DNA of 64,000 nucleotides, taken from NCBI GenBank assembly GCA_937146725.1, contig CAKZRU010000041.1, positions 5,154-69,153 of the forward strand, given 5' to 3'. The notes below the pieces were generated by a model. That model was not told the origin of the DNA and searched no databases. It saw nothing but the letters and a program-made list of their open reading frames with translations. Both the position numbers and the translations under genes were made by a program. The first letter of the stretch is position 1, and the number at the start of each line of letters is the position of its first letter. Positions 1 through 64,000 of the stretch are shown here, piece after piece. The DNA comes from an uncultured Myxococcales bacterium. Lineage in GTDB: Bacteria; Myxococcota_A; Bradymonadia; UBA7976; VGTA01.

Positions 1-603
1 GACTGCTAATTGAATCCCACGACCCCAACCAGCGGGCATGGCAAGATGAATCCAAGCCACAGCTAAGTGTTCAAGTGTAGCCGCATTACGCAAAGGTCCA
101 AGATCAATCGGGCGCATGTTTAAACTGCTCAGTAGTTTTGACACTGTCGCTTTGGCCTCAGCATTATCTCCTGCAAACAGATGATCAAGTGGTCGTTCAG
201 CACTTGCTGTAATCAGGCTGTGTTCTGCACCAAAAGTATTAAAGGCCTTGATGACATAAGCATCAGGCAGTAGCGCTTGTAGCCGAGCGGCACCGCTGGT
301 AAAGCCTTCTGGTGGATTATGTACCGGGCCACCTTCCCAACCTAATGGGTTACTCGCATCAATTACAACCTTACCTGCTAATCCCAAAGTTGGTAAAAGA
401 TCTTGTGCCGCCGCCGAGGGAATTGTTGAAATCACAACATCAACTCCCTCAGCACTTTGGGAAACGGTCGCCCCGGTTTCGGTCAGCAAGTCACTGACCT
501 TATCAGGATTTCGTACTCCAATTGTCACCGTATGATTCGCATGAGCTAAAGCTCGAATGATATTACCACCAACATTACCTGCCCCAATCACATGTACCTT
601 CAT
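1..603 (-). CDS. NAD(P)-binding dinucleotide-binding oxidoreductase (COG2085 / F420-dependent NADP reductase-like); C-terminus lies beyond window start (partial)
   Basis: Reverse-complement of 541-603 translates MKVHVIGAGNVGGNIIRALAHANHTV... (Rossmann GxGxxG motif at N-terminus); ORF continues without stop to position 1; ATG at 603-601. Confidence 0.7.
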   Translation of the reverse strand, partial: MKVHVIGAGNVGGNIIRALAHANHTVTIGVRNPDKVSDLLTETGATVSQSAEGVDVVISTIPSAAAQDLLPTLGLAGKVVIDASNPLGWEGGPVHNPPEGFTSGAARLQALLPDAYVIKAFNTFGAEHSLITASAERPLDHLFAGDNAEAKATVSKLLSSLNMRPIDLGPLRNAATLEHLAVAWIHLAMPAGWGRGIQLAV

Positions 604-955
604 TTTGAACCTTCTTTTATGAATCTCTACTGACTTATTGTGACTCTTGACTATGAGTCATACATCATAAATAGAGAATATTTAGATTATTTAGCTTATT
701 TAGAGACTGTACAAAGATCAAGAGTCACAAGCAGGCTAAATCATTAAGTTCAGATGTTAGACCTTGTTGATCTAAACTGTGGATCTAAGTTAACAACTCT
801 TGTCAACAGACACTTTACAGTGATCACTTTTTGCTTTGTTTGTTTTGAGTTATTTCCTTTAATAATAGATATTTAGTAATTTTTTAGCTTGTGGCATAGC
901 TTTTGCTGTTATTTACAGGTGTTCCTAAGTTTATTCAATCGTAAAGGGAGTTGTC

Positions 956-3433
956 ATGAAGCAGCCCAATGTAAGACAAACACTTAAACAGTCCACTCAA
1001 TCTTATCATCTAGTCAACGCCAAGTTAGCCTTACTCATAAGCATACTTATCGCCACAATGCTTGGCGCTTGCCAAGATGAAAATTCCTCTGAAGCCATCG
1101 GTTCGTTTAATGAGCCTAATAGTAACTACAATGGTGATGGATATGACGATTCTGAAGCAGCCGCCGGTACCTCAATGCCTTCTGGAATCCCAAATGATAA
1201 TTCGCAAGATGTATCAGCAGAGGGTCAGACACAAGACTCAAATAGAGATGTTGAAGAACCAGAAGAGCCAGAAGAGCCAGAAGAAGAACCCACCGAGCTT
1301 TTGTGCGAGGATCAAGGGCCGACTCAACTTTTCCTTTCGGCGGATGACTCCAATTCACAAGCTTCACCGGTTTTGGCTAGATCTCTGATTCAGCAAAAAC
1401 GCTTTGTACCTGCCAAGTCGGTGCGTACATATGAGTTTCTTAATTATGCAGAATTTGACTATCCGGCACCTAGTGAAGGCCTCGCTTTATATCCAGAAAT
1501 GAGACTGGCACAGGGAGAGCATGCCGGTGATGGTAATTACCAATTACAAATTGGTTTAAGAGCACCTCAATTAGAGCTCAATGATTTACCTCCTATGCAC
1601 TTGGTTTTGGTCTTAGACAGTTCAGGCTCTATGAATGGTTCTGCCTTTCAAACCTTAAAATCAACCGTGCAAACCCTGAGCAGAAACTTACGTTCTAATG
1701 ATCGTATTTCAGTGGTTAAGTTAGATGCTAATCCAGAGCTTCTTTTAAATCACCAAGCTGTTGATGAGGCTGAGATTAACGAGCTACTTGATGAATTAGT
1801 GCCCAATGGTATCACCGCTTTTGGTCAAGCAGCAGAAATTGCCTATGCCCAAGCTTTAGAGCATCAGCGTGAGGGTAGCAAAACCCATGTCATTTTAATT
1901 TCAGATGGTGGGGCCAATGCCAATGACGATGAGTTGGCCCAGATTTCCGAAATGGCAGGCACCTCACAACAGGCCGGTATCTTTTTAATGGGTGTAGGTG
2001 TAGGAGAGGGCTTTAATGATGGCCTAATGGATGCAGTCACCGATGCCGGTAAAGGCTCTTATGTATTTATTGATTCCCAAGCAGAAGCCGAGACGATTTT
2101 TAATACTCAATTTGTGAATCATTTTTCTGTAGCGGCTTTGGATGTGCAAGTCAGTCTTACCTTGCCCTCTTTGTGGTCCATGCAGGTCTTTTTTGGTGAG
2201 CAGATCTCTACTGTGGCTTCCGAGGTACAAACTCAAAATCTAAGTCACAATGACCAAATGATTTTCAATCAAGTGCTGAACCACTGCGACCCACAAGCGA
2301 TTGATGAAAGTGCTGAATGGTTAGCACAGGCAAGCTACACAGACCCCCAATCTGGCGAGCGTATGGAAAGCGAAATCCGTTTTACCTTTGCTGACTTAAT
2401 GGAAAATACAGCACACAACCTCGAAAAAGGATCGGCTATTGTCTCTTTTGCCGAAGGACTGAAGAGCTTGTTTCCTTTAAGAGCTAAACCCTATCAAGCG
2501 CCTCGTACATTGATTGAAGATTCTTCTGATGATCAAGATTCTCGTTCAGTTATTGAGATTTGTGAAGAGGTAGAAGCAATGCTTAATCAGGCCCAAGCTT
2601 CTTTAACCGAAGAAGACTTAGAGTTAAGTCTATATCAAGAGTTAATCACAACTTACTGCCAAACAATCACCGTAGGCCAATCTCCTGATCGTGGCTGTGA
2701 TTGCAAGCAAGATGCTAGCCCTCGACAAGCCTTAGGTATTTGTGAAAGCGATCTTGTTGAAGATGATGAGGTTCTTGGAATCACTGGTACTTCTGTAGAA
2801 GTCTTGGCGAATCTCAGAGATGGCAGTGATGCCTATGCAAGACAAGGATGCCAACTTTTGGCTCTTTCTTCAGGCGATATCCAATCTGAAGATAAGTTTA
2901 GTGGTGAATTACCATCTCAACAAAGCAATACCATTTTACCAAAGTTTAGTGGTGTCGAGCGTATTTCTCTTGACCGTAGCAATACCTTTGACATGACTCA
3001 ATACAAGGTCACCTTAACCGCGCCCTCTGATGCAAAAAGCTTTTCTTTTGATTTCCGTTTCTTTTCGGCAGAGTTTCCCGAGTACATAGGCTCACAGTTC
3101 AATGATGCTTTTTACGCCATCCTAGAGGCGGACAGCACCAATAACGGAGAGCCCACCAATATTTCCTTTGATGCTGTTGGTAAGGCGATTGAAATAAATA
3201 ATAATTACTTTGCCTCTCCCTTTCATCCTTGTAGTGAAAGAGGCACCGGCTATGTTCGTGGCGGTTCAACATGCTGGTTAAGAACCAGTTGGCCTATCCA
3301 AGCCGGAGAAACCTTTACGATCACTTTCTCTGTGCATGATACCGGCGATCAAATCTACACTTCCACAGTACTTTTAGATCACTTTAAGTTCCACAAAGAT
3401 GCCGCTGTTGGCATGACTGACCCATTGAACTAA
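956..3433 (+). CDS. von Willebrand factor type A (vWA) domain lipoprotein, YfbK-like, with acidic low-complexity linker and C-terminal Cys-containing beta-rich domain
   Basis: Lipobox LLISILIATMLGAC near N-terminus; vWA MIDAS region HLVLVLDSSGSMNGS...ITAFGQA...HVILISDGGAN; upstream vWA-N-like RFVPAKSVRTYEFLNYAEFDYP; EEPEEPEEPEEEP acidic stretch. Confidence 0.8.
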   Translation: MKQPNVRQTLKQSTQSYHLVNAKLALLISILIATMLGACQDENSSEAIGSFNEPNSNYNGDGYDDSEAAAGTSMPSGIPNDNSQDVSAEGQTQDSNRDVEEPEEPEEPEEEPTELLCEDQGPTQLFLSADDSNSQASPVLARSLIQQKRFVPAKSVRTYEFLNYAEFDYPAPSEGLALYPEMRLAQGEHAGDGNYQLQIGLRAPQLELNDLPPMHLVLVLDSSGSMNGSAFQTLKSTVQTLSRNLRSNDRISVVKLDANPELLLNHQAVDEAEINELLDELVPNGITAFGQAAEIAYAQALEHQREGSKTHVILISDGGANANDDELAQISEMAGTSQQAGIFLMGVGVGEGFNDGLMDAVTDAGKGSYVFIDSQAEAETIFNTQFVNHFSVAALDVQVSLTLPSLWSMQVFFGEQISTVASEVQTQNLSHNDQMIFNQVLNHCDPQAIDESAEWLAQASYTDPQSGERMESEIRFTFADLMENTAHNLEKGSAIVSFAEGLKSLFPLRAKPYQAPRTLIEDSSDDQDSRSVIEICEEVEAMLNQAQASLTEEDLELSLYQELITTYCQTITVGQSPDRGCDCKQDASPRQALGICESDLVEDDEVLGITGTSVEVLANLRDGSDAYARQGCQLLALSSGDIQSEDKFSGELPSQQSNTILPKFSGVERISLDRSNTFDMTQYKVTLTAPSDAKSFSFDFRFFSAEFPEYIGSQFNDAFYAILEADSTNNGEPTNISFDAVGKAIEINNNYFASPFHPCSERGTGYVRGGSTCWLRTSWPIQAGETFTITFSVHDTGDQIYTSTVLLDHFKFHKDAAVGMTDPLN

Positions 3434-3503
3434 TGTGAACTTTTTTTCAGCTAGATAAAGCCTTCAATAAGAAAAACGGAGTCATAAAAGCAAGCAAACA
3501 GCC

Positions 3504-4559
3504 TTAATTACTAGTTGCATTCAAACGATAGCTTACCCCTGATAAATCAACTTGGCCCATTGCCATAAAGGAGTTCATCACTGAGGCCAATGGATCAAGT
3601 ATAATATAATAGCGAATCCCAGCTGATAATTGTATATCCAAAACTGCTTGGTGAGAAGGTTGTACATCCTTTGTAGCCATCCCTTCTACGGAAAACTGAC
3701 AGCCCAAAGGTTCTTGATCTATTTGTCGACTCTCACCTGGGCAAGTACTAAGTACTATGATTGAAACTGGGATATCAAACTGACCAACACTGACTCTTCC
3801 GGTAAAGCGTACACTCATATCAATTGGAAGTCTTATGCTGTAAATCATGTCATAAGAGCGAGCCGAATCTTCTATCAGATGTGCTGGCAAGCAGTGAGTA
3901 TTTGTATAAAGCTGATCTGCAAATTGTCCGTTTGGGACCACACTTGATGAATCAAGTACAATAGGTGAAGCACAAGAGGCGGGTGTTTCGGGAGCCGGAA
4001 AGTCAAAAGAGTAAAAGCAGTAATTGTCTACACACTCATATTGCTCACAGTCACCGCTTTGTAAGCAACTTCTTTGGGCAAGTGCCATACAGCGGCCAGC
4101 CTCACATACTGATCGGTCGTAGCAAAGCTGTTCATCACAGCAAGTACTTTGATCGTTAGGACTAGGATCTTCATCAATATGTCCATCGCAGTCATCATCT
4201 CTTTGATTACAGATTTCTCCTATTTGTTCGGGTTGCCAAACGCCTGCAACGCAACGTTCCCAACCACATTCTTCTGCTTCTCTTTGCTCATTTTCATCAC
4301 ACTCTGCTGTCTGCATATCAGAAGCTGACATATCAGTAGTTGACATATCAGTAGTTGACATATCTATAGCCGACATATCATCCATCATCCCTGTGTCCCC
4401 ATTGGGTAATAAAAGAGGGACTTCAATCGTTTGTCGTCGGCCGACATCTACAAGATTGACCGAATTTTCATCTTCACAGGCGCAGGTTAAAACAGTAAAC
4501 AATAAAAGCAGTAGACTTGTTGCTAACCTCATCATGGTCGACCTCAAAGTTCGTTTCAA
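3504..4559 (-). CDS. secreted Cys-rich lipoprotein with two 4-Cys modules and a C-terminal PPC-like (pre-peptidase C-terminal-like) beta-sandwich domain; small paralog of the 8139-12998 giant protein
   Basis: Lipoprotein signal LLLLLFTVLTCAC; DMSTT/DMSAS repeats; modules CDEQLCYDRSVCEAGRC and CLQSGDCEQYECVDNYC; C-terminal IVLDSS...DMIYSIRL...GIRYYIILDP resembles PPC-domain pattern D.vL.l...G.YY..v. Confidence 0.6.
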   Translation of the reverse strand: MKRTLRSTMMRLATSLLLLLFTVLTCACEDENSVNLVDVGRRQTIEVPLLLPNGDTGMMDDMSAIDMSTTDMSTTDMSASDMQTAECDENEQREAEECGWERCVAGVWQPEQIGEICNQRDDDCDGHIDEDPSPNDQSTCCDEQLCYDRSVCEAGRCMALAQRSCLQSGDCEQYECVDNYCFYSFDFPAPETPASCASPIVLDSSSVVPNGQFADQLYTNTHCLPAHLIEDSARSYDMIYSIRLPIDMSVRFTGRVSVGQFDIPVSIIVLSTCPGESRQIDQEPLGCQFSVEGMATKDVQPSHQAVLDIQLSAGIRYYIILDPLASVMNSFMAMGQVDLSGVSYRLNATSN

Positions 4560-4782
4560 GCGATCACTTGTATGCTTGAGTTAAACATAAAAGTTAAGCT
4601 CAAGATGTATGTGAAGCTATTTCGCATGCGATTACCTCTCAAGTTTTCTTAAAGCTTTTTTATCATAAGACCATAAACTTATATAGCTTTTGTACTCACG
4701 ATCGAAAAAATCTTAAGAGTATGTTAACTTGAGATCAATGTTCATGTGTCATTTGATTATTTTGGCCAAAAGGATATCGTTT

Positions 4783-5634
4783 ATGCCCAAGGGTAGCCCA
4801 ATCTCTTTGATAGAACTCACTTTGAGCGAACTTGCTCAGCACCACAATGCCTTACCCAATATGCTAGATGAGTCTTGCACTGCGGTCATTGTTCGTGAGG
4901 CCTTTCCCAAAAGCCTTATGCAAAAGGCTTGTGAGCGCTTAAGTGCCAAAGAACTAGAATCTCAACTTACCTCACCCAATCAAGGAATGCCTGGTGGAGA
5001 ACTTCTTACATTAGGCGCGGCGGCCACGCCCACCATGACTGCTTTAAACGGGCCTAAAAACGAGATTTACATCGAAAGTGCTCAACATGCACAAGAATGG
5101 GAAAATCTTATATTTGGAGAGTTTAGCGTATCTGCACAAGTGGCCAAAATATTGGCTGGACTCAACCAAAATAAACCCGCTCAACCAGCCCCTTTTCAAG
5201 ATCCTCACTTAGGCCAATGGCTTCCCTTTAATTATCGAATATTACCCCCTAATACACAGATCTACTCTCACCATGATATGCATTATCGCTTGCCTATTTA
5301 TGACCTATTGGCGGATGGATATAACCAAAAAAAGCTTTTAAGTTGGTTTATCACCGGACAAGAAGCACTGTCAGGTGGCGAACTCATTATTTATGGCTTA
5401 CGCAGTGATGATCCTCATCCGCCTATGTTAGCTAATCGCTTTGTTGATACTGAAGCCTTAGAAAAAGAGTATTACAAGCTCAACTTAGATCTTAAAGCAG
5501 GTGATTTCTTGATTTTTAATTCAGGTTTACATGTGCACAGAGTCAGTGCTGTACAGCAAAAGCAATCACGGATCACCTTTGGGGGCTTTGCAACCTTTGC
5601 TCTTGACCAAAGTCATATGATTTATTGGAGCTAA
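4783..5634 (+). CDS. hypothetical protein, probable 2OG-Fe(II) oxygenase superfamily (prolyl-hydroxylase-like HxD...H...R arrangement)
   Basis: Start moved from 4729 to ATG 4783 preceded by AAGGA (4769-4773, 9-nt spacer); motifs SHHDMHY (HxD), GLHVHRV (distal His), SRITFGG (Arg) in the expected spacing for 2OG oxygenases. Confidence 0.5.
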   Translation: MPKGSPISLIELTLSELAQHHNALPNMLDESCTAVIVREAFPKSLMQKACERLSAKELESQLTSPNQGMPGGELLTLGAAATPTMTALNGPKNEIYIESAQHAQEWENLIFGEFSVSAQVAKILAGLNQNKPAQPAPFQDPHLGQWLPFNYRILPPNTQIYSHHDMHYRLPIYDLLADGYNQKKLLSWFITGQEALSGGELIIYGLRSDDPHPPMLANRFVDTEALEKEYYKLNLDLKAGDFLIFNSGLHVHRVSAVQQKQSRITFGGFATFALDQSHMIYWS

Positions 5635-5794
5635 AGATGACACAATCAATCACTTGTAAATAAGCAATAAACTTGATGCTTATCATGACATTTTGCTTTA
5701 ATTGATCTTGCTTGGCTCTCTAGTTTTGCTTTAGATGCCTCAACGACCAAACTTTATCTTATTTATGACTTTCGATACGGACGAACCTTACCTT

Positions 5795-8071
5795 ATGAAG
5801 CTTTATCAACTCCTTGTCTTATCCTGCTCGCTTTTTTATTTGAGTTCAGCTCATGCCCAAGCTACTTCGGAAGGTAAGGTAAGCGCTCCAAAGACAACTC
5901 AAACCCCAAAACAAAAGGCTAGCAAGACGCAAGAAGCCAGTAAGACGCAAGACGCCAGCAAGAAGCAAGAAGCTAGCAAGACACAAGGTTCTGAGCCTAA
6001 AGAAAAAAAGGCAGAGAACTCTGTTGCTAAAAAAGATCAACAAGAAACAAGTTCGCTAGTACAAAGCCCACAAGTACAAGCAGACCTAGCAACACCCAAA
6101 GCTAAAGTAAGCATTGGTCAAGAACGTCGCTTACCCAATGACCGAGTGGCGGTTCAACAAAGAGCGATGAGTCGAGAGGGCTCTATTGGTTTACATGAGG
6201 TGAAATCGGCTGATGTTGGTCCACAAGGCACTCTGCGCTTTGGTGTGCAAGTCAGTGGCTTTAGTTCGGATCAGTTTTTAACTTTAGGCACCAAAGAGCG
6301 CTTCTCAAGAGGTGACTTTTCTTTATCATATACGCCAATCAACTTTGTTGAAGTCTACGCGAATACCCGCTCATTAAGCTATACAAATCCCTTAGGGGCA
6401 CCAAGTTATGTTCAAGGTCAAGGTGATCTTAAATTAGGTGCTAAGGTGGGACACTTTTGGGGTACGATTGGAGCCGGTTTATCTTTAGCCGCTCAGCTTT
6501 TTAGTGATCCGGAAGGAGGCGCTTGGCGAGGCGAGGCGACTAACTTTGAAATCAGCGCTTTGTTTACAACTGATTTAACCAAAAAGGCAGCGCCGATTCC
6601 CTTTAGGTTTTTGCTTGATGTAAGCTTTACCAAAGAAAACAGTGAAGCCTTGACAGATTTTTTGGCCCAAGAACCAAGCCTAATCCAAGAATGGGGCTAT
6701 CAATCAGGTCGCTACGATCGTTTAATGCTCAATTTTGGTATTGAAGTGCCTACCGAATATGTGAGCCCTTTTATCGAGTATCACATTGGTACACCTTTCT
6801 TGGTGGAAATGCCTCGCATGGGTGAGTATTCCCGTATCTTTGCCTTTGAGTCAGTTCCCAACTACATGGCCGGTGGTCTGAGAGGCTTTCCAAGACCGGA
6901 CATTGCAATTGAGCTCGGGGGGACTTTAGGCTTTAGCGATGCACCCTTTACCGGTGTGCCGGCAACCCCACCTTGGAGCATTTGGGGCGGTGTGAGCTAT
7001 ACTTTAGATCCAAGACCTGAAGTAATTGAACGAGAGATTAAAATCGAGCCTCCTCCGGCACCCAAGGTTGAACCTAAACCTTTGGGTGCTTTGTTAACTC
7101 TTATGGTCGTGGATGCCGTTGATCAAAAGGCGATCGAGGGCGCAACATTAAGGTTTAACAATGAAGAACTCAGCCCACAATACAGTGATGAGCAAGGGCG
7201 TTTTATTGGCTATCGCCTAGCACCTAAAAAGTATATCATTGAGGTGTCGGCTGAGGGCTATTTAAGCAAAAAAGTCCGCTTGGGTATCAAAAAAGGGCAA
7301 GAGGAGCGCAAGGCTAGGCTCAAACTCAAGCGAGATCCGCAACAAAAGCTCGCTCGCTTTGCCGTCAGCTTAAAACTTAAGCCGGAAGAAGACGCAAACT
7401 TGGCCCGCTTTGAGTTGAGTTTTATTGGCCCAGAAGCACATAAAACCACTTTGAGCGCCTCTACTCCATTTAGCAAAGAGCTATTACCAGGCGACTATGT
7501 TCTACTGATTAACGATGCTGAGGGACGTAGCTATCATGAGTTAATTACTTTGGGTAGTGGGGGTGAAGGGACTCGCGAGATTACGCTTGATATGATTAAA
7601 GGGGTTCAAGAAGCCGATGATAACAATGCGCAAACCAAGACTTCCAAAAAAGCCAAAAAGTCATCTAACGAAGCACTTAAGGGCTCGACTAAGTGGCTTA
7701 AATATAACTTAAAACGTAAATATTTAGCCACCAAGCGAGGCATTAGTTTTAATGGTGAAGGCGCAAGTCTGACTAAGTCCGGTAAGCGTATTGTTCGTGG
7801 TTTGGCCGAATTCCTAAACAGTGAAACCAGAATCCAAAAGATCGTTTTAATGATCCATACTCATAGTCGTGGCGATCTTAAAGCTGACAAGCGCTTGGGC
7901 TATCAACGCGGGCAAGCGATTAAGAAACTACTAGTCGCCGAGGGCGTAAATGCAAGCCGAGTGTCTGTATTTAGCTATGGAAGTGAAAAGAGCATTGACT
8001 CAAACCTAACCAGACGTGGCCGACAGCGTAATCAAAGAGTCATGATGCGCATTAAATCAGTAGATTTATAA
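5795..8071 (+). CDS. OmpA-family outer membrane protein with N-terminal ASKTQ repeats, CarboxypepD_reg-like domain and C-terminal OmpA/MotB peptidoglycan-binding domain
   Basis: Signal peptide MKLYQLLVLSCSLFYLSSAHAQA (start moved to ATG 5795); 18-nt tandem repeats encoding ASKTQE x4; C-terminal TKRGISFNGEGASLTKSGKRIVRGLAEFL...RLGYQRGQAIKKLLVAEGV...RRGRQRNQRV typical OmpA-like domain. Confidence 0.75.
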   Translation: MKLYQLLVLSCSLFYLSSAHAQATSEGKVSAPKTTQTPKQKASKTQEASKTQDASKKQEASKTQGSEPKEKKAENSVAKKDQQETSSLVQSPQVQADLATPKAKVSIGQERRLPNDRVAVQQRAMSREGSIGLHEVKSADVGPQGTLRFGVQVSGFSSDQFLTLGTKERFSRGDFSLSYTPINFVEVYANTRSLSYTNPLGAPSYVQGQGDLKLGAKVGHFWGTIGAGLSLAAQLFSDPEGGAWRGEATNFEISALFTTDLTKKAAPIPFRFLLDVSFTKENSEALTDFLAQEPSLIQEWGYQSGRYDRLMLNFGIEVPTEYVSPFIEYHIGTPFLVEMPRMGEYSRIFAFESVPNYMAGGLRGFPRPDIAIELGGTLGFSDAPFTGVPATPPWSIWGGVSYTLDPRPEVIEREIKIEPPPAPKVEPKPLGALLTLMVVDAVDQKAIEGATLRFNNEELSPQYSDEQGRFIGYRLAPKKYIIEVSAEGYLSKKVRLGIKKGQEERKARLKLKRDPQQKLARFAVSLKLKPEEDANLARFELSFIGPEAHKTTLSASTPFSKELLPGDYVLLINDAEGRSYHELITLGSGGEGTREITLDMIKGVQEADDNNAQTKTSKKAKKSSNEALKGSTKWLKYNLKRKYLATKRGISFNGEGASLTKSGKRIVRGLAEFLNSETRIQKIVLMIHTHSRGDLKADKRLGYQRGQAIKKLLVAEGVNASRVSVFSYGSEKSIDSNLTRRGRQRNQRVMMRIKSVDL
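5918..5989 (+). repeat. 18-nt in-frame tandem repeat x4 (encodes ASKTQEASKTQDASKKQEASKTQG) inside the OmpA-family gene
   Basis: gctagcaagacgcaagaa / gccagtaagacgcaagac / gccagcaagaagcaagaa / gctagcaagacacaaggt read directly. Confidence 0.8.
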
Positions 8072-8138
8072 TGTACCTAAAACGAGTTTTGTCAATGAGC
8101 GTGGCGTGGGCTAATTTATTTACCAAAAGGGTAAAACG

Positions 8139-11100
8139 ATGATCAACTATCTAATCAATACGCAAAAGCTTTTGAGTCGTATGCACCTGTTTTTTATGGG
8201 CAGTATGATCATACTCAGTGCCTTAGGCTGTGGTCGAAGTGAGCTTCAATGCGATACCCACTTGGACTGTGCCAATGGTGAGGCCTGTATTCAATCTCAA
8301 TGTCTGACCGGCCCAGCCTGTGTAGAAGGGCTTTGCCCAAGCACCCAAGAATGCGTCGCTGAAATTTGCATAGATCGAGAATTACTCAAAAGCGAATGTG
8401 ATGAGCTTAATGCTTGTCCTGAAGGCTTAAGTTGCATCGAAGGCCGTTGTTTGCTGACCTGCGAAGGCGAGCAATGTGTGACGCCACCTCCAGAATGCAC
8501 TGAGGATGTTGAATGTGGTGATGGGCGAATTTGCCAAGACTTTAGCTGTGTTGAAGGTTGCAATTTTAACATACAATGCCCAGAAAATTATGACTGTGTG
8601 GATAATACTTGTGTCGCCTTGGCCTGTGTTGATGTTGACTGTCCTCAGGGCTTTGAATGTGTAGAGGATATGTGTGTTCCCAATGAAATCTGCGAGGAAA
8701 ACAGTGATTGTCCGGAAGGCTTAGTATGCGATTTAGGCCTCTGCCTTGATGTACCTTGTCAACAGGATGATGACTGTCTACAAGGCCAGCAATGTGTAAA
8801 TAATCAATGTATTGCCGCCCCTCAGTGCTTAAACTCAGCTGAATGTCCACGAGGCTTTGACTGCGTTTTAGGTGTATGTCGCTTTAATCCGGAATGTAAC
8901 TCGGATGATGATTGTGATGAGGGTGAAATCTGTTCAGCTAATGCCTGCATTCCATTTTTGGCTTGTATGGATAACAGTGACTGCCCACCCAACTTTGATT
9001 GCGCCGAAGGGCGCTGTGAGTTTAGTGGGCGTTGCAGTGATGACTTAGATTGTCCACCCATTGCCCTTTGCTTAGAAGAAGTCTGTGTCGAGAATGCTTG
9101 TCGAACGAGTCAAGAATGCGGAGTTGGCTCTGAATGTCTTGATAACCGCTGTGTGGAAGCTCCTGAATGTAGGGTCAATGGAGACTGTCCTTTTGGGACT
9201 CGCTGTGAGGATAGTCGCTGTGTAGAAGCTCCTGCTTGCCAAGTAAACACCGATTGTTTAGCTGGTGAATCATGTATCAATAATGTGTGTACGCCAAGTG
9301 GTTGTGAAAGCGCGGGGATTACCTGTCCACCCAATACCAACTGCATAAATGATGTATGTGCACCAAGTTCATGTCGAATCGATCAAGATTGCCCTCGTTC
9401 ATTCTCTTGTATCGATCAAGTTTGCTTGCCTACCTTATGTGAGCAAGATGCTGATTGTGGCTTAGGGTCAATCTGTCGGGCAGGGCGTTGTTTCTTCCCA
9501 GCGAGATGTATGAGTGATAATGAATGTGCTGGTGGTGAGCGGTGCTTGGCGGGTGTATGTACTCCGCAAGGCTGTAGTGTTGACCGAGACTGCCTAGATA
9601 ATGAGCAATGTGAAGCAGGTCGCTGTGTGGCACTAAGCTGTGTAAATGACATCGACTGTGGCCCCGAAGTTTACTGTATTGCCAACCAATGCATTCCGGA
9701 TTTAGTTTGCCAAAGTGCCGATGATTGTCCTGGTGGCATTCCCTGTGTGAATCGTCGCTGTCGCCTTGGTGATAATTGTGAGCGTGACAGTGACTGTCCC
9801 GTTGGCTTGGAATGTGCCTTTGGTGAATGCTTGGAAGTGCCGGTTTTAGAGTGCGCGCAGGACAGAGATTGTGCTCAAGGTCAGCGCTGCGAGTTTGGAC
9901 AGTGCACCGGAGAGGTGAATCTTTGCCAAAGTGACTTTGATTGTGGACCGGGCTTCACTTGTTCGGGTGGAGTATGTGTAAGCAATGATTGTATGAATGA
10001 TAGTCAATGCCCTGCCAATGAGATTTGTCAAGCGGGTCTTTGTGTACCAGCACCGGAATGTCGAGTCAGTACAGATTGTGGGCCAAACGAAGAATGTCGT
10101 AGTGGAAGCTGTGTCTTTACGGGTGAATGTCGTAATAACTTAGAATGCCAAGACCCCTTTATTTGTGTTGATTTTGCCTGTGTGCTCGATGGCGCTTGTG
10201 GACCTGATAACCCTTGCCCAAGTGGAGAGACCTGTATTAATCGCACCTGTATTCCAAATAATGGCTGTATACAAGATAGTGATTGTGGCTTGGGTGAAAG
10301 CTGTCGAGCGGGTCGCTGTCTCTTTACAGGAGAATGTCGTCTACCAAGAGATTGTCCGGTTAACTTTACCTGTCGCAACTTTGTTTGTGAGGCACTAAAC
10401 CAGTGTGTTGCTGACGTGGATTGTGGACCAGGTTCAAGCTGTGTGAATGGCCAGTGTGTATTTACGGGAGAATGTCAAAATGACATGGAATGTACTGGCT
10501 CTGATCGCTGTGTTGACTTCCTTTGTGTGCCGGCTTTACAGTGTGGACCAGGCCGCTTGTGTCCAGTAGGCGAAGAATGTATGGACGGCCTTTGTGTATT
10601 TAATGGCGAATGCCGAAATAATAACGACTGTCCTGCACTCAACTCATGTATCAATAACCAATGCGAAGAAACCGGACGCTGTGATCGAGATAGTGATTGT
10701 GCGGCAGGGCTTGTTTGTGATGCGCTGAGTCAACGCTGTGTTGCAGATATTGACTGCGCAAATGATGCCCAATGTGAAGCAGGGCAACAGTGTATTGGTG
10801 GGCTGTGTCGTGATGTGCTTGGATGTACACGAGATGCCGATTGTGAGTCGGATCAATACTGTGAGTTAGCTGCAAACTTATGCTTGGCTCGTCCGGATTG
10901 CTTTACCGATCAAGAATGTGCGGCAAATGAGCGTTGTGATCAAGGAAGCTGCGTGCCTACTTCTTGTAGTAGTGATGATGATTGTAATGCCGAGCAAAGC
11001 TGTGCAGCCGGTCGCTGTATTCCACGTCTTTTCTGTGGTGATGACTCCGATTGCTTTATTCCAGGCACACAGTGCATCAACAACGTTTGCGAAGTGCCCA

Positions 11101-12998
11101 ATGGCTGTACTAATGATGCTGAATGTGGACCATTTCAAGCGTGTTTAGCAGGTGCGTGTATTCCTGCTCCACCAAGTATCTGTCAACGAGATGAGGACTG
11201 TCCGGGTAGCTTGGTCTGCGAATTTGGACTTTGTATTCCCAATCAAGGCTGCGGTGGTGATAATGATTGCCCAAGCGGTCAAGTTTGTGAAGCTGAAACC
11301 TGCATTCCGGCACCAAGTGCTTGTCGCATTGATGCAGAATGTGCCAATGGTCAAGTCTGTGATCTTGACTTAGGGGGTGTATGCGTTGATGCACCAGCAT
11401 GTCGAGTCAATGAAGATTGTAATTTAGGAGAAATCTGTCGGGGCGCCTTGTGTGTGGCCGGCTGCGTAATTAGCGATCGCTGTCCACAGGGTACACGCTG
11501 TATAAATAATTTCTGCCAAGAAGGCTTAGGCTGTAATAGTAATGATGAATGTATGTCGGGTTCGGTCTGTGATTTAAGCACTGGCGAATGTGTAGTGGGA
11601 GAGTGTAGCCAAGACAGTGATTGTGCCAATGGGGCAGTATGCTCAAACTTTAGCTGTGTTGACCCAAGTGCCTGCACAACAAGCCAAGATTGTCCGGTAG
11701 GCCAGCTTTGCTTAAGCGGAAGTTGTGTTGAAAGTGATCGCTGTGACCCAAATGTAGAAATCATAGATATTGTTTTGGGCGGGATTGGTGATGAAATTGG
11801 ACTCAGTGTAGATACCAGTGGTCGTGAAAATCAATATCAGGCCAGCTGTGGGGGTGGTGCTCAATCGGGAGATCAGCCAATTGCCGTACGCGTCAATGCC
11901 ATTGGCTTATTTACGGCAACAGTACTCAGCGCTCAAGGTTATGATACTGTACTCTTTATGCGTTCTCGCTGTGAAGTGGAAGACAGCCAAATTGTCTGTA
12001 ATGATGATAGTAATGGCCTGCTGAGTGAGATCAGTACACCTATTCTGACACCGGGCATCTATTATGTATTTCTTGATGGCTTTGGATCAGCACGAGGCGT
12101 GGCCGAATTACAATTTAGCCTGACTTCACTGACAGAATGTACACAGGATAGCGATTGTGAAGGTGCTCCATGTGTTGATGGAGTATGTGGGGCTCCCGAA
12201 TGCGTTGGCGATATTGACTGTGCGCCCAACGGAATTTGTAATGCGGGTATTTGCGTAGATGGCACTCGCTGTCAAGTAGACAGTCAGTGTGCGGCCGATG
12301 AAATCTGTGAAAATCGAAGCTGTGTACCGGCTGAATGTCTACAAGATACCGATTGTGGTGTACGCCAAATCTGTAATGAAAATCGCTGTGAGCGACCAGA
12401 ATGTCGCCAAGATGCAGACTGCCCGAGTGGAAACATTTGTGATGTAGGTCGCTGCATTGAGAGCTGTCGAGTCGATGCCGACTGTGATGATATCTTTGCG
12501 ATTTGCGAGGCCAACAGCTGTGTTCCGGCAGAATGTTTAAGAGATGATCAATGTGCTCAGGATGAAAGCTGTGATGCCGGACGTTGTATCAGTGGTAATG
12601 GCGGTGGTGGAACCGGTCAAATTGGTGATCCATGCGTGAATGATAGTTTGTGTAGCAGTGATTTAATTTGTGAAAATGCTCAATGTGAGTCTGCCGAAGG
12701 CCTATGTGCAGAAGTAACCGACTGTGGTGGAACCGGCGCCTGTCTAGGTGGTAACTGTGTACCAGCACCTAGCTGCCAAACCGCCGATGATTGCAGTGGA
12801 TTAATTCCTATTCCTATTCCCCTACTTTGTATTAACAGCCAATGCCGATCGGCTTTTGTCCAATGTAGCTTAAACCAAGATTGCGGTGATGGACAAAGTT
12901 GTGCCTTTGGTGTTTGTCTGCCGATTCCAGCGAATGAATGCTTAAGAGATACAGACTGCGGTAATGGTCGCTTATGTGAGAATGGCTCATGTCAGTAG
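8139..12998 (+). CDS. giant (1619 aa) secreted cysteine-rich repeat lipoprotein: ~60-65 tandem 4-Cys modules (C-x3-4-[DN]-x-[DE]-C-x2-G-x2-C-x4-5-C) with one embedded PPC-like beta-sandwich domain (~aa 1205-1330)
   Basis: Lipobox MIILSALGCGRSE; module period ~22-25 aa repeated throughout (e.g. CRIDQDCPRSFSCIDQVC, CEQDADCGLGSICRAGRC, CSVDRDCLDNEQCEAGRC); insert IVLGGIGDEIGLSVD...DTVLFMRSRC...GIYYVFLDGFG...LQFSL matches PPC-domain pattern. Confidence 0.8.
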   Translation: MINYLINTQKLLSRMHLFFMGSMIILSALGCGRSELQCDTHLDCANGEACIQSQCLTGPACVEGLCPSTQECVAEICIDRELLKSECDELNACPEGLSCIEGRCLLTCEGEQCVTPPPECTEDVECGDGRICQDFSCVEGCNFNIQCPENYDCVDNTCVALACVDVDCPQGFECVEDMCVPNEICEENSDCPEGLVCDLGLCLDVPCQQDDDCLQGQQCVNNQCIAAPQCLNSAECPRGFDCVLGVCRFNPECNSDDDCDEGEICSANACIPFLACMDNSDCPPNFDCAEGRCEFSGRCSDDLDCPPIALCLEEVCVENACRTSQECGVGSECLDNRCVEAPECRVNGDCPFGTRCEDSRCVEAPACQVNTDCLAGESCINNVCTPSGCESAGITCPPNTNCINDVCAPSSCRIDQDCPRSFSCIDQVCLPTLCEQDADCGLGSICRAGRCFFPARCMSDNECAGGERCLAGVCTPQGCSVDRDCLDNEQCEAGRCVALSCVNDIDCGPEVYCIANQCIPDLVCQSADDCPGGIPCVNRRCRLGDNCERDSDCPVGLECAFGECLEVPVLECAQDRDCAQGQRCEFGQCTGEVNLCQSDFDCGPGFTCSGGVCVSNDCMNDSQCPANEICQAGLCVPAPECRVSTDCGPNEECRSGSCVFTGECRNNLECQDPFICVDFACVLDGACGPDNPCPSGETCINRTCIPNNGCIQDSDCGLGESCRAGRCLFTGECRLPRDCPVNFTCRNFVCEALNQCVADVDCGPGSSCVNGQCVFTGECQNDMECTGSDRCVDFLCVPALQCGPGRLCPVGEECMDGLCVFNGECRNNNDCPALNSCINNQCEETGRCDRDSDCAAGLVCDALSQRCVADIDCANDAQCEAGQQCIGGLCRDVLGCTRDADCESDQYCELAANLCLARPDCFTDQECAANERCDQGSCVPTSCSSDDDCNAEQSCAAGRCIPRLFCGDDSDCFIPGTQCINNVCEVPNGCTNDAECGPFQACLAGACIPAPPSICQRDEDCPGSLVCEFGLCIPNQGCGGDNDCPSGQVCEAETCIPAPSACRIDAECANGQVCDLDLGGVCVDAPACRVNEDCNLGEICRGALCVAGCVISDRCPQGTRCINNFCQEGLGCNSNDECMSGSVCDLSTGECVVGECSQDSDCANGAVCSNFSCVDPSACTTSQDCPVGQLCLSGSCVESDRCDPNVEIIDIVLGGIGDEIGLSVDTSGRENQYQASCGGGAQSGDQPIAVRVNAIGLFTATVLSAQGYDTVLFMRSRCEVEDSQIVCNDDSNGLLSEISTPILTPGIYYVFLDGFGSARGVAELQFSLTSLTECTQDSDCEGAPCVDGVCGAPECVGDIDCAPNGICNAGICVDGTRCQVDSQCAADEICENRSCVPAECLQDTDCGVRQICNENRCERPECRQDADCPSGNICDVGRCIESCRVDADCDDIFAICEANSCVPAECLRDDQCAQDESCDAGRCISGNGGGGTGQIGDPCVNDSLCSSDLICENAQCESAEGLCAEVTDCGGTGACLGGNCVPAPSCQTADDCSGLIPIPIPLLCINSQCRSAFVQCSLNQDCGDGQSCAFGVCLPIPANECLRDTDCGNGRLCENGSCQ

Positions 12999-15124
12999 TC
13001 GCCAAAAAACTATCTGCTTTAATTGAAAATGCAGGGTTTTCTTATGAGTTCTTAAATATAGCATCTACGAGTGATCCTTTGGTTCAGGAGGTCACACTCG
13101 ACTTAGATGAGGTGAGCTTAGGCGTACTGTTTATTGCAAGAAAGCTTTGGTATGTAGACACTCATCAGCAGATTGATGAGGCTATACAAAAGGGGGCAGT
13201 GGCGGTTTTAGTCAGCGACTCAAGTCAAGTGAGTGAAAAGACCTTACACAATACGCAGGTGCCCATTGTGCTTTTAGAGCATGAAGATCCAAGCTTGGGG
13301 CTCATTTGCGCGCGCTTTTATGAGCATCCCTGTGCACAGCTTAAAGTGTATGGGGTGACCGGTACCAACGGAAAAACTTCAGCGGTCACCTATTTGGCAG
13401 ACTTACTCACCGCATTAGGGGAACGAGTAGCAGTAATTGGTACGGTGGAATACCGCTTTGAACATCGGCGCTTAGCCGCAGCAAACACCACACCGGATGC
13501 CTTGGTGATTCAGCGCTTTGCAAGACATGCACTCGACCTAGGAGCGACTGCTTTAACCCTAGAGGTCAGCTCTCATGCGCTTAGCCTTGATCGGGTGGCT
13601 GGGGTTTATTTTGATGCTGTGGGCTTTACTTCTTTTGGGCGAGATCACTTAGATTTTCATGGTAGCTTAGAGGGCTATCGCAATGCCAAGGGGCGTCTTT
13701 TTGATGATTACTTAATGAACTCGCTTCAACATGGTAAAACACCTATTGCTGTGGCACATGATGATGTTGAAGGCCAAGCGATGTTAGGCCGCACACCAGG
13801 TGGCGTCGAAAGAGTCTATTGTCATGTGCAAACAAAAGTAACGTCTGAAACAAAAGTAACATCTGAAACAAAGTCCTTAAGCTTAGTCTCTGATCACTCT
13901 CATAGTCTTAAGCTTAATATTCAAGATGAAGTCAGCTTAGCAGGTATTACGCTTGAAGGTACTTATGCAACTCAGCAAGACAACACTGAGCTACCGGCCA
14001 TCAAGGTTGGACTCATTGGAGACTACCATCCGGCAAATGCTGCGATTGCTTTGGGTATGCTACTTAAAACTCACCAAGAACGTTTTTTGGATGCTTGGTT
14101 CAGTTTGCAAAAGACGCGGGGCGTACCAGGGCGAATGGAAAGAGTCATACTACCCGATGCATTATCTTATGAAACTCGGGTCGCTTTGGTAGACTACGCG
14201 CATACGCCTGATGCGATTACTCGTGCGATTCAAGCCATTAAAGCGGTGCATCAAGGGGCACTCTCAGTTATCATCGGCTGTGGGGGTGATCGTGACCGGG
14301 GTAAACGACCTCAAATGCTGAAAGCTGCCTTACAAGAAGCAGATCAGGTTTGGCTAACGAGTGATAATCCTCGGAATGAGTCACCACAGCAAATTATCGA
14401 TGATGCTTTGAGCTTGGCTGAGCTTGAACCCGCACTTTATGCTGAGTTCAAGGCTAAACTCGTGGGCAAAATTGTCGATCGACGTGAATGTATCGCACAA
14501 GCATGGCAAGGGCTTACCAAAGAGGGCGCGCTACTGATTACCGGCAAAGGACATGAATCCTATCAAGAAGTTCAAGGGCGTCGTTATCGTTTACAAGATC
14601 ACGAAGCACTGAGAGCAGGAGCTTGGGCGGAACATAAGCAACTTGATTTACAGCATGTACCTTATCTACAGAGTTGTCTCTTTAATGATACTACTCTAGA
14701 TGAGAATAATCATTTGGCTCGACTTTTACTTTTACTCCGAGAGGCCTGCTTTAGACCGAATGGATTGGTGTTACGCTGTTTAAAACAGACAGACGGTGAA
14801 GAGCCTAGTTTATCCACAGATCACTTCATCATTCATTGCCATAAAGCCGAAAGCTCTACTTTTGAGTCTTATACAAACTTTAGTGATTTCTTGTGGACTC
14901 AATTAGCTGGATTTAGTCCACAACATAAAGAGATTCATGTTTTAGTGTCTAGATTTGTGGGGTTTGGACAAGTGTCTGGATTTATTGATGAAATCTTAGG
15001 TATGGCTAATGAGTTTGCCTACCCTCATGCAGAACTAACGATCAAAACTGATTTAAGTGATTGCAAGCCGACCGGTGGATGGTCAAAGCAAAGTACCGGA
15101 CCTAAAATTCCGTCTTTAGTTTAG
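12989..15124 (+). CDS. murE: Mur ligase family protein, MurE-like (UDP-MurNAc-L-Ala-D-Glu:meso-DAP ligase) with an internal insertion and a ~230-aa C-terminal extension of unknown function
   Basis: P-loop GVTGTNGKTS; DYAHTPDA; TSDNPRNE (DNPR motif, meso-DAP-type MurE); N-terminal domain GVLFIARKL...DEAIQKGAVAVL; ATG 12989 overlaps stop of upstream gene (12996-12998) by 10 nt; extension after ...EALRAGAWAEHKQLD has no Mur ligase motifs. Confidence 0.7.
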   Translation: MSVVAKKLSALIENAGFSYEFLNIASTSDPLVQEVTLDLDEVSLGVLFIARKLWYVDTHQQIDEAIQKGAVAVLVSDSSQVSEKTLHNTQVPIVLLEHEDPSLGLICARFYEHPCAQLKVYGVTGTNGKTSAVTYLADLLTALGERVAVIGTVEYRFEHRRLAAANTTPDALVIQRFARHALDLGATALTLEVSSHALSLDRVAGVYFDAVGFTSFGRDHLDFHGSLEGYRNAKGRLFDDYLMNSLQHGKTPIAVAHDDVEGQAMLGRTPGGVERVYCHVQTKVTSETKVTSETKSLSLVSDHSHSLKLNIQDEVSLAGITLEGTYATQQDNTELPAIKVGLIGDYHPANAAIALGMLLKTHQERFLDAWFSLQKTRGVPGRMERVILPDALSYETRVALVDYAHTPDAITRAIQAIKAVHQGALSVIIGCGGDRDRGKRPQMLKAALQEADQVWLTSDNPRNESPQQIIDDALSLAELEPALYAEFKAKLVGKIVDRRECIAQAWQGLTKEGALLITGKGHESYQEVQGRRYRLQDHEALRAGAWAEHKQLDLQHVPYLQSCLFNDTTLDENNHLARLLLLLREACFRPNGLVLRCLKQTDGEEPSLSTDHFIIHCHKAESSTFESYTNFSDFLWTQLAGFSPQHKEIHVLVSRFVGFGQVSGFIDEILGMANEFAYPHAELTIKTDLSDCKPTGGWSKQSTGPKIPSLV

Positions 15125-15159
15125 ACTCAAACTTGCTCATCATAACAAGTCTAGTTGTA

Positions 15160-16518
15160 CTAGCCGATTTGCACGAGACGCGGCGCTCTTTTGAGCTTAG
15201 CTCGCCGTTCTTCATCGGTCCAAATTGATCCATCTTTCCAATGTAAAGCTAAGACTTTTTCCAAAGGAATACCCAAGATCTCTGGGGGAGCATTGGGCTC
15301 TTCATCGGGAATTGGAAATAGTCTTGTTTCAAAAACACCATGATCAAAGGGAATACCGGGCGGTGGGCTGACTCTGACTAACTGCTCATGAAGTCCACGC
15401 TGTTCATATTCCAAGGCTCGGTGGATACAGTATGGATTATTTCCCGCTTTACCCATGGTACAATGCGAAGTCCACGTACAGCCACCCATGCAAACATCAG
15501 CATAATAACATTCTTTACAGTAGCCCCAAAGGTCATCTCGGTTACGTAAACGGGTATGGCTCACCTCTTTAGCATTATGCAAAACATCAATGATGGCTTC
15601 GCTATGCGTGTAGCCACCGGTAAAGTAGTCAGAGGGCAAAGAAGGGCATCCTTTGATTTTACCGTCGGCTTCTACACCAATGCAGTTTTTTCCTGCTTTA
15701 CAGCCACTCCAATGTGTGCCCGACTCTCCGCCATAGCGTAAGATTTCTTCAAACGGACCAAAATAGCCAATGTTATTCCCCGGAAATAAGCGGGCACCGG
15801 CCGGTTTAAGTTTTTGGGTTTTAATCCAAGAGAGCAAAGGGAAAACATCAAGCAAGTCATACGGCTGTAAAAGCATGTCTGGACGGTCAGCGCCACGACC
15901 CATAGGTACAGTGATTTGGATTTGCCAACCGATTGCTCCCAAATCAATCAGTAATTGAGAAAGAGCAGGAAGCTCCGGAAGAGAAAGGCGATTAATTTGC
16001 GTATTCATGCTTACGCCCATTGAACTTTTGGCCACTCGCTCTGCACCATCAACCGCAGCTCGCCATGAGCCTAATACTGCCCGTTGAGCATCATGAGTGT
16101 GCTCAAGGCCATCGATAGAGAAGGAAATATGCCTAAGGCCAGCATCTTCGGCTCGCTTGACTCGCTCGGCATTCATCCCTCGACCGCCGGTGGTCATAGT
16201 GCATGCCATGCCACTTTTAGTGATCGCGGCCGCAATAATATCCCAATCTTCACGCAGATAGGCCTCGCCCCCAATTAAGGTGACCTCGGTAAAACCACTA
16301 TCTTTGAGTTGCTTCACCACATCAAGACATTGCTCAGTGCTCAGTTCATCATTACGAGCCTTGCCGGCTCGAGAGCCACAGTGCTTACAGCCTAAATCAC
16401 AGGCTAAGGTGATTTCCCAAACGCAGTATCTTGGCACCACTTGATCAGGAGCTGATTTTTCAGCAAATCGGGCAAATTGATTGGGTTTTTCTGTAGATGA
16501 CTTAATACTTGAACTCAC
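15160..16518 (-). CDS. radical SAM / SPASM-domain enzyme (PqqE/anSME-like peptide- or protein-modifying maturase) with ~80-aa C-terminal tail
   Basis: CDLGCKHC (Cx3Cx2C radical SAM cluster motif) near N-terminus after VWEITLA; GGEAYLR SAM-binding region; SPASM auxiliary cluster motifs SGCKAGKNCIGVEADGKIKGCP ... GYCKECYYADVCMGGCTWTSHC. Confidence 0.85.
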   Translation of the reverse strand: MSSSIKSSTEKPNQFARFAEKSAPDQVVPRYCVWEITLACDLGCKHCGSRAGKARNDELSTEQCLDVVKQLKDSGFTEVTLIGGEAYLREDWDIIAAAITKSGMACTMTTGGRGMNAERVKRAEDAGLRHISFSIDGLEHTHDAQRAVLGSWRAAVDGAERVAKSSMGVSMNTQINRLSLPELPALSQLLIDLGAIGWQIQITVPMGRGADRPDMLLQPYDLLDVFPLLSWIKTQKLKPAGARLFPGNNIGYFGPFEEILRYGGESGTHWSGCKAGKNCIGVEADGKIKGCPSLPSDYFTGGYTHSEAIIDVLHNAKEVSHTRLRNRDDLWGYCKECYYADVCMGGCTWTSHCTMGKAGNNPYCIHRALEYEQRGLHEQLVRVSPPPGIPFDHGVFETRLFPIPDEEPNAPPEILGIPLEKVLALHWKDGSIWTDEERRAKLKRAPRLVQIG

Positions 16519-16589
16519 GGAGATACCTAAACTTGATCGATGAGGTTTGTAAAAGAAGAACGACTTGGTCGGTTATAACTTGGTCTTGG

Positions 16590-17138
16590 TTATGGCTTGG
16601 CTTTATTGACCTTATCCATTTCTTCTGTGCCAGCCATTTCACCGGTCGAAGGTACGCCAGAATCTTCTTGTGGAATATCTTCTCTAGCGGGTTCCATCAT
16701 GATCGGACCGCCCACGAACTTGCTGACAGGAGAAGCACCATAAACTTCTTGTGGAATCTCTTCTCTAGCGGGTTCTATCTTTATTTCATCTTCAGTGGCC
16801 ATAATGCCAACCGGTGGGCCTCCGTATAGAGATTCTACCATCCCGGTGGGTGTATCAATCACTTTGGTACCAGGGGTATTTTCAATTACTTCGTCCTCAT
16901 CATCACACGCCCCAAAACTTAGGCTTGCACTTAATAAGCCAAGAGCAAGTTTTGACGTTTTTGAAAACTTAGAAGCTGTTTGAGATACAGCAGTATTACT
17001 GATGAGTTGTCCACCACAGAAAGTACATTCAAGTGCAAAGAGTTCAGCACTGCTCAAGCTAGAGTCAACTTGATGATGTCTAGCGCAAGTATTACAACGA
17101 GTTAAGCTATCTTTGGAAACAGCAATGATTTTTTTCAT
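16590..17138 (-). CDS. zinc-ribbon (CxxC-x19-CxxCG, FmdB-like) single-pass membrane protein with periplasmic acidic C-terminal tail containing duplicated EPAREEIPQE motif
   Basis: CNTCARHH...ECTFCGGQL; N-in signal-anchor SKFSKTSKLALGLLSASLSFGAC; IEPAREEIPQEVYG / MEPAREDIPQEDSG duplication; lies between M15 peptidase and rSAM genes on the same strand. Confidence 0.6.
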   Translation of the reverse strand: MKKIIAVSKDSLTRCNTCARHHQVDSSLSSAELFALECTFCGGQLISNTAVSQTASKFSKTSKLALGLLSASLSFGACDDEDEVIENTPGTKVIDTPTGMVESLYGGPPVGIMATEDEIKIEPAREEIPQEVYGASPVSKFVGGPIMMEPAREDIPQEDSGVPSTGEMAGTEEMDKVNKAKP

Positions 17139-17188
17139 AATTCTACCTTTTTAAGTAGGTACTTAACCCGCTAAATATCTATAATAAA

Positions 17189-18151
17189 CTATTGTTTGTC
17201 AATGATGAGCTCCGGCCTATACTCAAAGTGCATGGTATCATGGTGATACCACCACCCCCCCCAAATAAAGCCATAGCGTTTAAAGGTTTCGACAATTTCT
17301 ACAGGAAAGCTGTTTTTGTAAGGAATTAAGCCTTGGGCATTTCGGCCATAGACTTTCATTGTCCATTTCCAATAGTTGGAATATTTAACTCCGATATCAA
17401 TCGCCGCTCCAAAACTGTGTACACTTAGACGTTGAGTCCCCTTTATTTTACGCCAAGTAAAAGCACCGGCACTAGGTTCATAATAACGCTTAAACTTTTT
17501 AGGCAGACAGTTCTTAAGGTCGGTATAAATAGCTTGTAAGCGTTGATCGATCTTGTGTAAACGAGTGACCTTAAGTTTTTGCTTGCCCCAATAAACTGTG
17601 GTGAGCTGCTGAGCCACTTCAGCTTTGGATCGACCATATAGTTTTTTGAAAAAGACCTCATCTCTGAGACGACCGGGTTCAAAGTTTACAGGTAAATCTT
17701 TGGGTAGTTGGGAAGTGTGTGGATAAAGCTGTAAAAACTGCTCCGCTAGGCGTGCATGATTGAGTGCATGATCAAAATCCTTAAAGCCCTGTTGCTTCCA
17801 AATCTGAGCCTGTTCCACTTTAGAAAGCTTGGACCAAGTGAAAAGGTCATACTTTTGTTTCGGTCGCTCCCAAGCATGTTTGGTATTGTTTTTAAACACT
17901 AAAGAGCCTTGGGTTTCGGTATGCTTTGAGGCGCTTTTAATCGAATCTGAATAAGCAATCAGTAAAGCTTGAATCTCTGATGGAAGCTGTTGTTCTTCTT
18001 GGTTGAGTATACGAGAAGTTGGGTTGGCGGTAATGACAAGCTCAGGTTGAGAGGGAGGACAGTCAAGATCTTGAGCAAGGCAAGTCATACTTACAGTCAT
18101 ACTCATAACTAAATACATGCAACAGAAATGTTGTCCGTGATGTTTGCACAT
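17189..18151 (-). CDS. secreted M15-family zinc metallopeptidase (VanY / D-Ala-D-Ala carboxypeptidase-like, peptidoglycan peptidase)
   Basis: N-terminal signal; SVHSFGAAIDI (SxHxxGxAxD zinc ligand motif) and GGWWYHHDTMHFEY (second His/Asp motif) typical of M15/VanY peptidases. Confidence 0.7.
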   Translation of the reverse strand: MCKHHGQHFCCMYLVMSMTVSMTCLAQDLDCPPSQPELVITANPTSRILNQEEQQLPSEIQALLIAYSDSIKSASKHTETQGSLVFKNNTKHAWERPKQKYDLFTWSKLSKVEQAQIWKQQGFKDFDHALNHARLAEQFLQLYPHTSQLPKDLPVNFEPGRLRDEVFFKKLYGRSKAEVAQQLTTVYWGKQKLKVTRLHKIDQRLQAIYTDLKNCLPKKFKRYYEPSAGAFTWRKIKGTQRLSVHSFGAAIDIGVKYSNYWKWTMKVYGRNAQGLIPYKNSFPVEIVETFKRYGFIWGGWWYHHDTMHFEYRPELIIDKQ

Positions 18152-18429
18152 AACAATATGACCTCAGTAATGTAACCTCAATAAGATAACCCAAACAGTA
18201 TGATCTTTATTAAAACTCTACAAAGCTATATGTACTCGTAACAAAAATAAAAGTGGTCAAGATTTAGGCTTTTCCTGTTTTATTAGTCAACTAAAGAAAA
18301 GTCTTGCAACTCGGTAGAGGATTGGTGCGTCTTTTAGCAAGGTTACAATTTTGGTCATGACTATTGATTTAAATGCTAAGATCATAAACCTAAGATTGTC
18401 TAAACAAAAAATTTTATGTGGAGTATCGA

Positions 18430-19059
18430 GTGAAAACCATAACTAATAGATCAATCATCATATTAGCGAGCGCTTTATCAAGTATTTTACTACTTAATTT
18501 AGCCGATACCAACAAAGTATATGCTGCACCGGAAGATCGAGGAGCCATGGGCGGGGTTTATGCTTTATCGACAGGTGCTTTTGTTGCCACAGGTACCGAC
18601 CAAGATGATCAACGCCTAAGCTCACAATATGGATACAGTATTGGGTTATTTTTGGGTGAAGAGGTCTTGCCTAAGCTTTTTGTAGGGATTCACCTTAATG
18701 CTCATCTTGATCAGTTTGGTGAGGGAGAGGCAATCAACCAAAGTCAACTTTATGCCTTTGGTTTAGAGGGTCGCTATCGCCTGACCGGAGAAACTCACGG
18801 TTTACTTGCTTTAGGTGGCATTGGGATTGGTACCGGTGCTTTTTTAAGTGCCGGACAATCTTTAACCGATGCGGATGCAAGTGGCGGTGGTTCGATTTGG
18901 AAGCTTGGTCTTGGTTATGAACTTGGGGGAGAGCAAGTATCGGGTTTTACTTATATTCCGAAGCTGATCTTTCAAAGACTTGGTCCACAAATGGAAAATC
19001 AAGTCTCAATGAATGTCATCAGTCTTGGTTTTGAGGTTTTATATGGTGCTGGCCGCTAA
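18430..19059 (+). CDS. small secreted Gly-rich outer-membrane beta-barrel-like protein (OmpW/Opa-like fold guess), hypothetical
   Basis: Start placed at GTG 18430 preceded by GGAG (18420-18423, 6-nt spacer) rather than track start 18418; signal peptide MKTITNRSIIILASALSSILLLNLA..VYA; alternating hydrophobic/Gly-rich strands; ends ...FEVLYGAGR. Confidence 0.5.
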   Translation: MKTITNRSIIILASALSSILLLNLADTNKVYAAPEDRGAMGGVYALSTGAFVATGTDQDDQRLSSQYGYSIGLFLGEEVLPKLFVGIHLNAHLDQFGEGEAINQSQLYAFGLEGRYRLTGETHGLLALGGIGIGTGAFLSAGQSLTDADASGGGSIWKLGLGYELGGEQVSGFTYIPKLIFQRLGPQMENQVSMNVISLGFEVLYGAGR

Positions 19060-19140
19060 ACAGTTGCTTTTAAGTTGCTCTTAATTTGCTTCACAAGCCA
19101 CTCGTATTTGTGGGCGAACCTAACTCACTCTTGATTGCTT

Positions 19141-19941
19141 CTAATGCGTTGGTATTTTGGGGGCTAAGCTACGATCAATCGCTGTTTTAAGTTCATCGAT
19201 ATAAAGCTTAAATGCCTTTGATTTGATCTGGACTTGCTTTTTAGGCTGAGTTTTAGGCTGAGTTTTAGACCGGGCCTTTGGTGAAGCTTCAGAATGGGCT
19301 TTAGTAGACGGCTTAAGCTTAAAAATAGGCGCTTTTAGCTGGAGTTTAGGCCGAGTCTTCACCTTTACAACCTTTAGGGAAGGCTTGGCTTTTTCTTGTT
19401 GAGTCCCATGAGTGCCTGTGGAAACCCCTTGTCTGTTTTTAGTTGAGTTTGTGCCGAGCTTAACCGACTTATGACCCTGCTTATCTGTAAATACTTGTTG
19501 AGAGGCAAGCGGACCAGAAATCAGACGATAAAGAGTTTCGTATTTTGGGTGTGTCTTAAAAATCTGCTCGGTGCGCTCATTTTTTGGCATGGGCGCTAAA
19601 AACAGAGTCCACTCTTGACCTTCTTTAAGTAATTCTTGTCCAATAATATGCTGTGAAAGCCCTTTAAAAACGCCACCGCTTTGATACACATAAAGTGTGT
19701 GAGAGCTTTGCCCCTTAAGAGCTGAGTGAACTCTGAGTGTACTGATTGAATAAGCAAATTGCTGACTGCCACCTGAATGTGTTTCTGTTTTCATCACTGT
19801 GGTATGCACAATTAAATCAGCGCTTCTAATGAGCTCATCTTGGCTTTGTTGGATTAAGCTCAAAGCTTGAACACTTAATAAGCTACTAAAAAATAAGCTT
19901 AAGCTGATGATTGTTTGTCGTTTTAGCTTAGAAAAATACAT
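19141..19941 (-). CDS. secreted hypothetical protein with lysine/proline-rich basic C-terminal tail
   Basis: Signal peptide IISLSLFFSSLLSVQA; C-terminal KAKPSLKVVKVKTRPKLQLKAPIFKLKPSTKAHSEASPKARSKTQPKTQPKKQ low-complexity basic tail. Confidence 0.5.
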   Translation of the reverse strand: MYFSKLKRQTIISLSLFFSSLLSVQALSLIQQSQDELIRSADLIVHTTVMKTETHSGGSQQFAYSISTLRVHSALKGQSSHTLYVYQSGGVFKGLSQHIIGQELLKEGQEWTLFLAPMPKNERTEQIFKTHPKYETLYRLISGPLASQQVFTDKQGHKSVKLGTNSTKNRQGVSTGTHGTQQEKAKPSLKVVKVKTRPKLQLKAPIFKLKPSTKAHSEASPKARSKTQPKTQPKKQVQIKSKAFKLYIDELKTAIDRSLAPKIPTH

Positions 19942-20072
19942 AGATGTCTCCTATGGTCAGGTTTACTAAAAAGTCTTATGATTACAGTAGTTATTGAGCT
20001 TTTTACCTAGGTTATTCAAAGAGGATTTATGAGTGATTTTAAATTAATTTACTCATAGGTGATGAATCTAGC

Positions 20073-20101
20073 TTGACAAGGGGCAGGCAAATTCATATTT
20101 T
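20073..20101 (+). promoter_or_regulatory. sigma70-like promoter upstream of rpsU (TTGACA-17-TATTTT), followed by a 14-nt perfect palindrome ctctcagctgagag (20117-20130)
   Basis: TTGACA at 20073-20078, 17-nt spacer, TATTTT at 20096-20101; about 155 nt upstream of rpsU start. Confidence 0.45.
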
Positions 20102-20257
20102 CACACGTCTTTACAAGCTCTCAGCTGAGAGTTTGGTGAGCAGATTTGCTCATTATTAAATTATTAATCAACCTAAATCCGCAGAGAGGCTAAACTCTAG
20201 TTGATTTGACTAAGTTTATACTTCACTGCGACCCAGTAACGAGAAAGGTCGTATACC

Positions 20258-20497
20258 TTGAGCCAAAATGAGTTAAACCTCCGACCATTGGAGGTCGTTG
20301 TAGATGGAGATAATGTAGAGCGTGCTATCAAGGCCCTCAAGCGTAAAGTTGCCCACGAAGGAATCTACAAAGAGCTCAAGCGCCGCCGTTTTTATGAGAA
20401 GCCTTCTGTAAAGCGTAAGCGTAAGCAACGTGAAGCAGAGCGTCGTCGTCGTAAAGAGCGTCGCCGTGCTTTACGTGCAAACGTTCGTCGTCGCTAA
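20258..20497 (+). CDS. rpsU: 30S ribosomal protein S21
   Basis: TTG start with AAAGG upstream; ...NVERAIKALKRKVAHEGIYKELKRRRFYEKPSVKRKRKQREAERRRRKERRR matches S21 core (FDVALRRFKR..REFYEKP..RKR..) and Arg-rich tail. Confidence 0.85.
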   Translation: MSQNELNLRPLEVVVDGDNVERAIKALKRKVAHEGIYKELKRRRFYEKPSVKRKRKQREAERRRRKERRRALRANVRRR

Positions 20498-20507
20498 TTA
20501 GCACTTT

Positions 20508-20571
20508 AGCTAAATAAATATGGAGCTAAATAAATATGGAGCTCAATAAATATAGAGCTCAATATTTATAC
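20508..20571 (+). repeat. 16-nt tandem repeat x4 (agctaaataaatatgg / agctcaataaatatag variants) immediately downstream of rpsU stop
   Basis: Units at 20508-20523, 20524-20539, 20540-20555, 20556-20571 read directly from sequence. Confidence 0.85.
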
Positions 20572-20585
20572 GACCCTTTGCTCGG

Positions 20586-20858
20586 TTGAGAGATGGTCAG
20601 CGAAAAGTCTCAAACAAGAGCCTAATAAAAGCTGAAAAGCCCAAGATAAGTCAGGTAGACATAACCATGAGTGCTTATAATGCTGTAAAAGTGTTTACTG
20701 CGACCCGAGCTAAAGAGCGGGAGTCTTTGGGCGAAGTAATGAGTGCTTGGCTTAAGCAAATGGCTGACAAGATCCAAGTGGTAGATACCAAGGTCCTTCA
20801 ATCAAGTGACCAACAGTTCCACTGCTTAACCATTATCGTTTTCTATAGAGAACTTTAA
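20586..20858 (+). CDS. small hypothetical protein
   Basis: 90-aa ORF (possibly starting at internal MSAYNAVKVF...); no recognisable motif. Confidence 0.3.
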   Translation: MRDGQRKVSNKSLIKAEKPKISQVDITMSAYNAVKVFTATRAKERESLGEVMSAWLKQMADKIQVVDTKVLQSSDQQFHCLTIIVFYREL

Positions 20859-20917
20859 TCAAGAACTTTAATAGAGACTGATAAAACACTTAATCAGCAG
20901 TGAGTTATTGGACTAAG

Positions 20918-21628
20918 TTATTGGGCCGGTTCCGCATAGAGGTAAAAACGATCTATGCAGTTTACTGGGCCACCACAAGCGGTAAGCGCACCTTGATACT
21001 CATCACTCGACAGGCTATTTGGCTGTCCGTTTAAAGGTAACTCGATACTGAGTTTGTGTCTAACCGATAGCTCACCTTGGAATATACTTGATTCATTTGT
21101 TGGTAAATAAATTGCTTGCGCATTGCTTTCCTGTGCAGTGCAACACTCGGCTAGGGCCTCCTGCCACTCAAGATCACTTGGGCGCAAAGAAGATTCGCCC
21201 ATAGGAAAGGCAGTATCGGGTATTGAGCGAGTCAGCGTACAAGCAAGTTGGCCATCTAATTCATCTCTTATTCCGGGAGCTCTCATAATACTTTGCAGGA
21301 TCAGACTTTCTCTCGAAGCTAGGCATAAAGATTTATTTGGGGGCTGAGATTCCTCGCATTTTAGCCCCTCAAGTCGCCAAGTAAACAGGGGGGCTTTGAT
21401 TAAAGCGACAACAGCTTGATCCTGCTTTCCTAAGTTCATTGTGCCATAAATAGGCTCAGAAGATAACTGAGTCCCTACTTGAGCACAGGTGCTAGTACTG
21501 AGCTTGAGTTCTAACTGATACTCAAAGGGCAAATCCTCAATGGGAATTAAGCTTGATGGATCTTCACAAGCCAATACACCTAGGAACATACCTGCTATGG
21601 TCATTAAGTGTACTAAATTACGATTCAC
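20918..21628 (-). CDS. hypothetical lipoprotein
   Basis: Lipobox MTIAGMFLGVLAC; no recognisable catalytic motif. Confidence 0.5.
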   Translation of the reverse strand: MNRNLVHLMTIAGMFLGVLACEDPSSLIPIEDLPFEYQLELKLSTSTCAQVGTQLSSEPIYGTMNLGKQDQAVVALIKAPLFTWRLEGLKCEESQPPNKSLCLASRESLILQSIMRAPGIRDELDGQLACTLTRSIPDTAFPMGESSLRPSDLEWQEALAECCTAQESNAQAIYLPTNESSIFQGELSVRHKLSIELPLNGQPNSLSSDEYQGALTACGGPVNCIDRFYLYAEPAQ

Positions 21629-21659
21629 TTAAAATGCTTCTTTTAGCTTATGAAAAAAC

Positions 21660-22514
21660 TTAGTATTGTTTAGCCTGCTCAAGGTTAACATTGGGTTGAC
21701 TTGTTGGTGGTGGATCAAAGGGATCACCCTCAATGCCTTTAAATGGATCGAGTCGTCCTATCAAGTGAGTAAGTGACATTGCTGATGAGACTTTAATGTC
21801 GATTTCAACCGGCCCAATCATACGCTTTGTCGATACCTTTAAGCCGGTTTTTAGAATACGCCATTTATCCATTTTTATTTCTAGGCCAGACACCAAAAGT
21901 TGCTCTGACCACACTTTTATGCCAGAGGGTAAGCCATTATCGTCGATACTCCATAAAAAAGTATCTCCGGGATGCTCACCACCTTTCCGATAGTGCACAA
22001 GCAGACTCTTTTTATCTTTACCAACTTTGACCGAGTAGCGTTCAACACCATGATCAAAAAGGCTTTGAGATGGCTCCAAAATGAAACGATCTCTCAGCCA
22101 ATAATGTTTGGCTTGCTGGGCAATGGGCGCAGCTTCTGATTCAGATAGAGTCACCCAGCGGTTTGCCTTTGGACCAGAATTAGCTTTGCTTCGTACAACA
22201 TAACGTTTAAAATCAACATCAAATAGCGCTTCGTGCTCAGCTTGACGATCACTAAAACGAGTACGAACTAAACCACGTCGTAGATCCCAAAGGTGTTGGT
22301 TGCCTAATAGTGACCAACGAATCACGCCTGTATTAGCCCAAGCGCTGCGTTTAACAGCCTTTTGTAAGCCTCTAGCAATGACATCAGCCCCTTTGCCTGC
22401 TTCATACTGCTTGGGGATATTTGATCTCAATAAGAAAATATATCCTCCACCAAAAATAATACTCAAGACAACACAAATGATGATGAGTCTTACAAGCAAT
22501 AAAATATGACGCAT
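21660..22514 (-). CDS. membrane-anchored hypothetical protein (single N-terminal TM, periplasmic domain)
   Basis: N-terminal hydrophobic LLLVRLIIICVVLSIIFGGGYIFLL; 284 aa, no known motif. Confidence 0.5.
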   Translation of the reverse strand: MRHILLLVRLIIICVVLSIIFGGGYIFLLRSNIPKQYEAGKGADVIARGLQKAVKRSAWANTGVIRWSLLGNQHLWDLRRGLVRTRFSDRQAEHEALFDVDFKRYVVRSKANSGPKANRWVTLSESEAAPIAQQAKHYWLRDRFILEPSQSLFDHGVERYSVKVGKDKKSLLVHYRKGGEHPGDTFLWSIDDNGLPSGIKVWSEQLLVSGLEIKMDKWRILKTGLKVSTKRMIGPVEIDIKVSSAMSLTHLIGRLDPFKGIEGDPFDPPPTSQPNVNLEQAKQY

Positions 22515-22612
22515 AGAGTGATCCTTAAGCTAGTTACATAAAGGATTAAATAACAAGTTTAGAGCTGATTTAATACATACTAAGACGAATAGGCAAGAAA
22601 AGGTACCTTAAA

Positions 22613-23506
22613 TTACATCATATCTTTTCCATTGAGGATAAACTCAAAGCCTTTTTTGAGTACCGCTTTTTTGTCCTTATCTGATTTAGGCAAAGGAAGC
22701 TTACTTCCACCTTCGGGGGTAAAGGCTTTAAGGGCTCTTAAAGCTGCATCATCAAAAAACTTATTTCCACTACTCTTCTTAAGTTTAAGCTTACCTTTGA
22801 TTTGAGCCACTGTTTTGCCCACAGCTTCAAGACGAACATAAATCTTTACACTCAGCTTTTTAAGTCTTCTTTTATCAATACTAGCCGGTGCTTTAAATCG
22901 TCGGCCAACATGAGATTGAAGTCGACTCAGATATGCGTTGACCACGCCACCATTCCATTGCGTTGTTGTGCCCTCAAGATGACCACGTCGATCACCTCGG
23001 CGAGGCCCCTTGTCTGCTCGTGGATCAGGTGAACTCAAGCCTGAAAAAAGATCGCTCTTAGAGACTTTACGTTTTTTCTTTTTAGGCTTGGCCTTAGCGC
23101 GTTTTTTAGGTTTGGGCTTGGGCTTTTTTTTGGGCTTGGGCTTTTCTTTGGGCTTGGGCTTTTCTTTGGGTTTGGGCTTTTCTTTAGTGATCTGTCGACT
23201 AAGGCTGACAGCTTTTGTTTCTTGTTCTGGGGGGGGAGGCGGGGCGATAATTCGAGGAAGGGCTTTCGGTGGTGGTGGCTCACCTAAAGCGGTTAAAGCC
23301 ACCATTTCTACCGCGATCACTTCTTCTTCGGGAACTTCATCAGCCTGCCCCATACCCAAAAAAAATAAAGCACCAAAAATATGTAAACCAACACTAAGGC
23401 CCAAACCGATTTGGTCTGATTTAGCATTACGGTGCTGGCCCATGTAAAGCGATTGGAATGGAGTGAGCCCAGATTCGACCTGCCCAGATTCGACCTGCTT
23501 AGACAT
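22613..23506 (-). CDS. tonB: energy transducer TonB
   Basis: N-terminal TM GLGLSVGLHIFGALFFL; Pro-rich and KPKPKEKPKPK spacer; C-terminal TonB domain (...VKIYVRLEAVGKTV...); last gene of exbB-exbD-tonB operon. Confidence 0.8.
   Translation of the reverse strand: MSKQVESGQVESGLTPFQSLYMGQHRNAKSDQIGLGLSVGLHIFGALFFLGMGQADEVPEEEVIAVEMVALTALGEPPPPKALPRIIAPPPPPEQETKAVSLSRQITKEKPKPKEKPKPKEKPKPKKKPKPKPKKRAKAKPKKKKRKVSKSDLFSGLSSPDPRADKGPRRGDRRGHLEGTTTQWNGGVVNAYLSRLQSHVGRRFKAPASIDKRRLKKLSVKIYVRLEAVGKTVAQIKGKLKLKKSSGNKFFDDAALRALKAFTPEGGSKLPLPKSDKDKKAVLKKGFEFILNGKDMM
23081..23185 (-). repeat. in-frame tandem 12/18-nt repeats encoding (KPKPKE)n spacer of TonB
   Basis: plus strand tttgggcttgggcttttcttt repeated; encodes KPKPKEKPKPKEKPKPKKKPKPKPKK. 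Confidence 0.8.
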
Positions 23507-23507
23507 A

Positions 23508-23996
23508 TTAGCCTCCCTGTCCCTCGGGAGGATTGGTAACCATACCTAGCTTAGTGTAGCCGGCATTTTTGATTTGAGCGAGTACATCAACAGTAAAGCC
23601 ATAAGGTAAGCTGCGGTCAGCTAAAAAGAAAATAGTCATATCAGTAGATAGCTTAGGATTCTTTTCGAGTTTAGCTTGTAGGGCTTCAATACACTTACTT
23701 TGAATGCTCATATCCTTAGGCGTAGGTGGACACGCAACAAGTATGGAAGGCCCTTCCCCTAAATCGAGCATAACTCGATAATCGGGATATAAAACAACCA
23801 TCGTTCTCATATCTGATTTTTGCACAGGCACAGCATTGGTGCTTGGCAAGTCGATTTCAACCTTACGCTGTACCATGTCTTCAGCGATGATGGGCGTGGT
23901 GACCATAAAAACAACAAGTAGAACCAACATAACATCGACTAACGGTGTGATATTGATTTCGTTTAAAGCACCACCACCACTACTTTGAAAAGCCAT
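23508..23996 (-). CDS. exbD: biopolymer transport protein ExbD/TolR
   Basis: EINITPLVDVMLVLLVVFMVTTP signature N-terminus of ExbD/TolR; stop 1 nt before tonB start. Confidence 0.85.
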   Translation of the reverse strand: MAFQSSGGGALNEINITPLVDVMLVLLVVFMVTTPIIAEDMVQRKVEIDLPSTNAVPVQKSDMRTMVVLYPDYRVMLDLGEGPSILVACPPTPKDMSIQSKCIEALQAKLEKNPKLSTDMTIFFLADRSLPYGFTVDVLAQIKNAGYTKLGMVTNPPEGQGG

Positions 23997-24064
23997 TTAT
24001 CTTTCCTTATCACTAAGAATGAGATGCTCTAGGAATAGCAAGTCTTTATCTTTAACCCAAGTTT

Positions 24065-24775
24065 CTAACCTAGATGACGCTTAATAATATTCAAAAAGTC
24101 ATTACTAAATGTGTCTATTTCAGTATCGAGGGAACGAAGCTTGTTATAAAATACATTATAAGCAATTACAGCTGGAATCGCCGCGACTAAGCCAATCGCT
24201 GTCGCAATTAATGCTTCTGCAATCGGTGGGGCAACTGTAGTTAAGGTCGCATTTCCCTCTTGGGCGATATTCAGAAAGGCATCCATAATGCCCCAAACTG
24301 TACCAAAAAGACCAATAAAGGGCCCCGCACTCGCAATGGTTGCAAGCATTGCCGTTCGTTCTGATAGACGAGCCATTTGAACACCTTGTTCACGCTTGAG
24401 AGCACGATGAATATTATCGATATCGCTTGAATCTTTTTCACCACGTCGAGCTCGGGTTTCTTTGACTTTATCAAGCTCATCATAGGCCTTTTGAAAGCAA
24501 CTGACGACCGGACTTTGTTGATACTGTGGACTTTCTTCATAGGCAACTTTGATGTGAGGATTTCCCCAAAATAGTTCAAGGAATCCACGAGTATCTTGCT
24601 CGGCTTTGCTGAGTTCTCGCCATTTAGTAAAAATAACCCACCAACACATGACCGAGGCGGCACCAAGCAAGATCAATACAAGTTTTACAACAAAGCTTGC
24701 CTGAAGAAGAAGATGAGCAATGCTCAGTTCACTGTTTTCAGCTAAGGTGATTAAATGGACTAAATGACCTTCCAT
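24065..24775 (-). CDS. exbB: MotA/TolQ/ExbB proton channel protein
   Basis: Three TM segments; C-terminal GLFGTVWGIMDAF...TTVAPPIAEALIATAIGLVAAIPAVIAYN typical of ExbB/TolQ. Confidence 0.85.
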   Translation of the reverse strand: MEGHLVHLITLAENSELSIAHLLLQASFVVKLVLILLGAASVMCWWVIFTKWRELSKAEQDTRGFLELFWGNPHIKVAYEESPQYQQSPVVSCFQKAYDELDKVKETRARRGEKDSSDIDNIHRALKREQGVQMARLSERTAMLATIASAGPFIGLFGTVWGIMDAFLNIAQEGNATLTTVAPPIAEALIATAIGLVAAIPAVIAYNVFYNKLRSLDTEIDTFSNDFLNIIKRHLG

Positions 24776-24841
24776 AATAAAATAATAACCTTCCTAAGTA
24801 CCCAAAAATATTTGGATGAATATGGCATTCACCGATGGGTG

Positions 24842-24907
24842 AAATGAGACTTGCAAGCTATTCAAATGAGACTTGTAAGCCATTCAAATGAGACTTGTCA
24901 ATAAGGG
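24842..24907 (+). repeat. 22-nt direct repeats x3 (aaatgagacttg[c/t]aagc[t/c]attc) in the exbB-exbD-tonB promoter region
   Basis: Units at 24842-24863, 24864-24885, 24886-24907 (third degenerate); located 67-130 nt upstream of exbB start codon (24775, minus strand). Confidence 0.8.
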
Positions 24908-24909
24908 AA

Positions 24910-26184
24910 TTAAGCTTGCAGATAACCCTGTTCTAACAAGAAGAGCAAGGCCTTAATGCCTTCTCGTTCTCCTTGTGGATGGCAATCAATAATCGCACGT
25001 ACTTCATATTGGTTGATCGCAAGTTGAAAGAGATACAACTGTTCTTGGCTCAGTGCAGTCAACAATGGTGTGAGAGGCTGAGCAAGCGCAAGCCTTTGAT
25101 TGAGGGATGGAAGCTGAGACCTAAGCTGATTCATTTCTAAACAGGTTTGCTTAATTCTCTCTAAAAGGCTTCGGCTTTCCTCGTTAATCTCTTGTTCAAA
25201 AGATGGCAGAGCCGTCATAGATTTGACTTTAAAACGACCTTGAGACCAGCAGCAGAGCTTAACGAGTGCTTCATGTGGTGGTGTATGAACTTCTAATACA
25301 CGATGCGGGTCTTCATAGGTCGCAAAGTAAATTCGTCCTCCTCTAAAGTAGATGCTACCTTCTCGTTCTTCGGGGTCAAAGACCGCTAAGATGCCATCAT
25401 GACGTCGTTCAAGTAAGCGTTCGATCATTGTAGATACATCCGGTGCATCTGCAGAAGGAAAGGTACCAACGATCGCTTTGGGGCGAGGGCGAGCACCGTT
25501 TAATGATGGCATCCCATTGAAACTTGGAGGCATAGGCGCAATGCCAGCCCCGCCATTCATGTTATGGTTAAAAGAGGAGCCTGAAGTCGAGCTAGGATTT
25601 GAGCCACCAAAGCTACCAAAGCCACTATTAGCGCTTGCTGGAGCTTGTAGAGGATTACCTTGTAGGGGAGTACTCGATAAACCTTGATGACCTTGGCCAT
25701 AGGCATTATTGGTTGGTGTGGAAGGAAATGCTCCCATCCCCCCCATATTTCCCATGTTACCCATATTTCCCATATTTCCCATATTTCCCATAGCGTTTGA
25801 ATTGGAAAGATTAGGCTGAGCTTGACCAAAGTTTGCCCCGACATCATAAGCGGGGGCTTGGTTATAACCCGCTTGTTGAGGTGCATTGATTAATTCCAAA
25901 ATACAAGTGCCTACGGTTAAGCTATCCCCAAGTTGCAGGCGCTGTGATCCTTGAACTCTTTGTTGATTGACTGAGGTCCCGTTTGTACTTTCAAGATCCT
26001 GCAGGACAATTTGCTCATGAAAAGTCAAAATCTTGGCATGACGACGAGAAACCATATCCTCGTCGATCACAATATCTAGGTTTGCTCCTCGGCCAAGAAA
26101 AAGCTCACTATTTTCAGGTAAATCATAGATGTGTCCCTTAAGTTTACCTTCGAGAACTCTAAGTGCATATTTATTAGACCCCAC
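24910..26184 (-). CDS. FHA-domain protein with Gly/Asn/Met-rich low-complexity linker ((MGN)n) and C-terminal DUF4388/PATAN-like domain
   Basis: GTG start with GGAG 9 nt upstream; N-terminal FHA (LFLGRGANLDIVIDEDMVSRRHAKILTFHEQIVLQDLESTNGTSVN); MGNMGNMGNMGNMGNMGGMG; C-terminal GILAVFDPEEREGSIYFRGGRIYFA...EALVKLCCWSQGRF resembles DUF4388. Confidence 0.7.
   Translation of the reverse strand: MGSNKYALRVLEGKLKGHIYDLPENSELFLGRGANLDIVIDEDMVSRRHAKILTFHEQIVLQDLESTNGTSVNQQRVQGSQRLQLGDSLTVGTCILELINAPQQAGYNQAPAYDVGANFGQAQPNLSNSNAMGNMGNMGNMGNMGNMGGMGAFPSTPTNNAYGQGHQGLSSTPLQGNPLQAPASANSGFGSFGGSNPSSTSGSSFNHNMNGGAGIAPMPPSFNGMPSLNGARPRPKAIVGTFPSADAPDVSTMIERLLERRHDGILAVFDPEEREGSIYFRGGRIYFATYEDPHRVLEVHTPPHEALVKLCCWSQGRFKVKSMTALPSFEQEINEESRSLLERIKQTCLEMNQLRSQLPSLNQRLALAQPLTPLLTALSQEQLYLFQLAINQYEVRAIIDCHPQGEREGIKALLFLLEQGYLQA
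25733..25795 (-). repeat. 9-nt in-frame tandem repeat x6-7 encoding (MGN)n in FHA protein
   Basis: plus strand cccatattt/cccatgtta repeated. Confidence 0.8.
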
Positions 26185-26525
26185 TTCATCTTCTCCAATA
26201 GTGTTTTGATCGACTTACGTCAGAGCGAGTATACAGCAAAATTAAGGACTTTATGTTTAAAAAGCATTGAAGCATCAGCTTACCATGAACTTTACTAAAC
26301 ATTAAGTTTTACATTGTAACTTAGCATTATATCTTAAACATTTTGATTTGGCGATTTTTAATTGTATTTGTCAACCATTGTACCCAAGCTCGTCTTCACT
26401 GAACTTACTCAGAGATTCATAAGTAATATGATAAATAGGCTTGAGCTTAATAACAGAAGCACATAAATAAATAATGCTGTGATTCACATGGACTCACATT
26501 TCATCAACAAGCAAAGAGGTAAGCA

Positions 26526-27242
26526 ATGTCGAAAGTCATTATTCTCGTTCCGACTTATAATGAGATTGAAAACCTTGAAAAAGCGATTTCGGCGATTCAT
26601 CACCATGCTTCGCAGGCACATATTTTAGTCATTGATGATCAAAGTCCAGATGGCACAGGTGACTTGGCTGATCGCTTGGCTGAGCAAGACGAAAGAATAC
26701 ACGTTTTGCACCGTCAAGCTAAAGAAGGCTTAGGCAGAGCATATTTGGCTGGTTTTGCTTGGTCCTTAGCGTATGACTATGAACTCATCTTTGAAATGGA
26801 TGCTGATTTGAGCCATCCAGCAGAAGCGATTCCAAGAATGATGGAAGCGGCTCATCAGGGGGCTGATCTAGTACTAGGCAGCCGTTGGGTTAAAGGCGGT
26901 GGTGTTGTCGGTTGGCCACTTAAACGAAAAATACTGAGTCGAGGTGGAAGCCTTTATGCTCGACTCATTTTAGGTGCTCCGATTAAAGATTTTACGGGTG
27001 GATTCAAATGTTTTAAGCGAGACACCTTACTGCAAATTAATCTTGCTGATGTTAGTGCTGTGGGATATGGCTTTCAAATTGATTTGACTTGGAGAGCCTT
27101 GCAAAAGGGGCTAGTGGTGAAGGAGATTCCAATCATTTTCACAGATCGGGTGGCCGGTAAGTCTAAAATGTCAGCAGATATCTTTAAAGAAGCTTTACTC
27201 TTGGTTTGGAAGCTTCGCTTTGCGCAAAAAAACTTAAAGTGA
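26526..27242 (+). CDS. GT2-family glycosyltransferase, soluble Dpm1/Ppm1-like polyprenol-phosphate mannose (hexose) synthase
   Basis: VIILVPTYNEIENL, VIDDQSPDGT, EMDADLSH (DxD) motifs; 238 aa without TM helices. Confidence 0.8.
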   Translation: MSKVIILVPTYNEIENLEKAISAIHHHASQAHILVIDDQSPDGTGDLADRLAEQDERIHVLHRQAKEGLGRAYLAGFAWSLAYDYELIFEMDADLSHPAEAIPRMMEAAHQGADLVLGSRWVKGGGVVGWPLKRKILSRGGSLYARLILGAPIKDFTGGFKCFKRDTLLQINLADVSAVGYGFQIDLTWRALQKGLVVKEIPIIFTDRVAGKSKMSADIFKEALLLVWKLRFAQKNLK

Positions 27243-27292
27243 CTCTCGATCAAAGCGGTCATAAAGTACCTTTGGACCAAGTGATGATTTAA

Positions 27293-28780
27293 GTGAAGCT
27301 TGCCTTTTGGATAAAATTGAGCTGTGTGCTTGCTTGGTTTGCTCAAGTTTATCTGGTTGCTTATTTACCAGAGCTTGCGGATGAAGCCTATTATAAACGA
27401 TGGAGTGAGCAGCTAGATTGGGGGTACTTTGACCATCCGCCAGCGGTTGCTTGGTGGTTTTTAGCTGGAGGAAGAATCCTTAACCTTTGCCTTTTACCAC
27501 TCGCTTGGTTCAATTTTATCTGGGCCGGCCGACTCTTGGGAGCACGTCAATCGCCCTGGTTAGTTTGTTTGATTGCTTGGTCAACTCCACTTGGTTTAGC
27601 TTCGGGGGTATTAGTAACACCAGATATTCCATTATTGTTCTGTTGGAGCTTGGCGACTTTAGGCTATGCCTTAGCTTCCTATCCCTTGATGACTTTGGCT
27701 CTAAGTTTAGCTTTGTGGTCTAAAGCAATGATACTGCCGGCAATGAGTGGCTTATTGTACTTGTGTTGGACTGATCAACGCCTAAAGCCTAATCAAAGGC
27801 AAATCAGATGTATATTGATGTGCCTCACTATATTCATACTGTATATCCCACAGTTGTATTGGTCGGCGAATCATCATTGGCTGCCATGGAGTTTTCAAGG
27901 CGGAAGGCAGTGGAGACTGCTTTCAAGTTTTGAGTTTTTAGCAGGACAATTTTTAGTGGGTGGAGGACTATGGTTTATTTATCTCTTAAACAGTTATAAA
28001 GAGTTTATAGTAGACCACTATTCTATTGATTGGCTAACGAGTAATTGGGTAAAACGGACTGTATTTCGCCAAAATATAACTTCGGGGCCTACTTCGGTGG
28101 CAAGCACATCTGAAGAAACGGTTTTTAAAAGTTTAGAGTTTGATCGGGTTTGTTTCTTTTTATCAGTACCCACCATGCTTTGTTTTAGCTTGGTGAGTTT
28201 ATTGTTTAGAGTCGAAGCAAATTGGACTGCCTTAGCTTGGCCAATGGGACTGGTTTGGTTGGTGGAACGACTTCCCTATTATAAGTTGATAAGGGCTTGG
28301 AAAGGGTCATTATTATTTGTTCTGCCTTGTTTATTACTCCCGATCATTCATCACTTGATCCCCTTATCTTGGGGGCCTCCCAGAGATGGAGAAAAACTAA
28401 AGAATTGCCTGAATGCAGTACAAAACTCTCAACCAGATATTCGTTATTGGGTTGCCGGACGCTATCAAGAAGCGGCTTTATTAGGCCTAAATCTTGATCA
28501 ACATAATGCTCAGCAACTGAGTAAAAATCATAGGGTAAGCATTATTTACCAAAAAGCTTTTGGGCGTAGGCAAAGCCAATATGATTTAAGTGTCAATAGG
28601 CAAAAACTTCAGCAAGAACACTTAACTTGTCATTCACTGTGGCTTGGCCCCAAACAATGGGCTCAAGGGATTTGTGCAGCGGAAAACATAGATTTAAAAG
28701 AGGAAGATAAAAACTGTCGACTCTCTCTTTCTCGCTGTCGCTGTCCGGTGGATAAACATCGAACTTCTGTTGTGGAGTAA
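27293..28780 (+). CDS. GT-C fold polyprenol-phosphate-dependent glycosyltransferase (GT39 PMT / GT83 ArnT-like) with C-terminal soluble domain
   Basis: GTG start; many TM helices; first-loop acidic motif YLPELADEAYYKRW...DHPP characteristic of PMT/ArnT-type GT-C enzymes; directly downstream of Dpm1-like GT2. Confidence 0.65.
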   Translation: MKLAFWIKLSCVLAWFAQVYLVAYLPELADEAYYKRWSEQLDWGYFDHPPAVAWWFLAGGRILNLCLLPLAWFNFIWAGRLLGARQSPWLVCLIAWSTPLGLASGVLVTPDIPLLFCWSLATLGYALASYPLMTLALSLALWSKAMILPAMSGLLYLCWTDQRLKPNQRQIRCILMCLTIFILYIPQLYWSANHHWLPWSFQGGRQWRLLSSFEFLAGQFLVGGGLWFIYLLNSYKEFIVDHYSIDWLTSNWVKRTVFRQNITSGPTSVASTSEETVFKSLEFDRVCFFLSVPTMLCFSLVSLLFRVEANWTALAWPMGLVWLVERLPYYKLIRAWKGSLLFVLPCLLLPIIHHLIPLSWGPPRDGEKLKNCLNAVQNSQPDIRYWVAGRYQEAALLGLNLDQHNAQQLSKNHRVSIIYQKAFGRRQSQYDLSVNRQKLQQEHLTCHSLWLGPKQWAQGICAAENIDLKEEDKNCRLSLSRCRCPVDKHRTSVVE

Positions 28781-28907
28781 GTAAAAAACTGTCTTTTAAT
28801 CGAATTTTAGTTTGAGAGATTCTTACTTGTCTTTTTAGTTTTTGTTGACAATTAAAGCTAAGGGCTGTCACTGAGTAGCTCTGATACAGCCTAGAAAAGG
28901 AACTTTT

Positions 28908-30020
28908 ATGACTTCTACAACAAGCGAAATACACGAACTTAAGGTGCCGGTCATAGACTTAGATAAGCTAAGAGAAGGTGATGCGGATGAACTTGCTAAC
29001 CTAGCTTATGGTTTAGGCGATCTTGGTTTAATTCATATCAAGAATCATGGTATTGATGCCGAACAGCTCGATTCATTTTATGCAGCCTTTCAAGAGTTTT
29101 GTGCTAAACCCATGGCCGAAAAAGAAAGCTTGAGTCAGGCGCATGTTTGGTTTCAAAGAGGGTGGACTCCCCCAGATACAGAAAAAGCTGTACTCGCTGG
29201 TGGGCAACCGGATTTCAAAGAATGTTATTTTGCGACCCCCGAAGAAATTGATCCCTTTCTACAAGCTGAATACCCTCAGATCTTTGCTGACAACATATGG
29301 CCGGCTGATGCTCAGGAAAGTGGCTTTGCTGATCGTTATTTAACCATTGGTCGTCAGCTTCATCAGATTGGTTTGAGTTTATTAGAAGGAACTGCTCAAG
29401 CCTTGAAGCTTCCCAAAGACACTTTCACTCGTTTTGTGCAAGGGGGGGCTCATGTCACAAGAGCACTACACTATTTACCCTTGCAGGAGTCACAAGTAGA
29501 TACAGGAGTTCGTTGGGGAGAGGAACACACTGATTTTAATCTACTTACGCTTTTACCAGGGGGTCGTTTTTATTATGAGAATGGTGAAGCTTATACACCA
29601 AAGGGGGTATCAGGCCTCTATCTTAGAGCTCGGGCTGATGAACAGCATCCTCAAGGACGACGCGTCAAAGGTTCAGCACCAGCTGGTTGTATTGTTGCTC
29701 AAGTTGGTCAGCAGTTAGAAATCTTAACCGGTGGTAAGCTGTTAGCGACCCCTCATGAGATTTTACCACCTAATGAAGCTGGTGTGCATCGTTCCTCTAT
29801 GGCGCATTTTATTCATAGTCATCCTCACCAAGTATTGATGCCGTTTGAACAGTTTAAAACTCCAGAAGCCATACAAGCTTACCGCCCACCGGTTTTAGCG
29901 GGTAACTATTCTTTAAAAACTTTGGTTGATATCGGACTAGCACCAAGCGAAGAGCTTGATAAGTTAGGATATCGCCACTATCGACGCTTGGCCGAGCAAA
30001 GAGCTCAAGAGGGTCGTTAA
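28908..30020 (+). CDS. 2OG-Fe(II) oxygenase, isopenicillin-N-synthase/flavonol-synthase-like family
   Basis: N-terminal non-haem dioxygenase-N-like region (LGLIHIKNHGI); HYLPLQE...EEHTDFNLLTLL (HxD) ... ATPHEI (distal His) motifs. Confidence 0.7.
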   Translation: MTSTTSEIHELKVPVIDLDKLREGDADELANLAYGLGDLGLIHIKNHGIDAEQLDSFYAAFQEFCAKPMAEKESLSQAHVWFQRGWTPPDTEKAVLAGGQPDFKECYFATPEEIDPFLQAEYPQIFADNIWPADAQESGFADRYLTIGRQLHQIGLSLLEGTAQALKLPKDTFTRFVQGGAHVTRALHYLPLQESQVDTGVRWGEEHTDFNLLTLLPGGRFYYENGEAYTPKGVSGLYLRARADEQHPQGRRVKGSAPAGCIVAQVGQQLEILTGGKLLATPHEILPPNEAGVHRSSMAHFIHSHPHQVLMPFEQFKTPEAIQAYRPPVLAGNYSLKTLVDIGLAPSEELDKLGYRHYRRLAEQRAQEGR

Positions 30021-30157
30021 GGCTTGATTTAATCATTTAGATCTTTGCCTTTAGATCTTTTGGTCCTTATTTTTATTGGTCTTCAAAAGATCTTTAAGGT
30101 CTGATTTGTTTTTAATAGGACCATGGAACTGTTGAGAGTTTTTTTGCCCTGGGAAAA

Positions 30158-33100
30158 TCAGTGATAAATGGTGACTTTAAGGATATTTTGATCGTAACTC
30201 AATACAGCAAAGTCATCCTTACCATCATCATTCATATCACCCGCTCCGGAAGTGGCGATCTTTTGTCCGCTCGGTGCTGATGCACTGAGTGATACACCAC
30301 GCCCCACAGTGACTTGGTCAGAACCAAAGCTTGCATTACCATCATTATAGAAGACAAAGACCTGCTCGGCATTACTGAGTGTATTATCTTCATTATTGGC
30401 AATCAAGTCCATAAAGCCGTCCCCATTAATGTCTCCTGCCAAGTCAAAACGTGAACCAAAGCGATTTTCACCACGGCGGAAGCAATCGAGTTGCTGTAGA
30501 TCACTTGACATCACTACCATAAGCTTATCTGACGCATTACCTACCACAAAGTCAGCGTTATCATCACCGTTAAGATCTACACCACCTCTGAGCATCGTTC
30601 CAAAACTTGTTGGCCCTAGCTCAGCACAGGGATTATCCACTTCGATAAAGTCTGGATTTGTACCATCAAAAGTCAGTTCTCCACCATTCGTAGCAAGCGC
30701 TGTTTCTAGGGTGCTGCCACCGTAGACTAAGTGGAGGTGGTCAATGCTGTCACCGGCCGAGAAGATAAGCTCAGAAGTACCATCTCCATCAAGATCACCA
30801 GCGGTCGATACTTGTACACCGGCATTATTGTAGGTGCTTGTCAATTTGTAATATCCATCAGAAACACTTGGTGTCACAACATCTTGAATCACGGCCGGCC
30901 ACTGGCTACGACCTTCAATGATGGTGACAAAGGTGTTGTAGTTAAAGCTAGGATCAAAACCACCACCAAGCACAATATCATCACAACCAACCGCAAGACC
31001 TTGAACCAAATCACCCCGATTTGATAGAGCAACGCGTGAGTGTCCGGGACTGAAAATAACACTATCGGCTGTGGCCAATTCGCTATTAGTACAGTTTTGA
31101 GCTAACGGACAGCCAAAGTATACGGCAAAGGCTGACCCATTAAAATCGAGCGGATAGCCCGCTACAACAATGTCAGGTGCTCCGTCTCCATTCACATCAC
31201 CACCACTAGTGACCTCAATACCAAAGAGTAAATTACTCATTTCTACGGGGATATTGAGTGCCAAGGTGTTGCTATTTAATACACTTAAATCATCCATACC
31301 CTTAATGATTAAGACATCACTGATAAAGTCTGGACCAACGGATTGGGCCGAGTTGACCATTAGGTCATCATAGCCATCACCATCAAAGTCGCCGATTGAG
31401 TTAAGAGCGTTTCCTGTGGTGAAAGTCGGCTGGGTACTATCCCAATTACCGCTTCTTGGGTTAAAGTTCACAGTGGCTCGGTTGAGTCGAGTATCGATGA
31501 GCGCTGAACGAACTGCACCAAGGCGACCAACATCATCACGAGCGCGAAGGGATAAGTAGAAACTCTTGTTAGGCGGCAAGTTCTCGATAGACAAAGTCTC
31601 AATGGCACCCGGCTGAACGCTTGGAATAAGTTCATTAAGCAAACGAGCAGACTCCCAAGTTAACTCACTGTTGATATTGTTGAAAGACCAACGAGCCTCA
31701 TAGGCTTGAACTCGATCTCCACCACTTTGATCATCACCAGGTGCAGTAAAGCTTACTTCAACTTCTGGAATACGCTTGTTCATCACAGTTGGGTTAAGTG
31801 TGATTCCGGTGGGGGCTGAAGGGTCAGCGATAATGGTAAAGCTTTGGCAACGCTCATTTTGTGCTTCATCACTGATGCATAATTGGTAGCTTGCTTCTCT
31901 TGCCGGTGGGTTAAGCCCAGTGATACGTAGTTCAACTGTATCTTCATTGGGCGCAGGGTCATCTACACTAATCTCTAAGGGGAGCTGTACGCCATCAATC
32001 GAGATTCGAGCGCTACGAGAAGACGTGCTGGGTGCTTCTGTAACGGTTGCAACAAGTGTCATTTGCTGTCCGGCTGCTTCAGGGTCATTATCCTGTAACA
32101 CCTGTCTTACGCCTTCTGCATTAAGGGCAGGCGAGGTAATCACAATCGAGCTTGGGGCAATTAAGTCAACTCGGATATTTTTGCCTAAAGATGAGGTGAC
32201 TTCATTGTTTAAGCGAATTCGAGTTGAAACACTGTGTTCCCCTTCTGGAATTGTAACTTCGCTGAAAACAATATCTCCGGTACTTTGATCGATAGTTGTT
32301 GAGCCCAAAAGTTCACTACCATCTAAAAGTAACTCCGCCTGAGCGCTTGCACATTGTGGATCCAACAGATCAACACGACCACTAATATCAAGTCTTAGCT
32401 TGTTATCAGCAGTGACGATCCCCTGATTTGGCCCAAGAAGTTGGCCACTAATCAGACTGGTAATTTGACTGCTACACCCATCGATCGCAATATCGATATT
32501 CTTTGCTTGCGAAGTACTTGGGTTTTCGCAGGCATCTTCGCTTCTGACACTTAAGGCATGTGGCCCCGGAGGTAGGGTTAAGACCGCTGTGAGAGTTTGA
32601 CTATCAGCCACAGTAGTGATTAATTGAGCAGGTAAAGTGGGTAAGCGCTCCTCACCACTGTAGATTTTTAGTTCTTGGCCGGCTTCTAGTCCAGTAGCGT
32701 CAATACTTACATTTACTTGGAAACCGTCAGCTGGAGACTGATTTGCATCATCACTGGCAAGCAGAGTTTGTCCATCATCAACCCCATTTAAGACCAAAGT
32801 TGGTGCGCTTAAGTCTACTGAGATTGGCACAGACAAAGGTGCAGACCAATCTGGACGATCACCAATCGTATTAAAGCCCGCTACGCTACCAGCGTTACCA
32901 CAGCTATCTTCGGCAACAAGAGATAAGAGATGATTGCCCTCTGATAAAAGAATGGTCGAAAAGGTAAAGGTAGGATTTGAGACCGTTTCTCGTTGTACGA
33001 TGATGCCATCAAGGCCCAAGCTTAAAGAGACCGGTTCGCCTTCTACCCAACCAGAGCTTACTTGAGGTTGATACTGAGCACCGGCCTGTGGCTCAAGATC

Positions 33101-36100
33101 ATCCGCGATATTGAGACATTGGTTGGCCATAGGTCGTAATAACTCGGGAGTAGGTGCTTCAGTGTCGATGAGCAGTAAAAGAGGAGCAAAGCTTTCATCA
33201 TCTTGGTTGGGTAAAGAGTTACCGACAACATCAGTACCTGCCAGATAAATAAAGTGTTCACCTTGAGGCAAGTTTACATTTGAGATAGAACCACGACCTT
33301 CCGATATTTCAACGCTACCTAAGGGAACTTGGCCTGGCAAAGAGAAAACTCGGACTAAGCGGTTATCTTCAATACCATTGACTTGGAAATCAACAGTAAA
33401 ACTTGCGTTACGACTGCTTGCACTCGCATTGATGCGCTCTTGTGCGTTAATGCATTGATCATCATTAAGATCTTCGGCAATCGAGATTTCGACTACGTTT
33501 GGCGCGGTGCAATCACTTAGAATTGAAATGGTATTTGAACGTAAATCAACGCCATTTTCACGAGCGACTAAGGAAATGTCATGCTGGCCGTCACTTAAAG
33601 TGATTGGACAGCGGATATTGTTCCCCTGCGCACTTGTACTACATTGACCTTGAGAAGCATCGCTTTGATTACCACATAAGGGAGACAAAGCACCGGCTTG
33701 GTTAGAAGCACATAAAGCGAACTCAACATTTTCAATATCGGTAAAACCCGCACTTCTTACATCAACTTCGATTTGACAGCCGGCTGTTTCTAAATCCTGA
33801 TCTTCGCTTCGGTTAATTAAGGCTTGATCTCGAGGCTCAATAATCACAATGCTCACGTTGGTATCACCTTCGATATTTTGACTAAACTCTTGTGTGTTTC
33901 CACAAGCATCGCTCACTGTCGCGGTAAGTAGTTGACTGCCATTGGTATAGGTGAGTAGGCCTAAATCTACAGTTTCACATTCTTCTTCTCCTAAAGTGTT
34001 AGTGATGGCCTCTTCACTTTGGGCTGGAATGGTGGCTACAGTCATTACTTGTCCTGCTGCACCACAGACTCTTACGCGAGTTGGAAACTGAATGCCGGGG
34101 ACGAGGCCATCATTATCATCCAGTAGATCAAGAATTGTATCGGGAGCCGGTAGAACGAGTTCTACTTCAGGTGGAGTTCGGTCAACTGTAAGGCTGAATT
34201 GCTGAGACATGGGTAAGCCACTCACATCCATCGCAACAAACTCTAAATCGCATTGGCCATCCGGTAAGGTCACTGTTGAAAAGGTAATTAAGGCCGATTG
34301 TCCAAGATTGATTACTGCACCATTTTGCTCATCAACAAGTTCTCGTTGATCATTGCCTGGTAACTGACAATAAACTTGGACCTGAGGAATACTATTTGCA
34401 GCTAAAGCATCAGCATCGACTTCAAAGCGCATTTGGAAGCCTGGTGCTGATGAACGATCTTGAACTTGATTATTTAGACATTCAGCGACATCACTTAACG
34501 GACGGACCGAGAGCAGAGGCCTAATTTCATAGCTGGTAAGATTTAGGGATTGACCACGTCTTTGCTCTGATACTGGCGTTAAGATGATCTCTGTAGCTCC
34601 ATCAAGACTTGTCGGTAGGGTTACAGCGAGCTCACCTAAACCAAGAGAGTCTAAGGTCAGAGGGCCAACAATCATGCTTGGCTCAGCATTTACATTAAGC
34701 TCGAAGTTTACGATCTCATTTGCATTACCGCTCAGTGAGAGAGATATTTGTAAGCCTTCGGTTTCATTGTCAATATCATTAAGCAAGGTGACTCCAGAAC
34801 CATCGCTCCAATTGGTGACTCTGAGTGGTGCCTGACAGCCTTCTGCATTGAGAGTAAAGTCAAACTCACTGCTTGCGCCCGCACAGTCGATGACCTGCAT
34901 GTTGATGGTGTTTTCACCAGGAATAAAGTTATAGCTAGGTGTTCTTACAATCCCTTGGGCTACTTGATCAGTACAGGTGGGTAAGCTTCCGTTTAAGCTA
35001 AAGCAAACTCTTTCAGCACTTTCATCACTCAAAGAGAACTCAACCGAAGATTGAATGCAGTCTGAAAGATCAGAGTTTTGGTCATTGGCTAAGGTGAGTG
35101 AGCCATTGGCCGGATTTAGAGGGCCTACTACCGGTACTTCGTTATCGATCAGTACTTCGATAGGATCACTAGGGATAACAGAAATATCAACCCCACCGCT
35201 GGTGCCTGAAATGACTAAGCTGTAGCGACCATCGGCCAATTGCTGATTGGTTAAATCCAAAGAAGTGCTGTAAAAGTTGCTATCTTGAGCCTGTAGCTGT
35301 CCAAAGCGGGCAACCTGACCGCCTTCACTATACAAAGTATAATTGAGCTCGGTATTACCTTCCGAGAATTGACGAGCTTCTCCACCAATAAAGAATAAGT
35401 CAGAAAAACAAGCATAAGTTCGACCATTGGAATTAGGCGCAACAATAGGATCAAGGATTTCAAAAATAGGTTCATCTGTAATGACCGGATAAAATGAGCT
35501 CGCTAAAACCGGTTCGTTTTGTCCGGTCATAGCGACCGGCTTACATGAGTAAGTATCGGCTCTTGGGAATGAGACAAAAATCGGTCCTTGATAGACACCA
35601 GATTCACCTTCGACAGCGCTTAATTCACTACGTAAAACGGAACTAATGCTAAGGACTTCAGAAGAACCACCTTCACCTCGTGCACAATGGATTTCAATCG
35701 GATAATCCTCACTCTCTCTTTGATCTTCGACTCTGATCGTAAATTGAGTTTGTAAACCTTCATTTTCTGGATCGATATCAGTGTTGATAAGCTCGAGTTG
35801 AGCCGGATCTACGATTGATAAACGTGGGGTTACACCATCAAAGCAAAAACTGTAACTTGGGGTTTGATGCACGCCTCCACATTGATCATCACCACTAATT
35901 GTAATTTGATGGCCACAGAGATAATCGCCTTCAAGTTCGATCGTAAAACGACCTTGACCGTCTAGCGTCAGTGTTTCAGGCGCATTTTCGAGTGGCGGCT
36001 CAATGGTTAATCTAACCTCTGAGTTTGCAGGAAGATTAGAAGTAAAGCCATTAATTCTCCACTTTAAAATCGCTTCGCCTTGAGCATTAAAGCTAGTGAT

Positions 36101-37228
36101 GGCTTGACTTAGGTTTCTTCGGTTAACACCGATTTCTTCAAATTGATCAATAGAAAGTTCAGGATCTGTTGTATCAACATCAAGCACATAGGTATCAACA
36201 TTAGCCCCAAGTCCATTTTCACTTTGTGCTCGTGCGCTAATTGTATTTTCACCATTATTTAGGGTCACAACAAGGCTCGCTTCTCCATCCACCACAGTGG
36301 CCGGAGTATAACTTTGTCCGTTCACTGTCCAAATGACTTGTTCGCAGTCACTTGTTGCCTTGAGTTCAGCTTGTAGTCCTGGACGGTCAGGATCAACATC
36401 AGCGGTTGCACCAATATCACAACCATCCATTGGCGCAGGGCTCAAAATAAGTTCACACTCACTTGCATTTACCTCAACCGATACACTCGCCTCGAGTAGA
36501 CCATTAGGACCGGTCGTAAATGCGCGCAATTCATGTGTGCCTGATAAAGGAAGGGTAACACTTTCAAAAAAAGCTTTGCCATTTTCAACTTGAGTGCGAA
36601 CTGGATTTCCACCATTCACTTCGACTTCCACAAGATTACTGAGATTGGCGACTGGCCCATTCACTTCGATTTCAACCGGAACTTGTACGCCATTGGTTAA
36701 GTCATTATCTAGGTCATCACTTGCAGTAAAGATTGTTCCTTCAACCGGATTAATGAAAGAGATAGAGCTTTCATTGACACCGCATAAAGGGCTTTCGGGG
36801 TCAATCTCAACAGTGATCGCAAGGGTTGCGCTAGCGCGTTCAAGCTCACCGTTTAAAAGTTTTGCTTCAAACTCATAGTTACCAGCACTTAAAGCAAGAT
36901 CACTAAAGATGACCCGACCATCATCGGTTAAGGCTCGACGTTGGGCTTCAAAGCGACTTGGCATTGCGCTCAGCTCAATGACAAGATTATCTAATTCAGA
37001 AGCCGGGGCTTGTGCGCTTAAGCTAACAGCGATATCAATTTCATTGGGTGTAGATCTTTTAAGATCATCGGCACACCCAAGTATACTATCGGCTTCGGGT
37101 AATATAAACGAGAGTTCATAGCTCTCGGGCTTAATAGGTTCATCATCACAGGCAACCATGCCGAAAAGACTTAGGCAGAGAGCCCAACAAAGCGACAGTG
37201 ATTGAAAGTGTTGTTTTTCAGTGTTCAT
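30158..37228 (-). CDS. giant (2356 aa) surface lipoprotein adhesin with tandem Ig-like/cadherin-like beta domains, an FN3-like domain and C-terminal FG-GAP (integrin-alpha-like) beta-propeller repeats
   Basis: Lipobox LCLSLFGMVAC; long beta-rich repetitive body; FN3-like PSAPTGITLNP...; FG-GAP/Ca-binding repeats DFDGDGYDDLMV, DVNGDGAPDIVV, DLDGDGTSELIFS, DLNGDDNADFVV, DINGDGFMDLI, DMNDDGKDDFAV. Confidence 0.85.
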   Translation of the reverse strand: MNTEKQHFQSLSLCWALCLSLFGMVACDDEPIKPESYELSFILPEADSILGCADDLKRSTPNEIDIAVSLSAQAPASELDNLVIELSAMPSRFEAQRRALTDDGRVIFSDLALSAGNYEFEAKLLNGELERASATLAITVEIDPESPLCGVNESSISFINPVEGTIFTASDDLDNDLTNGVQVPVEIEVNGPVANLSNLVEVEVNGGNPVRTQVENGKAFFESVTLPLSGTHELRAFTTGPNGLLEASVSVEVNASECELILSPAPMDGCDIGATADVDPDRPGLQAELKATSDCEQVIWTVNGQSYTPATVVDGEASLVVTLNNGENTISARAQSENGLGANVDTYVLDVDTTDPELSIDQFEEIGVNRRNLSQAITSFNAQGEAILKWRINGFTSNLPANSEVRLTIEPPLENAPETLTLDGQGRFTIELEGDYLCGHQITISGDDQCGGVHQTPSYSFCFDGVTPRLSIVDPAQLELINTDIDPENEGLQTQFTIRVEDQRESEDYPIEIHCARGEGGSSEVLSISSVLRSELSAVEGESGVYQGPIFVSFPRADTYSCKPVAMTGQNEPVLASSFYPVITDEPIFEILDPIVAPNSNGRTYACFSDLFFIGGEARQFSEGNTELNYTLYSEGGQVARFGQLQAQDSNFYSTSLDLTNQQLADGRYSLVISGTSGGVDISVIPSDPIEVLIDNEVPVVGPLNPANGSLTLANDQNSDLSDCIQSSVEFSLSDESAERVCFSLNGSLPTCTDQVAQGIVRTPSYNFIPGENTINMQVIDCAGASSEFDFTLNAEGCQAPLRVTNWSDGSGVTLLNDIDNETEGLQISLSLSGNANEIVNFELNVNAEPSMIVGPLTLDSLGLGELAVTLPTSLDGATEIILTPVSEQRRGQSLNLTSYEIRPLLSVRPLSDVAECLNNQVQDRSSAPGFQMRFEVDADALAANSIPQVQVYCQLPGNDQRELVDEQNGAVINLGQSALITFSTVTLPDGQCDLEFVAMDVSGLPMSQQFSLTVDRTPPEVELVLPAPDTILDLLDDNDGLVPGIQFPTRVRVCGAAGQVMTVATIPAQSEEAITNTLGEEECETVDLGLLTYTNGSQLLTATVSDACGNTQEFSQNIEGDTNVSIVIIEPRDQALINRSEDQDLETAGCQIEVDVRSAGFTDIENVEFALCASNQAGALSPLCGNQSDASQGQCSTSAQGNNIRCPITLSDGQHDISLVARENGVDLRSNTISILSDCTAPNVVEISIAEDLNDDQCINAQERINASASSRNASFTVDFQVNGIEDNRLVRVFSLPGQVPLGSVEISEGRGSISNVNLPQGEHFIYLAGTDVVGNSLPNQDDESFAPLLLLIDTEAPTPELLRPMANQCLNIADDLEPQAGAQYQPQVSSGWVEGEPVSLSLGLDGIIVQRETVSNPTFTFSTILLSEGNHLLSLVAEDSCGNAGSVAGFNTIGDRPDWSAPLSVPISVDLSAPTLVLNGVDDGQTLLASDDANQSPADGFQVNVSIDATGLEAGQELKIYSGEERLPTLPAQLITTVADSQTLTAVLTLPPGPHALSVRSEDACENPSTSQAKNIDIAIDGCSSQITSLISGQLLGPNQGIVTADNKLRLDISGRVDLLDPQCASAQAELLLDGSELLGSTTIDQSTGDIVFSEVTIPEGEHSVSTRIRLNNEVTSSLGKNIRVDLIAPSSIVITSPALNAEGVRQVLQDNDPEAAGQQMTLVATVTEAPSTSSRSARISIDGVQLPLEISVDDPAPNEDTVELRITGLNPPAREASYQLCISDEAQNERCQSFTIIADPSAPTGITLNPTVMNKRIPEVEVSFTAPGDDQSGGDRVQAYEARWSFNNINSELTWESARLLNELIPSVQPGAIETLSIENLPPNKSFYLSLRARDDVGRLGAVRSALIDTRLNRATVNFNPRSGNWDSTQPTFTTGNALNSIGDFDGDGYDDLMVNSAQSVGPDFISDVLIIKGMDDLSVLNSNTLALNIPVEMSNLLFGIEVTSGGDVNGDGAPDIVVAGYPLDFNGSAFAVYFGCPLAQNCTNSELATADSVIFSPGHSRVALSNRGDLVQGLAVGCDDIVLGGGFDPSFNYNTFVTIIEGRSQWPAVIQDVVTPSVSDGYYKLTSTYNNAGVQVSTAGDLDGDGTSELIFSAGDSIDHLHLVYGGSTLETALATNGGELTFDGTNPDFIEVDNPCAELGPTSFGTMLRGGVDLNGDDNADFVVGNASDKLMVVMSSDLQQLDCFRRGENRFGSRFDLAGDINGDGFMDLIANNEDNTLSNAEQVFVFYNDGNASFGSDQVTVGRGVSLSASAPSGQKIATSGAGDMNDDGKDDFAVLSYDQNILKVTIYH

Positions 37229-37333
37229 AACTCACCTTATTTTTTGGAGAAAGCTTAATTAAAGCTGAAATCATTCTCATGTGAGGGACTAGAGTTTAAG
37301 AAGGGTCAGTAAATATTAATTAGGAGATGATCA

Positions 37334-37639
37334 TCAGACGAATTGAATTAACTGAGCGTTGCTCAGTTCATTGAGAAATTCCTCAAGATCACTTTCTGCA
37401 GATGAAAGAGTTGTATCAAAAGTTTTGATTACCGCTTTGAGTAAGTCGTCTCGATTGCATGTCGACTTGAGAATCAGTGACCAAATAAATGTACCTACTT
37501 CATTCAATTGACGGATTTCATCACGATTGGTATCAAGAATAAGCGCTTGCTCACCAATAATACGGGAAACAACATAAGCATTAGGTTTAATGACCGGTTG
37601 AGATGCTGAAGTTTCGTCAGATTGAGAAGGGCTTGTCAT
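37334..37639 (-). CDS. PqqD-family protein (stand-alone RiPP recognition element-like peptide chaperone)
   Basis: VIKPNAYVVSRIIGEQALILDTNRDEIRQLNEVGTFIWSLI...DLLKAVIKTFD...AESDLEEFLNELSNAQLI matches PqqD profile (P...v..d.e.vll....g....LN.tg..IW.ll.....D....f...L...gli). Confidence 0.65.
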   Translation of the reverse strand: MTSPSQSDETSASQPVIKPNAYVVSRIIGEQALILDTNRDEIRQLNEVGTFIWSLILKSTCNRDDLLKAVIKTFDTTLSSAESDLEEFLNELSNAQLIQFV

Positions 37640-37810
37640 AATAACTCCGCTTGTTGATCGTATTTAGCTTATACATATACAAAATCTATTGATAGTATAC
37701 CACAAAACAAATGCAAGCTTCTCAGCAGACTTGAATAACTTTTAACCTGCTTCACCGATTGAGTCCTTTTGATGTATCGTCGTTTTCCAAAAGATAAAAA
37801 GTAGCAGTCC

Positions 37811-38920
37811 ATGGTTATGAATGTTGGACACAGAACAAGTTTAACCTTGTATGTTTGGCTAATTCTCAGCCTTGTTCAGAGCTTTTCAGTAGCAGAAGCG
37901 GCCTTGGTTGTTTTACCATCAGGGGAACCTCACTCCTTGATGTGGGAACGAGTTTTAATTGTTTATGATAGTTTATCTAAACAGCAAACTGTGATTGGTG
38001 AGGCCGCTGTATCGAGTTCTCCTAGTCAATTTGCAGTTTTGATCGCTACGCCTAAAAACGCGGTGATTAATTATACAACAACTCGAATCTGGAGGAAGCT
38101 AAGGCCATATATTAAAGTGCCAGAACGAACGGTTCGAGCATTGGATTTATCCGTTGATTCTTGGTTATGGAATCGCTTTGCTTTTCAAGACCAAAAAGTG
38201 GCCAAGCATAAAGAGCATATCGATGTCCTCAAGTCTCGAGACACACAAGTACATATTCAAGAGCGCGCCTTACATGAATGGCTGATTAGCCGTGGATTAA
38301 GTTTGAGTCCACAGCAGGCCCTAAGTATTAAAAAAGTATATCAGCTTGGTTTTTCTGTGGCTGCACTTCATGTACGTCCCAGACACAAAGCAAATGAGGC
38401 CTTGGCTGACGAAACTTGGACATCGACATGGATCTTTTCTTATGAGGTTGATAAACCACATTATATGTCTTTATGGCCAAGCCAAAAGGAGTTTGCTCGG
38501 TTCAATCAGAAGGACCTGGCGCAAGCTCATCAAAATAATTTAAGCTCCACAGATAAACTCAAGCTTACCTTTATTTCAGATCAAGCTCTAAAACCAAAGC
38601 ATCGTTCGATTAGCGAAACAGAGGATGAACAAATTGACGGACTTTTAAAAAGTTTAGATCGGCTTCAGCTCAAGGCTCTAAACCAATCACTTAATGCTCA
38701 AAATTGGTCATTTAACCGCCGAGGTATCTTAAGCCATTTTGAGCTTAACGCGCCCTTAGGTTTACAGCACATTAGGGCTGTGGCTTGTGATGAAAAAAAG
38801 ATTATTGCTCCGCCTGCCAAGCTCAAAGTACAAAACTATAAACTGTCTATACCCATTGAAGTTTTATTGGGCTTGATTTTAGCTTTTACTTTAATCTTAA
38901 AGAAGAAATCTAAGTATTGA
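37811..38920 (+). CDS. hypothetical exported protein with N-terminal signal and C-terminal TM anchor (possibly DUF2330-like)
   Basis: Signal TLYVWLILSLVQSFSVAEA; C-terminal IEVLLGLILAFTLILKKKSKY anchor. Confidence 0.5.
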   Translation: MVMNVGHRTSLTLYVWLILSLVQSFSVAEAALVVLPSGEPHSLMWERVLIVYDSLSKQQTVIGEAAVSSSPSQFAVLIATPKNAVINYTTTRIWRKLRPYIKVPERTVRALDLSVDSWLWNRFAFQDQKVAKHKEHIDVLKSRDTQVHIQERALHEWLISRGLSLSPQQALSIKKVYQLGFSVAALHVRPRHKANEALADETWTSTWIFSYEVDKPHYMSLWPSQKEFARFNQKDLAQAHQNNLSSTDKLKLTFISDQALKPKHRSISETEDEQIDGLLKSLDRLQLKALNQSLNAQNWSFNRRGILSHFELNAPLGLQHIRAVACDEKKIIAPPAKLKVQNYKLSIPIEVLLGLILAFTLILKKKSKY

Positions 38921-38952
38921 TAAGTAATAGATTATATTAAGGTTTAAAAGGT

Positions 38953-39999
38953 TTATTGGTTTAAGAGGTTTTGTAGATCTTGAGGCAAAGGACTGTGCCA
39001 TAAACGTTTTTGATTTTTCCAGATGAAACTCAGCTCAGAGGCATGTAAAGCATGGCGATCATGACCAAGCTTTTGATAATCTTCTTGGGTGAGTTTTCCC
39101 GCAAGCCCTTTTAAAAAATATTCTTCATCAAGACCATACAGCTTATCACCAAGCAAAGGTAAGCCCCGCAAAGAAAGATGAACTCGTATTTGGTGCTGAC
39201 GGCCGCTTTTGGGCCTTGCTTTCACGCAAAGGTAATGGTCATGTTTGACTGTCGGTTTGTTGAGTTCTCGATCACTTAATAATGTACTTCGGTATGAAGA
39301 TAAGCCTACAGATAAAACCTTAAAATGAGTGATCGCATCTTTTAATCCCCGTCCCATCTTAATCTTAATTTGACTTCTCAGATCAAAGCCCAAGGAAGTT
39401 GTTTCTAGCCATTGTTTCCCTGATTGATCTATACCTTGTTGTTCTAAAAATGCTTGGCCTTGAGGACTTATATGACAAAGGGCTACATATTCTTTTTGAA
39501 CTTTGTGTTCCAAGAATAATTGTTGTAATTCTGCTTCTACTTGCTGAGTTTTAGCGCAAATTAAAATGCCCGAGGTTTCACAGTCTAAGCGATGGACGGG
39601 TTGAGCTTGGTAGCCCTGCGCTTTCAACCAGGTTGTGATTGCACTATGGAAGCGACTTGCAGTTGGATGAACAACCCAACCGGTGGGTTTATCAATCACT
39701 AGAAAGTCATTGCATTCATCAATGATTTTAGGTCTTTCTAATAGGCTTAGATTTTCTGGTGGTACAGGACGCTCAATCCAAAGAGTTTGTAGAGCTTGCA
39801 AACGCGTGCTTTTTTTTAAGCCCGTTTTTTTCAAAAAGCCTTGCGGATCAAGTTCATACACTTGGAGCTTGGAAGCACGTGTACGTGACACTCTTGGCAA
39901 GCGTCTTGAAATAAAACGATCTAAACGCTCACCATCTCCTTGAGGGTCAACGGTTAATAACCATCCAGGACTTTGAGTTTCTAAAGGGCTAAAACTCAA
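38953..39999 (-). CDS. RluA-family 23S rRNA pseudouridine synthase (RluC/RluD-like, N-terminal S4 domain)
   Basis: LVIDKPTGWVVH, HRLDCETSGILICAK (catalytic Asp), GRQHQIRVHL motifs. Confidence 0.8.
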   Translation of the reverse strand: MSFSPLETQSPGWLLTVDPQGDGERLDRFISRRLPRVSRTRASKLQVYELDPQGFLKKTGLKKSTRLQALQTLWIERPVPPENLSLLERPKIIDECNDFLVIDKPTGWVVHPTASRFHSAITTWLKAQGYQAQPVHRLDCETSGILICAKTQQVEAELQQLFLEHKVQKEYVALCHISPQGQAFLEQQGIDQSGKQWLETTSLGFDLRSQIKIKMGRGLKDAITHFKVLSVGLSSYRSTLLSDRELNKPTVKHDHYLCVKARPKSGRQHQIRVHLSLRGLPLLGDKLYGLDEEYFLKGLAGKLTQEDYQKLGHDRHALHASELSFIWKNQKRLWHSPLPQDLQNLLNQ

Positions 40000-40017
40000 A
40001 TCTGATTCCTTTGTGAG

Positions 40018-41196
40018 CTATTTAATATAGCTCATACGACTCATATCACGAGTCATATTCTTTTGATGCGCTTCATTGGTTCCCCCACCAATTTCAATCA
40101 ATCTTGCATCTCTCCACAAACGCTCTACATGGTATTCACCTACATAGCCATAACCACCTAGGACTTGGATTGCACGATCGGCTACTTGCTTAGCCATTCG
40201 GCCACAATAAAGTTTAACTCCATCTGAATCTAAGCGGTTACCATGACTATTCAAAGAAAGGCGACCAGCCACATTATAAACATAGCTTCTACCGGCCATA
40301 TAATCAGCATATGAATCAGCGATCATGCTTTGGATTTGCCCAAAATCTCTTAAGCGCTTTCCAAAAGCATTGCGATCACTGGCATAGGTGTTCATAACCT
40401 CGATACATTTACGAGCCATACCAAGACTCATGGCAGCGAGTGTAACCCGTTCAAGTTCAAGGTTTCTCATCATATGCAAGGTCGCCTGTCCACGCTCACC
40501 AACCAAGCGATCAGCAGGTACAAAGCAATCTTCAAAAACTAATTCAGCTGTACCCGAAGCACGCATACCCAATTTATCTTTGATACGTTGACCAAGAGAA
40601 AAGCCTGGATCACCTTTTTCCACAATAAACATACTCAGAGATTGGCGATCATCACCGCTCATCCGAGCATACACCAAGAATACATCCCCTAGAGTTTGGT
40701 CATCGATTGCTCCATTGGTAATCCAAATCTTAGCACCGTTGAGTACATAACCCCCTTCGACTTCCTTAGCACTTGTACTCATCCCTAAAACATCAGTACC
40801 TGCGTTAGGTTCACTCATGCACATTCCACCGATGAGTTCACCCGAGCAGGCTTTGGGTAAGTACTTAGCTCTTTGTGCATCACTCCCATTCAGCGCTAGA
40901 TTATTTGCAAAAAGCATACTGTGAGCAAGAAAGGCTAAGCAAAAGCCTGGGTCTGCAGCGGAAAGTTCTTCATGAACAATAGTGGCTGCAACAGCGTCCA
41001 GTCCGGCACCACCCCACTTTTCAGGTACGGTTACACCTAAAAGGCCGAGATCGCCAACCGCCTTAAAAAGCTCCATATTAAATCGCTCATCACGATCATA
41101 CTCTATGGCCTGCTCAAGTACTTCTTTCTCTGAAAATTTTCTGAGCATCTCTCTGAGTGCTTGATGTTCTTCGCTTGGATTAAAAATATCATGCAT
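40018..41196 (-). CDS. acyl-CoA dehydrogenase (isovaleryl-CoA dehydrogenase-like)
   Basis: ACAD N/M/C domain motifs: GLLGVTVPEKWGG, CMSEPNAGTDV, IWITNGA, YEIGGGTNEAHQKNMTRDM. Confidence 0.85.
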   Translation of the reverse strand: MHDIFNPSEEHQALREMLRKFSEKEVLEQAIEYDRDERFNMELFKAVGDLGLLGVTVPEKWGGAGLDAVAATIVHEELSAADPGFCLAFLAHSMLFANNLALNGSDAQRAKYLPKACSGELIGGMCMSEPNAGTDVLGMSTSAKEVEGGYVLNGAKIWITNGAIDDQTLGDVFLVYARMSGDDRQSLSMFIVEKGDPGFSLGQRIKDKLGMRASGTAELVFEDCFVPADRLVGERGQATLHMMRNLELERVTLAAMSLGMARKCIEVMNTYASDRNAFGKRLRDFGQIQSMIADSYADYMAGRSYVYNVAGRLSLNSHGNRLDSDGVKLYCGRMAKQVADRAIQVLGGYGYVGEYHVERLWRDARLIEIGGGTNEAHQKNMTRDMSRMSYIK

Positions 41197-41434
41197 ATGT
41201 ATGAACCCCTTGGTTATGTTTCGAGCTCGATTAATGAATTAGGGCTTTGTAAAGCCACTCAACCACTTATGATCATCATGAGCGACTGTACTGATTAAAG
41301 CGCAATCCTATGTATCATTTTGTGCTCTTAAAAAAAACTTAACATTAACTTTACGCTATTTTTACACACAATCGTGCAACATAAGGTCATGGAAAGCAAT
41401 CCAATAACTATGATCGCAAGCTGATAAAATTTAA

Positions 41435-42181
41435 GTGAAAGATAAAAACATGACTAACATTAAACATCTCGCAATAATTATGGATGGCAATGGTCGTTGG
41501 GCTGAACAGCAAGGATTACCAAGAGCGGTTGGTCATGAAAAAGGTGCAGAAGTTGTGAGAGCTGTCACTCGAGCAGCCAAAGCGAGAAGCATAAAGCATC
41601 TCACACTTTTTGCCTTTAGCAGCTTAAATTGGGGACGTCCCACCCAAGAAGTTAATGCCCTCATGGATCTACTTTGTCATTTTCTTGAATCCCAAGAGCA
41701 GTCAATGATTGAGGAAGGGATTTGTTTAAGGGGGATTGGCGAGCGTTCATTTTTACCACAAAGAGTTAAATCTTTGTTGGAGCGTGTTGAAGAAAATACC
41801 AATCAAAATAATGAGTTATTCCTTAATCTAGCGATTTCGTATGATGGGCGTAGAGACTTGGTTAAAGCGACTCAACAGTTGGTTGCTCTTGCCTGCCAAG
41901 GGCTTTTATTGCCGGCTGATGTGCAAGAAGAATTAATTATGCAAAAATTGGCGACAGGGAATACGCCCGATGTTGATCTTTTAATCCGCACTTCCGGTGA
42001 ACAACGTTTATCAGGATTTTTGCCGATCGAAGCCTGTTATGCAGAACTTGTTTTTATCGATAAATTGTGGCCTGACTTTACCAGCCAAGACTTAGATCGA
42101 GCACTCGATGAGTTTGAGAGTAGGCAACGTCGCTTTGGGCTAACAGGACATCAACTTGAGTTGAGTATGAGTCCTGCTTAA
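41435..42181 (+). CDS. uppS: isoprenyl transferase (undecaprenyl diphosphate synthase)
   Basis: HLAIIMDGNGRWA signature, FAFSSLNWGRP, RTSGEQRLSGFLP motifs. Confidence 0.9.
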   Translation: MKDKNMTNIKHLAIIMDGNGRWAEQQGLPRAVGHEKGAEVVRAVTRAAKARSIKHLTLFAFSSLNWGRPTQEVNALMDLLCHFLESQEQSMIEEGICLRGIGERSFLPQRVKSLLERVEENTNQNNELFLNLAISYDGRRDLVKATQQLVALACQGLLLPADVQEELIMQKLATGNTPDVDLLIRTSGEQRLSGFLPIEACYAELVFIDKLWPDFTSQDLDRALDEFESRQRRFGLTGHQLELSMSPA

Positions 42182-42276
42182 GGCTAGCCATCTTAAATAT
42201 GCTTGAAGGATATGCTTAATAATTGTGACTTTGTTTGCCAAAACGCACTAAGTCAAGATATTGAATCCTTGCTTAC

Positions 42277-44706
42277 TTGGATAGATTAAGTATAAGTTTC
42301 CATTATTTGGTGTTATCAACAAAGTATGTGGAACAAACGATACACCGAGGGAGACTTCTATTGTGTCAAGGTCAAATGAGTGCTTTGGATAGTGCTCAAT
42401 CACAGTTGTGTTTAAGTGATCAAGTAAATTCTTATCCCCGGTATTCTAGAGTACCAAGAGTTACCAAGCCATTCATTTACTTGCTACTCACTTACTTGTT
42501 ATTTATTGGGCCAGGTATTCTCTTCGCTTCTGCACAAACTGCAAACGCAGACCGAAAGAGTTTACAAGTACACCCTAGTATCCAGTTTGCCACCGAACTC
42601 GATGATGGATATGGGGCAACTACACCTGCTTTTTTCAATCTACTCAGTTTTTCCGGAGAAGAAGGCTATTGGAAAAATGCTCAGGTTGAAATCAAGTTTC
42701 CGATCAGAGAAAAAGATCTTTTACTTGCTAAGTCTCTTAAACAATTTACGACATCTAGTTCTGCACAGACAAGCGAAGCAAGTAGTATCCAGAGTATGCT
42801 TCCAAAACTAGATTATCATGCAGTGGGACAACTTGAAGCCATCAATGATTTGGATCCACCTATTTGGGTACTTTGGCTGCCTTTGTCTTCTGAGCAGCTC
42901 AATAAACCGGAACTCAAAGCCGTGGAACAGGTCTTAAGTGTACTTAGAGACTATGCCGAACCGGAAAGTATTGTATATATTTATCAAGGACAGTTGATTC
43001 CCAAATCAACCAATATCAGCTTTAGAGTTGCTGACTTTAATCTAACTAAGATCAAAAAACTCAGAGTTAATGATGACTCTGATCATAAAGAATACAGTCA
43101 ATTTTCGCTTGAGGGCTTTGGAGAATTACTCAAAGCGGTTCAGTTTCAATATAACTCACCCAATGATCAGGTTCTCAGTAAAAGTAGCTATAAGTGTGGA
43201 AGAGCCTGTCGGGAAATGATGCCAACCCTTAGGGTCATTGCTTTAAATCATGGGGAACTTGATTTAAAAACTCAAATACCAAAACGGTTTAAGGCTCTTT
43301 TTGAATCCATTCACTACCCTGAGCATTTTCTGTATAAACCGGTTCTTACCATCGTGAATACCGCAGAGCAAAGTATTGAAAAAAATAATCTATCTGTACC
43401 TTGGTTAAAGAACTTTAGTTTGCCAAGTTTTGAAAAAGATATTCTCGATCTTAACTTTTCTTTCGTACAAAGAATTAAGCAGATTAGATCACATGCAAGT
43501 TCAATGTATTATTTAACAGCACCGATCTCTATTCCTACATACTTTTGGGGCCAAGAAAGTATTGAGATATCAACCCGTGTGAGTCAAGGGGAGGAAAGTG
43601 TTGTTCAAAGCGCTCTTCTCAAGTTTGCTGCACTCAATAATGATCATCTCAGTCAAAAGCGAGTTGAGAAATCAACTGTCTATCAAGATCTTTTAGAAAA
43701 AGCTCGAAAACAGTTCATTCAGCCATCGACAAGACCTTTAATTACCAAAGTTCTACTCGGATTGATTTGGTTAGCTGTTGTTATGGCTATTTTTGTCATT
43801 TTTATTCGCTTACGAAAGACTCGTACTCGAGTGACTTTAGACCATAATATCAATATACAGACAGAGCCTTTAATCAATCATGTAAATGTTGATCAATTTG
43901 ATAAAAGGGATAGCGATCAACAGCCAGCAGAGTATGTTGACAGTATAAGCCAAGCGCCTAGAGCACAAGATTTGAGTCCTGATGAGTATGCACGTCAAAA
44001 AAGACAGGAAAGAGAAAGGTCATTACCTCGGAAAAAGCCTTCACAATTGAGCCCAATGGTTAATCCTGAAGATCCTTCAACTATGCCTGCCCCCGCGGCT
44101 GAAGCAAAGATTTCCGATCAACCACAAAACCTAATGAACCCAAATCAAGAAACTTCTTTTGAGCCTTTAGAATCGATTGACCCCAATGCAGAGATTCCTC
44201 AACTTGGTTCTCATGCTCAGTTCAGTTCACTAGCTGATCATGCTCAGTTCAGTAGCATAAGTTCTATGGAAGCTAGTTTAATTGCATCAGAGATGGACTC
44301 AAGCGAGGCTGTGACCCTAAAAAGTACACCTATTCTTGCAGGGTTATATGCAGAAGCTGGACCGATGAAACGCTTTTTCTTTTTAATCAGAAGAAAGGTG
44401 TCCATGGTTGGACGAGATCCAAGTAATCACTGTGATTTACCGCCTGATGGTACACGCGCAGATCGGCAAATTAGTAGAAGACATTTTGAGCTTACTCTAG
44501 TCGAAACGGATCGTTGGGAAGTAAGATGTGTGTCAAGCCAAGGAATTACGGTTAATCAAACCATGCTAAGTTTAGGTGAAAGTGGAACCATTAAAGATAA
44601 CGACTTAATCTATTTAGGAGAAAGTACTTTACGTTTTCGCTGTTCAACCGCATGGAAAGCACATCAAGTAAAGGCCCACTTAAAAATCATTCCACTGCAG
44701 AGCTAA
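42277..44706 (+). CDS. bitopic membrane protein with large periplasmic N-terminal domain and cytoplasmic C-terminal FHA domain
   Basis: Signal/anchor FIYLLLTYLLFIGPGILFASAQT; mid TM LITKVLLGLIWLAVVMAIFVIFI; C-terminal FHA (MVGRDPSNHCDLPPDGTRADRQISRRHFELTL...NDLIYLGESTLRF). Confidence 0.6.
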   Translation: MDRLSISFHYLVLSTKYVEQTIHRGRLLLCQGQMSALDSAQSQLCLSDQVNSYPRYSRVPRVTKPFIYLLLTYLLFIGPGILFASAQTANADRKSLQVHPSIQFATELDDGYGATTPAFFNLLSFSGEEGYWKNAQVEIKFPIREKDLLLAKSLKQFTTSSSAQTSEASSIQSMLPKLDYHAVGQLEAINDLDPPIWVLWLPLSSEQLNKPELKAVEQVLSVLRDYAEPESIVYIYQGQLIPKSTNISFRVADFNLTKIKKLRVNDDSDHKEYSQFSLEGFGELLKAVQFQYNSPNDQVLSKSSYKCGRACREMMPTLRVIALNHGELDLKTQIPKRFKALFESIHYPEHFLYKPVLTIVNTAEQSIEKNNLSVPWLKNFSLPSFEKDILDLNFSFVQRIKQIRSHASSMYYLTAPISIPTYFWGQESIEISTRVSQGEESVVQSALLKFAALNNDHLSQKRVEKSTVYQDLLEKARKQFIQPSTRPLITKVLLGLIWLAVVMAIFVIFIRLRKTRTRVTLDHNINIQTEPLINHVNVDQFDKRDSDQQPAEYVDSISQAPRAQDLSPDEYARQKRQERERSLPRKKPSQLSPMVNPEDPSTMPAPAAEAKISDQPQNLMNPNQETSFEPLESIDPNAEIPQLGSHAQFSSLADHAQFSSISSMEASLIASEMDSSEAVTLKSTPILAGLYAEAGPMKRFFFLIRRKVSMVGRDPSNHCDLPPDGTRADRQISRRHFELTLVETDRWEVRCVSSQGITVNQTMLSLGESGTIKDNDLIYLGESTLRFRCSTAWKAHQVKAHLKIIPLQS

Positions 44707-44712
44707 ACTTTT

Positions 44713-46821
44713 ATGAATGAGCTACAGAAGGCAAGACCCACCAGTTCAGCACATCGTTTGTATGCCTTAATCAGCATTGTGATTCCAAGTTGCTGCCTAT
44801 TCATCATCAGCATACAAGATCGAGTGCTTAAGTCGAATCATCAAGCATTGAGTTCATCGTTAAAAATATTGGCTGGTACTAGTTTTATTGTTGCTTTAAG
44901 CGCTCTTTTTTATGGTTTACAAAAACGTAAAAAAAGAGAGTCAATAAACTTTGAAGCACTGATTCAATGGCGACCAAGAAGCTCTCATTTTATTCAGACG
45001 ACAGCGCAAGGCTTGGTATATCTTGCCTGGATTATGGCGTGGCCTGTGGCTCAAGAGCATTTACTGCTTTTATGGGCACAAGTTTGCTTTGCTTATCTGT
45101 GTGATGCTTCAATTTCATGGTTTAAGCATGGAAGCTATCGCTTAAATCTTGCACCCATCCCCATTGTATTTAGTACAAATCTTTTTCTCTTTTTTAAGGA
45201 TGAATACTTTGTTTGGCAATGGGCGCTGATTGCAGTCGCTTTGTTATCACGTGAACTGTTTAGATGGCGCCGAGAAGGACGAGATGTACATATCTTTAAT
45301 CCTTCGGCAATCGCTCTTTCTTTGTGTGCTTTGGTACTCATCAATACAGACACAATGCATTATACTTGGGGCGAAATGATCGCTCGATCACATGGCTTTA
45401 GTGAATATCCCTACGAAGTCATGTTTGCTGCCGGTCTTTTGGTTTCTAGCTTCTTTACCGTCGGTTTTACGATCGTAAGCGCAACGATTGGTAGTCTGCT
45501 TTTGGGTGAGCTCTATTTTGAGTATTTTGGGATTTATCGTTACCTTGATACAAGCATTCCAATCGCAGTCTTTTTAGGCATGAACCTTTTGGTGACCGAT
45601 CCGGTGAGTTCACCATGGCGTCGAGATTCAAAGATTTTATATGGCTTACTCTATGGACTCAGTGTTTTTATTTTATACGGAATCTTAAGAGATCTAGAGC
45701 GCAGCCCCACTCCCAATGATGTCGGCTTAAGTGCAGCCTTTTGTGATAAGTTATTGGCTGTTCCCTTATTAAATCTATGTTCACCTTGGCTTGACCGAAT
45801 CATGAGAATGATTTTTGGGGATAAGGAAAAGGGACTGAGTGCTTGGGTTAATCAACAGGAAGCAAGTTTATCAAATGCTGTTAAAGGCCCTTGGTTTGCG
45901 CGCTTTATTTTCATTGGTGCTTGGGCGGGTCTCTTTTTAGCATGGGTACGTCCAAGCGTATATGAGCATCCCGGAAAGAATGTAGAGTTTTGGGTCAAGG
46001 CCTGTGAGTCAGGTGGGGCAGGTGAGGCAAGTACACGGCATCCTTATGCCTGCGAAAACCGAAATCGTATGTATTTGCGTGCTTGTGAGTCAGAAGCGTT
46101 GCCCGCCTGTCACAACTTAGCCTTGATTTTTGAAGAACAGCAACCGCTGTTGTCAATCAAGTATTATGCGCATGCTTGCGAAGGAGGCTTAGCACAAAGC
46201 TGTAATCATCTTGGTGGAATGCTATTTATGAAGGCCGAAAAGACACAAGACAGTGTGCTTTTAAATGAAGCTGAAAAGTACTTACGACAGGCCTGCTCTA
46301 AAGATGTATATGAAGCCTGCACTCGTCAAGCCACTTTGCTTCGCTCACAACTTTTAGATCGAAGTCAATGGACGGCTCAAGATTGGGAAGGACTGTGGAC
46401 TTTGTTAAATCAAGCATGTGATGGTGGTGAGCCTTATGCTTGCTTTGAATTAAGTCAATATAATTTAATGCATCCACAGGATGCGAATATGCGTTGTCGT
46501 GATGGAGATGAACTCATGTGCTTAGTCTTGCAAAAAAGACAGCAATTATCTGTGCAAGCCATACAAGCAAATACTCAGCATATCATGGCCAAGCCATATC
46601 CAAACTTTGAACCGATCTTTAAGGAAGCAAGAGCACAGCTTGCGGTCGCCTGCTCGGCCTCTCTGCCTTTGGCCTGTGTTAATTTAGCATGGATGCTTTG
46701 GAGAGGGGATGGTGGTATTACAGATCAAGCTCGAGCTTTAAAGCTGATGAAGCAGGCCTGTGATCAAGGCCAAAAACAAGCCTGTGAACGCTTAAATTGG
46801 ATGCAAAAGAACTCTCGATAA
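44713..46821 (+). CDS. polytopic membrane protein fused to C-terminal cysteine-containing Sel1-like (TPR-like, HcpA-like) repeat domain
   Basis: Multiple N-terminal TM helices (aa 1-430); C-terminal repeats KACESGGAGEA..YACEN, RACESEALPACHNLALIF, HACEGGLAQSCNHLGGM, QACDGGEPYACFELS, QACDQGQKQACERLNWM (Sel1 pattern A..C..G....C..Lg). Confidence 0.6.
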   Translation: MNELQKARPTSSAHRLYALISIVIPSCCLFIISIQDRVLKSNHQALSSSLKILAGTSFIVALSALFYGLQKRKKRESINFEALIQWRPRSSHFIQTTAQGLVYLAWIMAWPVAQEHLLLLWAQVCFAYLCDASISWFKHGSYRLNLAPIPIVFSTNLFLFFKDEYFVWQWALIAVALLSRELFRWRREGRDVHIFNPSAIALSLCALVLINTDTMHYTWGEMIARSHGFSEYPYEVMFAAGLLVSSFFTVGFTIVSATIGSLLLGELYFEYFGIYRYLDTSIPIAVFLGMNLLVTDPVSSPWRRDSKILYGLLYGLSVFILYGILRDLERSPTPNDVGLSAAFCDKLLAVPLLNLCSPWLDRIMRMIFGDKEKGLSAWVNQQEASLSNAVKGPWFARFIFIGAWAGLFLAWVRPSVYEHPGKNVEFWVKACESGGAGEASTRHPYACENRNRMYLRACESEALPACHNLALIFEEQQPLLSIKYYAHACEGGLAQSCNHLGGMLFMKAEKTQDSVLLNEAEKYLRQACSKDVYEACTRQATLLRSQLLDRSQWTAQDWEGLWTLLNQACDGGEPYACFELSQYNLMHPQDANMRCRDGDELMCLVLQKRQQLSVQAIQANTQHIMAKPYPNFEPIFKEARAQLAVACSASLPLACVNLAWMLWRGDGGITDQARALKLMKQACDQGQKQACERLNWMQKNSR

Positions 46822-46890
46822 AAGAAGTGTCTTTACCTGTCTCTACCATGCGGATAGATAGTTTGGGATATGAGTCGTTGGATATGAGTC

Positions 46891-47394
46891 ATGAATCAGC
46901 CTAATCCTTACTTAGATGATCGCCAAGTTCAGTTTGTGATCGATATGCTCAAGCAAGGCCATACCGTTAAAATACAGGTATATGGAGATTCCATGCATCC
47001 ATCCATCTTATCTGGATCAGATGTCTATATTCAGTCAATCGCTTATAAGAATCTTTCTCAGATTAAAAAAGGTGAACTCATCCTTTGTTTGATCGCTCTT
47101 GAATCTTCACACCCCCATTGGGTTTTACACAGAGTACTCAGTCATCAAAGAAAGCAAAAAACCTTGCTTCTTGGAGGGGAACGTTTACCTATTAATGATG
47201 ATATCCGCTCATACGATCAGGTTTTAGGCCGAGTCATTAGAATAAATAGTCCGCCTCAAAAACTGAAATTAGAACACTTTTTTAGTTATTTACTAGCAAG
47301 ATTGACCCAAAAAAGTCCCCAGTCTATGATCAGTCGTTATTTGGGCTTACTCAACCTTTATTTATATCGACTTTATAGACGACTTAAGTCTTAG
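46891..47394 (+). CDS. S24/S26-family serine peptidase (signal peptidase I / LexA-like catalytic domain)
   Basis: VYGDSMHPSILSGSDVYIQSI (GxSMxP Ser nucleophile motif) with downstream Lys candidates; 167 aa. Confidence 0.5.
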   Translation: MNQPNPYLDDRQVQFVIDMLKQGHTVKIQVYGDSMHPSILSGSDVYIQSIAYKNLSQIKKGELILCLIALESSHPHWVLHRVLSHQRKQKTLLLGGERLPINDDIRSYDQVLGRVIRINSPPQKLKLEHFFSYLLARLTQKSPQSMISRYLGLLNLYLYRLYRRLKS

Positions 47395-48338
47395 TCTGAA
47401 GAATCTTCATGAAAGCTTTGAGGTAACAAACCAAGCAGTTTACCGATTAAACGATCAAATACTCGAGTTGGCAAGCGCTTGGGTAAAAAGACTCTTATAA
47501 AAAAGCCGGGAGTTTTTACATAGCGTGTCTTGGGTTTAGAGGCAATTAAAGCCTTGTGGATGACCTTAGCGATTTCCACGGGCGCTAAACCTTTGCGACC
47601 TCCTTGCACAATGAATTCATAAAAGCGCTTAAGGGCATGAGCATAAAGGCCATCTTTAAATGGATTTTCTTCGGGGGTTGGAGCCTTATCCCAGATTTCT
47701 GTATTAATGGGACCCGGCTGAACAATGATGACATCTACCCCAAAGGGTAAGAGCTCCATTCGTAAAGAATCAGATATACCTTCAAGGGCAAACTTAGAAG
47801 CCGTATACGGACCTACAAAGGGCATCGCTCGCTCACCAGAGATTGAACTGACCTGAATAATTCGTCCGCCTTGCTTAGAGCCTGCTTTAACGCCTAAAGC
47901 AGGTGCCAAAGCCCTAATCATCCTCATAGGGGCGACCACATTGACTTCAAGTTGCTGTTGAAGAACTTGATCATCTAACTCCACTAAAGGACCACCTAAT
48001 GCAATACCTGCATTATTAATTAAGGCATCTAAATATGGTCTTTGATTAAGATGTAAAAACTGATCTATGGCCACTGCCAAGGCATCGACTTGATCAGGAA
48101 AACAGACATCGAGCAAGATTGGGAAGATATTGCTGTGTAACTTGGTTAGACGTTCAGCATCTTGAGTTTTGCGTACCGTAGCAATGACAAAAAACTTGCG
48201 TTCAGCCAAATAAGAGGCGCTTGCATACCCAATACCTGTCGATGCACCGGTTAATATAACAATTGAGAGATCGGAGCTGACTTGCTGATTGGCAAGGTCT
48301 TTGTAAAGCTCTTTAGAGTTGGTGATTGGTGAGGTCAT
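47391..48338 (-). CDS. SDR-family short-chain dehydrogenase/reductase
   Basis: TGASTGIG cofactor-binding motif, NNAG, YTASK (YxxxK active site). Confidence 0.85.
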   Translation of the reverse strand: MTSPITNSKELYKDLANQQVSSDLSIVILTGASTGIGYASASYLAERKFFVIATVRKTQDAERLTKLHSNIFPILLDVCFPDQVDALAVAIDQFLHLNQRPYLDALINNAGIALGGPLVELDDQVLQQQLEVNVVAPMRMIRALAPALGVKAGSKQGGRIIQVSSISGERAMPFVGPYTASKFALEGISDSLRMELLPFGVDVIIVQPGPINTEIWDKAPTPEENPFKDGLYAHALKRFYEFIVQGGRKGLAPVEIAKVIHKALIASKPKTRYVKTPGFFIRVFLPKRLPTRVFDRLIGKLLGLLPQSFHEDSSD

Positions 48339-48432
48339 AAATTCTACCTATAAATCAAGATATGTATCTGTTCAGATCGCTTTGTTCGTGTTATCAATCT
48401 TCAGTAAATTTCTCTAGACTCAAGCCGAGATC

Positions 48433-50847
48433 GTGCAGATGAAAAAGATTAAACCTACATTAAAGAAAACTAAGGTCCAAGGTCTACCAAAGATTGGTAT
48501 TTTCTTGCATACCCACCTCAGACATAAATTGGCTGCGCTTACAGCGAGCTGGTATCATGATTTAGCGCAAAAACTTTCTGAACACTTAGAACTCAAATTA
48601 TATTTAAGTGCTGTTCAGGATCATAAGCTTGATGAAATCGCCACAAAGTTTGATTTTAAACGAATCACCGTGACTGCCGGTAATACTCTCGGTGTACAGC
48701 TCAATGAGGGCTTAGGTAGTTTAAAATCCGAATCTCTTGATGCTGTGATACCGGTCAATGTTGGTGATTTCCTAATGAGTGAACTCATCATGCAACATGC
48801 AAGTCATCTCAAAGAGGGCGGCTTACTGAGCGGTCTTTTAGACCAATATTTTTATGATCCAAATGAGCTAAAGTGTATTCATTGGGCACGAGGTGAAGTC
48901 AAAGAGGGCCTAGATCGAACTTGTGAATTAGGCCTATTGCTTTCAAAGAATTTACTTGATCAATTAAAATGGCAACTATGGCCTAGTCAATCCACAAGAA
49001 AGTTAGATGTTTTACATCAAGCTGTCATGGAAAGAATAGGTCAAATTCTTCAATATGCCCCACCTAAGACTTGCTTACTCAAAACAATGTCAGCTTATGG
49101 TGGCAAGGCTTTTAGCTTTAAAAGCGAGCTAGGCCGAGCGCTTTTTGATGAGCGTAATTGGCAACAACATTTAGCTCAAAGCGATGTAGACTTTGAGTTT
49201 ACTTTTATGGATTCAATGGGTGAGGATTGGATTAATACAGTCGATACTTTTGACGAGAGAGTCACAGTCGATGTTGTTGTAGAAGCGCCTGATTTAAATG
49301 CAAGTTACTTCAGCTTATGGCTCAAACACTATGAGTTTTTACCTTATAAGTTTGACCCTTATGCACAGGTACGACTCAGAGTCATTCCACACAGTAGTCA
49401 GGCTGAATATGAATGGTCGCCAATGTGGGAAACTGTAGATATTAATCCAACAGATCACCGTGGCCAAGCGTGGAATCAAGCGATTAATGAAGTCATCAGT
49501 GATGAGTCAGATTTAGTCTTGTTTGGGGGTAAAGGAAGCTTAGTCGACCTAAAAACCATTGAGCACTACATTATCTTTGCCATGCAAAAAGGGGCTCAAT
49601 TAATGTCGGTGTCAAACTTCTTTGTCGCTTTTGAAGACGGGCATCAAGCTCATTTTTGGCCCGGTCAAGAAGGACTTGGCTTTCAAAGAGCGCTTGGCTT
49701 TGGGTCTTGCGTACACAGCGATTATCTAAAGCGCTTAGGTAGTAATATTTTTGATGAGCAAGGTAGATTGACGCCAGAAAGCCAGCAAGCTTTTGATCAA
49801 ATTCTGAATGATCCTAGTTCCAAGCATCAGCGAGTGATGTTTCAACTCGTTCGGCATGAACTCGGTTTAATTGCCTTTGAAATCGATGGTGCCTTTGGTT
49901 TTTCTGATCTGATTGATGTTGATCAGCTACAGCCTATATCCTTGATCCAACATCTTCATACTTCTACTTATCTCGTCAAGCAAAGAGATCAAATTGCTCA
50001 ATGGGAAGCCGGATACAATATTGGTGAAGCAATCGAGCAAGTACATATTCCATCTTATTCTGCCCCTCAGGAGTCAACCATGAGTTCCGATCAAAGCTCT
50101 AATAATTTAAGTGCACTTGAACGTGCTAAAGCCTTATTGAACCAGTCAAAAGCTCAAGCCACCGAAGCAACCATTGCGCCTGTAGAAGCGGACTCAAGCA
50201 CGCCCGAAGCGAAACCAATGAGTGCACTTGAACGCGCTAAAGCTTTGTTAAAAGCACAATCTGCAGGTCATGAGCAGCCGACTGTATCTACACCAAAGAT
50301 GAATGAGTCAGAAGCAGAAAGCACAACTGAGGCTAAGCCATTAAGCGCTTTAGAAAGAGCTAAGCAGTTACTAAAAAATTCAGGGCAAGAAGCAGCGAGT
50401 CCTGCGCCTGATCCTACGCAAGCCTTATTGCAGCAGGCTATGCGTGGAGCTGAAGCTATGATTGGTCAATTACAAGCAACCGCAGATGCTGCTAAGGCTA
50501 TGGTGAGCCAAGAAAAAGGGAACATTAGTCAATTAGCGGATGACGTGGGGGCCAATAGCCCAGGCAATCTATTGTGTGAGCGAGGTGAGCAAGCCTTTGA
50601 AACAGGCGATATAGAGCAAGCTCAAACACTATTTGACTCGGCTTTACTTGTAGATCCTGCCTGCATTCGTGCACTCAATAATTTAGGTGTTTTGGCTTTA
50701 CAAAATGATGAACCTTGGAAGGCATTGAGCTATTTCCTTATGGGCGTTATTCAAAATCCAAGCCATGAGGATATCTTAATTAACTTACGCGGTTTGTTTG
50801 ATTTACATCCCGAGCTAAACACAGCCAAAACTGTGATTTTTGATTAA
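48433..50847 (+). CDS. hypothetical cytoplasmic protein with three ~40-aa SALERAKALL-containing repeats and C-terminal TPR-like motif
   Basis: Repeats LSALERAKALLNQSKAQ / MSALERAKALLKAQSAG / LSALERAKQLLKNSGQE; C-terminal GEQAFETGDIEQAQTLFDSALLVDPACIRALNNLGVLAL TPR-like. Confidence 0.55.
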   Translation: MQMKKIKPTLKKTKVQGLPKIGIFLHTHLRHKLAALTASWYHDLAQKLSEHLELKLYLSAVQDHKLDEIATKFDFKRITVTAGNTLGVQLNEGLGSLKSESLDAVIPVNVGDFLMSELIMQHASHLKEGGLLSGLLDQYFYDPNELKCIHWARGEVKEGLDRTCELGLLLSKNLLDQLKWQLWPSQSTRKLDVLHQAVMERIGQILQYAPPKTCLLKTMSAYGGKAFSFKSELGRALFDERNWQQHLAQSDVDFEFTFMDSMGEDWINTVDTFDERVTVDVVVEAPDLNASYFSLWLKHYEFLPYKFDPYAQVRLRVIPHSSQAEYEWSPMWETVDINPTDHRGQAWNQAINEVISDESDLVLFGGKGSLVDLKTIEHYIIFAMQKGAQLMSVSNFFVAFEDGHQAHFWPGQEGLGFQRALGFGSCVHSDYLKRLGSNIFDEQGRLTPESQQAFDQILNDPSSKHQRVMFQLVRHELGLIAFEIDGAFGFSDLIDVDQLQPISLIQHLHTSTYLVKQRDQIAQWEAGYNIGEAIEQVHIPSYSAPQESTMSSDQSSNNLSALERAKALLNQSKAQATEATIAPVEADSSTPEAKPMSALERAKALLKAQSAGHEQPTVSTPKMNESEAESTTEAKPLSALERAKQLLKNSGQEAASPAPDPTQALLQQAMRGAEAMIGQLQATADAAKAMVSQEKGNISQLADDVGANSPGNLLCERGEQAFETGDIEQAQTLFDSALLVDPACIRALNNLGVLALQNDEPWKALSYFLMGVIQNPSHEDILINLRGLFDLHPELNTAKTVIFD

Positions 50848-50879
50848 GATATTGATTAAGACTAGGCGGATTTAAGCAT

Positions 50880-51608
50880 ATGGCTCCCAAAGGTGCATTG
50901 CCTCCACTTTCTAAAAGACGTCTTGGTTTTGAATTACCGGATTTAAGCCAAGTTAAACTTGATATCGTGGCAGAAAGTAGTTCTTGGGTACTTGTATCTA
51001 AGCCAGCGGGTTTACTATCAGTGCCAGCAAAAGATCCTCTATTTAAAGACTGTGCTTTGGATAGAGTACAAAAGCTTTATCCTCATGCCACTGGGGGTAT
51101 GGTGGTTCATCGGCTTGATCTACCAACATCGGGCCTTCTTTTATTTGCCTTAACGCCTCAAAGCCTTAGTCATCTCAATCAGCAATTTGCTCAACGTAAA
51201 GTCTCAAAAACATATACAGCAATTTTAGAGAAAGTACCTTTAGTTGCTGAAGGAGATATTTATCTACCATTGCGCTTGGATCCCTTTCAAAGGCCGTTAC
51301 AAGTGGCTGATCCCTTGCATGGTAAACCTTGCCATACACGTTGGCGTATACTTGATGCACAACATCCACAAGGTTGCAAGGTAGCGTTACAGCCTTTAAC
51401 CGGACGCACTCATCAACTTAGACTACATTCAGCCCATCCACTTGGGCTAAACTCACCAATTCTTGGTGATCCTCATTATTCTGTGAATGCTCAAGCAAAT
51501 GGAAGCCCGCCCCAAGGTATACGCTTACATCTTCATGCTTCAGAGCTTAGTTTTGATGACCCTGAAAGTGGTCAGCGCCTATATTTTAAGGATGAAGCGC
51601 CCTTTTAA
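50880..51608 (+). CDS. RluA-family pseudouridine synthase (RluA/TruC-like, no S4 domain)
   Basis: LVSKPAGLLSVP, VHRLDLPTSGLLLFAL (catalytic Asp), GRTHQLRLH motifs. Confidence 0.8.
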   Translation: MAPKGALPPLSKRRLGFELPDLSQVKLDIVAESSSWVLVSKPAGLLSVPAKDPLFKDCALDRVQKLYPHATGGMVVHRLDLPTSGLLLFALTPQSLSHLNQQFAQRKVSKTYTAILEKVPLVAEGDIYLPLRLDPFQRPLQVADPLHGKPCHTRWRILDAQHPQGCKVALQPLTGRTHQLRLHSAHPLGLNSPILGDPHYSVNAQANGSPPQGIRLHLHASELSFDDPESGQRLYFKDEAPF

Positions 51609-51673
51609 ACCCTAACATTTGAGTTTACTGAGCACTAAGCAATCTTAAAGTCTGAATAGAATAGTCGACCTTG

Positions 51674-52726
51674 TTACAGCTTCGAGATTTCAATAATCTC
51701 AATATCTTGAAGACCTTTGAGAGGTGTTGGTCCCAAGCTTTTAGTACTCAATGTGGGTAGGTCTGAGTTTGTTTTGATCGCATTTTGAAGGGCTAAAGCA
51801 TGCTGTTGAGTCACAGCAATAGTATGAGGAGCGCTCACCCCACATAAACGAGCGGCAACATTCACCGTGTTACCCCATACATCAAATTGATAGCGTAAAT
51901 CGCCAACAATTCCCGAAACTAAAGGACCAATATAGACACCCGCTCGAGCACTCCAATCTGGCGTAATTTTAGGAGTGACTGTACACATTTCAAGAGCGGC
52001 AAGCGAAGCAGCTAATAAGGGATCATCAAAGCGAGGTTTGATATTTAGACCGGCAGTGGCCATAAAGGCATCACCGATGGTTTTGATCTTTTCTACTTGG
52101 TAGTAGCTTGCAATTTTTTCATACTCTTTAAACAAGGCATCTAAGCGTTCAACAACTTTGGTTGCAGGATGCTTTTGGCTGTATTCAGTAAAGCCGACTA
52201 CATCACAAAAAATGACCGCAACAGCTTCATGGGATTTGGCTGCAACTGATCCGGATGTTTTAAGCTCTTGGGCGATGGATAAAGGTAAGATGACTTCTAA
52301 GAGTTGATCGGTCTGTTGTCGTAGTTGGCTCTCTTGGCGTAAACTTAGTTGTAAAAGTAACTGAGATCGAACTCGAGCCCTTAAAATCGCAGGATTGATA
52401 GGTTTAGATACATAGTCGACAGCCCCCAATTCTAACCCTTTTTGCTCATCACTATGGTTGGAAAGTCCGGTTAAAAAGATAATGGGGATATGTGCTATAT
52501 GATCTGAGTTTTTCATCGCCGTTAACAGTTCATAACCATTAAACTCCGGCATATTCACATCGCTTAGGACTAGGTCAGGCGGTGACTGTTCCATTAGCTT
52601 TAAGGCCTGCAAAGGTTGGGTGCTCACTTTGAGTTGGCATAAACCTTTTAGAGCCTTGGTAATCAAGCCAAGCGTTAGGGGGTCATCATCAATAATAAAT
52701 ACTGTTGCTGGGTAAGGTTCTTGCAT
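51674..52726 (-). CDS. response regulator with class III adenylate/guanylate cyclase output domain
   Basis: REC: VFIIDDDPLTLGL...LVLSDVNMPEFNGYELL...IPIIFLTG; CYC: AVIFCDVVGFT...KIKTIGDAFMATAGL...ARLCGVSAPHTIAVT. Confidence 0.8.
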   Translation of the reverse strand: MQEPYPATVFIIDDDPLTLGLITKALKGLCQLKVSTQPLQALKLMEQSPPDLVLSDVNMPEFNGYELLTAMKNSDHIAHIPIIFLTGLSNHSDEQKGLELGAVDYVSKPINPAILRARVRSQLLLQLSLRQESQLRQQTDQLLEVILPLSIAQELKTSGSVAAKSHEAVAVIFCDVVGFTEYSQKHPATKVVERLDALFKEYEKIASYYQVEKIKTIGDAFMATAGLNIKPRFDDPLLAASLAALEMCTVTPKITPDWSARAGVYIGPLVSGIVGDLRYQFDVWGNTVNVAARLCGVSAPHTIAVTQQHALALQNAIKTNSDLPTLSTKSLGPTPLKGLQDIEIIEISKL

Positions 52727-53019
52727 CTGCAGATCACTTCGCTTCTAAAAATAACTGACGATTACTAACTGAATAAACAACAGCTTTATAAACTGACTAT
52801 AAGCTAAAGACTAGTATCATGTGTATGTGATCTTTTTACAAGCTTAAAGCTGTTAGAAGCTTAAATCTGTAAGCCACTGAACTTCGATCAATTTTCTCCA
52901 TTTAAATCAGAGCTCTTTATTGACCTAGGTGTGCTCTTTTTTATAGTCTATGTTTTTAAAATAAAGAAAAGATCATCATCTTTCTTATTCATAACCTATT
53001 TAATTAAATAAAGATAAAT

Positions 53020-53958
53020 ATGATGAACTCTGCAGCAGCCACCGCCTTTCAAACAAGTCTTGAGTCAAATTACCATTTGGCTAGTCTTGAGGAACTTCTT
53101 ACCCAACATCAAATTACGACGCAAGACTTGGAATTGGTCCGTCAATACGGTGAGTATATAACACCAAAGTTTCCCTTCTATGTGGATCGCTTTTACTCAT
53201 GGATGGAAAATATGCCTGAGTTTAAGATCTTTTTTAAAGATCAAAAAAAGCTCTTACGAGTGCAAGGGTCTCAAAATAGATTTTGGGAAATCTTTTTTGA
53301 AGCAGAGGTGAATGATCACTATCTTGAGATGCGTAGAAAACTTGGTGAAGTTCATGCTCAGATAGGCTTATCACTTCCGGCTTATTTTGCGGCCTTGAGC
53401 GTTTCTCAAGATATCTTACTTTACGAGCTTTATGATGGTGATCTTACAGAATCACAGCGAATGGCTTGCATTCAGGCCTGTAACAAGCTCATTCAGCTCG
53501 ATGCCTCATTAGTGGTTGAAGCCTATGCAAAACTGAGCAATGAGCGCTTATCAGAGCAAGCCAAAGCAATGATGGAAATGTCAACGCCGGTGACCTCATT
53601 ATGGGATAATATTCTCATGCTTCCGGTGGTAGGGATTATTGACTCAAAGCGAGCTCAAAATATGATGAGTTCTGTGCTTCATAAAATTGCCGAAACTCGA
53701 GCAAAGGTATTTATCATTGATATTGGCGGTGTGTCAGTGGTGGACACTGCGGTTGCAAATCATCTAATAAAGATTACCCAAGCGGCTCGTTTAATGGGCT
53801 GTGTGTGTTTGCTTTCAGGCGTATCTCCAGCCATAGCTCAAACTACGATTGAATTAGGCATTGATGTAGGAAATGTTTTAACACGAGCAACCATGCGTGA
53901 CGCGCTAGAGGAAGCCTTTAGGTTGATCAATGTTGTTGTCTCCAAAAAGGATGCTTAA
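53020..53958 (+). CDS. stressosome sensor RsbR-like protein: N-terminal sensor-globin (protoglobin-like, candidate haem-binding) domain + C-terminal STAS domain
   Basis: Globin-coupled-sensor-like region YVDRFYSWMENMPEFKIFF...LGEVHAQIGLSLPAYFAAL (candidate proximal His); STAS: LPVVGIIDSKRAQNMMSSVLHKIAETRAKVFIIDIGGVSVVDTAVANHLIKI. Confidence 0.7.
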   Translation: MMNSAAATAFQTSLESNYHLASLEELLTQHQITTQDLELVRQYGEYITPKFPFYVDRFYSWMENMPEFKIFFKDQKKLLRVQGSQNRFWEIFFEAEVNDHYLEMRRKLGEVHAQIGLSLPAYFAALSVSQDILLYELYDGDLTESQRMACIQACNKLIQLDASLVVEAYAKLSNERLSEQAKAMMEMSTPVTSLWDNILMLPVVGIIDSKRAQNMMSSVLHKIAETRAKVFIIDIGGVSVVDTAVANHLIKITQAARLMGCVCLLSGVSPAIAQTTIELGIDVGNVLTRATMRDALEEAFRLINVVVSKKDA

Positions 53959-53970
53959 GAAAGCTGATCA

Positions 53971-54369
53971 ATGGTCATGAGAACGGTACAATCTTCGGCT
54001 CAAAAGCTCAATGAATCTCTTCGCTTAGTCTTTACTGAGATTCAAGATACACTGATTTTAACCTTTCCTCCTAGTTGTGGCTTTTTAAGCCAAGAGCTAG
54101 AAGATATCAAGTCTTCGACTCTTCAGCGTTGTGCTCAAAAGCAATATAACTCGGTAATCTTTGACTTAAGTGCGGTTGAGTTGATTGATTTAAGCGAGTG
54201 GGAAGCACTTCGTAAGCTCAATCAAAGTATTAAGCTCATGGGGCCAGATTCATGGTTTGTAGGCTTAAGAACGGATTTGATTATTACCTTGATTTCATTG
54301 GATGCTAAAACCCAAGACCTAAATTATGCCTTAGGTGTAGAAGAAGCATTGACTGAAAGCTTAGGATAA
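53971..54369 (+). CDS. STAS-domain protein, RsbS-like stressosome scaffold/antagonist
   Basis: 132 aa STAS fold; conserved phosphorylatable Ser region IDLSEWEALRKLNQSIKLMG; position between RsbR-like and RsbT-like genes. Confidence 0.65.
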   Translation: MVMRTVQSSAQKLNESLRLVFTEIQDTLILTFPPSCGFLSQELEDIKSSTLQRCAQKQYNSVIFDLSAVELIDLSEWEALRKLNQSIKLMGPDSWFVGLRTDLIITLISLDAKTQDLNYALGVEEALTESLG

Positions 54370-54373
54370 AAAC

Positions 54374-54973
54374 ATGAAAGCTAAGTCACCTATTGTCGAC
54401 TTATCTTATATAAATAAAGACGATCATTTATCGGCGGCTAAGGATCAGAAATATCCGCTTGATAATTGTCCACTTGAACGTGGGTTAGTCAGTATTATGA
54501 AAGATCGTCAAGAAAAGTCTGAACCTTTATTTCTCTGCCATCTGCACAATGAACTAGATATTAATCGAGCACGTTATTTACTTAAGTCCTTTGCATCAGA
54601 GTTAATCATGCAGAATCAACCTTTAGTAGATCACTGTGTCATCTCAACGGATACGATTGCTCTGACACGCCTTTTAACCGCTTGTAACGAGTTATGCTGG
54701 AATGCGGTAAAGTACGCAGGTGGCGGTGTACTAGCACTGTGGAGTGAAGTGACTCAACAAATGATTACACTAACTCTGCAAATTGCCGACGAAGGACCGG
54801 GGATTGCAGACTTAGAGTGGGCATTTCACGATCATAATAGCAGTGGGGGAACTTTGGGTCTTGGCCTTTCGGGAACAAAACGCTTAGTGGATTGGCTCAA
54901 CATTGAAAGCCCAATCCAAGGTCTAGGCTATGGCACCTTAATCACAGTGCAAAGCCAGTGGAGAAGAACATGA
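54374..54973 (+). CDS. RsbT-like GHKL serine kinase / anti-sigma regulatory factor
   Basis: HATPase_c Bergerat motifs ELCWNAVKYAGGG (N box), IADEGPGI (G1), GTLGLGLSGTKRL (G2); 4 nt after RsbS-like stop. Confidence 0.7.
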   Translation: MKAKSPIVDLSYINKDDHLSAAKDQKYPLDNCPLERGLVSIMKDRQEKSEPLFLCHLHNELDINRARYLLKSFASELIMQNQPLVDHCVISTDTIALTRLLTACNELCWNAVKYAGGGVLALWSEVTQQMITLTLQIADEGPGIADLEWAFHDHNSSGGTLGLGLSGTKRLVDWLNIESPIQGLGYGTLITVQSQWRRT

Positions 54974-57966
54974 ATAAAGAAGTCACTGTCGCATTGGGAT
55001 GGATTCGTAGTTATCCAGAAGAGGCGAGAAATGAGTCTAGAGCACGTTTATTAAAGACTCTTAAAGGTCCATTAAAACAAAGCTCTCATCAAGCGAGTCA
55101 AGTGATTGTTTTGCTGTCTGAAATGCTAAAAATACAGCAAAAACAATGGTCCAAAGAAGAATGTCAAATCGTGGGAGATAGTCAGTTTAAGCAGAGCTTA
55201 TATTTTGAGCCCGAAGGAAGTGGTTTAAGATTGGTGATGATCCTGAACTTTGATCGTTTTAGAATGAGTCCTATGCTGACTGAAAGCTTAGAAAGTAAAT
55301 TAAGTTATTGGTCGGCCTTAGGCTTTGACTACACCGACCAAATCAATAAAAATCATCTTGGGGCAGATACGATTAGGGTAATCAAGCTAGCACTCTCTTT
55401 TAAGCAAAGACTTACGCAAGCGCTGATTGCTGACTGTAAAAGTATTTTAGCACAGCGAACTCTTACTGAATTAACCGCTAGTCTCCAAGCGCAAAATAGC
55501 TCACTTGAAGCACATAAAAGAGGTCTTGAAGAAGCGGTTGAGCGCCGGACTGAGGAATTGAGGGTAGCCAAGCAAAAAGCAGAAGAAGCGACCGAGGCCA
55601 AGTCGATGTTTTTAGCGAATATGAGCCACGAGATTAGAACGCCGATGAATGCGATTATTGGCTTATCTCATCTTGCCCAACAGCAAGCCACAGAGCCGGT
55701 ACAAGTAGATTACTTAAGTAAGATTCATACAGCGGGGACTTCACTGCTTACAATTATCAACGATATCTTGGATTTTTCTAAAATTGAAGCCGGAGAAATG
55801 AGCTTTGAGTCTGTGGAATTTGACTTGGATCACTTGCTCAATAATTTAACCGCTTTGACTGCTCATTTGGCTTCAAGTAAAGGCGTGGAGCTCAGTGTTA
55901 TTGTTGACCCTAATGTACCGAGTATTCTCAAGGGTGATCCTTTAAGACTCAATCAAGTTTTAGTCAACCTGCTTAATAATGCAATCAAGTTTACTCAAAA
56001 GGGCGAAGTCAGCTTATACATCACTTATCAAAATCAATCCGAGCAAAATTCTGACCCAATAGCTCAGCTTTTTTTCAAGGTGAAAGATACTGGCATTGGG
56101 ATGAGTTCTGAACAGGTAAATCGACTCTTTAAACCTTTCTCCCAAGCGGATGAATCAACCACCCGTAAGTTTGGTGGAACTGGTTTAGGCCTAACGATTT
56201 GCCAACGCTTGGTAGAACTGATGGGTGGAAAGATTTTTGTTAAAAGCGAATTGGGGCGGGGAAGCGAGTTTAGTTTTACCTTGCCTCATCTGATTAATAC
56301 TCAAACAGAAAGTAACCTTAGTCGCTTAGAAAAAGTATTTAAAGAAGGCTTGAGCTTTAGAGGGCAAAGGGCGCTAGTGGTCGAGGACTCTCCGGCCGCC
56401 CAAGAAGCGATTGAAGCGTTGTTAAACCGCTTACATTTTGATGTTGAGATTGCTTCTGGCGAAACTGAGGCCCTGAGTCGCTTTCAATATGCTCTCGAGC
56501 AGGATCTTGGATTTTCTTGGATTTTCTTGGACTGGAAGTTGGCGGATGGAAGTGGGCTGAGTCTTTTGAAAAAATGGGGGGCTATTAATAATTTAAAAAT
56601 TATTCTTGTGACGGGCTATGGTGATCACGAACTAAAGCAAAGAGCCAAAAAGATGGGGGCAATGGCCACCTTACAAAAACCTCTTACGGCCTCTCTTTTG
56701 GTTGATACCTTATCAGATGTTTATTTTAATCGAAAAGTTAGTGAACAAAAACTCGGCTCAAACTCGCTAAAACCAACAGTGAACTCACAAAAACAAGCAG
56801 ATCATCACTGGCATGGTTTAAAGGGGAAAACTGTGCTGTTGGTTGAAGATAATGAGGTTAATCAACTTGTGGCTAGTCAAATGCTTAAGCAAGTGGGTTT
56901 AAAAGTACTGATTGCTAATCATGGACAAGAAGGGGTTGATCTAGCTTTACAGCATCAAGCAGAACTTGCTTTGGTATTGATGGATATTCAAATGCCACAG
57001 TTGGATGGTTATCAAGCCACTCAAAGGTTAAGGTCTCACGGCTTTGACTTACCGATTATTGCGATGACAGCACATGCGATGGCTGAAGAAAGAAACCGCT
57101 GCCTAAAGGTAGGGATGAACGATCATTTGACCAAGCCGATTAATCCGCAAGTTTTATATAAAACAGTCAGCGAATGGATCTCTAAAAGCCAAGATCAAGT
57201 CGAAGTTCATAAACCAAGCGAGGATTCTACAAGTGAAGCTTCTGCAGAACTCACTCAAGCTGAGTCCATTCAAGCTGAGTCTACTCAAGCCGAGTCTACT
57301 CAAGCAAATAAAGCTCAATTTCACATTGATACTGTTTTAGCAGAGCCTATTTTGGATATGGATTTGGGACTTGCACTAACCGGTGATGATCTGTCATGTT
57401 ATTTACAGATGTTACAACTGATTCATAAAAGCTTTGCAGAAGCGAAAGAGTTTGCTTCGAGTCTTTTGGTAGATCAATCTCACCAAAGTCTACTTTCACT
57501 TAATGAAGCACAGTCTATAAAGCTTGAAAGACTTGCTCACACCCTTAAAGGAACCGGGGCTCAATTAGGCTTCAAAAGAATTTCTCGCATCAGTTCTTAC
57601 ATCGAAGAGTCATGCCATGGCGAACAAAGGGTCCAAAATGCCTATCTTAAGTTTTGGCTAGAATCACTGCAACAAAGTCAGCTTGAGATCGATAGAGTGA
57701 CGCAAGAAAACGCTGTCCTTGATGAGAAAAATGAGTCAGTAATAGCTGATATTCAGCCTATAAACATTCAAGATCACTTGGAAGAGTTAAGGCAACTGAC
57801 TCAGGCGCTTTTGGCAGCAGATTTTGAAGCGATCGATCAAGTACAAAATCTAGAAAGGATTTTGAAGCATCTTTTAGCCCAAGAGGCAGAGTCTTGGTTT
57901 GCCCAAGTTGATTGCTTTGATTTATCTAGTGCTGGAGAGCATTTAAGAGCATTGTTGGAATCGTAA
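54958..57966 (+). CDS. hybrid sensor histidine kinase (HisKA-HATPase-REC-REC-Hpt)
   Basis: H box MSHEIRTPMNAIIGLSHL; N/G boxes LLNNAIKFT, DTGIGM, GGTGLGLTICQRLVELMGG; two REC domains (LVVEDSPAAQE...; VLLVEDNEVNQLV...LVLMDIQMPQLDGY); Hpt HTLKGTGAQLG; start overlaps RsbT-like stop by 16 nt. Confidence 0.85.
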   Translation: MEKNMNKEVTVALGWIRSYPEEARNESRARLLKTLKGPLKQSSHQASQVIVLLSEMLKIQQKQWSKEECQIVGDSQFKQSLYFEPEGSGLRLVMILNFDRFRMSPMLTESLESKLSYWSALGFDYTDQINKNHLGADTIRVIKLALSFKQRLTQALIADCKSILAQRTLTELTASLQAQNSSLEAHKRGLEEAVERRTEELRVAKQKAEEATEAKSMFLANMSHEIRTPMNAIIGLSHLAQQQATEPVQVDYLSKIHTAGTSLLTIINDILDFSKIEAGEMSFESVEFDLDHLLNNLTALTAHLASSKGVELSVIVDPNVPSILKGDPLRLNQVLVNLLNNAIKFTQKGEVSLYITYQNQSEQNSDPIAQLFFKVKDTGIGMSSEQVNRLFKPFSQADESTTRKFGGTGLGLTICQRLVELMGGKIFVKSELGRGSEFSFTLPHLINTQTESNLSRLEKVFKEGLSFRGQRALVVEDSPAAQEAIEALLNRLHFDVEIASGETEALSRFQYALEQDLGFSWIFLDWKLADGSGLSLLKKWGAINNLKIILVTGYGDHELKQRAKKMGAMATLQKPLTASLLVDTLSDVYFNRKVSEQKLGSNSLKPTVNSQKQADHHWHGLKGKTVLLVEDNEVNQLVASQMLKQVGLKVLIANHGQEGVDLALQHQAELALVLMDIQMPQLDGYQATQRLRSHGFDLPIIAMTAHAMAEERNRCLKVGMNDHLTKPINPQVLYKTVSEWISKSQDQVEVHKPSEDSTSEASAELTQAESIQAESTQAESTQANKAQFHIDTVLAEPILDMDLGLALTGDDLSCYLQMLQLIHKSFAEAKEFASSLLVDQSHQSLLSLNEAQSIKLERLAHTLKGTGAQLGFKRISRISSYIEESCHGEQRVQNAYLKFWLESLQQSQLEIDRVTQENAVLDEKNESVIADIQPINIQDHLEELRQLTQALLAADFEAIDQVQNLERILKHLLAQEAESWFAQVDCFDLSSAGEHLRALLES
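57253..57305 (+). repeat. 15-nt in-frame tandem repeat x3 (encodes QAESI/QAEST/QAEST) inside hybrid kinase linker
   Basis: caagctgagtccatt / caagctgagtctact / caagccgagtctact. Confidence 0.75.
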
Positions 57967-58063
57967 AAGATGAGCATTGTGGGCATAATGTAAAAAGTCA
58001 CAAAGCAATTCGTAGATTTATCTTGACTACAAGCTTTCGTCTTGATAAACCCATGCATCACAT

Positions 58064-58136
58064 ACGGGGGTAGCTCAGTTGGTAGAGCCACGGATTCCAA
58101 ATCCGTAGGTCGCAGGTTCGAACCCTGTCCCCCGTG
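58064..58136 (+). tRNA. trnW: tRNA-Trp (anticodon CCA)
   Basis: Cloverleaf folds by hand: acceptor acggggg/cccccgt, D arm gctcagttggtagagc, anticodon stem acgga/tccgt with loop ttCCAaa, T arm gcagg-ttcgaac-cctgt, discriminator G; no encoded CCA. Confidence 0.85.
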
Positions 58137-58144
58137 TTCTAATA

Positions 58145-58166
58145 GGGAGCTATGCTCCCTTTTTTT
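58145..58166 (+). terminator. rho-independent terminator after tRNA-Trp
   Basis: gggagc-tat-gctccc hairpin (58145-58159) followed by ttttttt (58160-58166). Confidence 0.6.
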
Positions 58167-58254
58167 ATGTCTTTATTCCACGTTAATTGCCTGATCTATC
58201 TTTAAGAGTCAGTGCATAATAGACAACGCAAACGTCAATATTACGGAGGCCAAA

Positions 58255-60351
58255 GTGCAACTCACTAAGCTCTCACCCATTACCACTTGCACCGCAGATC
58301 AAAGTGATGAGACTCAGTTCTCAGTAAAGATGAAAGGTGCACCTGAAATACGCTTTACCCTTGGACAGCATGCGCCTCAGGCCGATCTTTCAATTTGGGT
58401 TGAACAGGGACATACTCGTCTTTTGGTCGCATTAACTGTTGGACCTCCTCCTGCTCATGCAGATTTTAGACCTTTGACCGTTGATTATCTTGAGCGTCCA
58501 AGCGCTGTGGGTAATATGCCCGGTAATTTCCAACGCCGTGAGCTGAGACAAAGCGATCATGAAATCCGCGTCAGCCGTTTAATTGACCGCGCTCTACGTC
58601 CTTTATTCGATGCTGAAGAACGACGCGAGATTCACTTGGTTGTCCAAGTTCTGAGCGTTGATTCTAAAATTGATCTAGTAGGTTTAGCGATTACAAGTGC
58701 CGGTTTAGCGGCCTCTTGTTCTCAATTACCTTTTAATGGTCCGATATTGGGTGCATCACTCATCCTAGATAATGAAACAGATGTTCTTGATGCGATTCTT
58801 TGTCCTGCAAGTCAAGACTTTGAATGGGTGATGACAGCACATCAGGGTGGGTTAGTCATGATTGAAGGTGGGGCAAATGAGCATCTAAGTTCAGCCAAAG
58901 ACTTAGTACATGCCCTTAAGTCCTTTGTTGATGAACAGCAAGAAGCCCTTGACGCATTGGCGGGTTTCGCTCAGCAATATGCCGATCAGGTGAAACCTTA
59001 TCATTCACCGATTGAGGTGGTTGAGCATCCGGCTTTTGACAACTGTTTAAGCGATTTAGCTGCAGCGCTTCGTGAACAGGATAAGCGAGCTCGTGAGCAG
59101 AAATATAATCTTATTCTCGATACACTCAAGCGAGAGGTTGGTGCAGAGCCAAGTGCGGTTGAGTTGACTTTATGGTCTTTGGCTCGTGCCTATTTAAGAG
59201 CAGAGGCTTTAGAAGGACGTCGTCAAGATGGTCGTGCTTTGCATGAAATGCGCCCTTATCAATTTAAGACCGGTGTTTTACCTCGCTCTAGTGGCTCAGC
59301 GATGGTCACTCGTGGTTCTACACAAGTTTTGGTAAGCGCTGTTCAAGGTGGACACTCAGATTCACCAAGCTATGAGACTCTATTTAATCAAGGTCGACCA
59401 GACTTATTCTGCCACTATAATTTCCCTGGATATGCTACGCATCAAATTCGCCAAGGACGCGCACCTAACCGTCGAGAAATTGGTCATGGACTATTGATTC
59501 AAAGAGCCTTAACCCCTTTATATCAATCCAAGCGTGGTAAAAGCCTACGAGTGCTTGCTGATGTCTTAAGCTCTGATGGTTCATCATCTATGGCATCTGT
59601 GATTGGTGCTAATCTTGCCTTAGCTCAAGCCGGCCATCACTTAAGTGAGCCAGTGGTTGGTGTATCTATTGGTCTGGTCACCGAGGATGATCTATCCAAG
59701 GCAGTCTTATTAATGGATATTACCGGTGACGAAGATTATTACGGCGACATGGACTTCAAAGTCGTCGGTAGCCGTAATGGAATCAGCGCCTTACAGCTCG
59801 ACAACAAGCTCGGTGCTTTGTCATGGGAAGTGATCGATGAGGCGATTGAAGCTGCAAGTTCAGCACACGCTTTGCTTTTAGACGAAATTGAGCCACATTT
59901 AGAGCCCTTTGGGGCACCGGTTGAGCGTTTCACTGCCCATATCGAAATTTCTCCCAAGTTGATTGGTAGAGTGATTGGCAAGCAAGGAGAGACTCTAAAG
60001 GCTGCCGAAAGAGAGTTCAATGTTCAGATTTCTATCGATAAGGGTAGCTCGCAAGTAAACGTAATTGGTGAAGATGAAGCCAAGGTACAACTTGCTTTAC
60101 AAAAGATGAAAGCTTTGGGCACTCCTCTTAAGAATGGCGAAGAGTTTGACGCTAACATTGATGGCGTGAAAGACTTTGGCGTGTTTGTCAGCTTTGATCA
60201 CCACAGTGGCCTAGTTCACATTAGCCAGCTTCGCAGCGAAGGTGGAGATGCCACCGAGCACTATAAAGTTGGTGAAAGCTTAAAGGTTAAGGTGATGGGC
60301 GTAGACCAAAAGGGTCGTTTAAAACTCAGTCATCTTGCTACCCAAGCCTAA
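58255..60351 (+). CDS. pnp: polyribonucleotide nucleotidyltransferase (PNPase)
   Basis: GTG start with GGAGG 5 nt upstream; two RNase PH-like domains, KH (IGRVIGKQGETLK) and S1 (DFGVFVSFDHHSGLVHISQL...GESLKVKVMGVDQKGRLKLS) domains. Confidence 0.9.
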   Translation: MQLTKLSPITTCTADQSDETQFSVKMKGAPEIRFTLGQHAPQADLSIWVEQGHTRLLVALTVGPPPAHADFRPLTVDYLERPSAVGNMPGNFQRRELRQSDHEIRVSRLIDRALRPLFDAEERREIHLVVQVLSVDSKIDLVGLAITSAGLAASCSQLPFNGPILGASLILDNETDVLDAILCPASQDFEWVMTAHQGGLVMIEGGANEHLSSAKDLVHALKSFVDEQQEALDALAGFAQQYADQVKPYHSPIEVVEHPAFDNCLSDLAAALREQDKRAREQKYNLILDTLKREVGAEPSAVELTLWSLARAYLRAEALEGRRQDGRALHEMRPYQFKTGVLPRSSGSAMVTRGSTQVLVSAVQGGHSDSPSYETLFNQGRPDLFCHYNFPGYATHQIRQGRAPNRREIGHGLLIQRALTPLYQSKRGKSLRVLADVLSSDGSSSMASVIGANLALAQAGHHLSEPVVGVSIGLVTEDDLSKAVLLMDITGDEDYYGDMDFKVVGSRNGISALQLDNKLGALSWEVIDEAIEAASSAHALLLDEIEPHLEPFGAPVERFTAHIEISPKLIGRVIGKQGETLKAAEREFNVQISIDKGSSQVNVIGEDEAKVQLALQKMKALGTPLKNGEEFDANIDGVKDFGVFVSFDHHSGLVHISQLRSEGGDATEHYKVGESLKVKVMGVDQKGRLKLSHLATQA

Positions 60352-60408
60352 CTAGCCAAGCCTAAAAAACCAAGCTAATCTACTCGATACAAAGCTTGAT
60401 CCGCTGGT

Positions 60409-61716
60409 TTATGTTCGAGGTGTTTTACTGTTCTCTAGTCGTAATACACCTCTTGGACAAACACTAGCACAGACTCCACAGCCTACGCATGAAGCTCTCA
60501 CAATAACTTGGCCTTCTTGTGCGTAGGCTCGTACATCAATGCCCATTTCGCATTGAGCAGAGCATTGACCACAGCTCACACACTGTCCGCTGTTTGTGCT
60601 GATTCTAAAGCGGCTGAAAAAACGCTGTAGAATCCCTAAAATCGCAGCCTGTGGACAGCCAAATCGACACCAAACTCTGCTGCCAAGCAAGGGATAAAAA
60701 CCAACGCCAATGACACCACTAAAAATGAGAGTAATCCAAAGGCCATATCCTCCCCAAAACCAACGTGAACCATCTTCACCGAGTAAAGTTCGTCCACCGC
60801 TTTCATTGATCCATAAGGTGACTGTTACAGCAATGGTCAGCAAAAGGCTTGCATGGATCATATAACGTTCCAAACGCCACATATTTTGGCCTTTTGGACT
60901 TTGAGTTCTCCAAATATCGCCAAAGGTTTCAGCTAAAGCACCACAACCACAAACCCAAGAACAATACCAACGCTTGCCAAAATAGTAAGTTAATATAGGT
61001 GTGGCCACAAAGGACATCATCGCGCCCCATAAGAGCATGGCTCTACCCACAGCCAGACCGTTGACTCGAGCGCTGATGAGTCCACTGTTGGGGTCCATAA
61101 TGTAGTCAAAAGGCAAAAGATAGTCGGCCTTAAGTGGCCAAAAATAGGTAAAGTAAAAGTCAGGAAGCTGGGCTTTTTTGAGTAAAGCGGGTAATAAAAA
61201 TGCAAAGATGAGCTGAAAAAAGACCAAGCAGGCTGTTCTGAGTCTGTGATAGCGAACATGGCCGTGTTTTTTTAATGAGGTATAACCAAAAATAGCGACA
61301 GCATAAGTATATAAGAAACTATAAAGAAACCACTGATCAGCAACTGTATTTGTCAAAAGTTCAGACAATGGTGAAAGCAGTAAGATCCAGCCACGTATCC
61401 AGTTTGGTTGAAAATAAACCGCAATATAAAAGCTACAAAGCGCAAAACTACTGAGCCAACGACCTTTTTTAGATTGAAGCGGCTTAAGGATATTTTGATC
61501 TTGCTTAAGTGCCAAAAATAATGTGCTTAAAAAGAAGCCCCAAGTACTTAGTCCGGCTAATATCGAGCCTAAAGTCTCAATTAGCTGGTCTGCAAAGAGT
61601 AGGCTTCCCATCTGAATGAAGCAGGCGACTGCAAACAACGAGATCACCAAGGAAGGTTCTTCCGCTGGACTTTGAGCATAGCTCCTAACATGTTGAGCAT
61701 CAGCTGGGTTTGACAT
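60409..61716 (-). CDS. polytopic membrane 4Fe-4S ferredoxin-type protein (NapH/MauN/RdxA-like)
   Basis: CX3C(G/P) motifs YCSWVCGCG and WCRFGCP in membrane domain; C-terminal two 4Fe-4S ferredoxin motifs CVSCGQCSAQC and CVGCGVCASVCP. Confidence 0.7.
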   Translation of the reverse strand: MSNPADAQHVRSYAQSPAEEPSLVISLFAVACFIQMGSLLFADQLIETLGSILAGLSTWGFFLSTLFLALKQDQNILKPLQSKKGRWLSSFALCSFYIAVYFQPNWIRGWILLLSPLSELLTNTVADQWFLYSFLYTYAVAIFGYTSLKKHGHVRYHRLRTACLVFFQLIFAFLLPALLKKAQLPDFYFTYFWPLKADYLLPFDYIMDPNSGLISARVNGLAVGRAMLLWGAMMSFVATPILTYYFGKRWYCSWVCGCGALAETFGDIWRTQSPKGQNMWRLERYMIHASLLLTIAVTVTLWINESGGRTLLGEDGSRWFWGGYGLWITLIFSGVIGVGFYPLLGSRVWCRFGCPQAAILGILQRFFSRFRISTNSGQCVSCGQCSAQCEMGIDVRAYAQEGQVIVRASCVGCGVCASVCPRGVLRLENSKTPRT

Positions 61717-61801
61717 ACATACTCCTGTGGTGGCTTTACCTTATGGCTTTGTGTCTTAAGCCTTAAGTCTACTTTAGACTTAGCACAAGTTTACCCAAAG
61801 C

Positions 61802-63973
61802 TTAATTTAAGTCTAGTTGGCTCCAAGCTTCAGCTAAGCCTTTTTGGGCTGGTAAATAGATAAATACTTGATAATGACCTGGGTTCATCTGGATCGGTAC
61901 TTGTGCTTTAAAACGATAAAAGCCCCGAGCATCAATTTGACCCCAGCCGGAAAGCACGACTCCATCTATTTTACTTTTTAAGGCGGCTAAAATATAGCTA
62001 TTCTTAAGTAAGTTTTTTTGCTTGCGGGTCGCCTTTTTAATCCGCCCTTTAAGAGTCATTAAATCACAGCGATGTAAGTCGGTATTTGACAAAGAACGTA
62101 AGGTAATCTGCAGGTTTGAAGATGGCTTTGGAAGCTGATTGATTTCTTGATGAAGAAGTAGATTAAGGTCGCTTAATACTTGAGTTTGTACTTTTAAACT
62201 CAAGCGTGGGCGATTTTGATAAGCATTGGGACAGGAGGCAATATCAAAGCGAGCTTTAATGCTTTCTTCGAGTTCCTTTTGGTTATTCTTTAAAGCTTGA
62301 GTCTTAAAGGCTTGATTCTTTAAAGCTTGCGTGATTTCGGGTGCTGTTTTATCAAGGCGATCATTCCCTTTGTTCTTGATTAGAGAAGACGTAGAAGATG
62401 TTTCTTTGGTTGGGGGATTTATGTTTGTTGACTCAGTATCTTCTAATTCTTCCCCTCGTTCATGATTGACAGAGGTAAGTGATGATTTATTGGGACTTGG
62501 ATGATCTTGACCATTAGCCCTTGAACTGGTTGAGCTTTCTTTAGCTTCAATATCTTGTGGTTTTAGTTTTGAATGAGTTAAGTTCTGCTCACCTTGAGTC
62601 GTTTTTTGGGTTTGTAGTTTGTTTTGGATCTTTTCTTGCTCTTTTTGAGAACTTAAAAAAGGCTTTGGCTGTGGTAAGCCATCATCCGGTCGGTAAGTTT
62701 GGGGTGCTTGCTGAGTTTGATTGAGTACATCTTGGGTCAAACCAAGATCTTCTGGCGCAATCCCTTCTCCACCTAAATCAACCCTACGCCAGCGACCATT
62801 TGGATCCAATACTTCCACAAAGGCATGGACTTGATTGGTGACATAACGCGTGGGTATTCCCAAGGCTCTTGCGGTCACCATAAAGGCATAAGAACGGTGT
62901 CGACAAACACCAATTTGGCTCAGAGTTAAGCGCTCGTACACCGATCCACCTTGCTCGACTTGTTCACCAGGTACAAAGGCTCTAAAGTAATCACTGAGCT
63001 GAAAGATTAAATGCTCAAAAGAGTCAGAATGCTTTGCCTCAAGATTAAAAAGTTGTGCACTCAAATGAAGGGCCTGCCGTTGTAAGTCATCAGGTAAAGC
63101 AAGATTGGGGTGATCTTTGAGTTCTGATAAGCTTAGGCTTGAACGCCATGACCCCGAAAAATATGAAAGTGGAGCCGTGATCACCAAGGCTAATTTATCA
63201 AGCTTTTTTAGGCTTGAATCCGGAGGTGCTGAAAGATAAAAGTTGCCTGCATCATCTTGACTTAGGATCACAGTAGAACCCAGACCAAGGCTTACTAAAG
63301 ATTGCTCAGGAGAAACCGAGGCCACTCCCCGAGGGCGAGTCACATCAAGCCAATTTTGGGTAGAAAATATACCCATAAAACAAGCACTGCCTACTTGAAG
63401 GCAAAGTTGTTGTAAGCAGCCCATATCTAAATCTTGGGCCTGATACCACTGACGTTCACCGAGTGAGAGATAGTGATTTTGATCAGGGGATTCATTGCTT
63501 GCTGACTTTAAACAGGCCTTTAGTTGGGGCAGCTCAATATTTTCAATTTCAGTTAAACCACCGATCTGCACTGCAAGTTCACCGGAATCTTTAATCGTAT
63601 TCCAAACTGTCATTCGTTTATGAGGAGTAACACTTGGCATAAACTCATGGGTATAATTAGGCAAAATGGGTGTACCTTCTGTATCTAAATCCATTTGATA
63701 TTCTCTTTGATTACGAGAACTCGGTGATTCATACAAAGGTTGCTCAGTTGCTTGGCCAAGAGCATTCCAAAGTTCAGCTTGAGCTTGACTAAGTAGGGAA
63801 GGATTAAGATCGACAGGTAGAGATTCTTGACTTGTAAGCTGAGAATTTGAACGTTCTTTGGCCTTTTGCCACTGCCATAATCTGCGCATATATTTGGGAG
63901 GTGGGGTTGGCGCCTCACTCACGCGTATCGAGCTTTCTTTTAAAACATTAGCAAGTGATTTAATGGGGGGCAC
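61802..63973 (-). CDS. transglutaminase-like cysteine protease superfamily protein with long low-complexity linker; 5' end may extend beyond annotated GTG (no upstream in-frame stop before window end)
   Basis: Core GVCRHRSYAFMVTARALGIPTRYV...HAFVEV...WRRVD (Cys-His-Asp triad order of transglutaminase-like domain); GTG at 63973; upstream 27 nt in frame without stop. Confidence 0.65.
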   Translation of the reverse strand: MPPIKSLANVLKESSIRVSEAPTPPPKYMRRLWQWQKAKERSNSQLTSQESLPVDLNPSLLSQAQAELWNALGQATEQPLYESPSSRNQREYQMDLDTEGTPILPNYTHEFMPSVTPHKRMTVWNTIKDSGELAVQIGGLTEIENIELPQLKACLKSASNESPDQNHYLSLGERQWYQAQDLDMGCLQQLCLQVGSACFMGIFSTQNWLDVTRPRGVASVSPEQSLVSLGLGSTVILSQDDAGNFYLSAPPDSSLKKLDKLALVITAPLSYFSGSWRSSLSLSELKDHPNLALPDDLQRQALHLSAQLFNLEAKHSDSFEHLIFQLSDYFRAFVPGEQVEQGGSVYERLTLSQIGVCRHRSYAFMVTARALGIPTRYVTNQVHAFVEVLDPNGRWRRVDLGGEGIAPEDLGLTQDVLNQTQQAPQTYRPDDGLPQPKPFLSSQKEQEKIQNKLQTQKTTQGEQNLTHSKLKPQDIEAKESSTSSRANGQDHPSPNKSSLTSVNHERGEELEDTESTNINPPTKETSSTSSLIKNKGNDRLDKTAPEITQALKNQAFKTQALKNNQKELEESIKARFDIASCPNAYQNRPRLSLKVQTQVLSDLNLLLHQEINQLPKPSSNLQITLRSLSNTDLHRCDLMTLKGRIKKATRKQKNLLKNSYILAALKSKIDGVVLSGWGQIDARGFYRFKAQVPIQMNPGHYQVFIYLPAQKGLAEAWSQLDLN

Positions 63974-64000
63974 TTTATCTTGGGCCCAAGTTTGAGAATT

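Follow-up and report, generated by a model that had tools for sequence, protein, structure and literature searches.

By the logic described for the stressosome pathways of Bacillus subtilis and Moorella thermoacetica, a core of STAS-domain proteins sequesters a GHKL kinase which, once freed, acts through the N-terminal docking domain and helical linker of an effector to activate it (PMC12143880). The O2-sensing locus of Vibrio vulnificus and V. brasiliensis is arranged as rsbR-rsbS-rsbT-rsbX-D1-D2 (PMC4976288, PMC9237108, PMC10014275), and RSTX has been described as a highly conserved module of globin-type stressosomes (PMC9237108). The RsbR homologues of both species are O2-binding haem proteins that control RsbT (PMC4976288, PMC9237108), and Ser199 and Thr233 are the phosphorylation sites named for V. 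vulnificus RsbR (VvRsbR) (PMC9237108). In V. brasiliensis, the genes after R-S-T-X encode a kinase with the order PAS-HisKA-HATPase-REC-REC-Hpt and a regulator of the REC-HD-GYP kind.

A chromosomal cassette of five ORFs (51674-57966; G+C ~43%) was examined in the window, which is the whole 64-kb stretch of DNA from an uncultured bacterium that was analysed. The genes are ordered REC-adenylate cyclase, on the - strand, then RsbR-RsbS-RsbT-hybrid histidine kinase, divergently on the + strand. The ORF positions and Pfam matches agree with the coordinates, domain architectures and gene spacing of an earlier sequence-only reading. Judged from its sequence, the cassette is supported as a Vibrio-type haem-globin stressosome (RsbR-RsbS-RsbT) combined with a hybrid histidine kinase and a receiver-adenylate cyclase. 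As in the Vibrio locus, an RsbR made of a haem globin and a STAS domain is followed by RsbS and RsbT in the same order, by a HisKA-HATPase-REC-REC-Hpt kinase with a homologous N-terminal domain, and the output is a receiver-fused second-messenger enzyme.

RsbR (53020..53958, + strand; 312 aa) contains a sensor globin at aa 22-171 (53083-53532; Pfam Protoglobin E=4e-29) and a STAS domain at aa 196-282 (53605-53865; Pfam STAS E=1e-12). It matches VvRsbR of the solved stressosome (7O0I_B) along its whole length, over aa 22-308, at E=1e-105; this match and the layout of the V. brasiliensis locus bear out the resemblance first noticed to a Vibrio-type stressosome feeding a two-component system. In a gapless alignment with HemAT, the proximal His112 (codon 53353-53355) corresponds to HemAT His123 and the distal Tyr59 (codon 53194-53196) to HemAT Tyr70. 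His112 is the candidate that had been picked out in LGEVHAQIGL, and both residues are invariant in 22 globin-RsbR homologues. Among the same homologues Ser209 is invariant and Thr243 is conserved in at least 90%; by the offset of the 7O0I alignment these positions are those of VvRsbR Ser199 and Thr233. By homology to 7O0I and to the characterised proteins (PMC4976288, PMC9237108), RsbR would bind haem and O2 and co-assemble with RsbS into a pseudo-icosahedral core. Of the O2/NO sensing originally suggested, homology to the RsbR proteins of V. brasiliensis and V. vulnificus favours O2, while NO finds no specific support.

Located 12 nt downstream, the next gene encodes a strongly diverged RsbS-like single STAS protein of 132 aa (53971..54369, + strand; Pfam STAS 27.5 bits, cut-off 22.6). 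Its matches to solved RsbS chains are weak (6JHK, E=3e-4; VvRsbS, 7O0I_a, E=8e-3), and its initial assignment as RsbS-like is retained for a single-domain STAS gene directly after rsbR. It is 38-50% identical to the gene in the same position in three other loci (L001, L003 and L004). The canonical phospho-Ser column (Ser59 in B. subtilis) is occupied by Leu, with a Ser at +1 (IDLS). Since Ser or Thr fills this column in only 3 of the 18 RsbS sequences that were aligned, the Leu does not set the window apart from the Vibrio type.

After a further 4 nt, rsbT (54374..54973, + strand) encodes an RsbT-like GHKL serine kinase (Pfam HATPase_c 31.8 bits, cut-off 26.4; HATPase_c_2 27.1 bits). The maximal ORF is 199 aa but the true start could be Met42. 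Compared with the ~140-aa Vibrio RsbT, the protein has an N-terminal extension and small internal insertions, and both RsbS and RsbT have diverged from their Vibrio counterparts far more than RsbR. In tblastn, the RsbT proteins of V. hepatarius and Aeromonas schubertii share 34-39% identity with the window RsbT, at E values of roughly 1e-17 to 1e-19. Alignment with RsbT from 18 loci shows that the N (E..N..KY), G1 (DEGPG) and G2 (GTLGLGLSG) boxes are all kept, in keeping with the kinase identity proposed for it.

Unlike in the Vibrio locus, no RsbX-type single-domain PP2C gene stands directly after rsbT, which instead overlaps the kinase gene. A six-frame search using a PP2C profile derived from 52 loci found no RsbX PP2C anywhere in the 64 kb of the window, nor in any of L001-L005, whereas the same search recovered an RsbX-type PP2C in 70 of the 86 sequences scanned (85 loci and the window); the gene calls of L086, L088 and L089 likewise contain no PP2C. 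Hence the term "complete stressosome module" used in the sequence-only reading is right for RsbR, RsbS and RsbT but overstated, the RsbX feedback phosphatase being missing. The genome could still carry an RsbX gene outside the window. Given a cassette devoid of RsbX, either resetting would depend on a phosphatase gene at another site, or signalling in this clade would do without a phosphorylation/dephosphorylation cycle of the STAS core.

The last gene of the series (+ strand) encodes a D1-type hybrid histidine kinase, which like V. brasiliensis D1 displays HisKA, HATPase_c, two receivers and an Hpt domain directly after the stressosome genes. Its start was first placed at GTG 54958, giving 1002 aa and a 16-nt overlap with rsbT. 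The ATG at 54970, 12 nt downstream, is more likely: it is preceded by GGAG at 54960-54963, overlaps the rsbT stop as ATGA, and is the start in public gene calls (P0121, 998 aa, 100% identical), so that the gene would span 54970..57966. The domain order stands as read, with HisKA at 214-279, HATPase_c at 326-444, REC1 at about 466-586, REC2 at 626-737 and Hpt at 845-914 (Pfam, 1002-aa numbering), and the H-box SHEIRTP and the Hpt motif HTLKG are visible in the translation. In NCBIfam the kinase matches BarA and TorS best, with every match scoring under its cut-off. Unlike Vibrio D1, the kinase shows no PAS domain in Pfam between its N-terminal domain and HisKA, and its pre-HisKA region measures 196 aa, where that of the Vibrio type has about 283 aa.

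The N-terminal domain of the kinase (aa ~9-153; 54982..55416, + strand) matches no curated family and is connected to HisKA by a conserved helical linker (aa ~154-195). Its predicted fold is RsbW/SpoIIAB/RsbT-like alpha/beta, that of the STAS-binding kinases SpoIIAB, RsbW and SiaB, but unlike these stand-alone proteins the domain forms the N-terminal part of output enzymes, and it carries none of the N, G1 and G2 ATP-binding motifs. Structure prediction thus suggests an RsbT/RsbW-like pseudokinase, which may be the point where the stressosome plugs in. At the sequence level the similarity to RsbT is marginal (62% probability over 34 columns, from small alignments), and Foldseek gave no PDB match at E<=1e-3. 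An RsbU_N-type RsbT docking domain was considered and rejected, with no Pfam match even at E<=10 and a predicted fold that is alpha/beta GHKL-like; the docking-domain candidate would therefore differ from the RsbU_N helical bundle of Bacillus subtilis and Moorella thermoacetica.

The domain is carried by 77 representative proteins, in all of them at the extreme N-terminus, and ten carriers checked with Pfam comprised nine histidine kinases and one cyclase. Two N-domain kinases picked regardless of context were both encoded directly after globin-RsbR, S, T and PP2C genes. In blastp, the N-domains of L003 and L001 align over 171-177 aa, at 27-32% identity, with the kinases of RSTX loci (L006, L007, L050, L023), while the window kinase's own cross-clade matches cover only the C-terminal linker (aa ~129-190). 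For the window N-domain, tblastn gives a connection to L001 and L004/L005, hhalign one to a profile made from 52 kinase N-terminal sequences, and hmmsearch one to other kinases. An N-terminal domain of ~150 aa is hence common to the D1 kinases.

On the opposite strand lies a response regulator-adenylate cyclase of 350 aa (51674..52726, - strand; Pfam Response_reg and Guanylate_cyc). In contrast to Vibrio D2, it is a REC-adenylate cyclase and not a REC-HD-GYP protein, and is encoded divergently upstream and not downstream. Its receiver (aa 9-120, about 52367-52702; Pfam Response_reg E=5e-25) has the full receiver residue set, namely the DD13-14 acidic pocket, the phospho-acceptor D56, T86 and K108. 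It scores 75-106 bits against Vibrio D2 receivers and 92 bits against PleD; being no closer to D2 than to PleD, this similarity is no proof of cognate pairing. The class III cyclase domain (aa 162-318, about 51773-52243; Pfam Guanylate_cyc E=3e-34), aligned to mammalian AC C1/C2, holds in one chain the two metal-binding residues D175 and D219, the adenine-specifying K215 and D282, and the transition-state residues N286 and R293. All six are kept in 13 cyclases linked to stressosomes.

At the class III specificity positions, guanylate cyclases carry Glu and either Cys or Ser. Because the adenylate-specific catalytic set is complete, the product should be cAMP and not cGMP, which narrows the cAMP/cGMP output of the sequence-only reading. 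Pfam is unable to tell adenylate from guanylate cyclases, and several of the solved structures matched by the cyclase are guanylate cyclases. Nevertheless, with the metal Asp pair, Lys215, Asp282, Asn286 and Arg293 intact here and kept in 13/13 of the linked cyclases, it is very improbable that the product is cGMP or some other cyclic nucleotide, or that the domain serves only as a catalytically dead scaffold. The cyclase gene is separated from rsbR by a divergent intergenic region of 293 bp (52727..53019), in which a sigma-70-like promoter match, TTGACC-16-TATAGT (52920-52947, + strand), lies upstream of rsbR with 10/12 positions matched. This match is weak since shuffled sequence yields as many such sites, and no conservation of the intergenic sequence was seen among clade members.

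The same five genes were found in six lineages (the window/L086, L004/L005, L001/L002, L003, L088 and L089), across which RsbR is 60-76% identical and the flanking genes form at least five different sets. Such recurrence in the same order, on independent contigs with unrelated flanks, means that the arrangement is not due to chance. Furthermore, four other clades have REC-cyclases adjoining their globin-RsbRST(X)-kinase loci; that of L023 is directly downstream of the kinase, the place of REC-HD-GYP in Vibrio. In three alphaproteobacterial loci RSTX is followed directly by an N-domain-cyclase fusion.

Considering these features together, we regard as reasonably probable a pathway that leads from an O2-sensing stressosome through the hybrid kinase and the REC-cyclase to cAMP. 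RsbR, with its haem globin and STAS domain, and RsbS would build the stressosome core, which would retain the RsbT kinase for as long as O2 occupies the haem. RsbT would be released or activated once O2 is lost or the haem ligand changes in another way, and would then act on the co-translated hybrid kinase, the likeliest contact being the N-terminal pseudokinase domain and the conserved helical linker after it. In Vibrio, an RsbT-D1 interaction was not detected by two-hybrid (PMC9237108). After autophosphorylation, the kinase would relay phosphate from His through Asp and Hpt to the divergent regulator's receiver, and the class III cyclase domain of that regulator would in turn alter the rate of cAMP synthesis; the sign given to each regulatory step is presumptive, as is the Hpt-to-REC pairing.

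This pathway has to be weighed against two other readings. It is unlikely, in our estimation, that R-S-T of this clade is no longer phosphorylation-cycled, with RsbT acting as a binding partner only, or with the STAS domains of RsbS/RsbR binding the pseudokinase directly in a SpoIIAA-SpoIIAB-like partner switch, so that O2 would control the kinase without RsbT kinase activity. The absence of RsbX from every clade member examined, the divergent RsbS with Leu for the canonical Ser and the kinase N-domain's predicted STAS-binding fold would all suit such a scheme, but RsbT keeps all its ATP-binding motifs and RsbR keeps Ser209 and Thr243. Moreover, the canonical RsbS Ser is also missing in most RsbX-containing globin loci, hence is no clade-separating feature, and RsbX could be elsewhere in the genome. 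Quite unlikely, too, is a functional unit limited to the stressosome and hybrid kinase, with the REC-cyclase a mere neighbour and the kinase's target regulator encoded elsewhere. The cyclase gene does lie on the other strand and has a promoter region of its own, its receiver resembles the Vibrio D2 receivers non-specifically, and in one member of the clade (L087), which has R-S-T-kinase, neither of the two upstream gene calls is a cyclase. However, the adjacency is retained through the six lineages and their differing flanks, REC-cyclases also stand beside the loci of four further clades, once co-directional in the D2 position, and the cassette contains no other regulator gene. The link to the divergent REC-cyclase made in the sequence-only reading is thereby upheld.

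Cyanobacterial CyaC-type REC-cyclases place a class III adenylate cyclase under the control of a phospho-receiver. In Leishmania HemAC, a globin couples O2 to cAMP (cited in PMC4976288). The window cyclase is similarly joined to a receiver and O2 and cAMP would again be coupled through a globin, but globin and cyclase are on separate proteins here, with a stressosome and a four-step phosphorelay proposed in between. The logic suggested by the sequence is also that of the RsbRST-RsbU-sigma B system of B. subtilis and of RsbRST-GGDEF of M. thermoacetica; unlike these, the cassette has no sigma factor, RsbV/RsbW or PP2C, and its sensor is a haem globin while theirs is a non-haem globin. The cassette is a variant of an already known stressosome type, and this variant is itself new, with cAMP instead of c-di-GMP as its predicted output.

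All five genes of the cassette were found at the coordinates proposed by the sequence-only reading. According to the ORF listing and Pfam, a 350-aa protein with Response_reg and Guanylate_cyc domains is encoded on the minus strand (51674-52726), and on the plus strand lie the genes for a 312-aa Protoglobin and STAS protein (RsbR, 53020-53958), a 132-aa STAS protein (RsbS, 53971-54369), a 199-aa HATPase_c protein (RsbT, 54374-54973) and a 1002-aa kinase with HisKA, HATPase_c, two Response_reg and Hpt domains (54958-57966). The 12-nt and 4-nt gaps described within the rsb genes are correct, and the kinase gene stands as described except for its start, which probably needs a small shift to the ATG at 54970, where the overlap with the rsbT stop is ATGA. 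This ATG has GGAG 6 nt upstream, and an identical protein in public gene calls (P0121, 998 aa) starts there. The cassette is flanked by ordinary chromosomal genes, namely an SDR, a TPR protein and an RluA-type pseudouridine synthase upstream, and a tRNA-Trp, PNPase, a ferredoxin-type protein and a transglutaminase-like protein downstream. Given that the tRNA-Trp (CCA; 58063-58137, plus strand), followed by a terminator-like hairpin with a T-run (58144-58160), is located between the kinase stop and pnp, the stressosome-kinase operon ends before the tRNA. Rfam returned only one tRNA. The pnp gene of the window has no rpsO before it. The divergent intergenic region contains a TGTGA-N6-TACAA-like string, which is poor as a CRP-like site and was dropped; no conserved motif was found in this region, which does not align among clade members. 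Elsewhere in the window, two very large ORFs encode a 2356-aa protein with FG-GAP and bacterial Ig-like (Big_13) repeats (30158-37228, minus strand) and a 1619-aa protein with strong DUF7107 repeats (8139-12998, plus strand), near which are found a VWA protein (956-3433), an OmpA-domain protein (5735-8071) and an FHA-domain protein (42277-44706).

Its RsbR, RsbS, RsbT and kinase of the type of D1, the hybrid kinase downstream of Vibrio stressosome genes, place the system in the Vibrio-type globin stressosome family. Residues 22-308 of RsbR match chain B of 7O0I, the solved stressosome of V. vulnificus (E=1e-105), and the protein aligns ungapped with the haem globin HemAT (1OR4) across the haem pocket, Tyr59 corresponding to the distal Tyr70 and His112 to the proximal His123. 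Tyr59, His112 and the STAS residue Ser209 are invariant in 22 homologues, of which at least 90% keep Thr243. Ser209 and Thr243 are equivalent to VvRsbR Ser199 and Thr233, which are named phospho-sites (PMC9237108). The sequence-only reading was to fall if RsbR lacked a haem-ligating His or RsbT its kinase motifs; the His is conserved on the HemAT alignment and RsbT keeps the N box, G1 and G2, so that neither test refutes it.

RsbT shares 34-39% identity with Vibrio and Aeromonas RsbT. The first ~41 codons of its ORF (54374-54496) have no counterpart in the other RsbT of the clade (152-179 aa), while the open frame is retained in relatives of at least 90% identity (199-202 aa); depending on the start codon, either this stretch is an extension specific to the lineage or translation really begins at Met42. 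RsbS has diverged much further than RsbR (E=8e-3 to VvRsbS) and carries Leu in the canonical phospho-Ser column (B. subtilis RsbS Ser59). A Ser or Thr at this position is found in only 3 of 18 aligned globin-type RsbS (the window and loci L001, L004, L006, L010, L012, L024, L030, L033, L038, L041, L050, L053, L059, L071, L073, L079 and L082), hence the non-Ser residue is a trait of the whole group. RsbS of the window clade (window, L004, L001) has a Ser or Thr one residue further. The window was traced to a metagenomic contig (ENA ERZ928115 / PRJEB22134). The best RsbR match among the GTDB species representatives searched is 56% identical, and the closest relatives, all metagenomic and taken from a collection of 5.8 billion proteins, are 68-76% identical. 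The window's own RsbR was not returned by this search, the best match being at 76%; since the representative of its 90% cluster is a 127-aa fragment (P0243), the missing near-identical match does not mean that the sequence is absent from the collection.

The kinase core is the same as in V. brasiliensis D1 (PAS-HisKA-HATPase-REC-REC-Hpt), but without the PAS domain. Compared with the Vibrio type, the window also lacks RsbX, the PP2C reset phosphatase, and has a REC-adenylate cyclase instead of the REC-HD-GYP regulator D2, the regulator gene being placed divergently. When aligned to mammalian adenylate cyclase catalytic domains, the cyclase shows both metal-binding Asp (D175 and D219) and, in the same chain, the adenine-specifying Lys215 and Asp282 as well as Asn286 and Arg293. 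This set (D175, K215, D219, D282, N286, R293) is kept in 13/13 stressosome-linked cyclases collected; ten of these are REC-cyclases, all of which keep the phospho-acceptor set of the receiver, and the remaining three have no REC. Given the full adenylate-type catalytic set, the predicted product is cAMP. Against all 28 D2-type receivers, the receiver of the window cyclase reaches 75-106 bits, compared with no more than 61 bits for the other receivers in the loci. A specific kinship with the Vibrio D2 receivers was considered, but is not decisive since PleD (PDB) scores equally (92 bits, about the same as the D2 receivers); receiver similarity thus adds little as evidence that the cyclase belongs to the system.

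The main evidence for the cyclase as the probable output is its recurrence beside stressosome genes in different orientations and taxa. The whole cassette, with the REC-cyclase divergent from RsbR, RsbS, RsbT and the hybrid kinase, is repeated on the contigs of the closest RsbR relatives: it is syntenic with the window in L004/L005, and has unrelated flanking genes in each of L001/L002, L003, L088 and L089. No cyclase was called in the two upstream gene calls of L087. This clade member (L087:1-6376, RsbR 68% identical) has R-S-T-kinase without RsbX and, where the REC-cyclase would be, two minus-strand genes of 287 and 171 aa with no Pfam match. Of 80 loci from named genomes, those of several further clades also have a cyclase domain close to globin-RsbR: a REC-cyclase is encoded divergently in L049, L067 and L028, and in L023 one lies directly after the kinase, which is the position of the Vibrio REC-HD-GYP. 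Furthermore, three alphaproteobacterial MAGs of Hyphomicrobiales type (L079:2124-5584, L081:9001-12449 and L084:1931-5411) have globin-RsbR, RsbS, RsbT and RsbX followed immediately by a ~340-aa cyclase that bears a ~140-aa domain at its N-terminus and lacks a receiver. A REC-HD-GYP regulator was observed divergently upstream of rsbR in L033:7746-13898 and L053:7458-8609, like the REC-cyclase in the window; hence the cyclase variant is not alone in having a divergently placed regulator. Full-text literature searches turned up no publication in which a stressosome has an adenylate cyclase as its output; the 2005 catalogue of Pané-Farré et al., reportedly the first of stressosome output modules, may hold a prior mention. 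The domain abbreviations listed for eleven downstream architectures include no cyclase domain (PMC9237108).

Species with a sensor-globin RsbR are described as carrying rsbX after rsbT in a highly conserved RsbR-RsbS-RsbT-RsbX (RSTX) module (PMC9237108). In order to locate RsbX, a PP2C profile built from 52 loci was run against six-frame translations, giving a match in 70 of the 86 sequences scanned (85 loci and the window). No RsbX PP2C was found by this search in the whole 64-kb window or in L001-L005, nor in the gene calls of L086, L088 and L089. Several of the other sequences without a match are contigs ending soon after rsbR (e.g. L008, L049). The contig of L027 (Vibrio sp. S9_S30) is intact and shows no RsbX PP2C between rsbT and the kinase, while RsbX is present in L012 and L013 (V. 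penaeicida), which have the same gene order and gene sizes; L027 thus looks like an independent RsbX loss inside Vibrio.

The most interesting lead, which applies also to the experimentally studied Vibrio system, is the N-terminal domain of the kinase. Residues 1-195 have no match in Pfam or NCBIfam, and scans of such domains from seven (Pfam) and four (NCBIfam) proteins gave only noise. A word-indexed search with the N-terminus alone returned nothing because the relatives share too few exact words, and the full-length kinase was used as query in its place. Within the fetched loci, tblastn matched the window N-terminus only in L001/L002 and L004/L005; with blastp, the domains of L003 and L001 match kinases of RSTX loci over their full length (171-177 aa, 27-32% identity). 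On profile comparison, an alignment of 52 kinase N-termini matches the N-termini of the alphaproteobacterial cyclases and of a PP2C protein in the RsbU position with a probability of 98% (E=1e-13); against RsbT the probability is 89% for the kinase N-termini and 97% for the cyclase/PP2C N-termini, and the control of kinase N-termini against PP2C gives 2%. With smaller curated alignments, the kinase match to RsbT falls to 62% over 34 columns, hence the relationship to RsbT is marginal when judged from sequence alone.

Given an alignment of 11 sequences, AlphaFold2 models the domain confidently (pLDDT 83.7, pTM 0.75), with a beta-alpha-alpha-beta-beta-alpha-beta-beta-alpha topology; Foldseek gave no match in the PDB at E<=1e-3. 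The domain has none of the N, G1 and G2 motifs, which makes it a putative pseudokinase, and the helical linker that follows is strongly conserved (ELTAELxAQNxxLExH). Searching 1.84 billion representative proteins with a profile returned 77 members, always with the domain at the extreme N-terminus; ten were run against Pfam, of which nine proved to be histidine kinases (hybrid or not, one with PAS) and one a class III cyclase. Two of the kinases, picked regardless of context, lie directly after globin-RsbR, RsbS, RsbT and a PP2C. In the ~340-aa protein of L079, L081 and L084, this same pseudokinase-like domain is joined to an adenylate cyclase and a two-component relay is missing, which would be a one-step stressosome-to-cAMP design. 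We tentatively propose, at somewhat below even likelihood, that the domain is a degenerate RsbT/RsbW-like pseudokinase and perhaps a general adaptor that links Gram-negative (Vibrio-type) stressosomes to the histidine kinases, adenylate cyclases and PP2C phosphatases to which it is fused. It would form a pseudo-dimer with freed RsbT or dock straight onto the STAS core, and in the window clade it would drive an RsbX-free O2-to-cAMP pathway.

To our knowledge, a good understanding of stressosomes is confined to those that act on sigma B, and far less is established for Gram-negative bacteria on how RsbT reaches the two-component system downstream. In B. subtilis, RsbT binds the N-terminal domain of RsbU and orders its coiled-coil linker, rendering RsbU active (PMC12143880), whereas the equivalent position in the window kinase holds the RsbW-like pseudokinase domain and conserved linker; hence the proposal that RsbT or the STAS core docks there. 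By homology, O2-bound RsbR would keep RsbT on the RsbR/RsbS core and loss of the ligand would free it, as in V. brasiliensis (PMC4976288). RsbT, or the STAS core itself, may then bind the kinase N-domain and switch the kinase on or off, and phosphate would pass from the kinase receivers through Hpt to the REC-cyclase, setting cAMP synthesis.

Known stressosome outputs are sigma factors, c-di-GMP and phosphorelays, to which the cassette would add cAMP. The RSTX module, supposedly fixed, appears able to lose RsbX across a whole clade, which bears on the need for the phosphorylation cycle in signalling. For V. vulnificus D1, neither an RsbU_N domain nor an RsbT-D1 interaction was found (PMC9237108), which the adaptor reading would explain if true. 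The compact RsbW-like pseudokinase domain of ~150 residues is a candidate docking site for RsbT or the stressosome on output proteins, and this candidate is shared by Vibrio D1, which is amenable to experiment.
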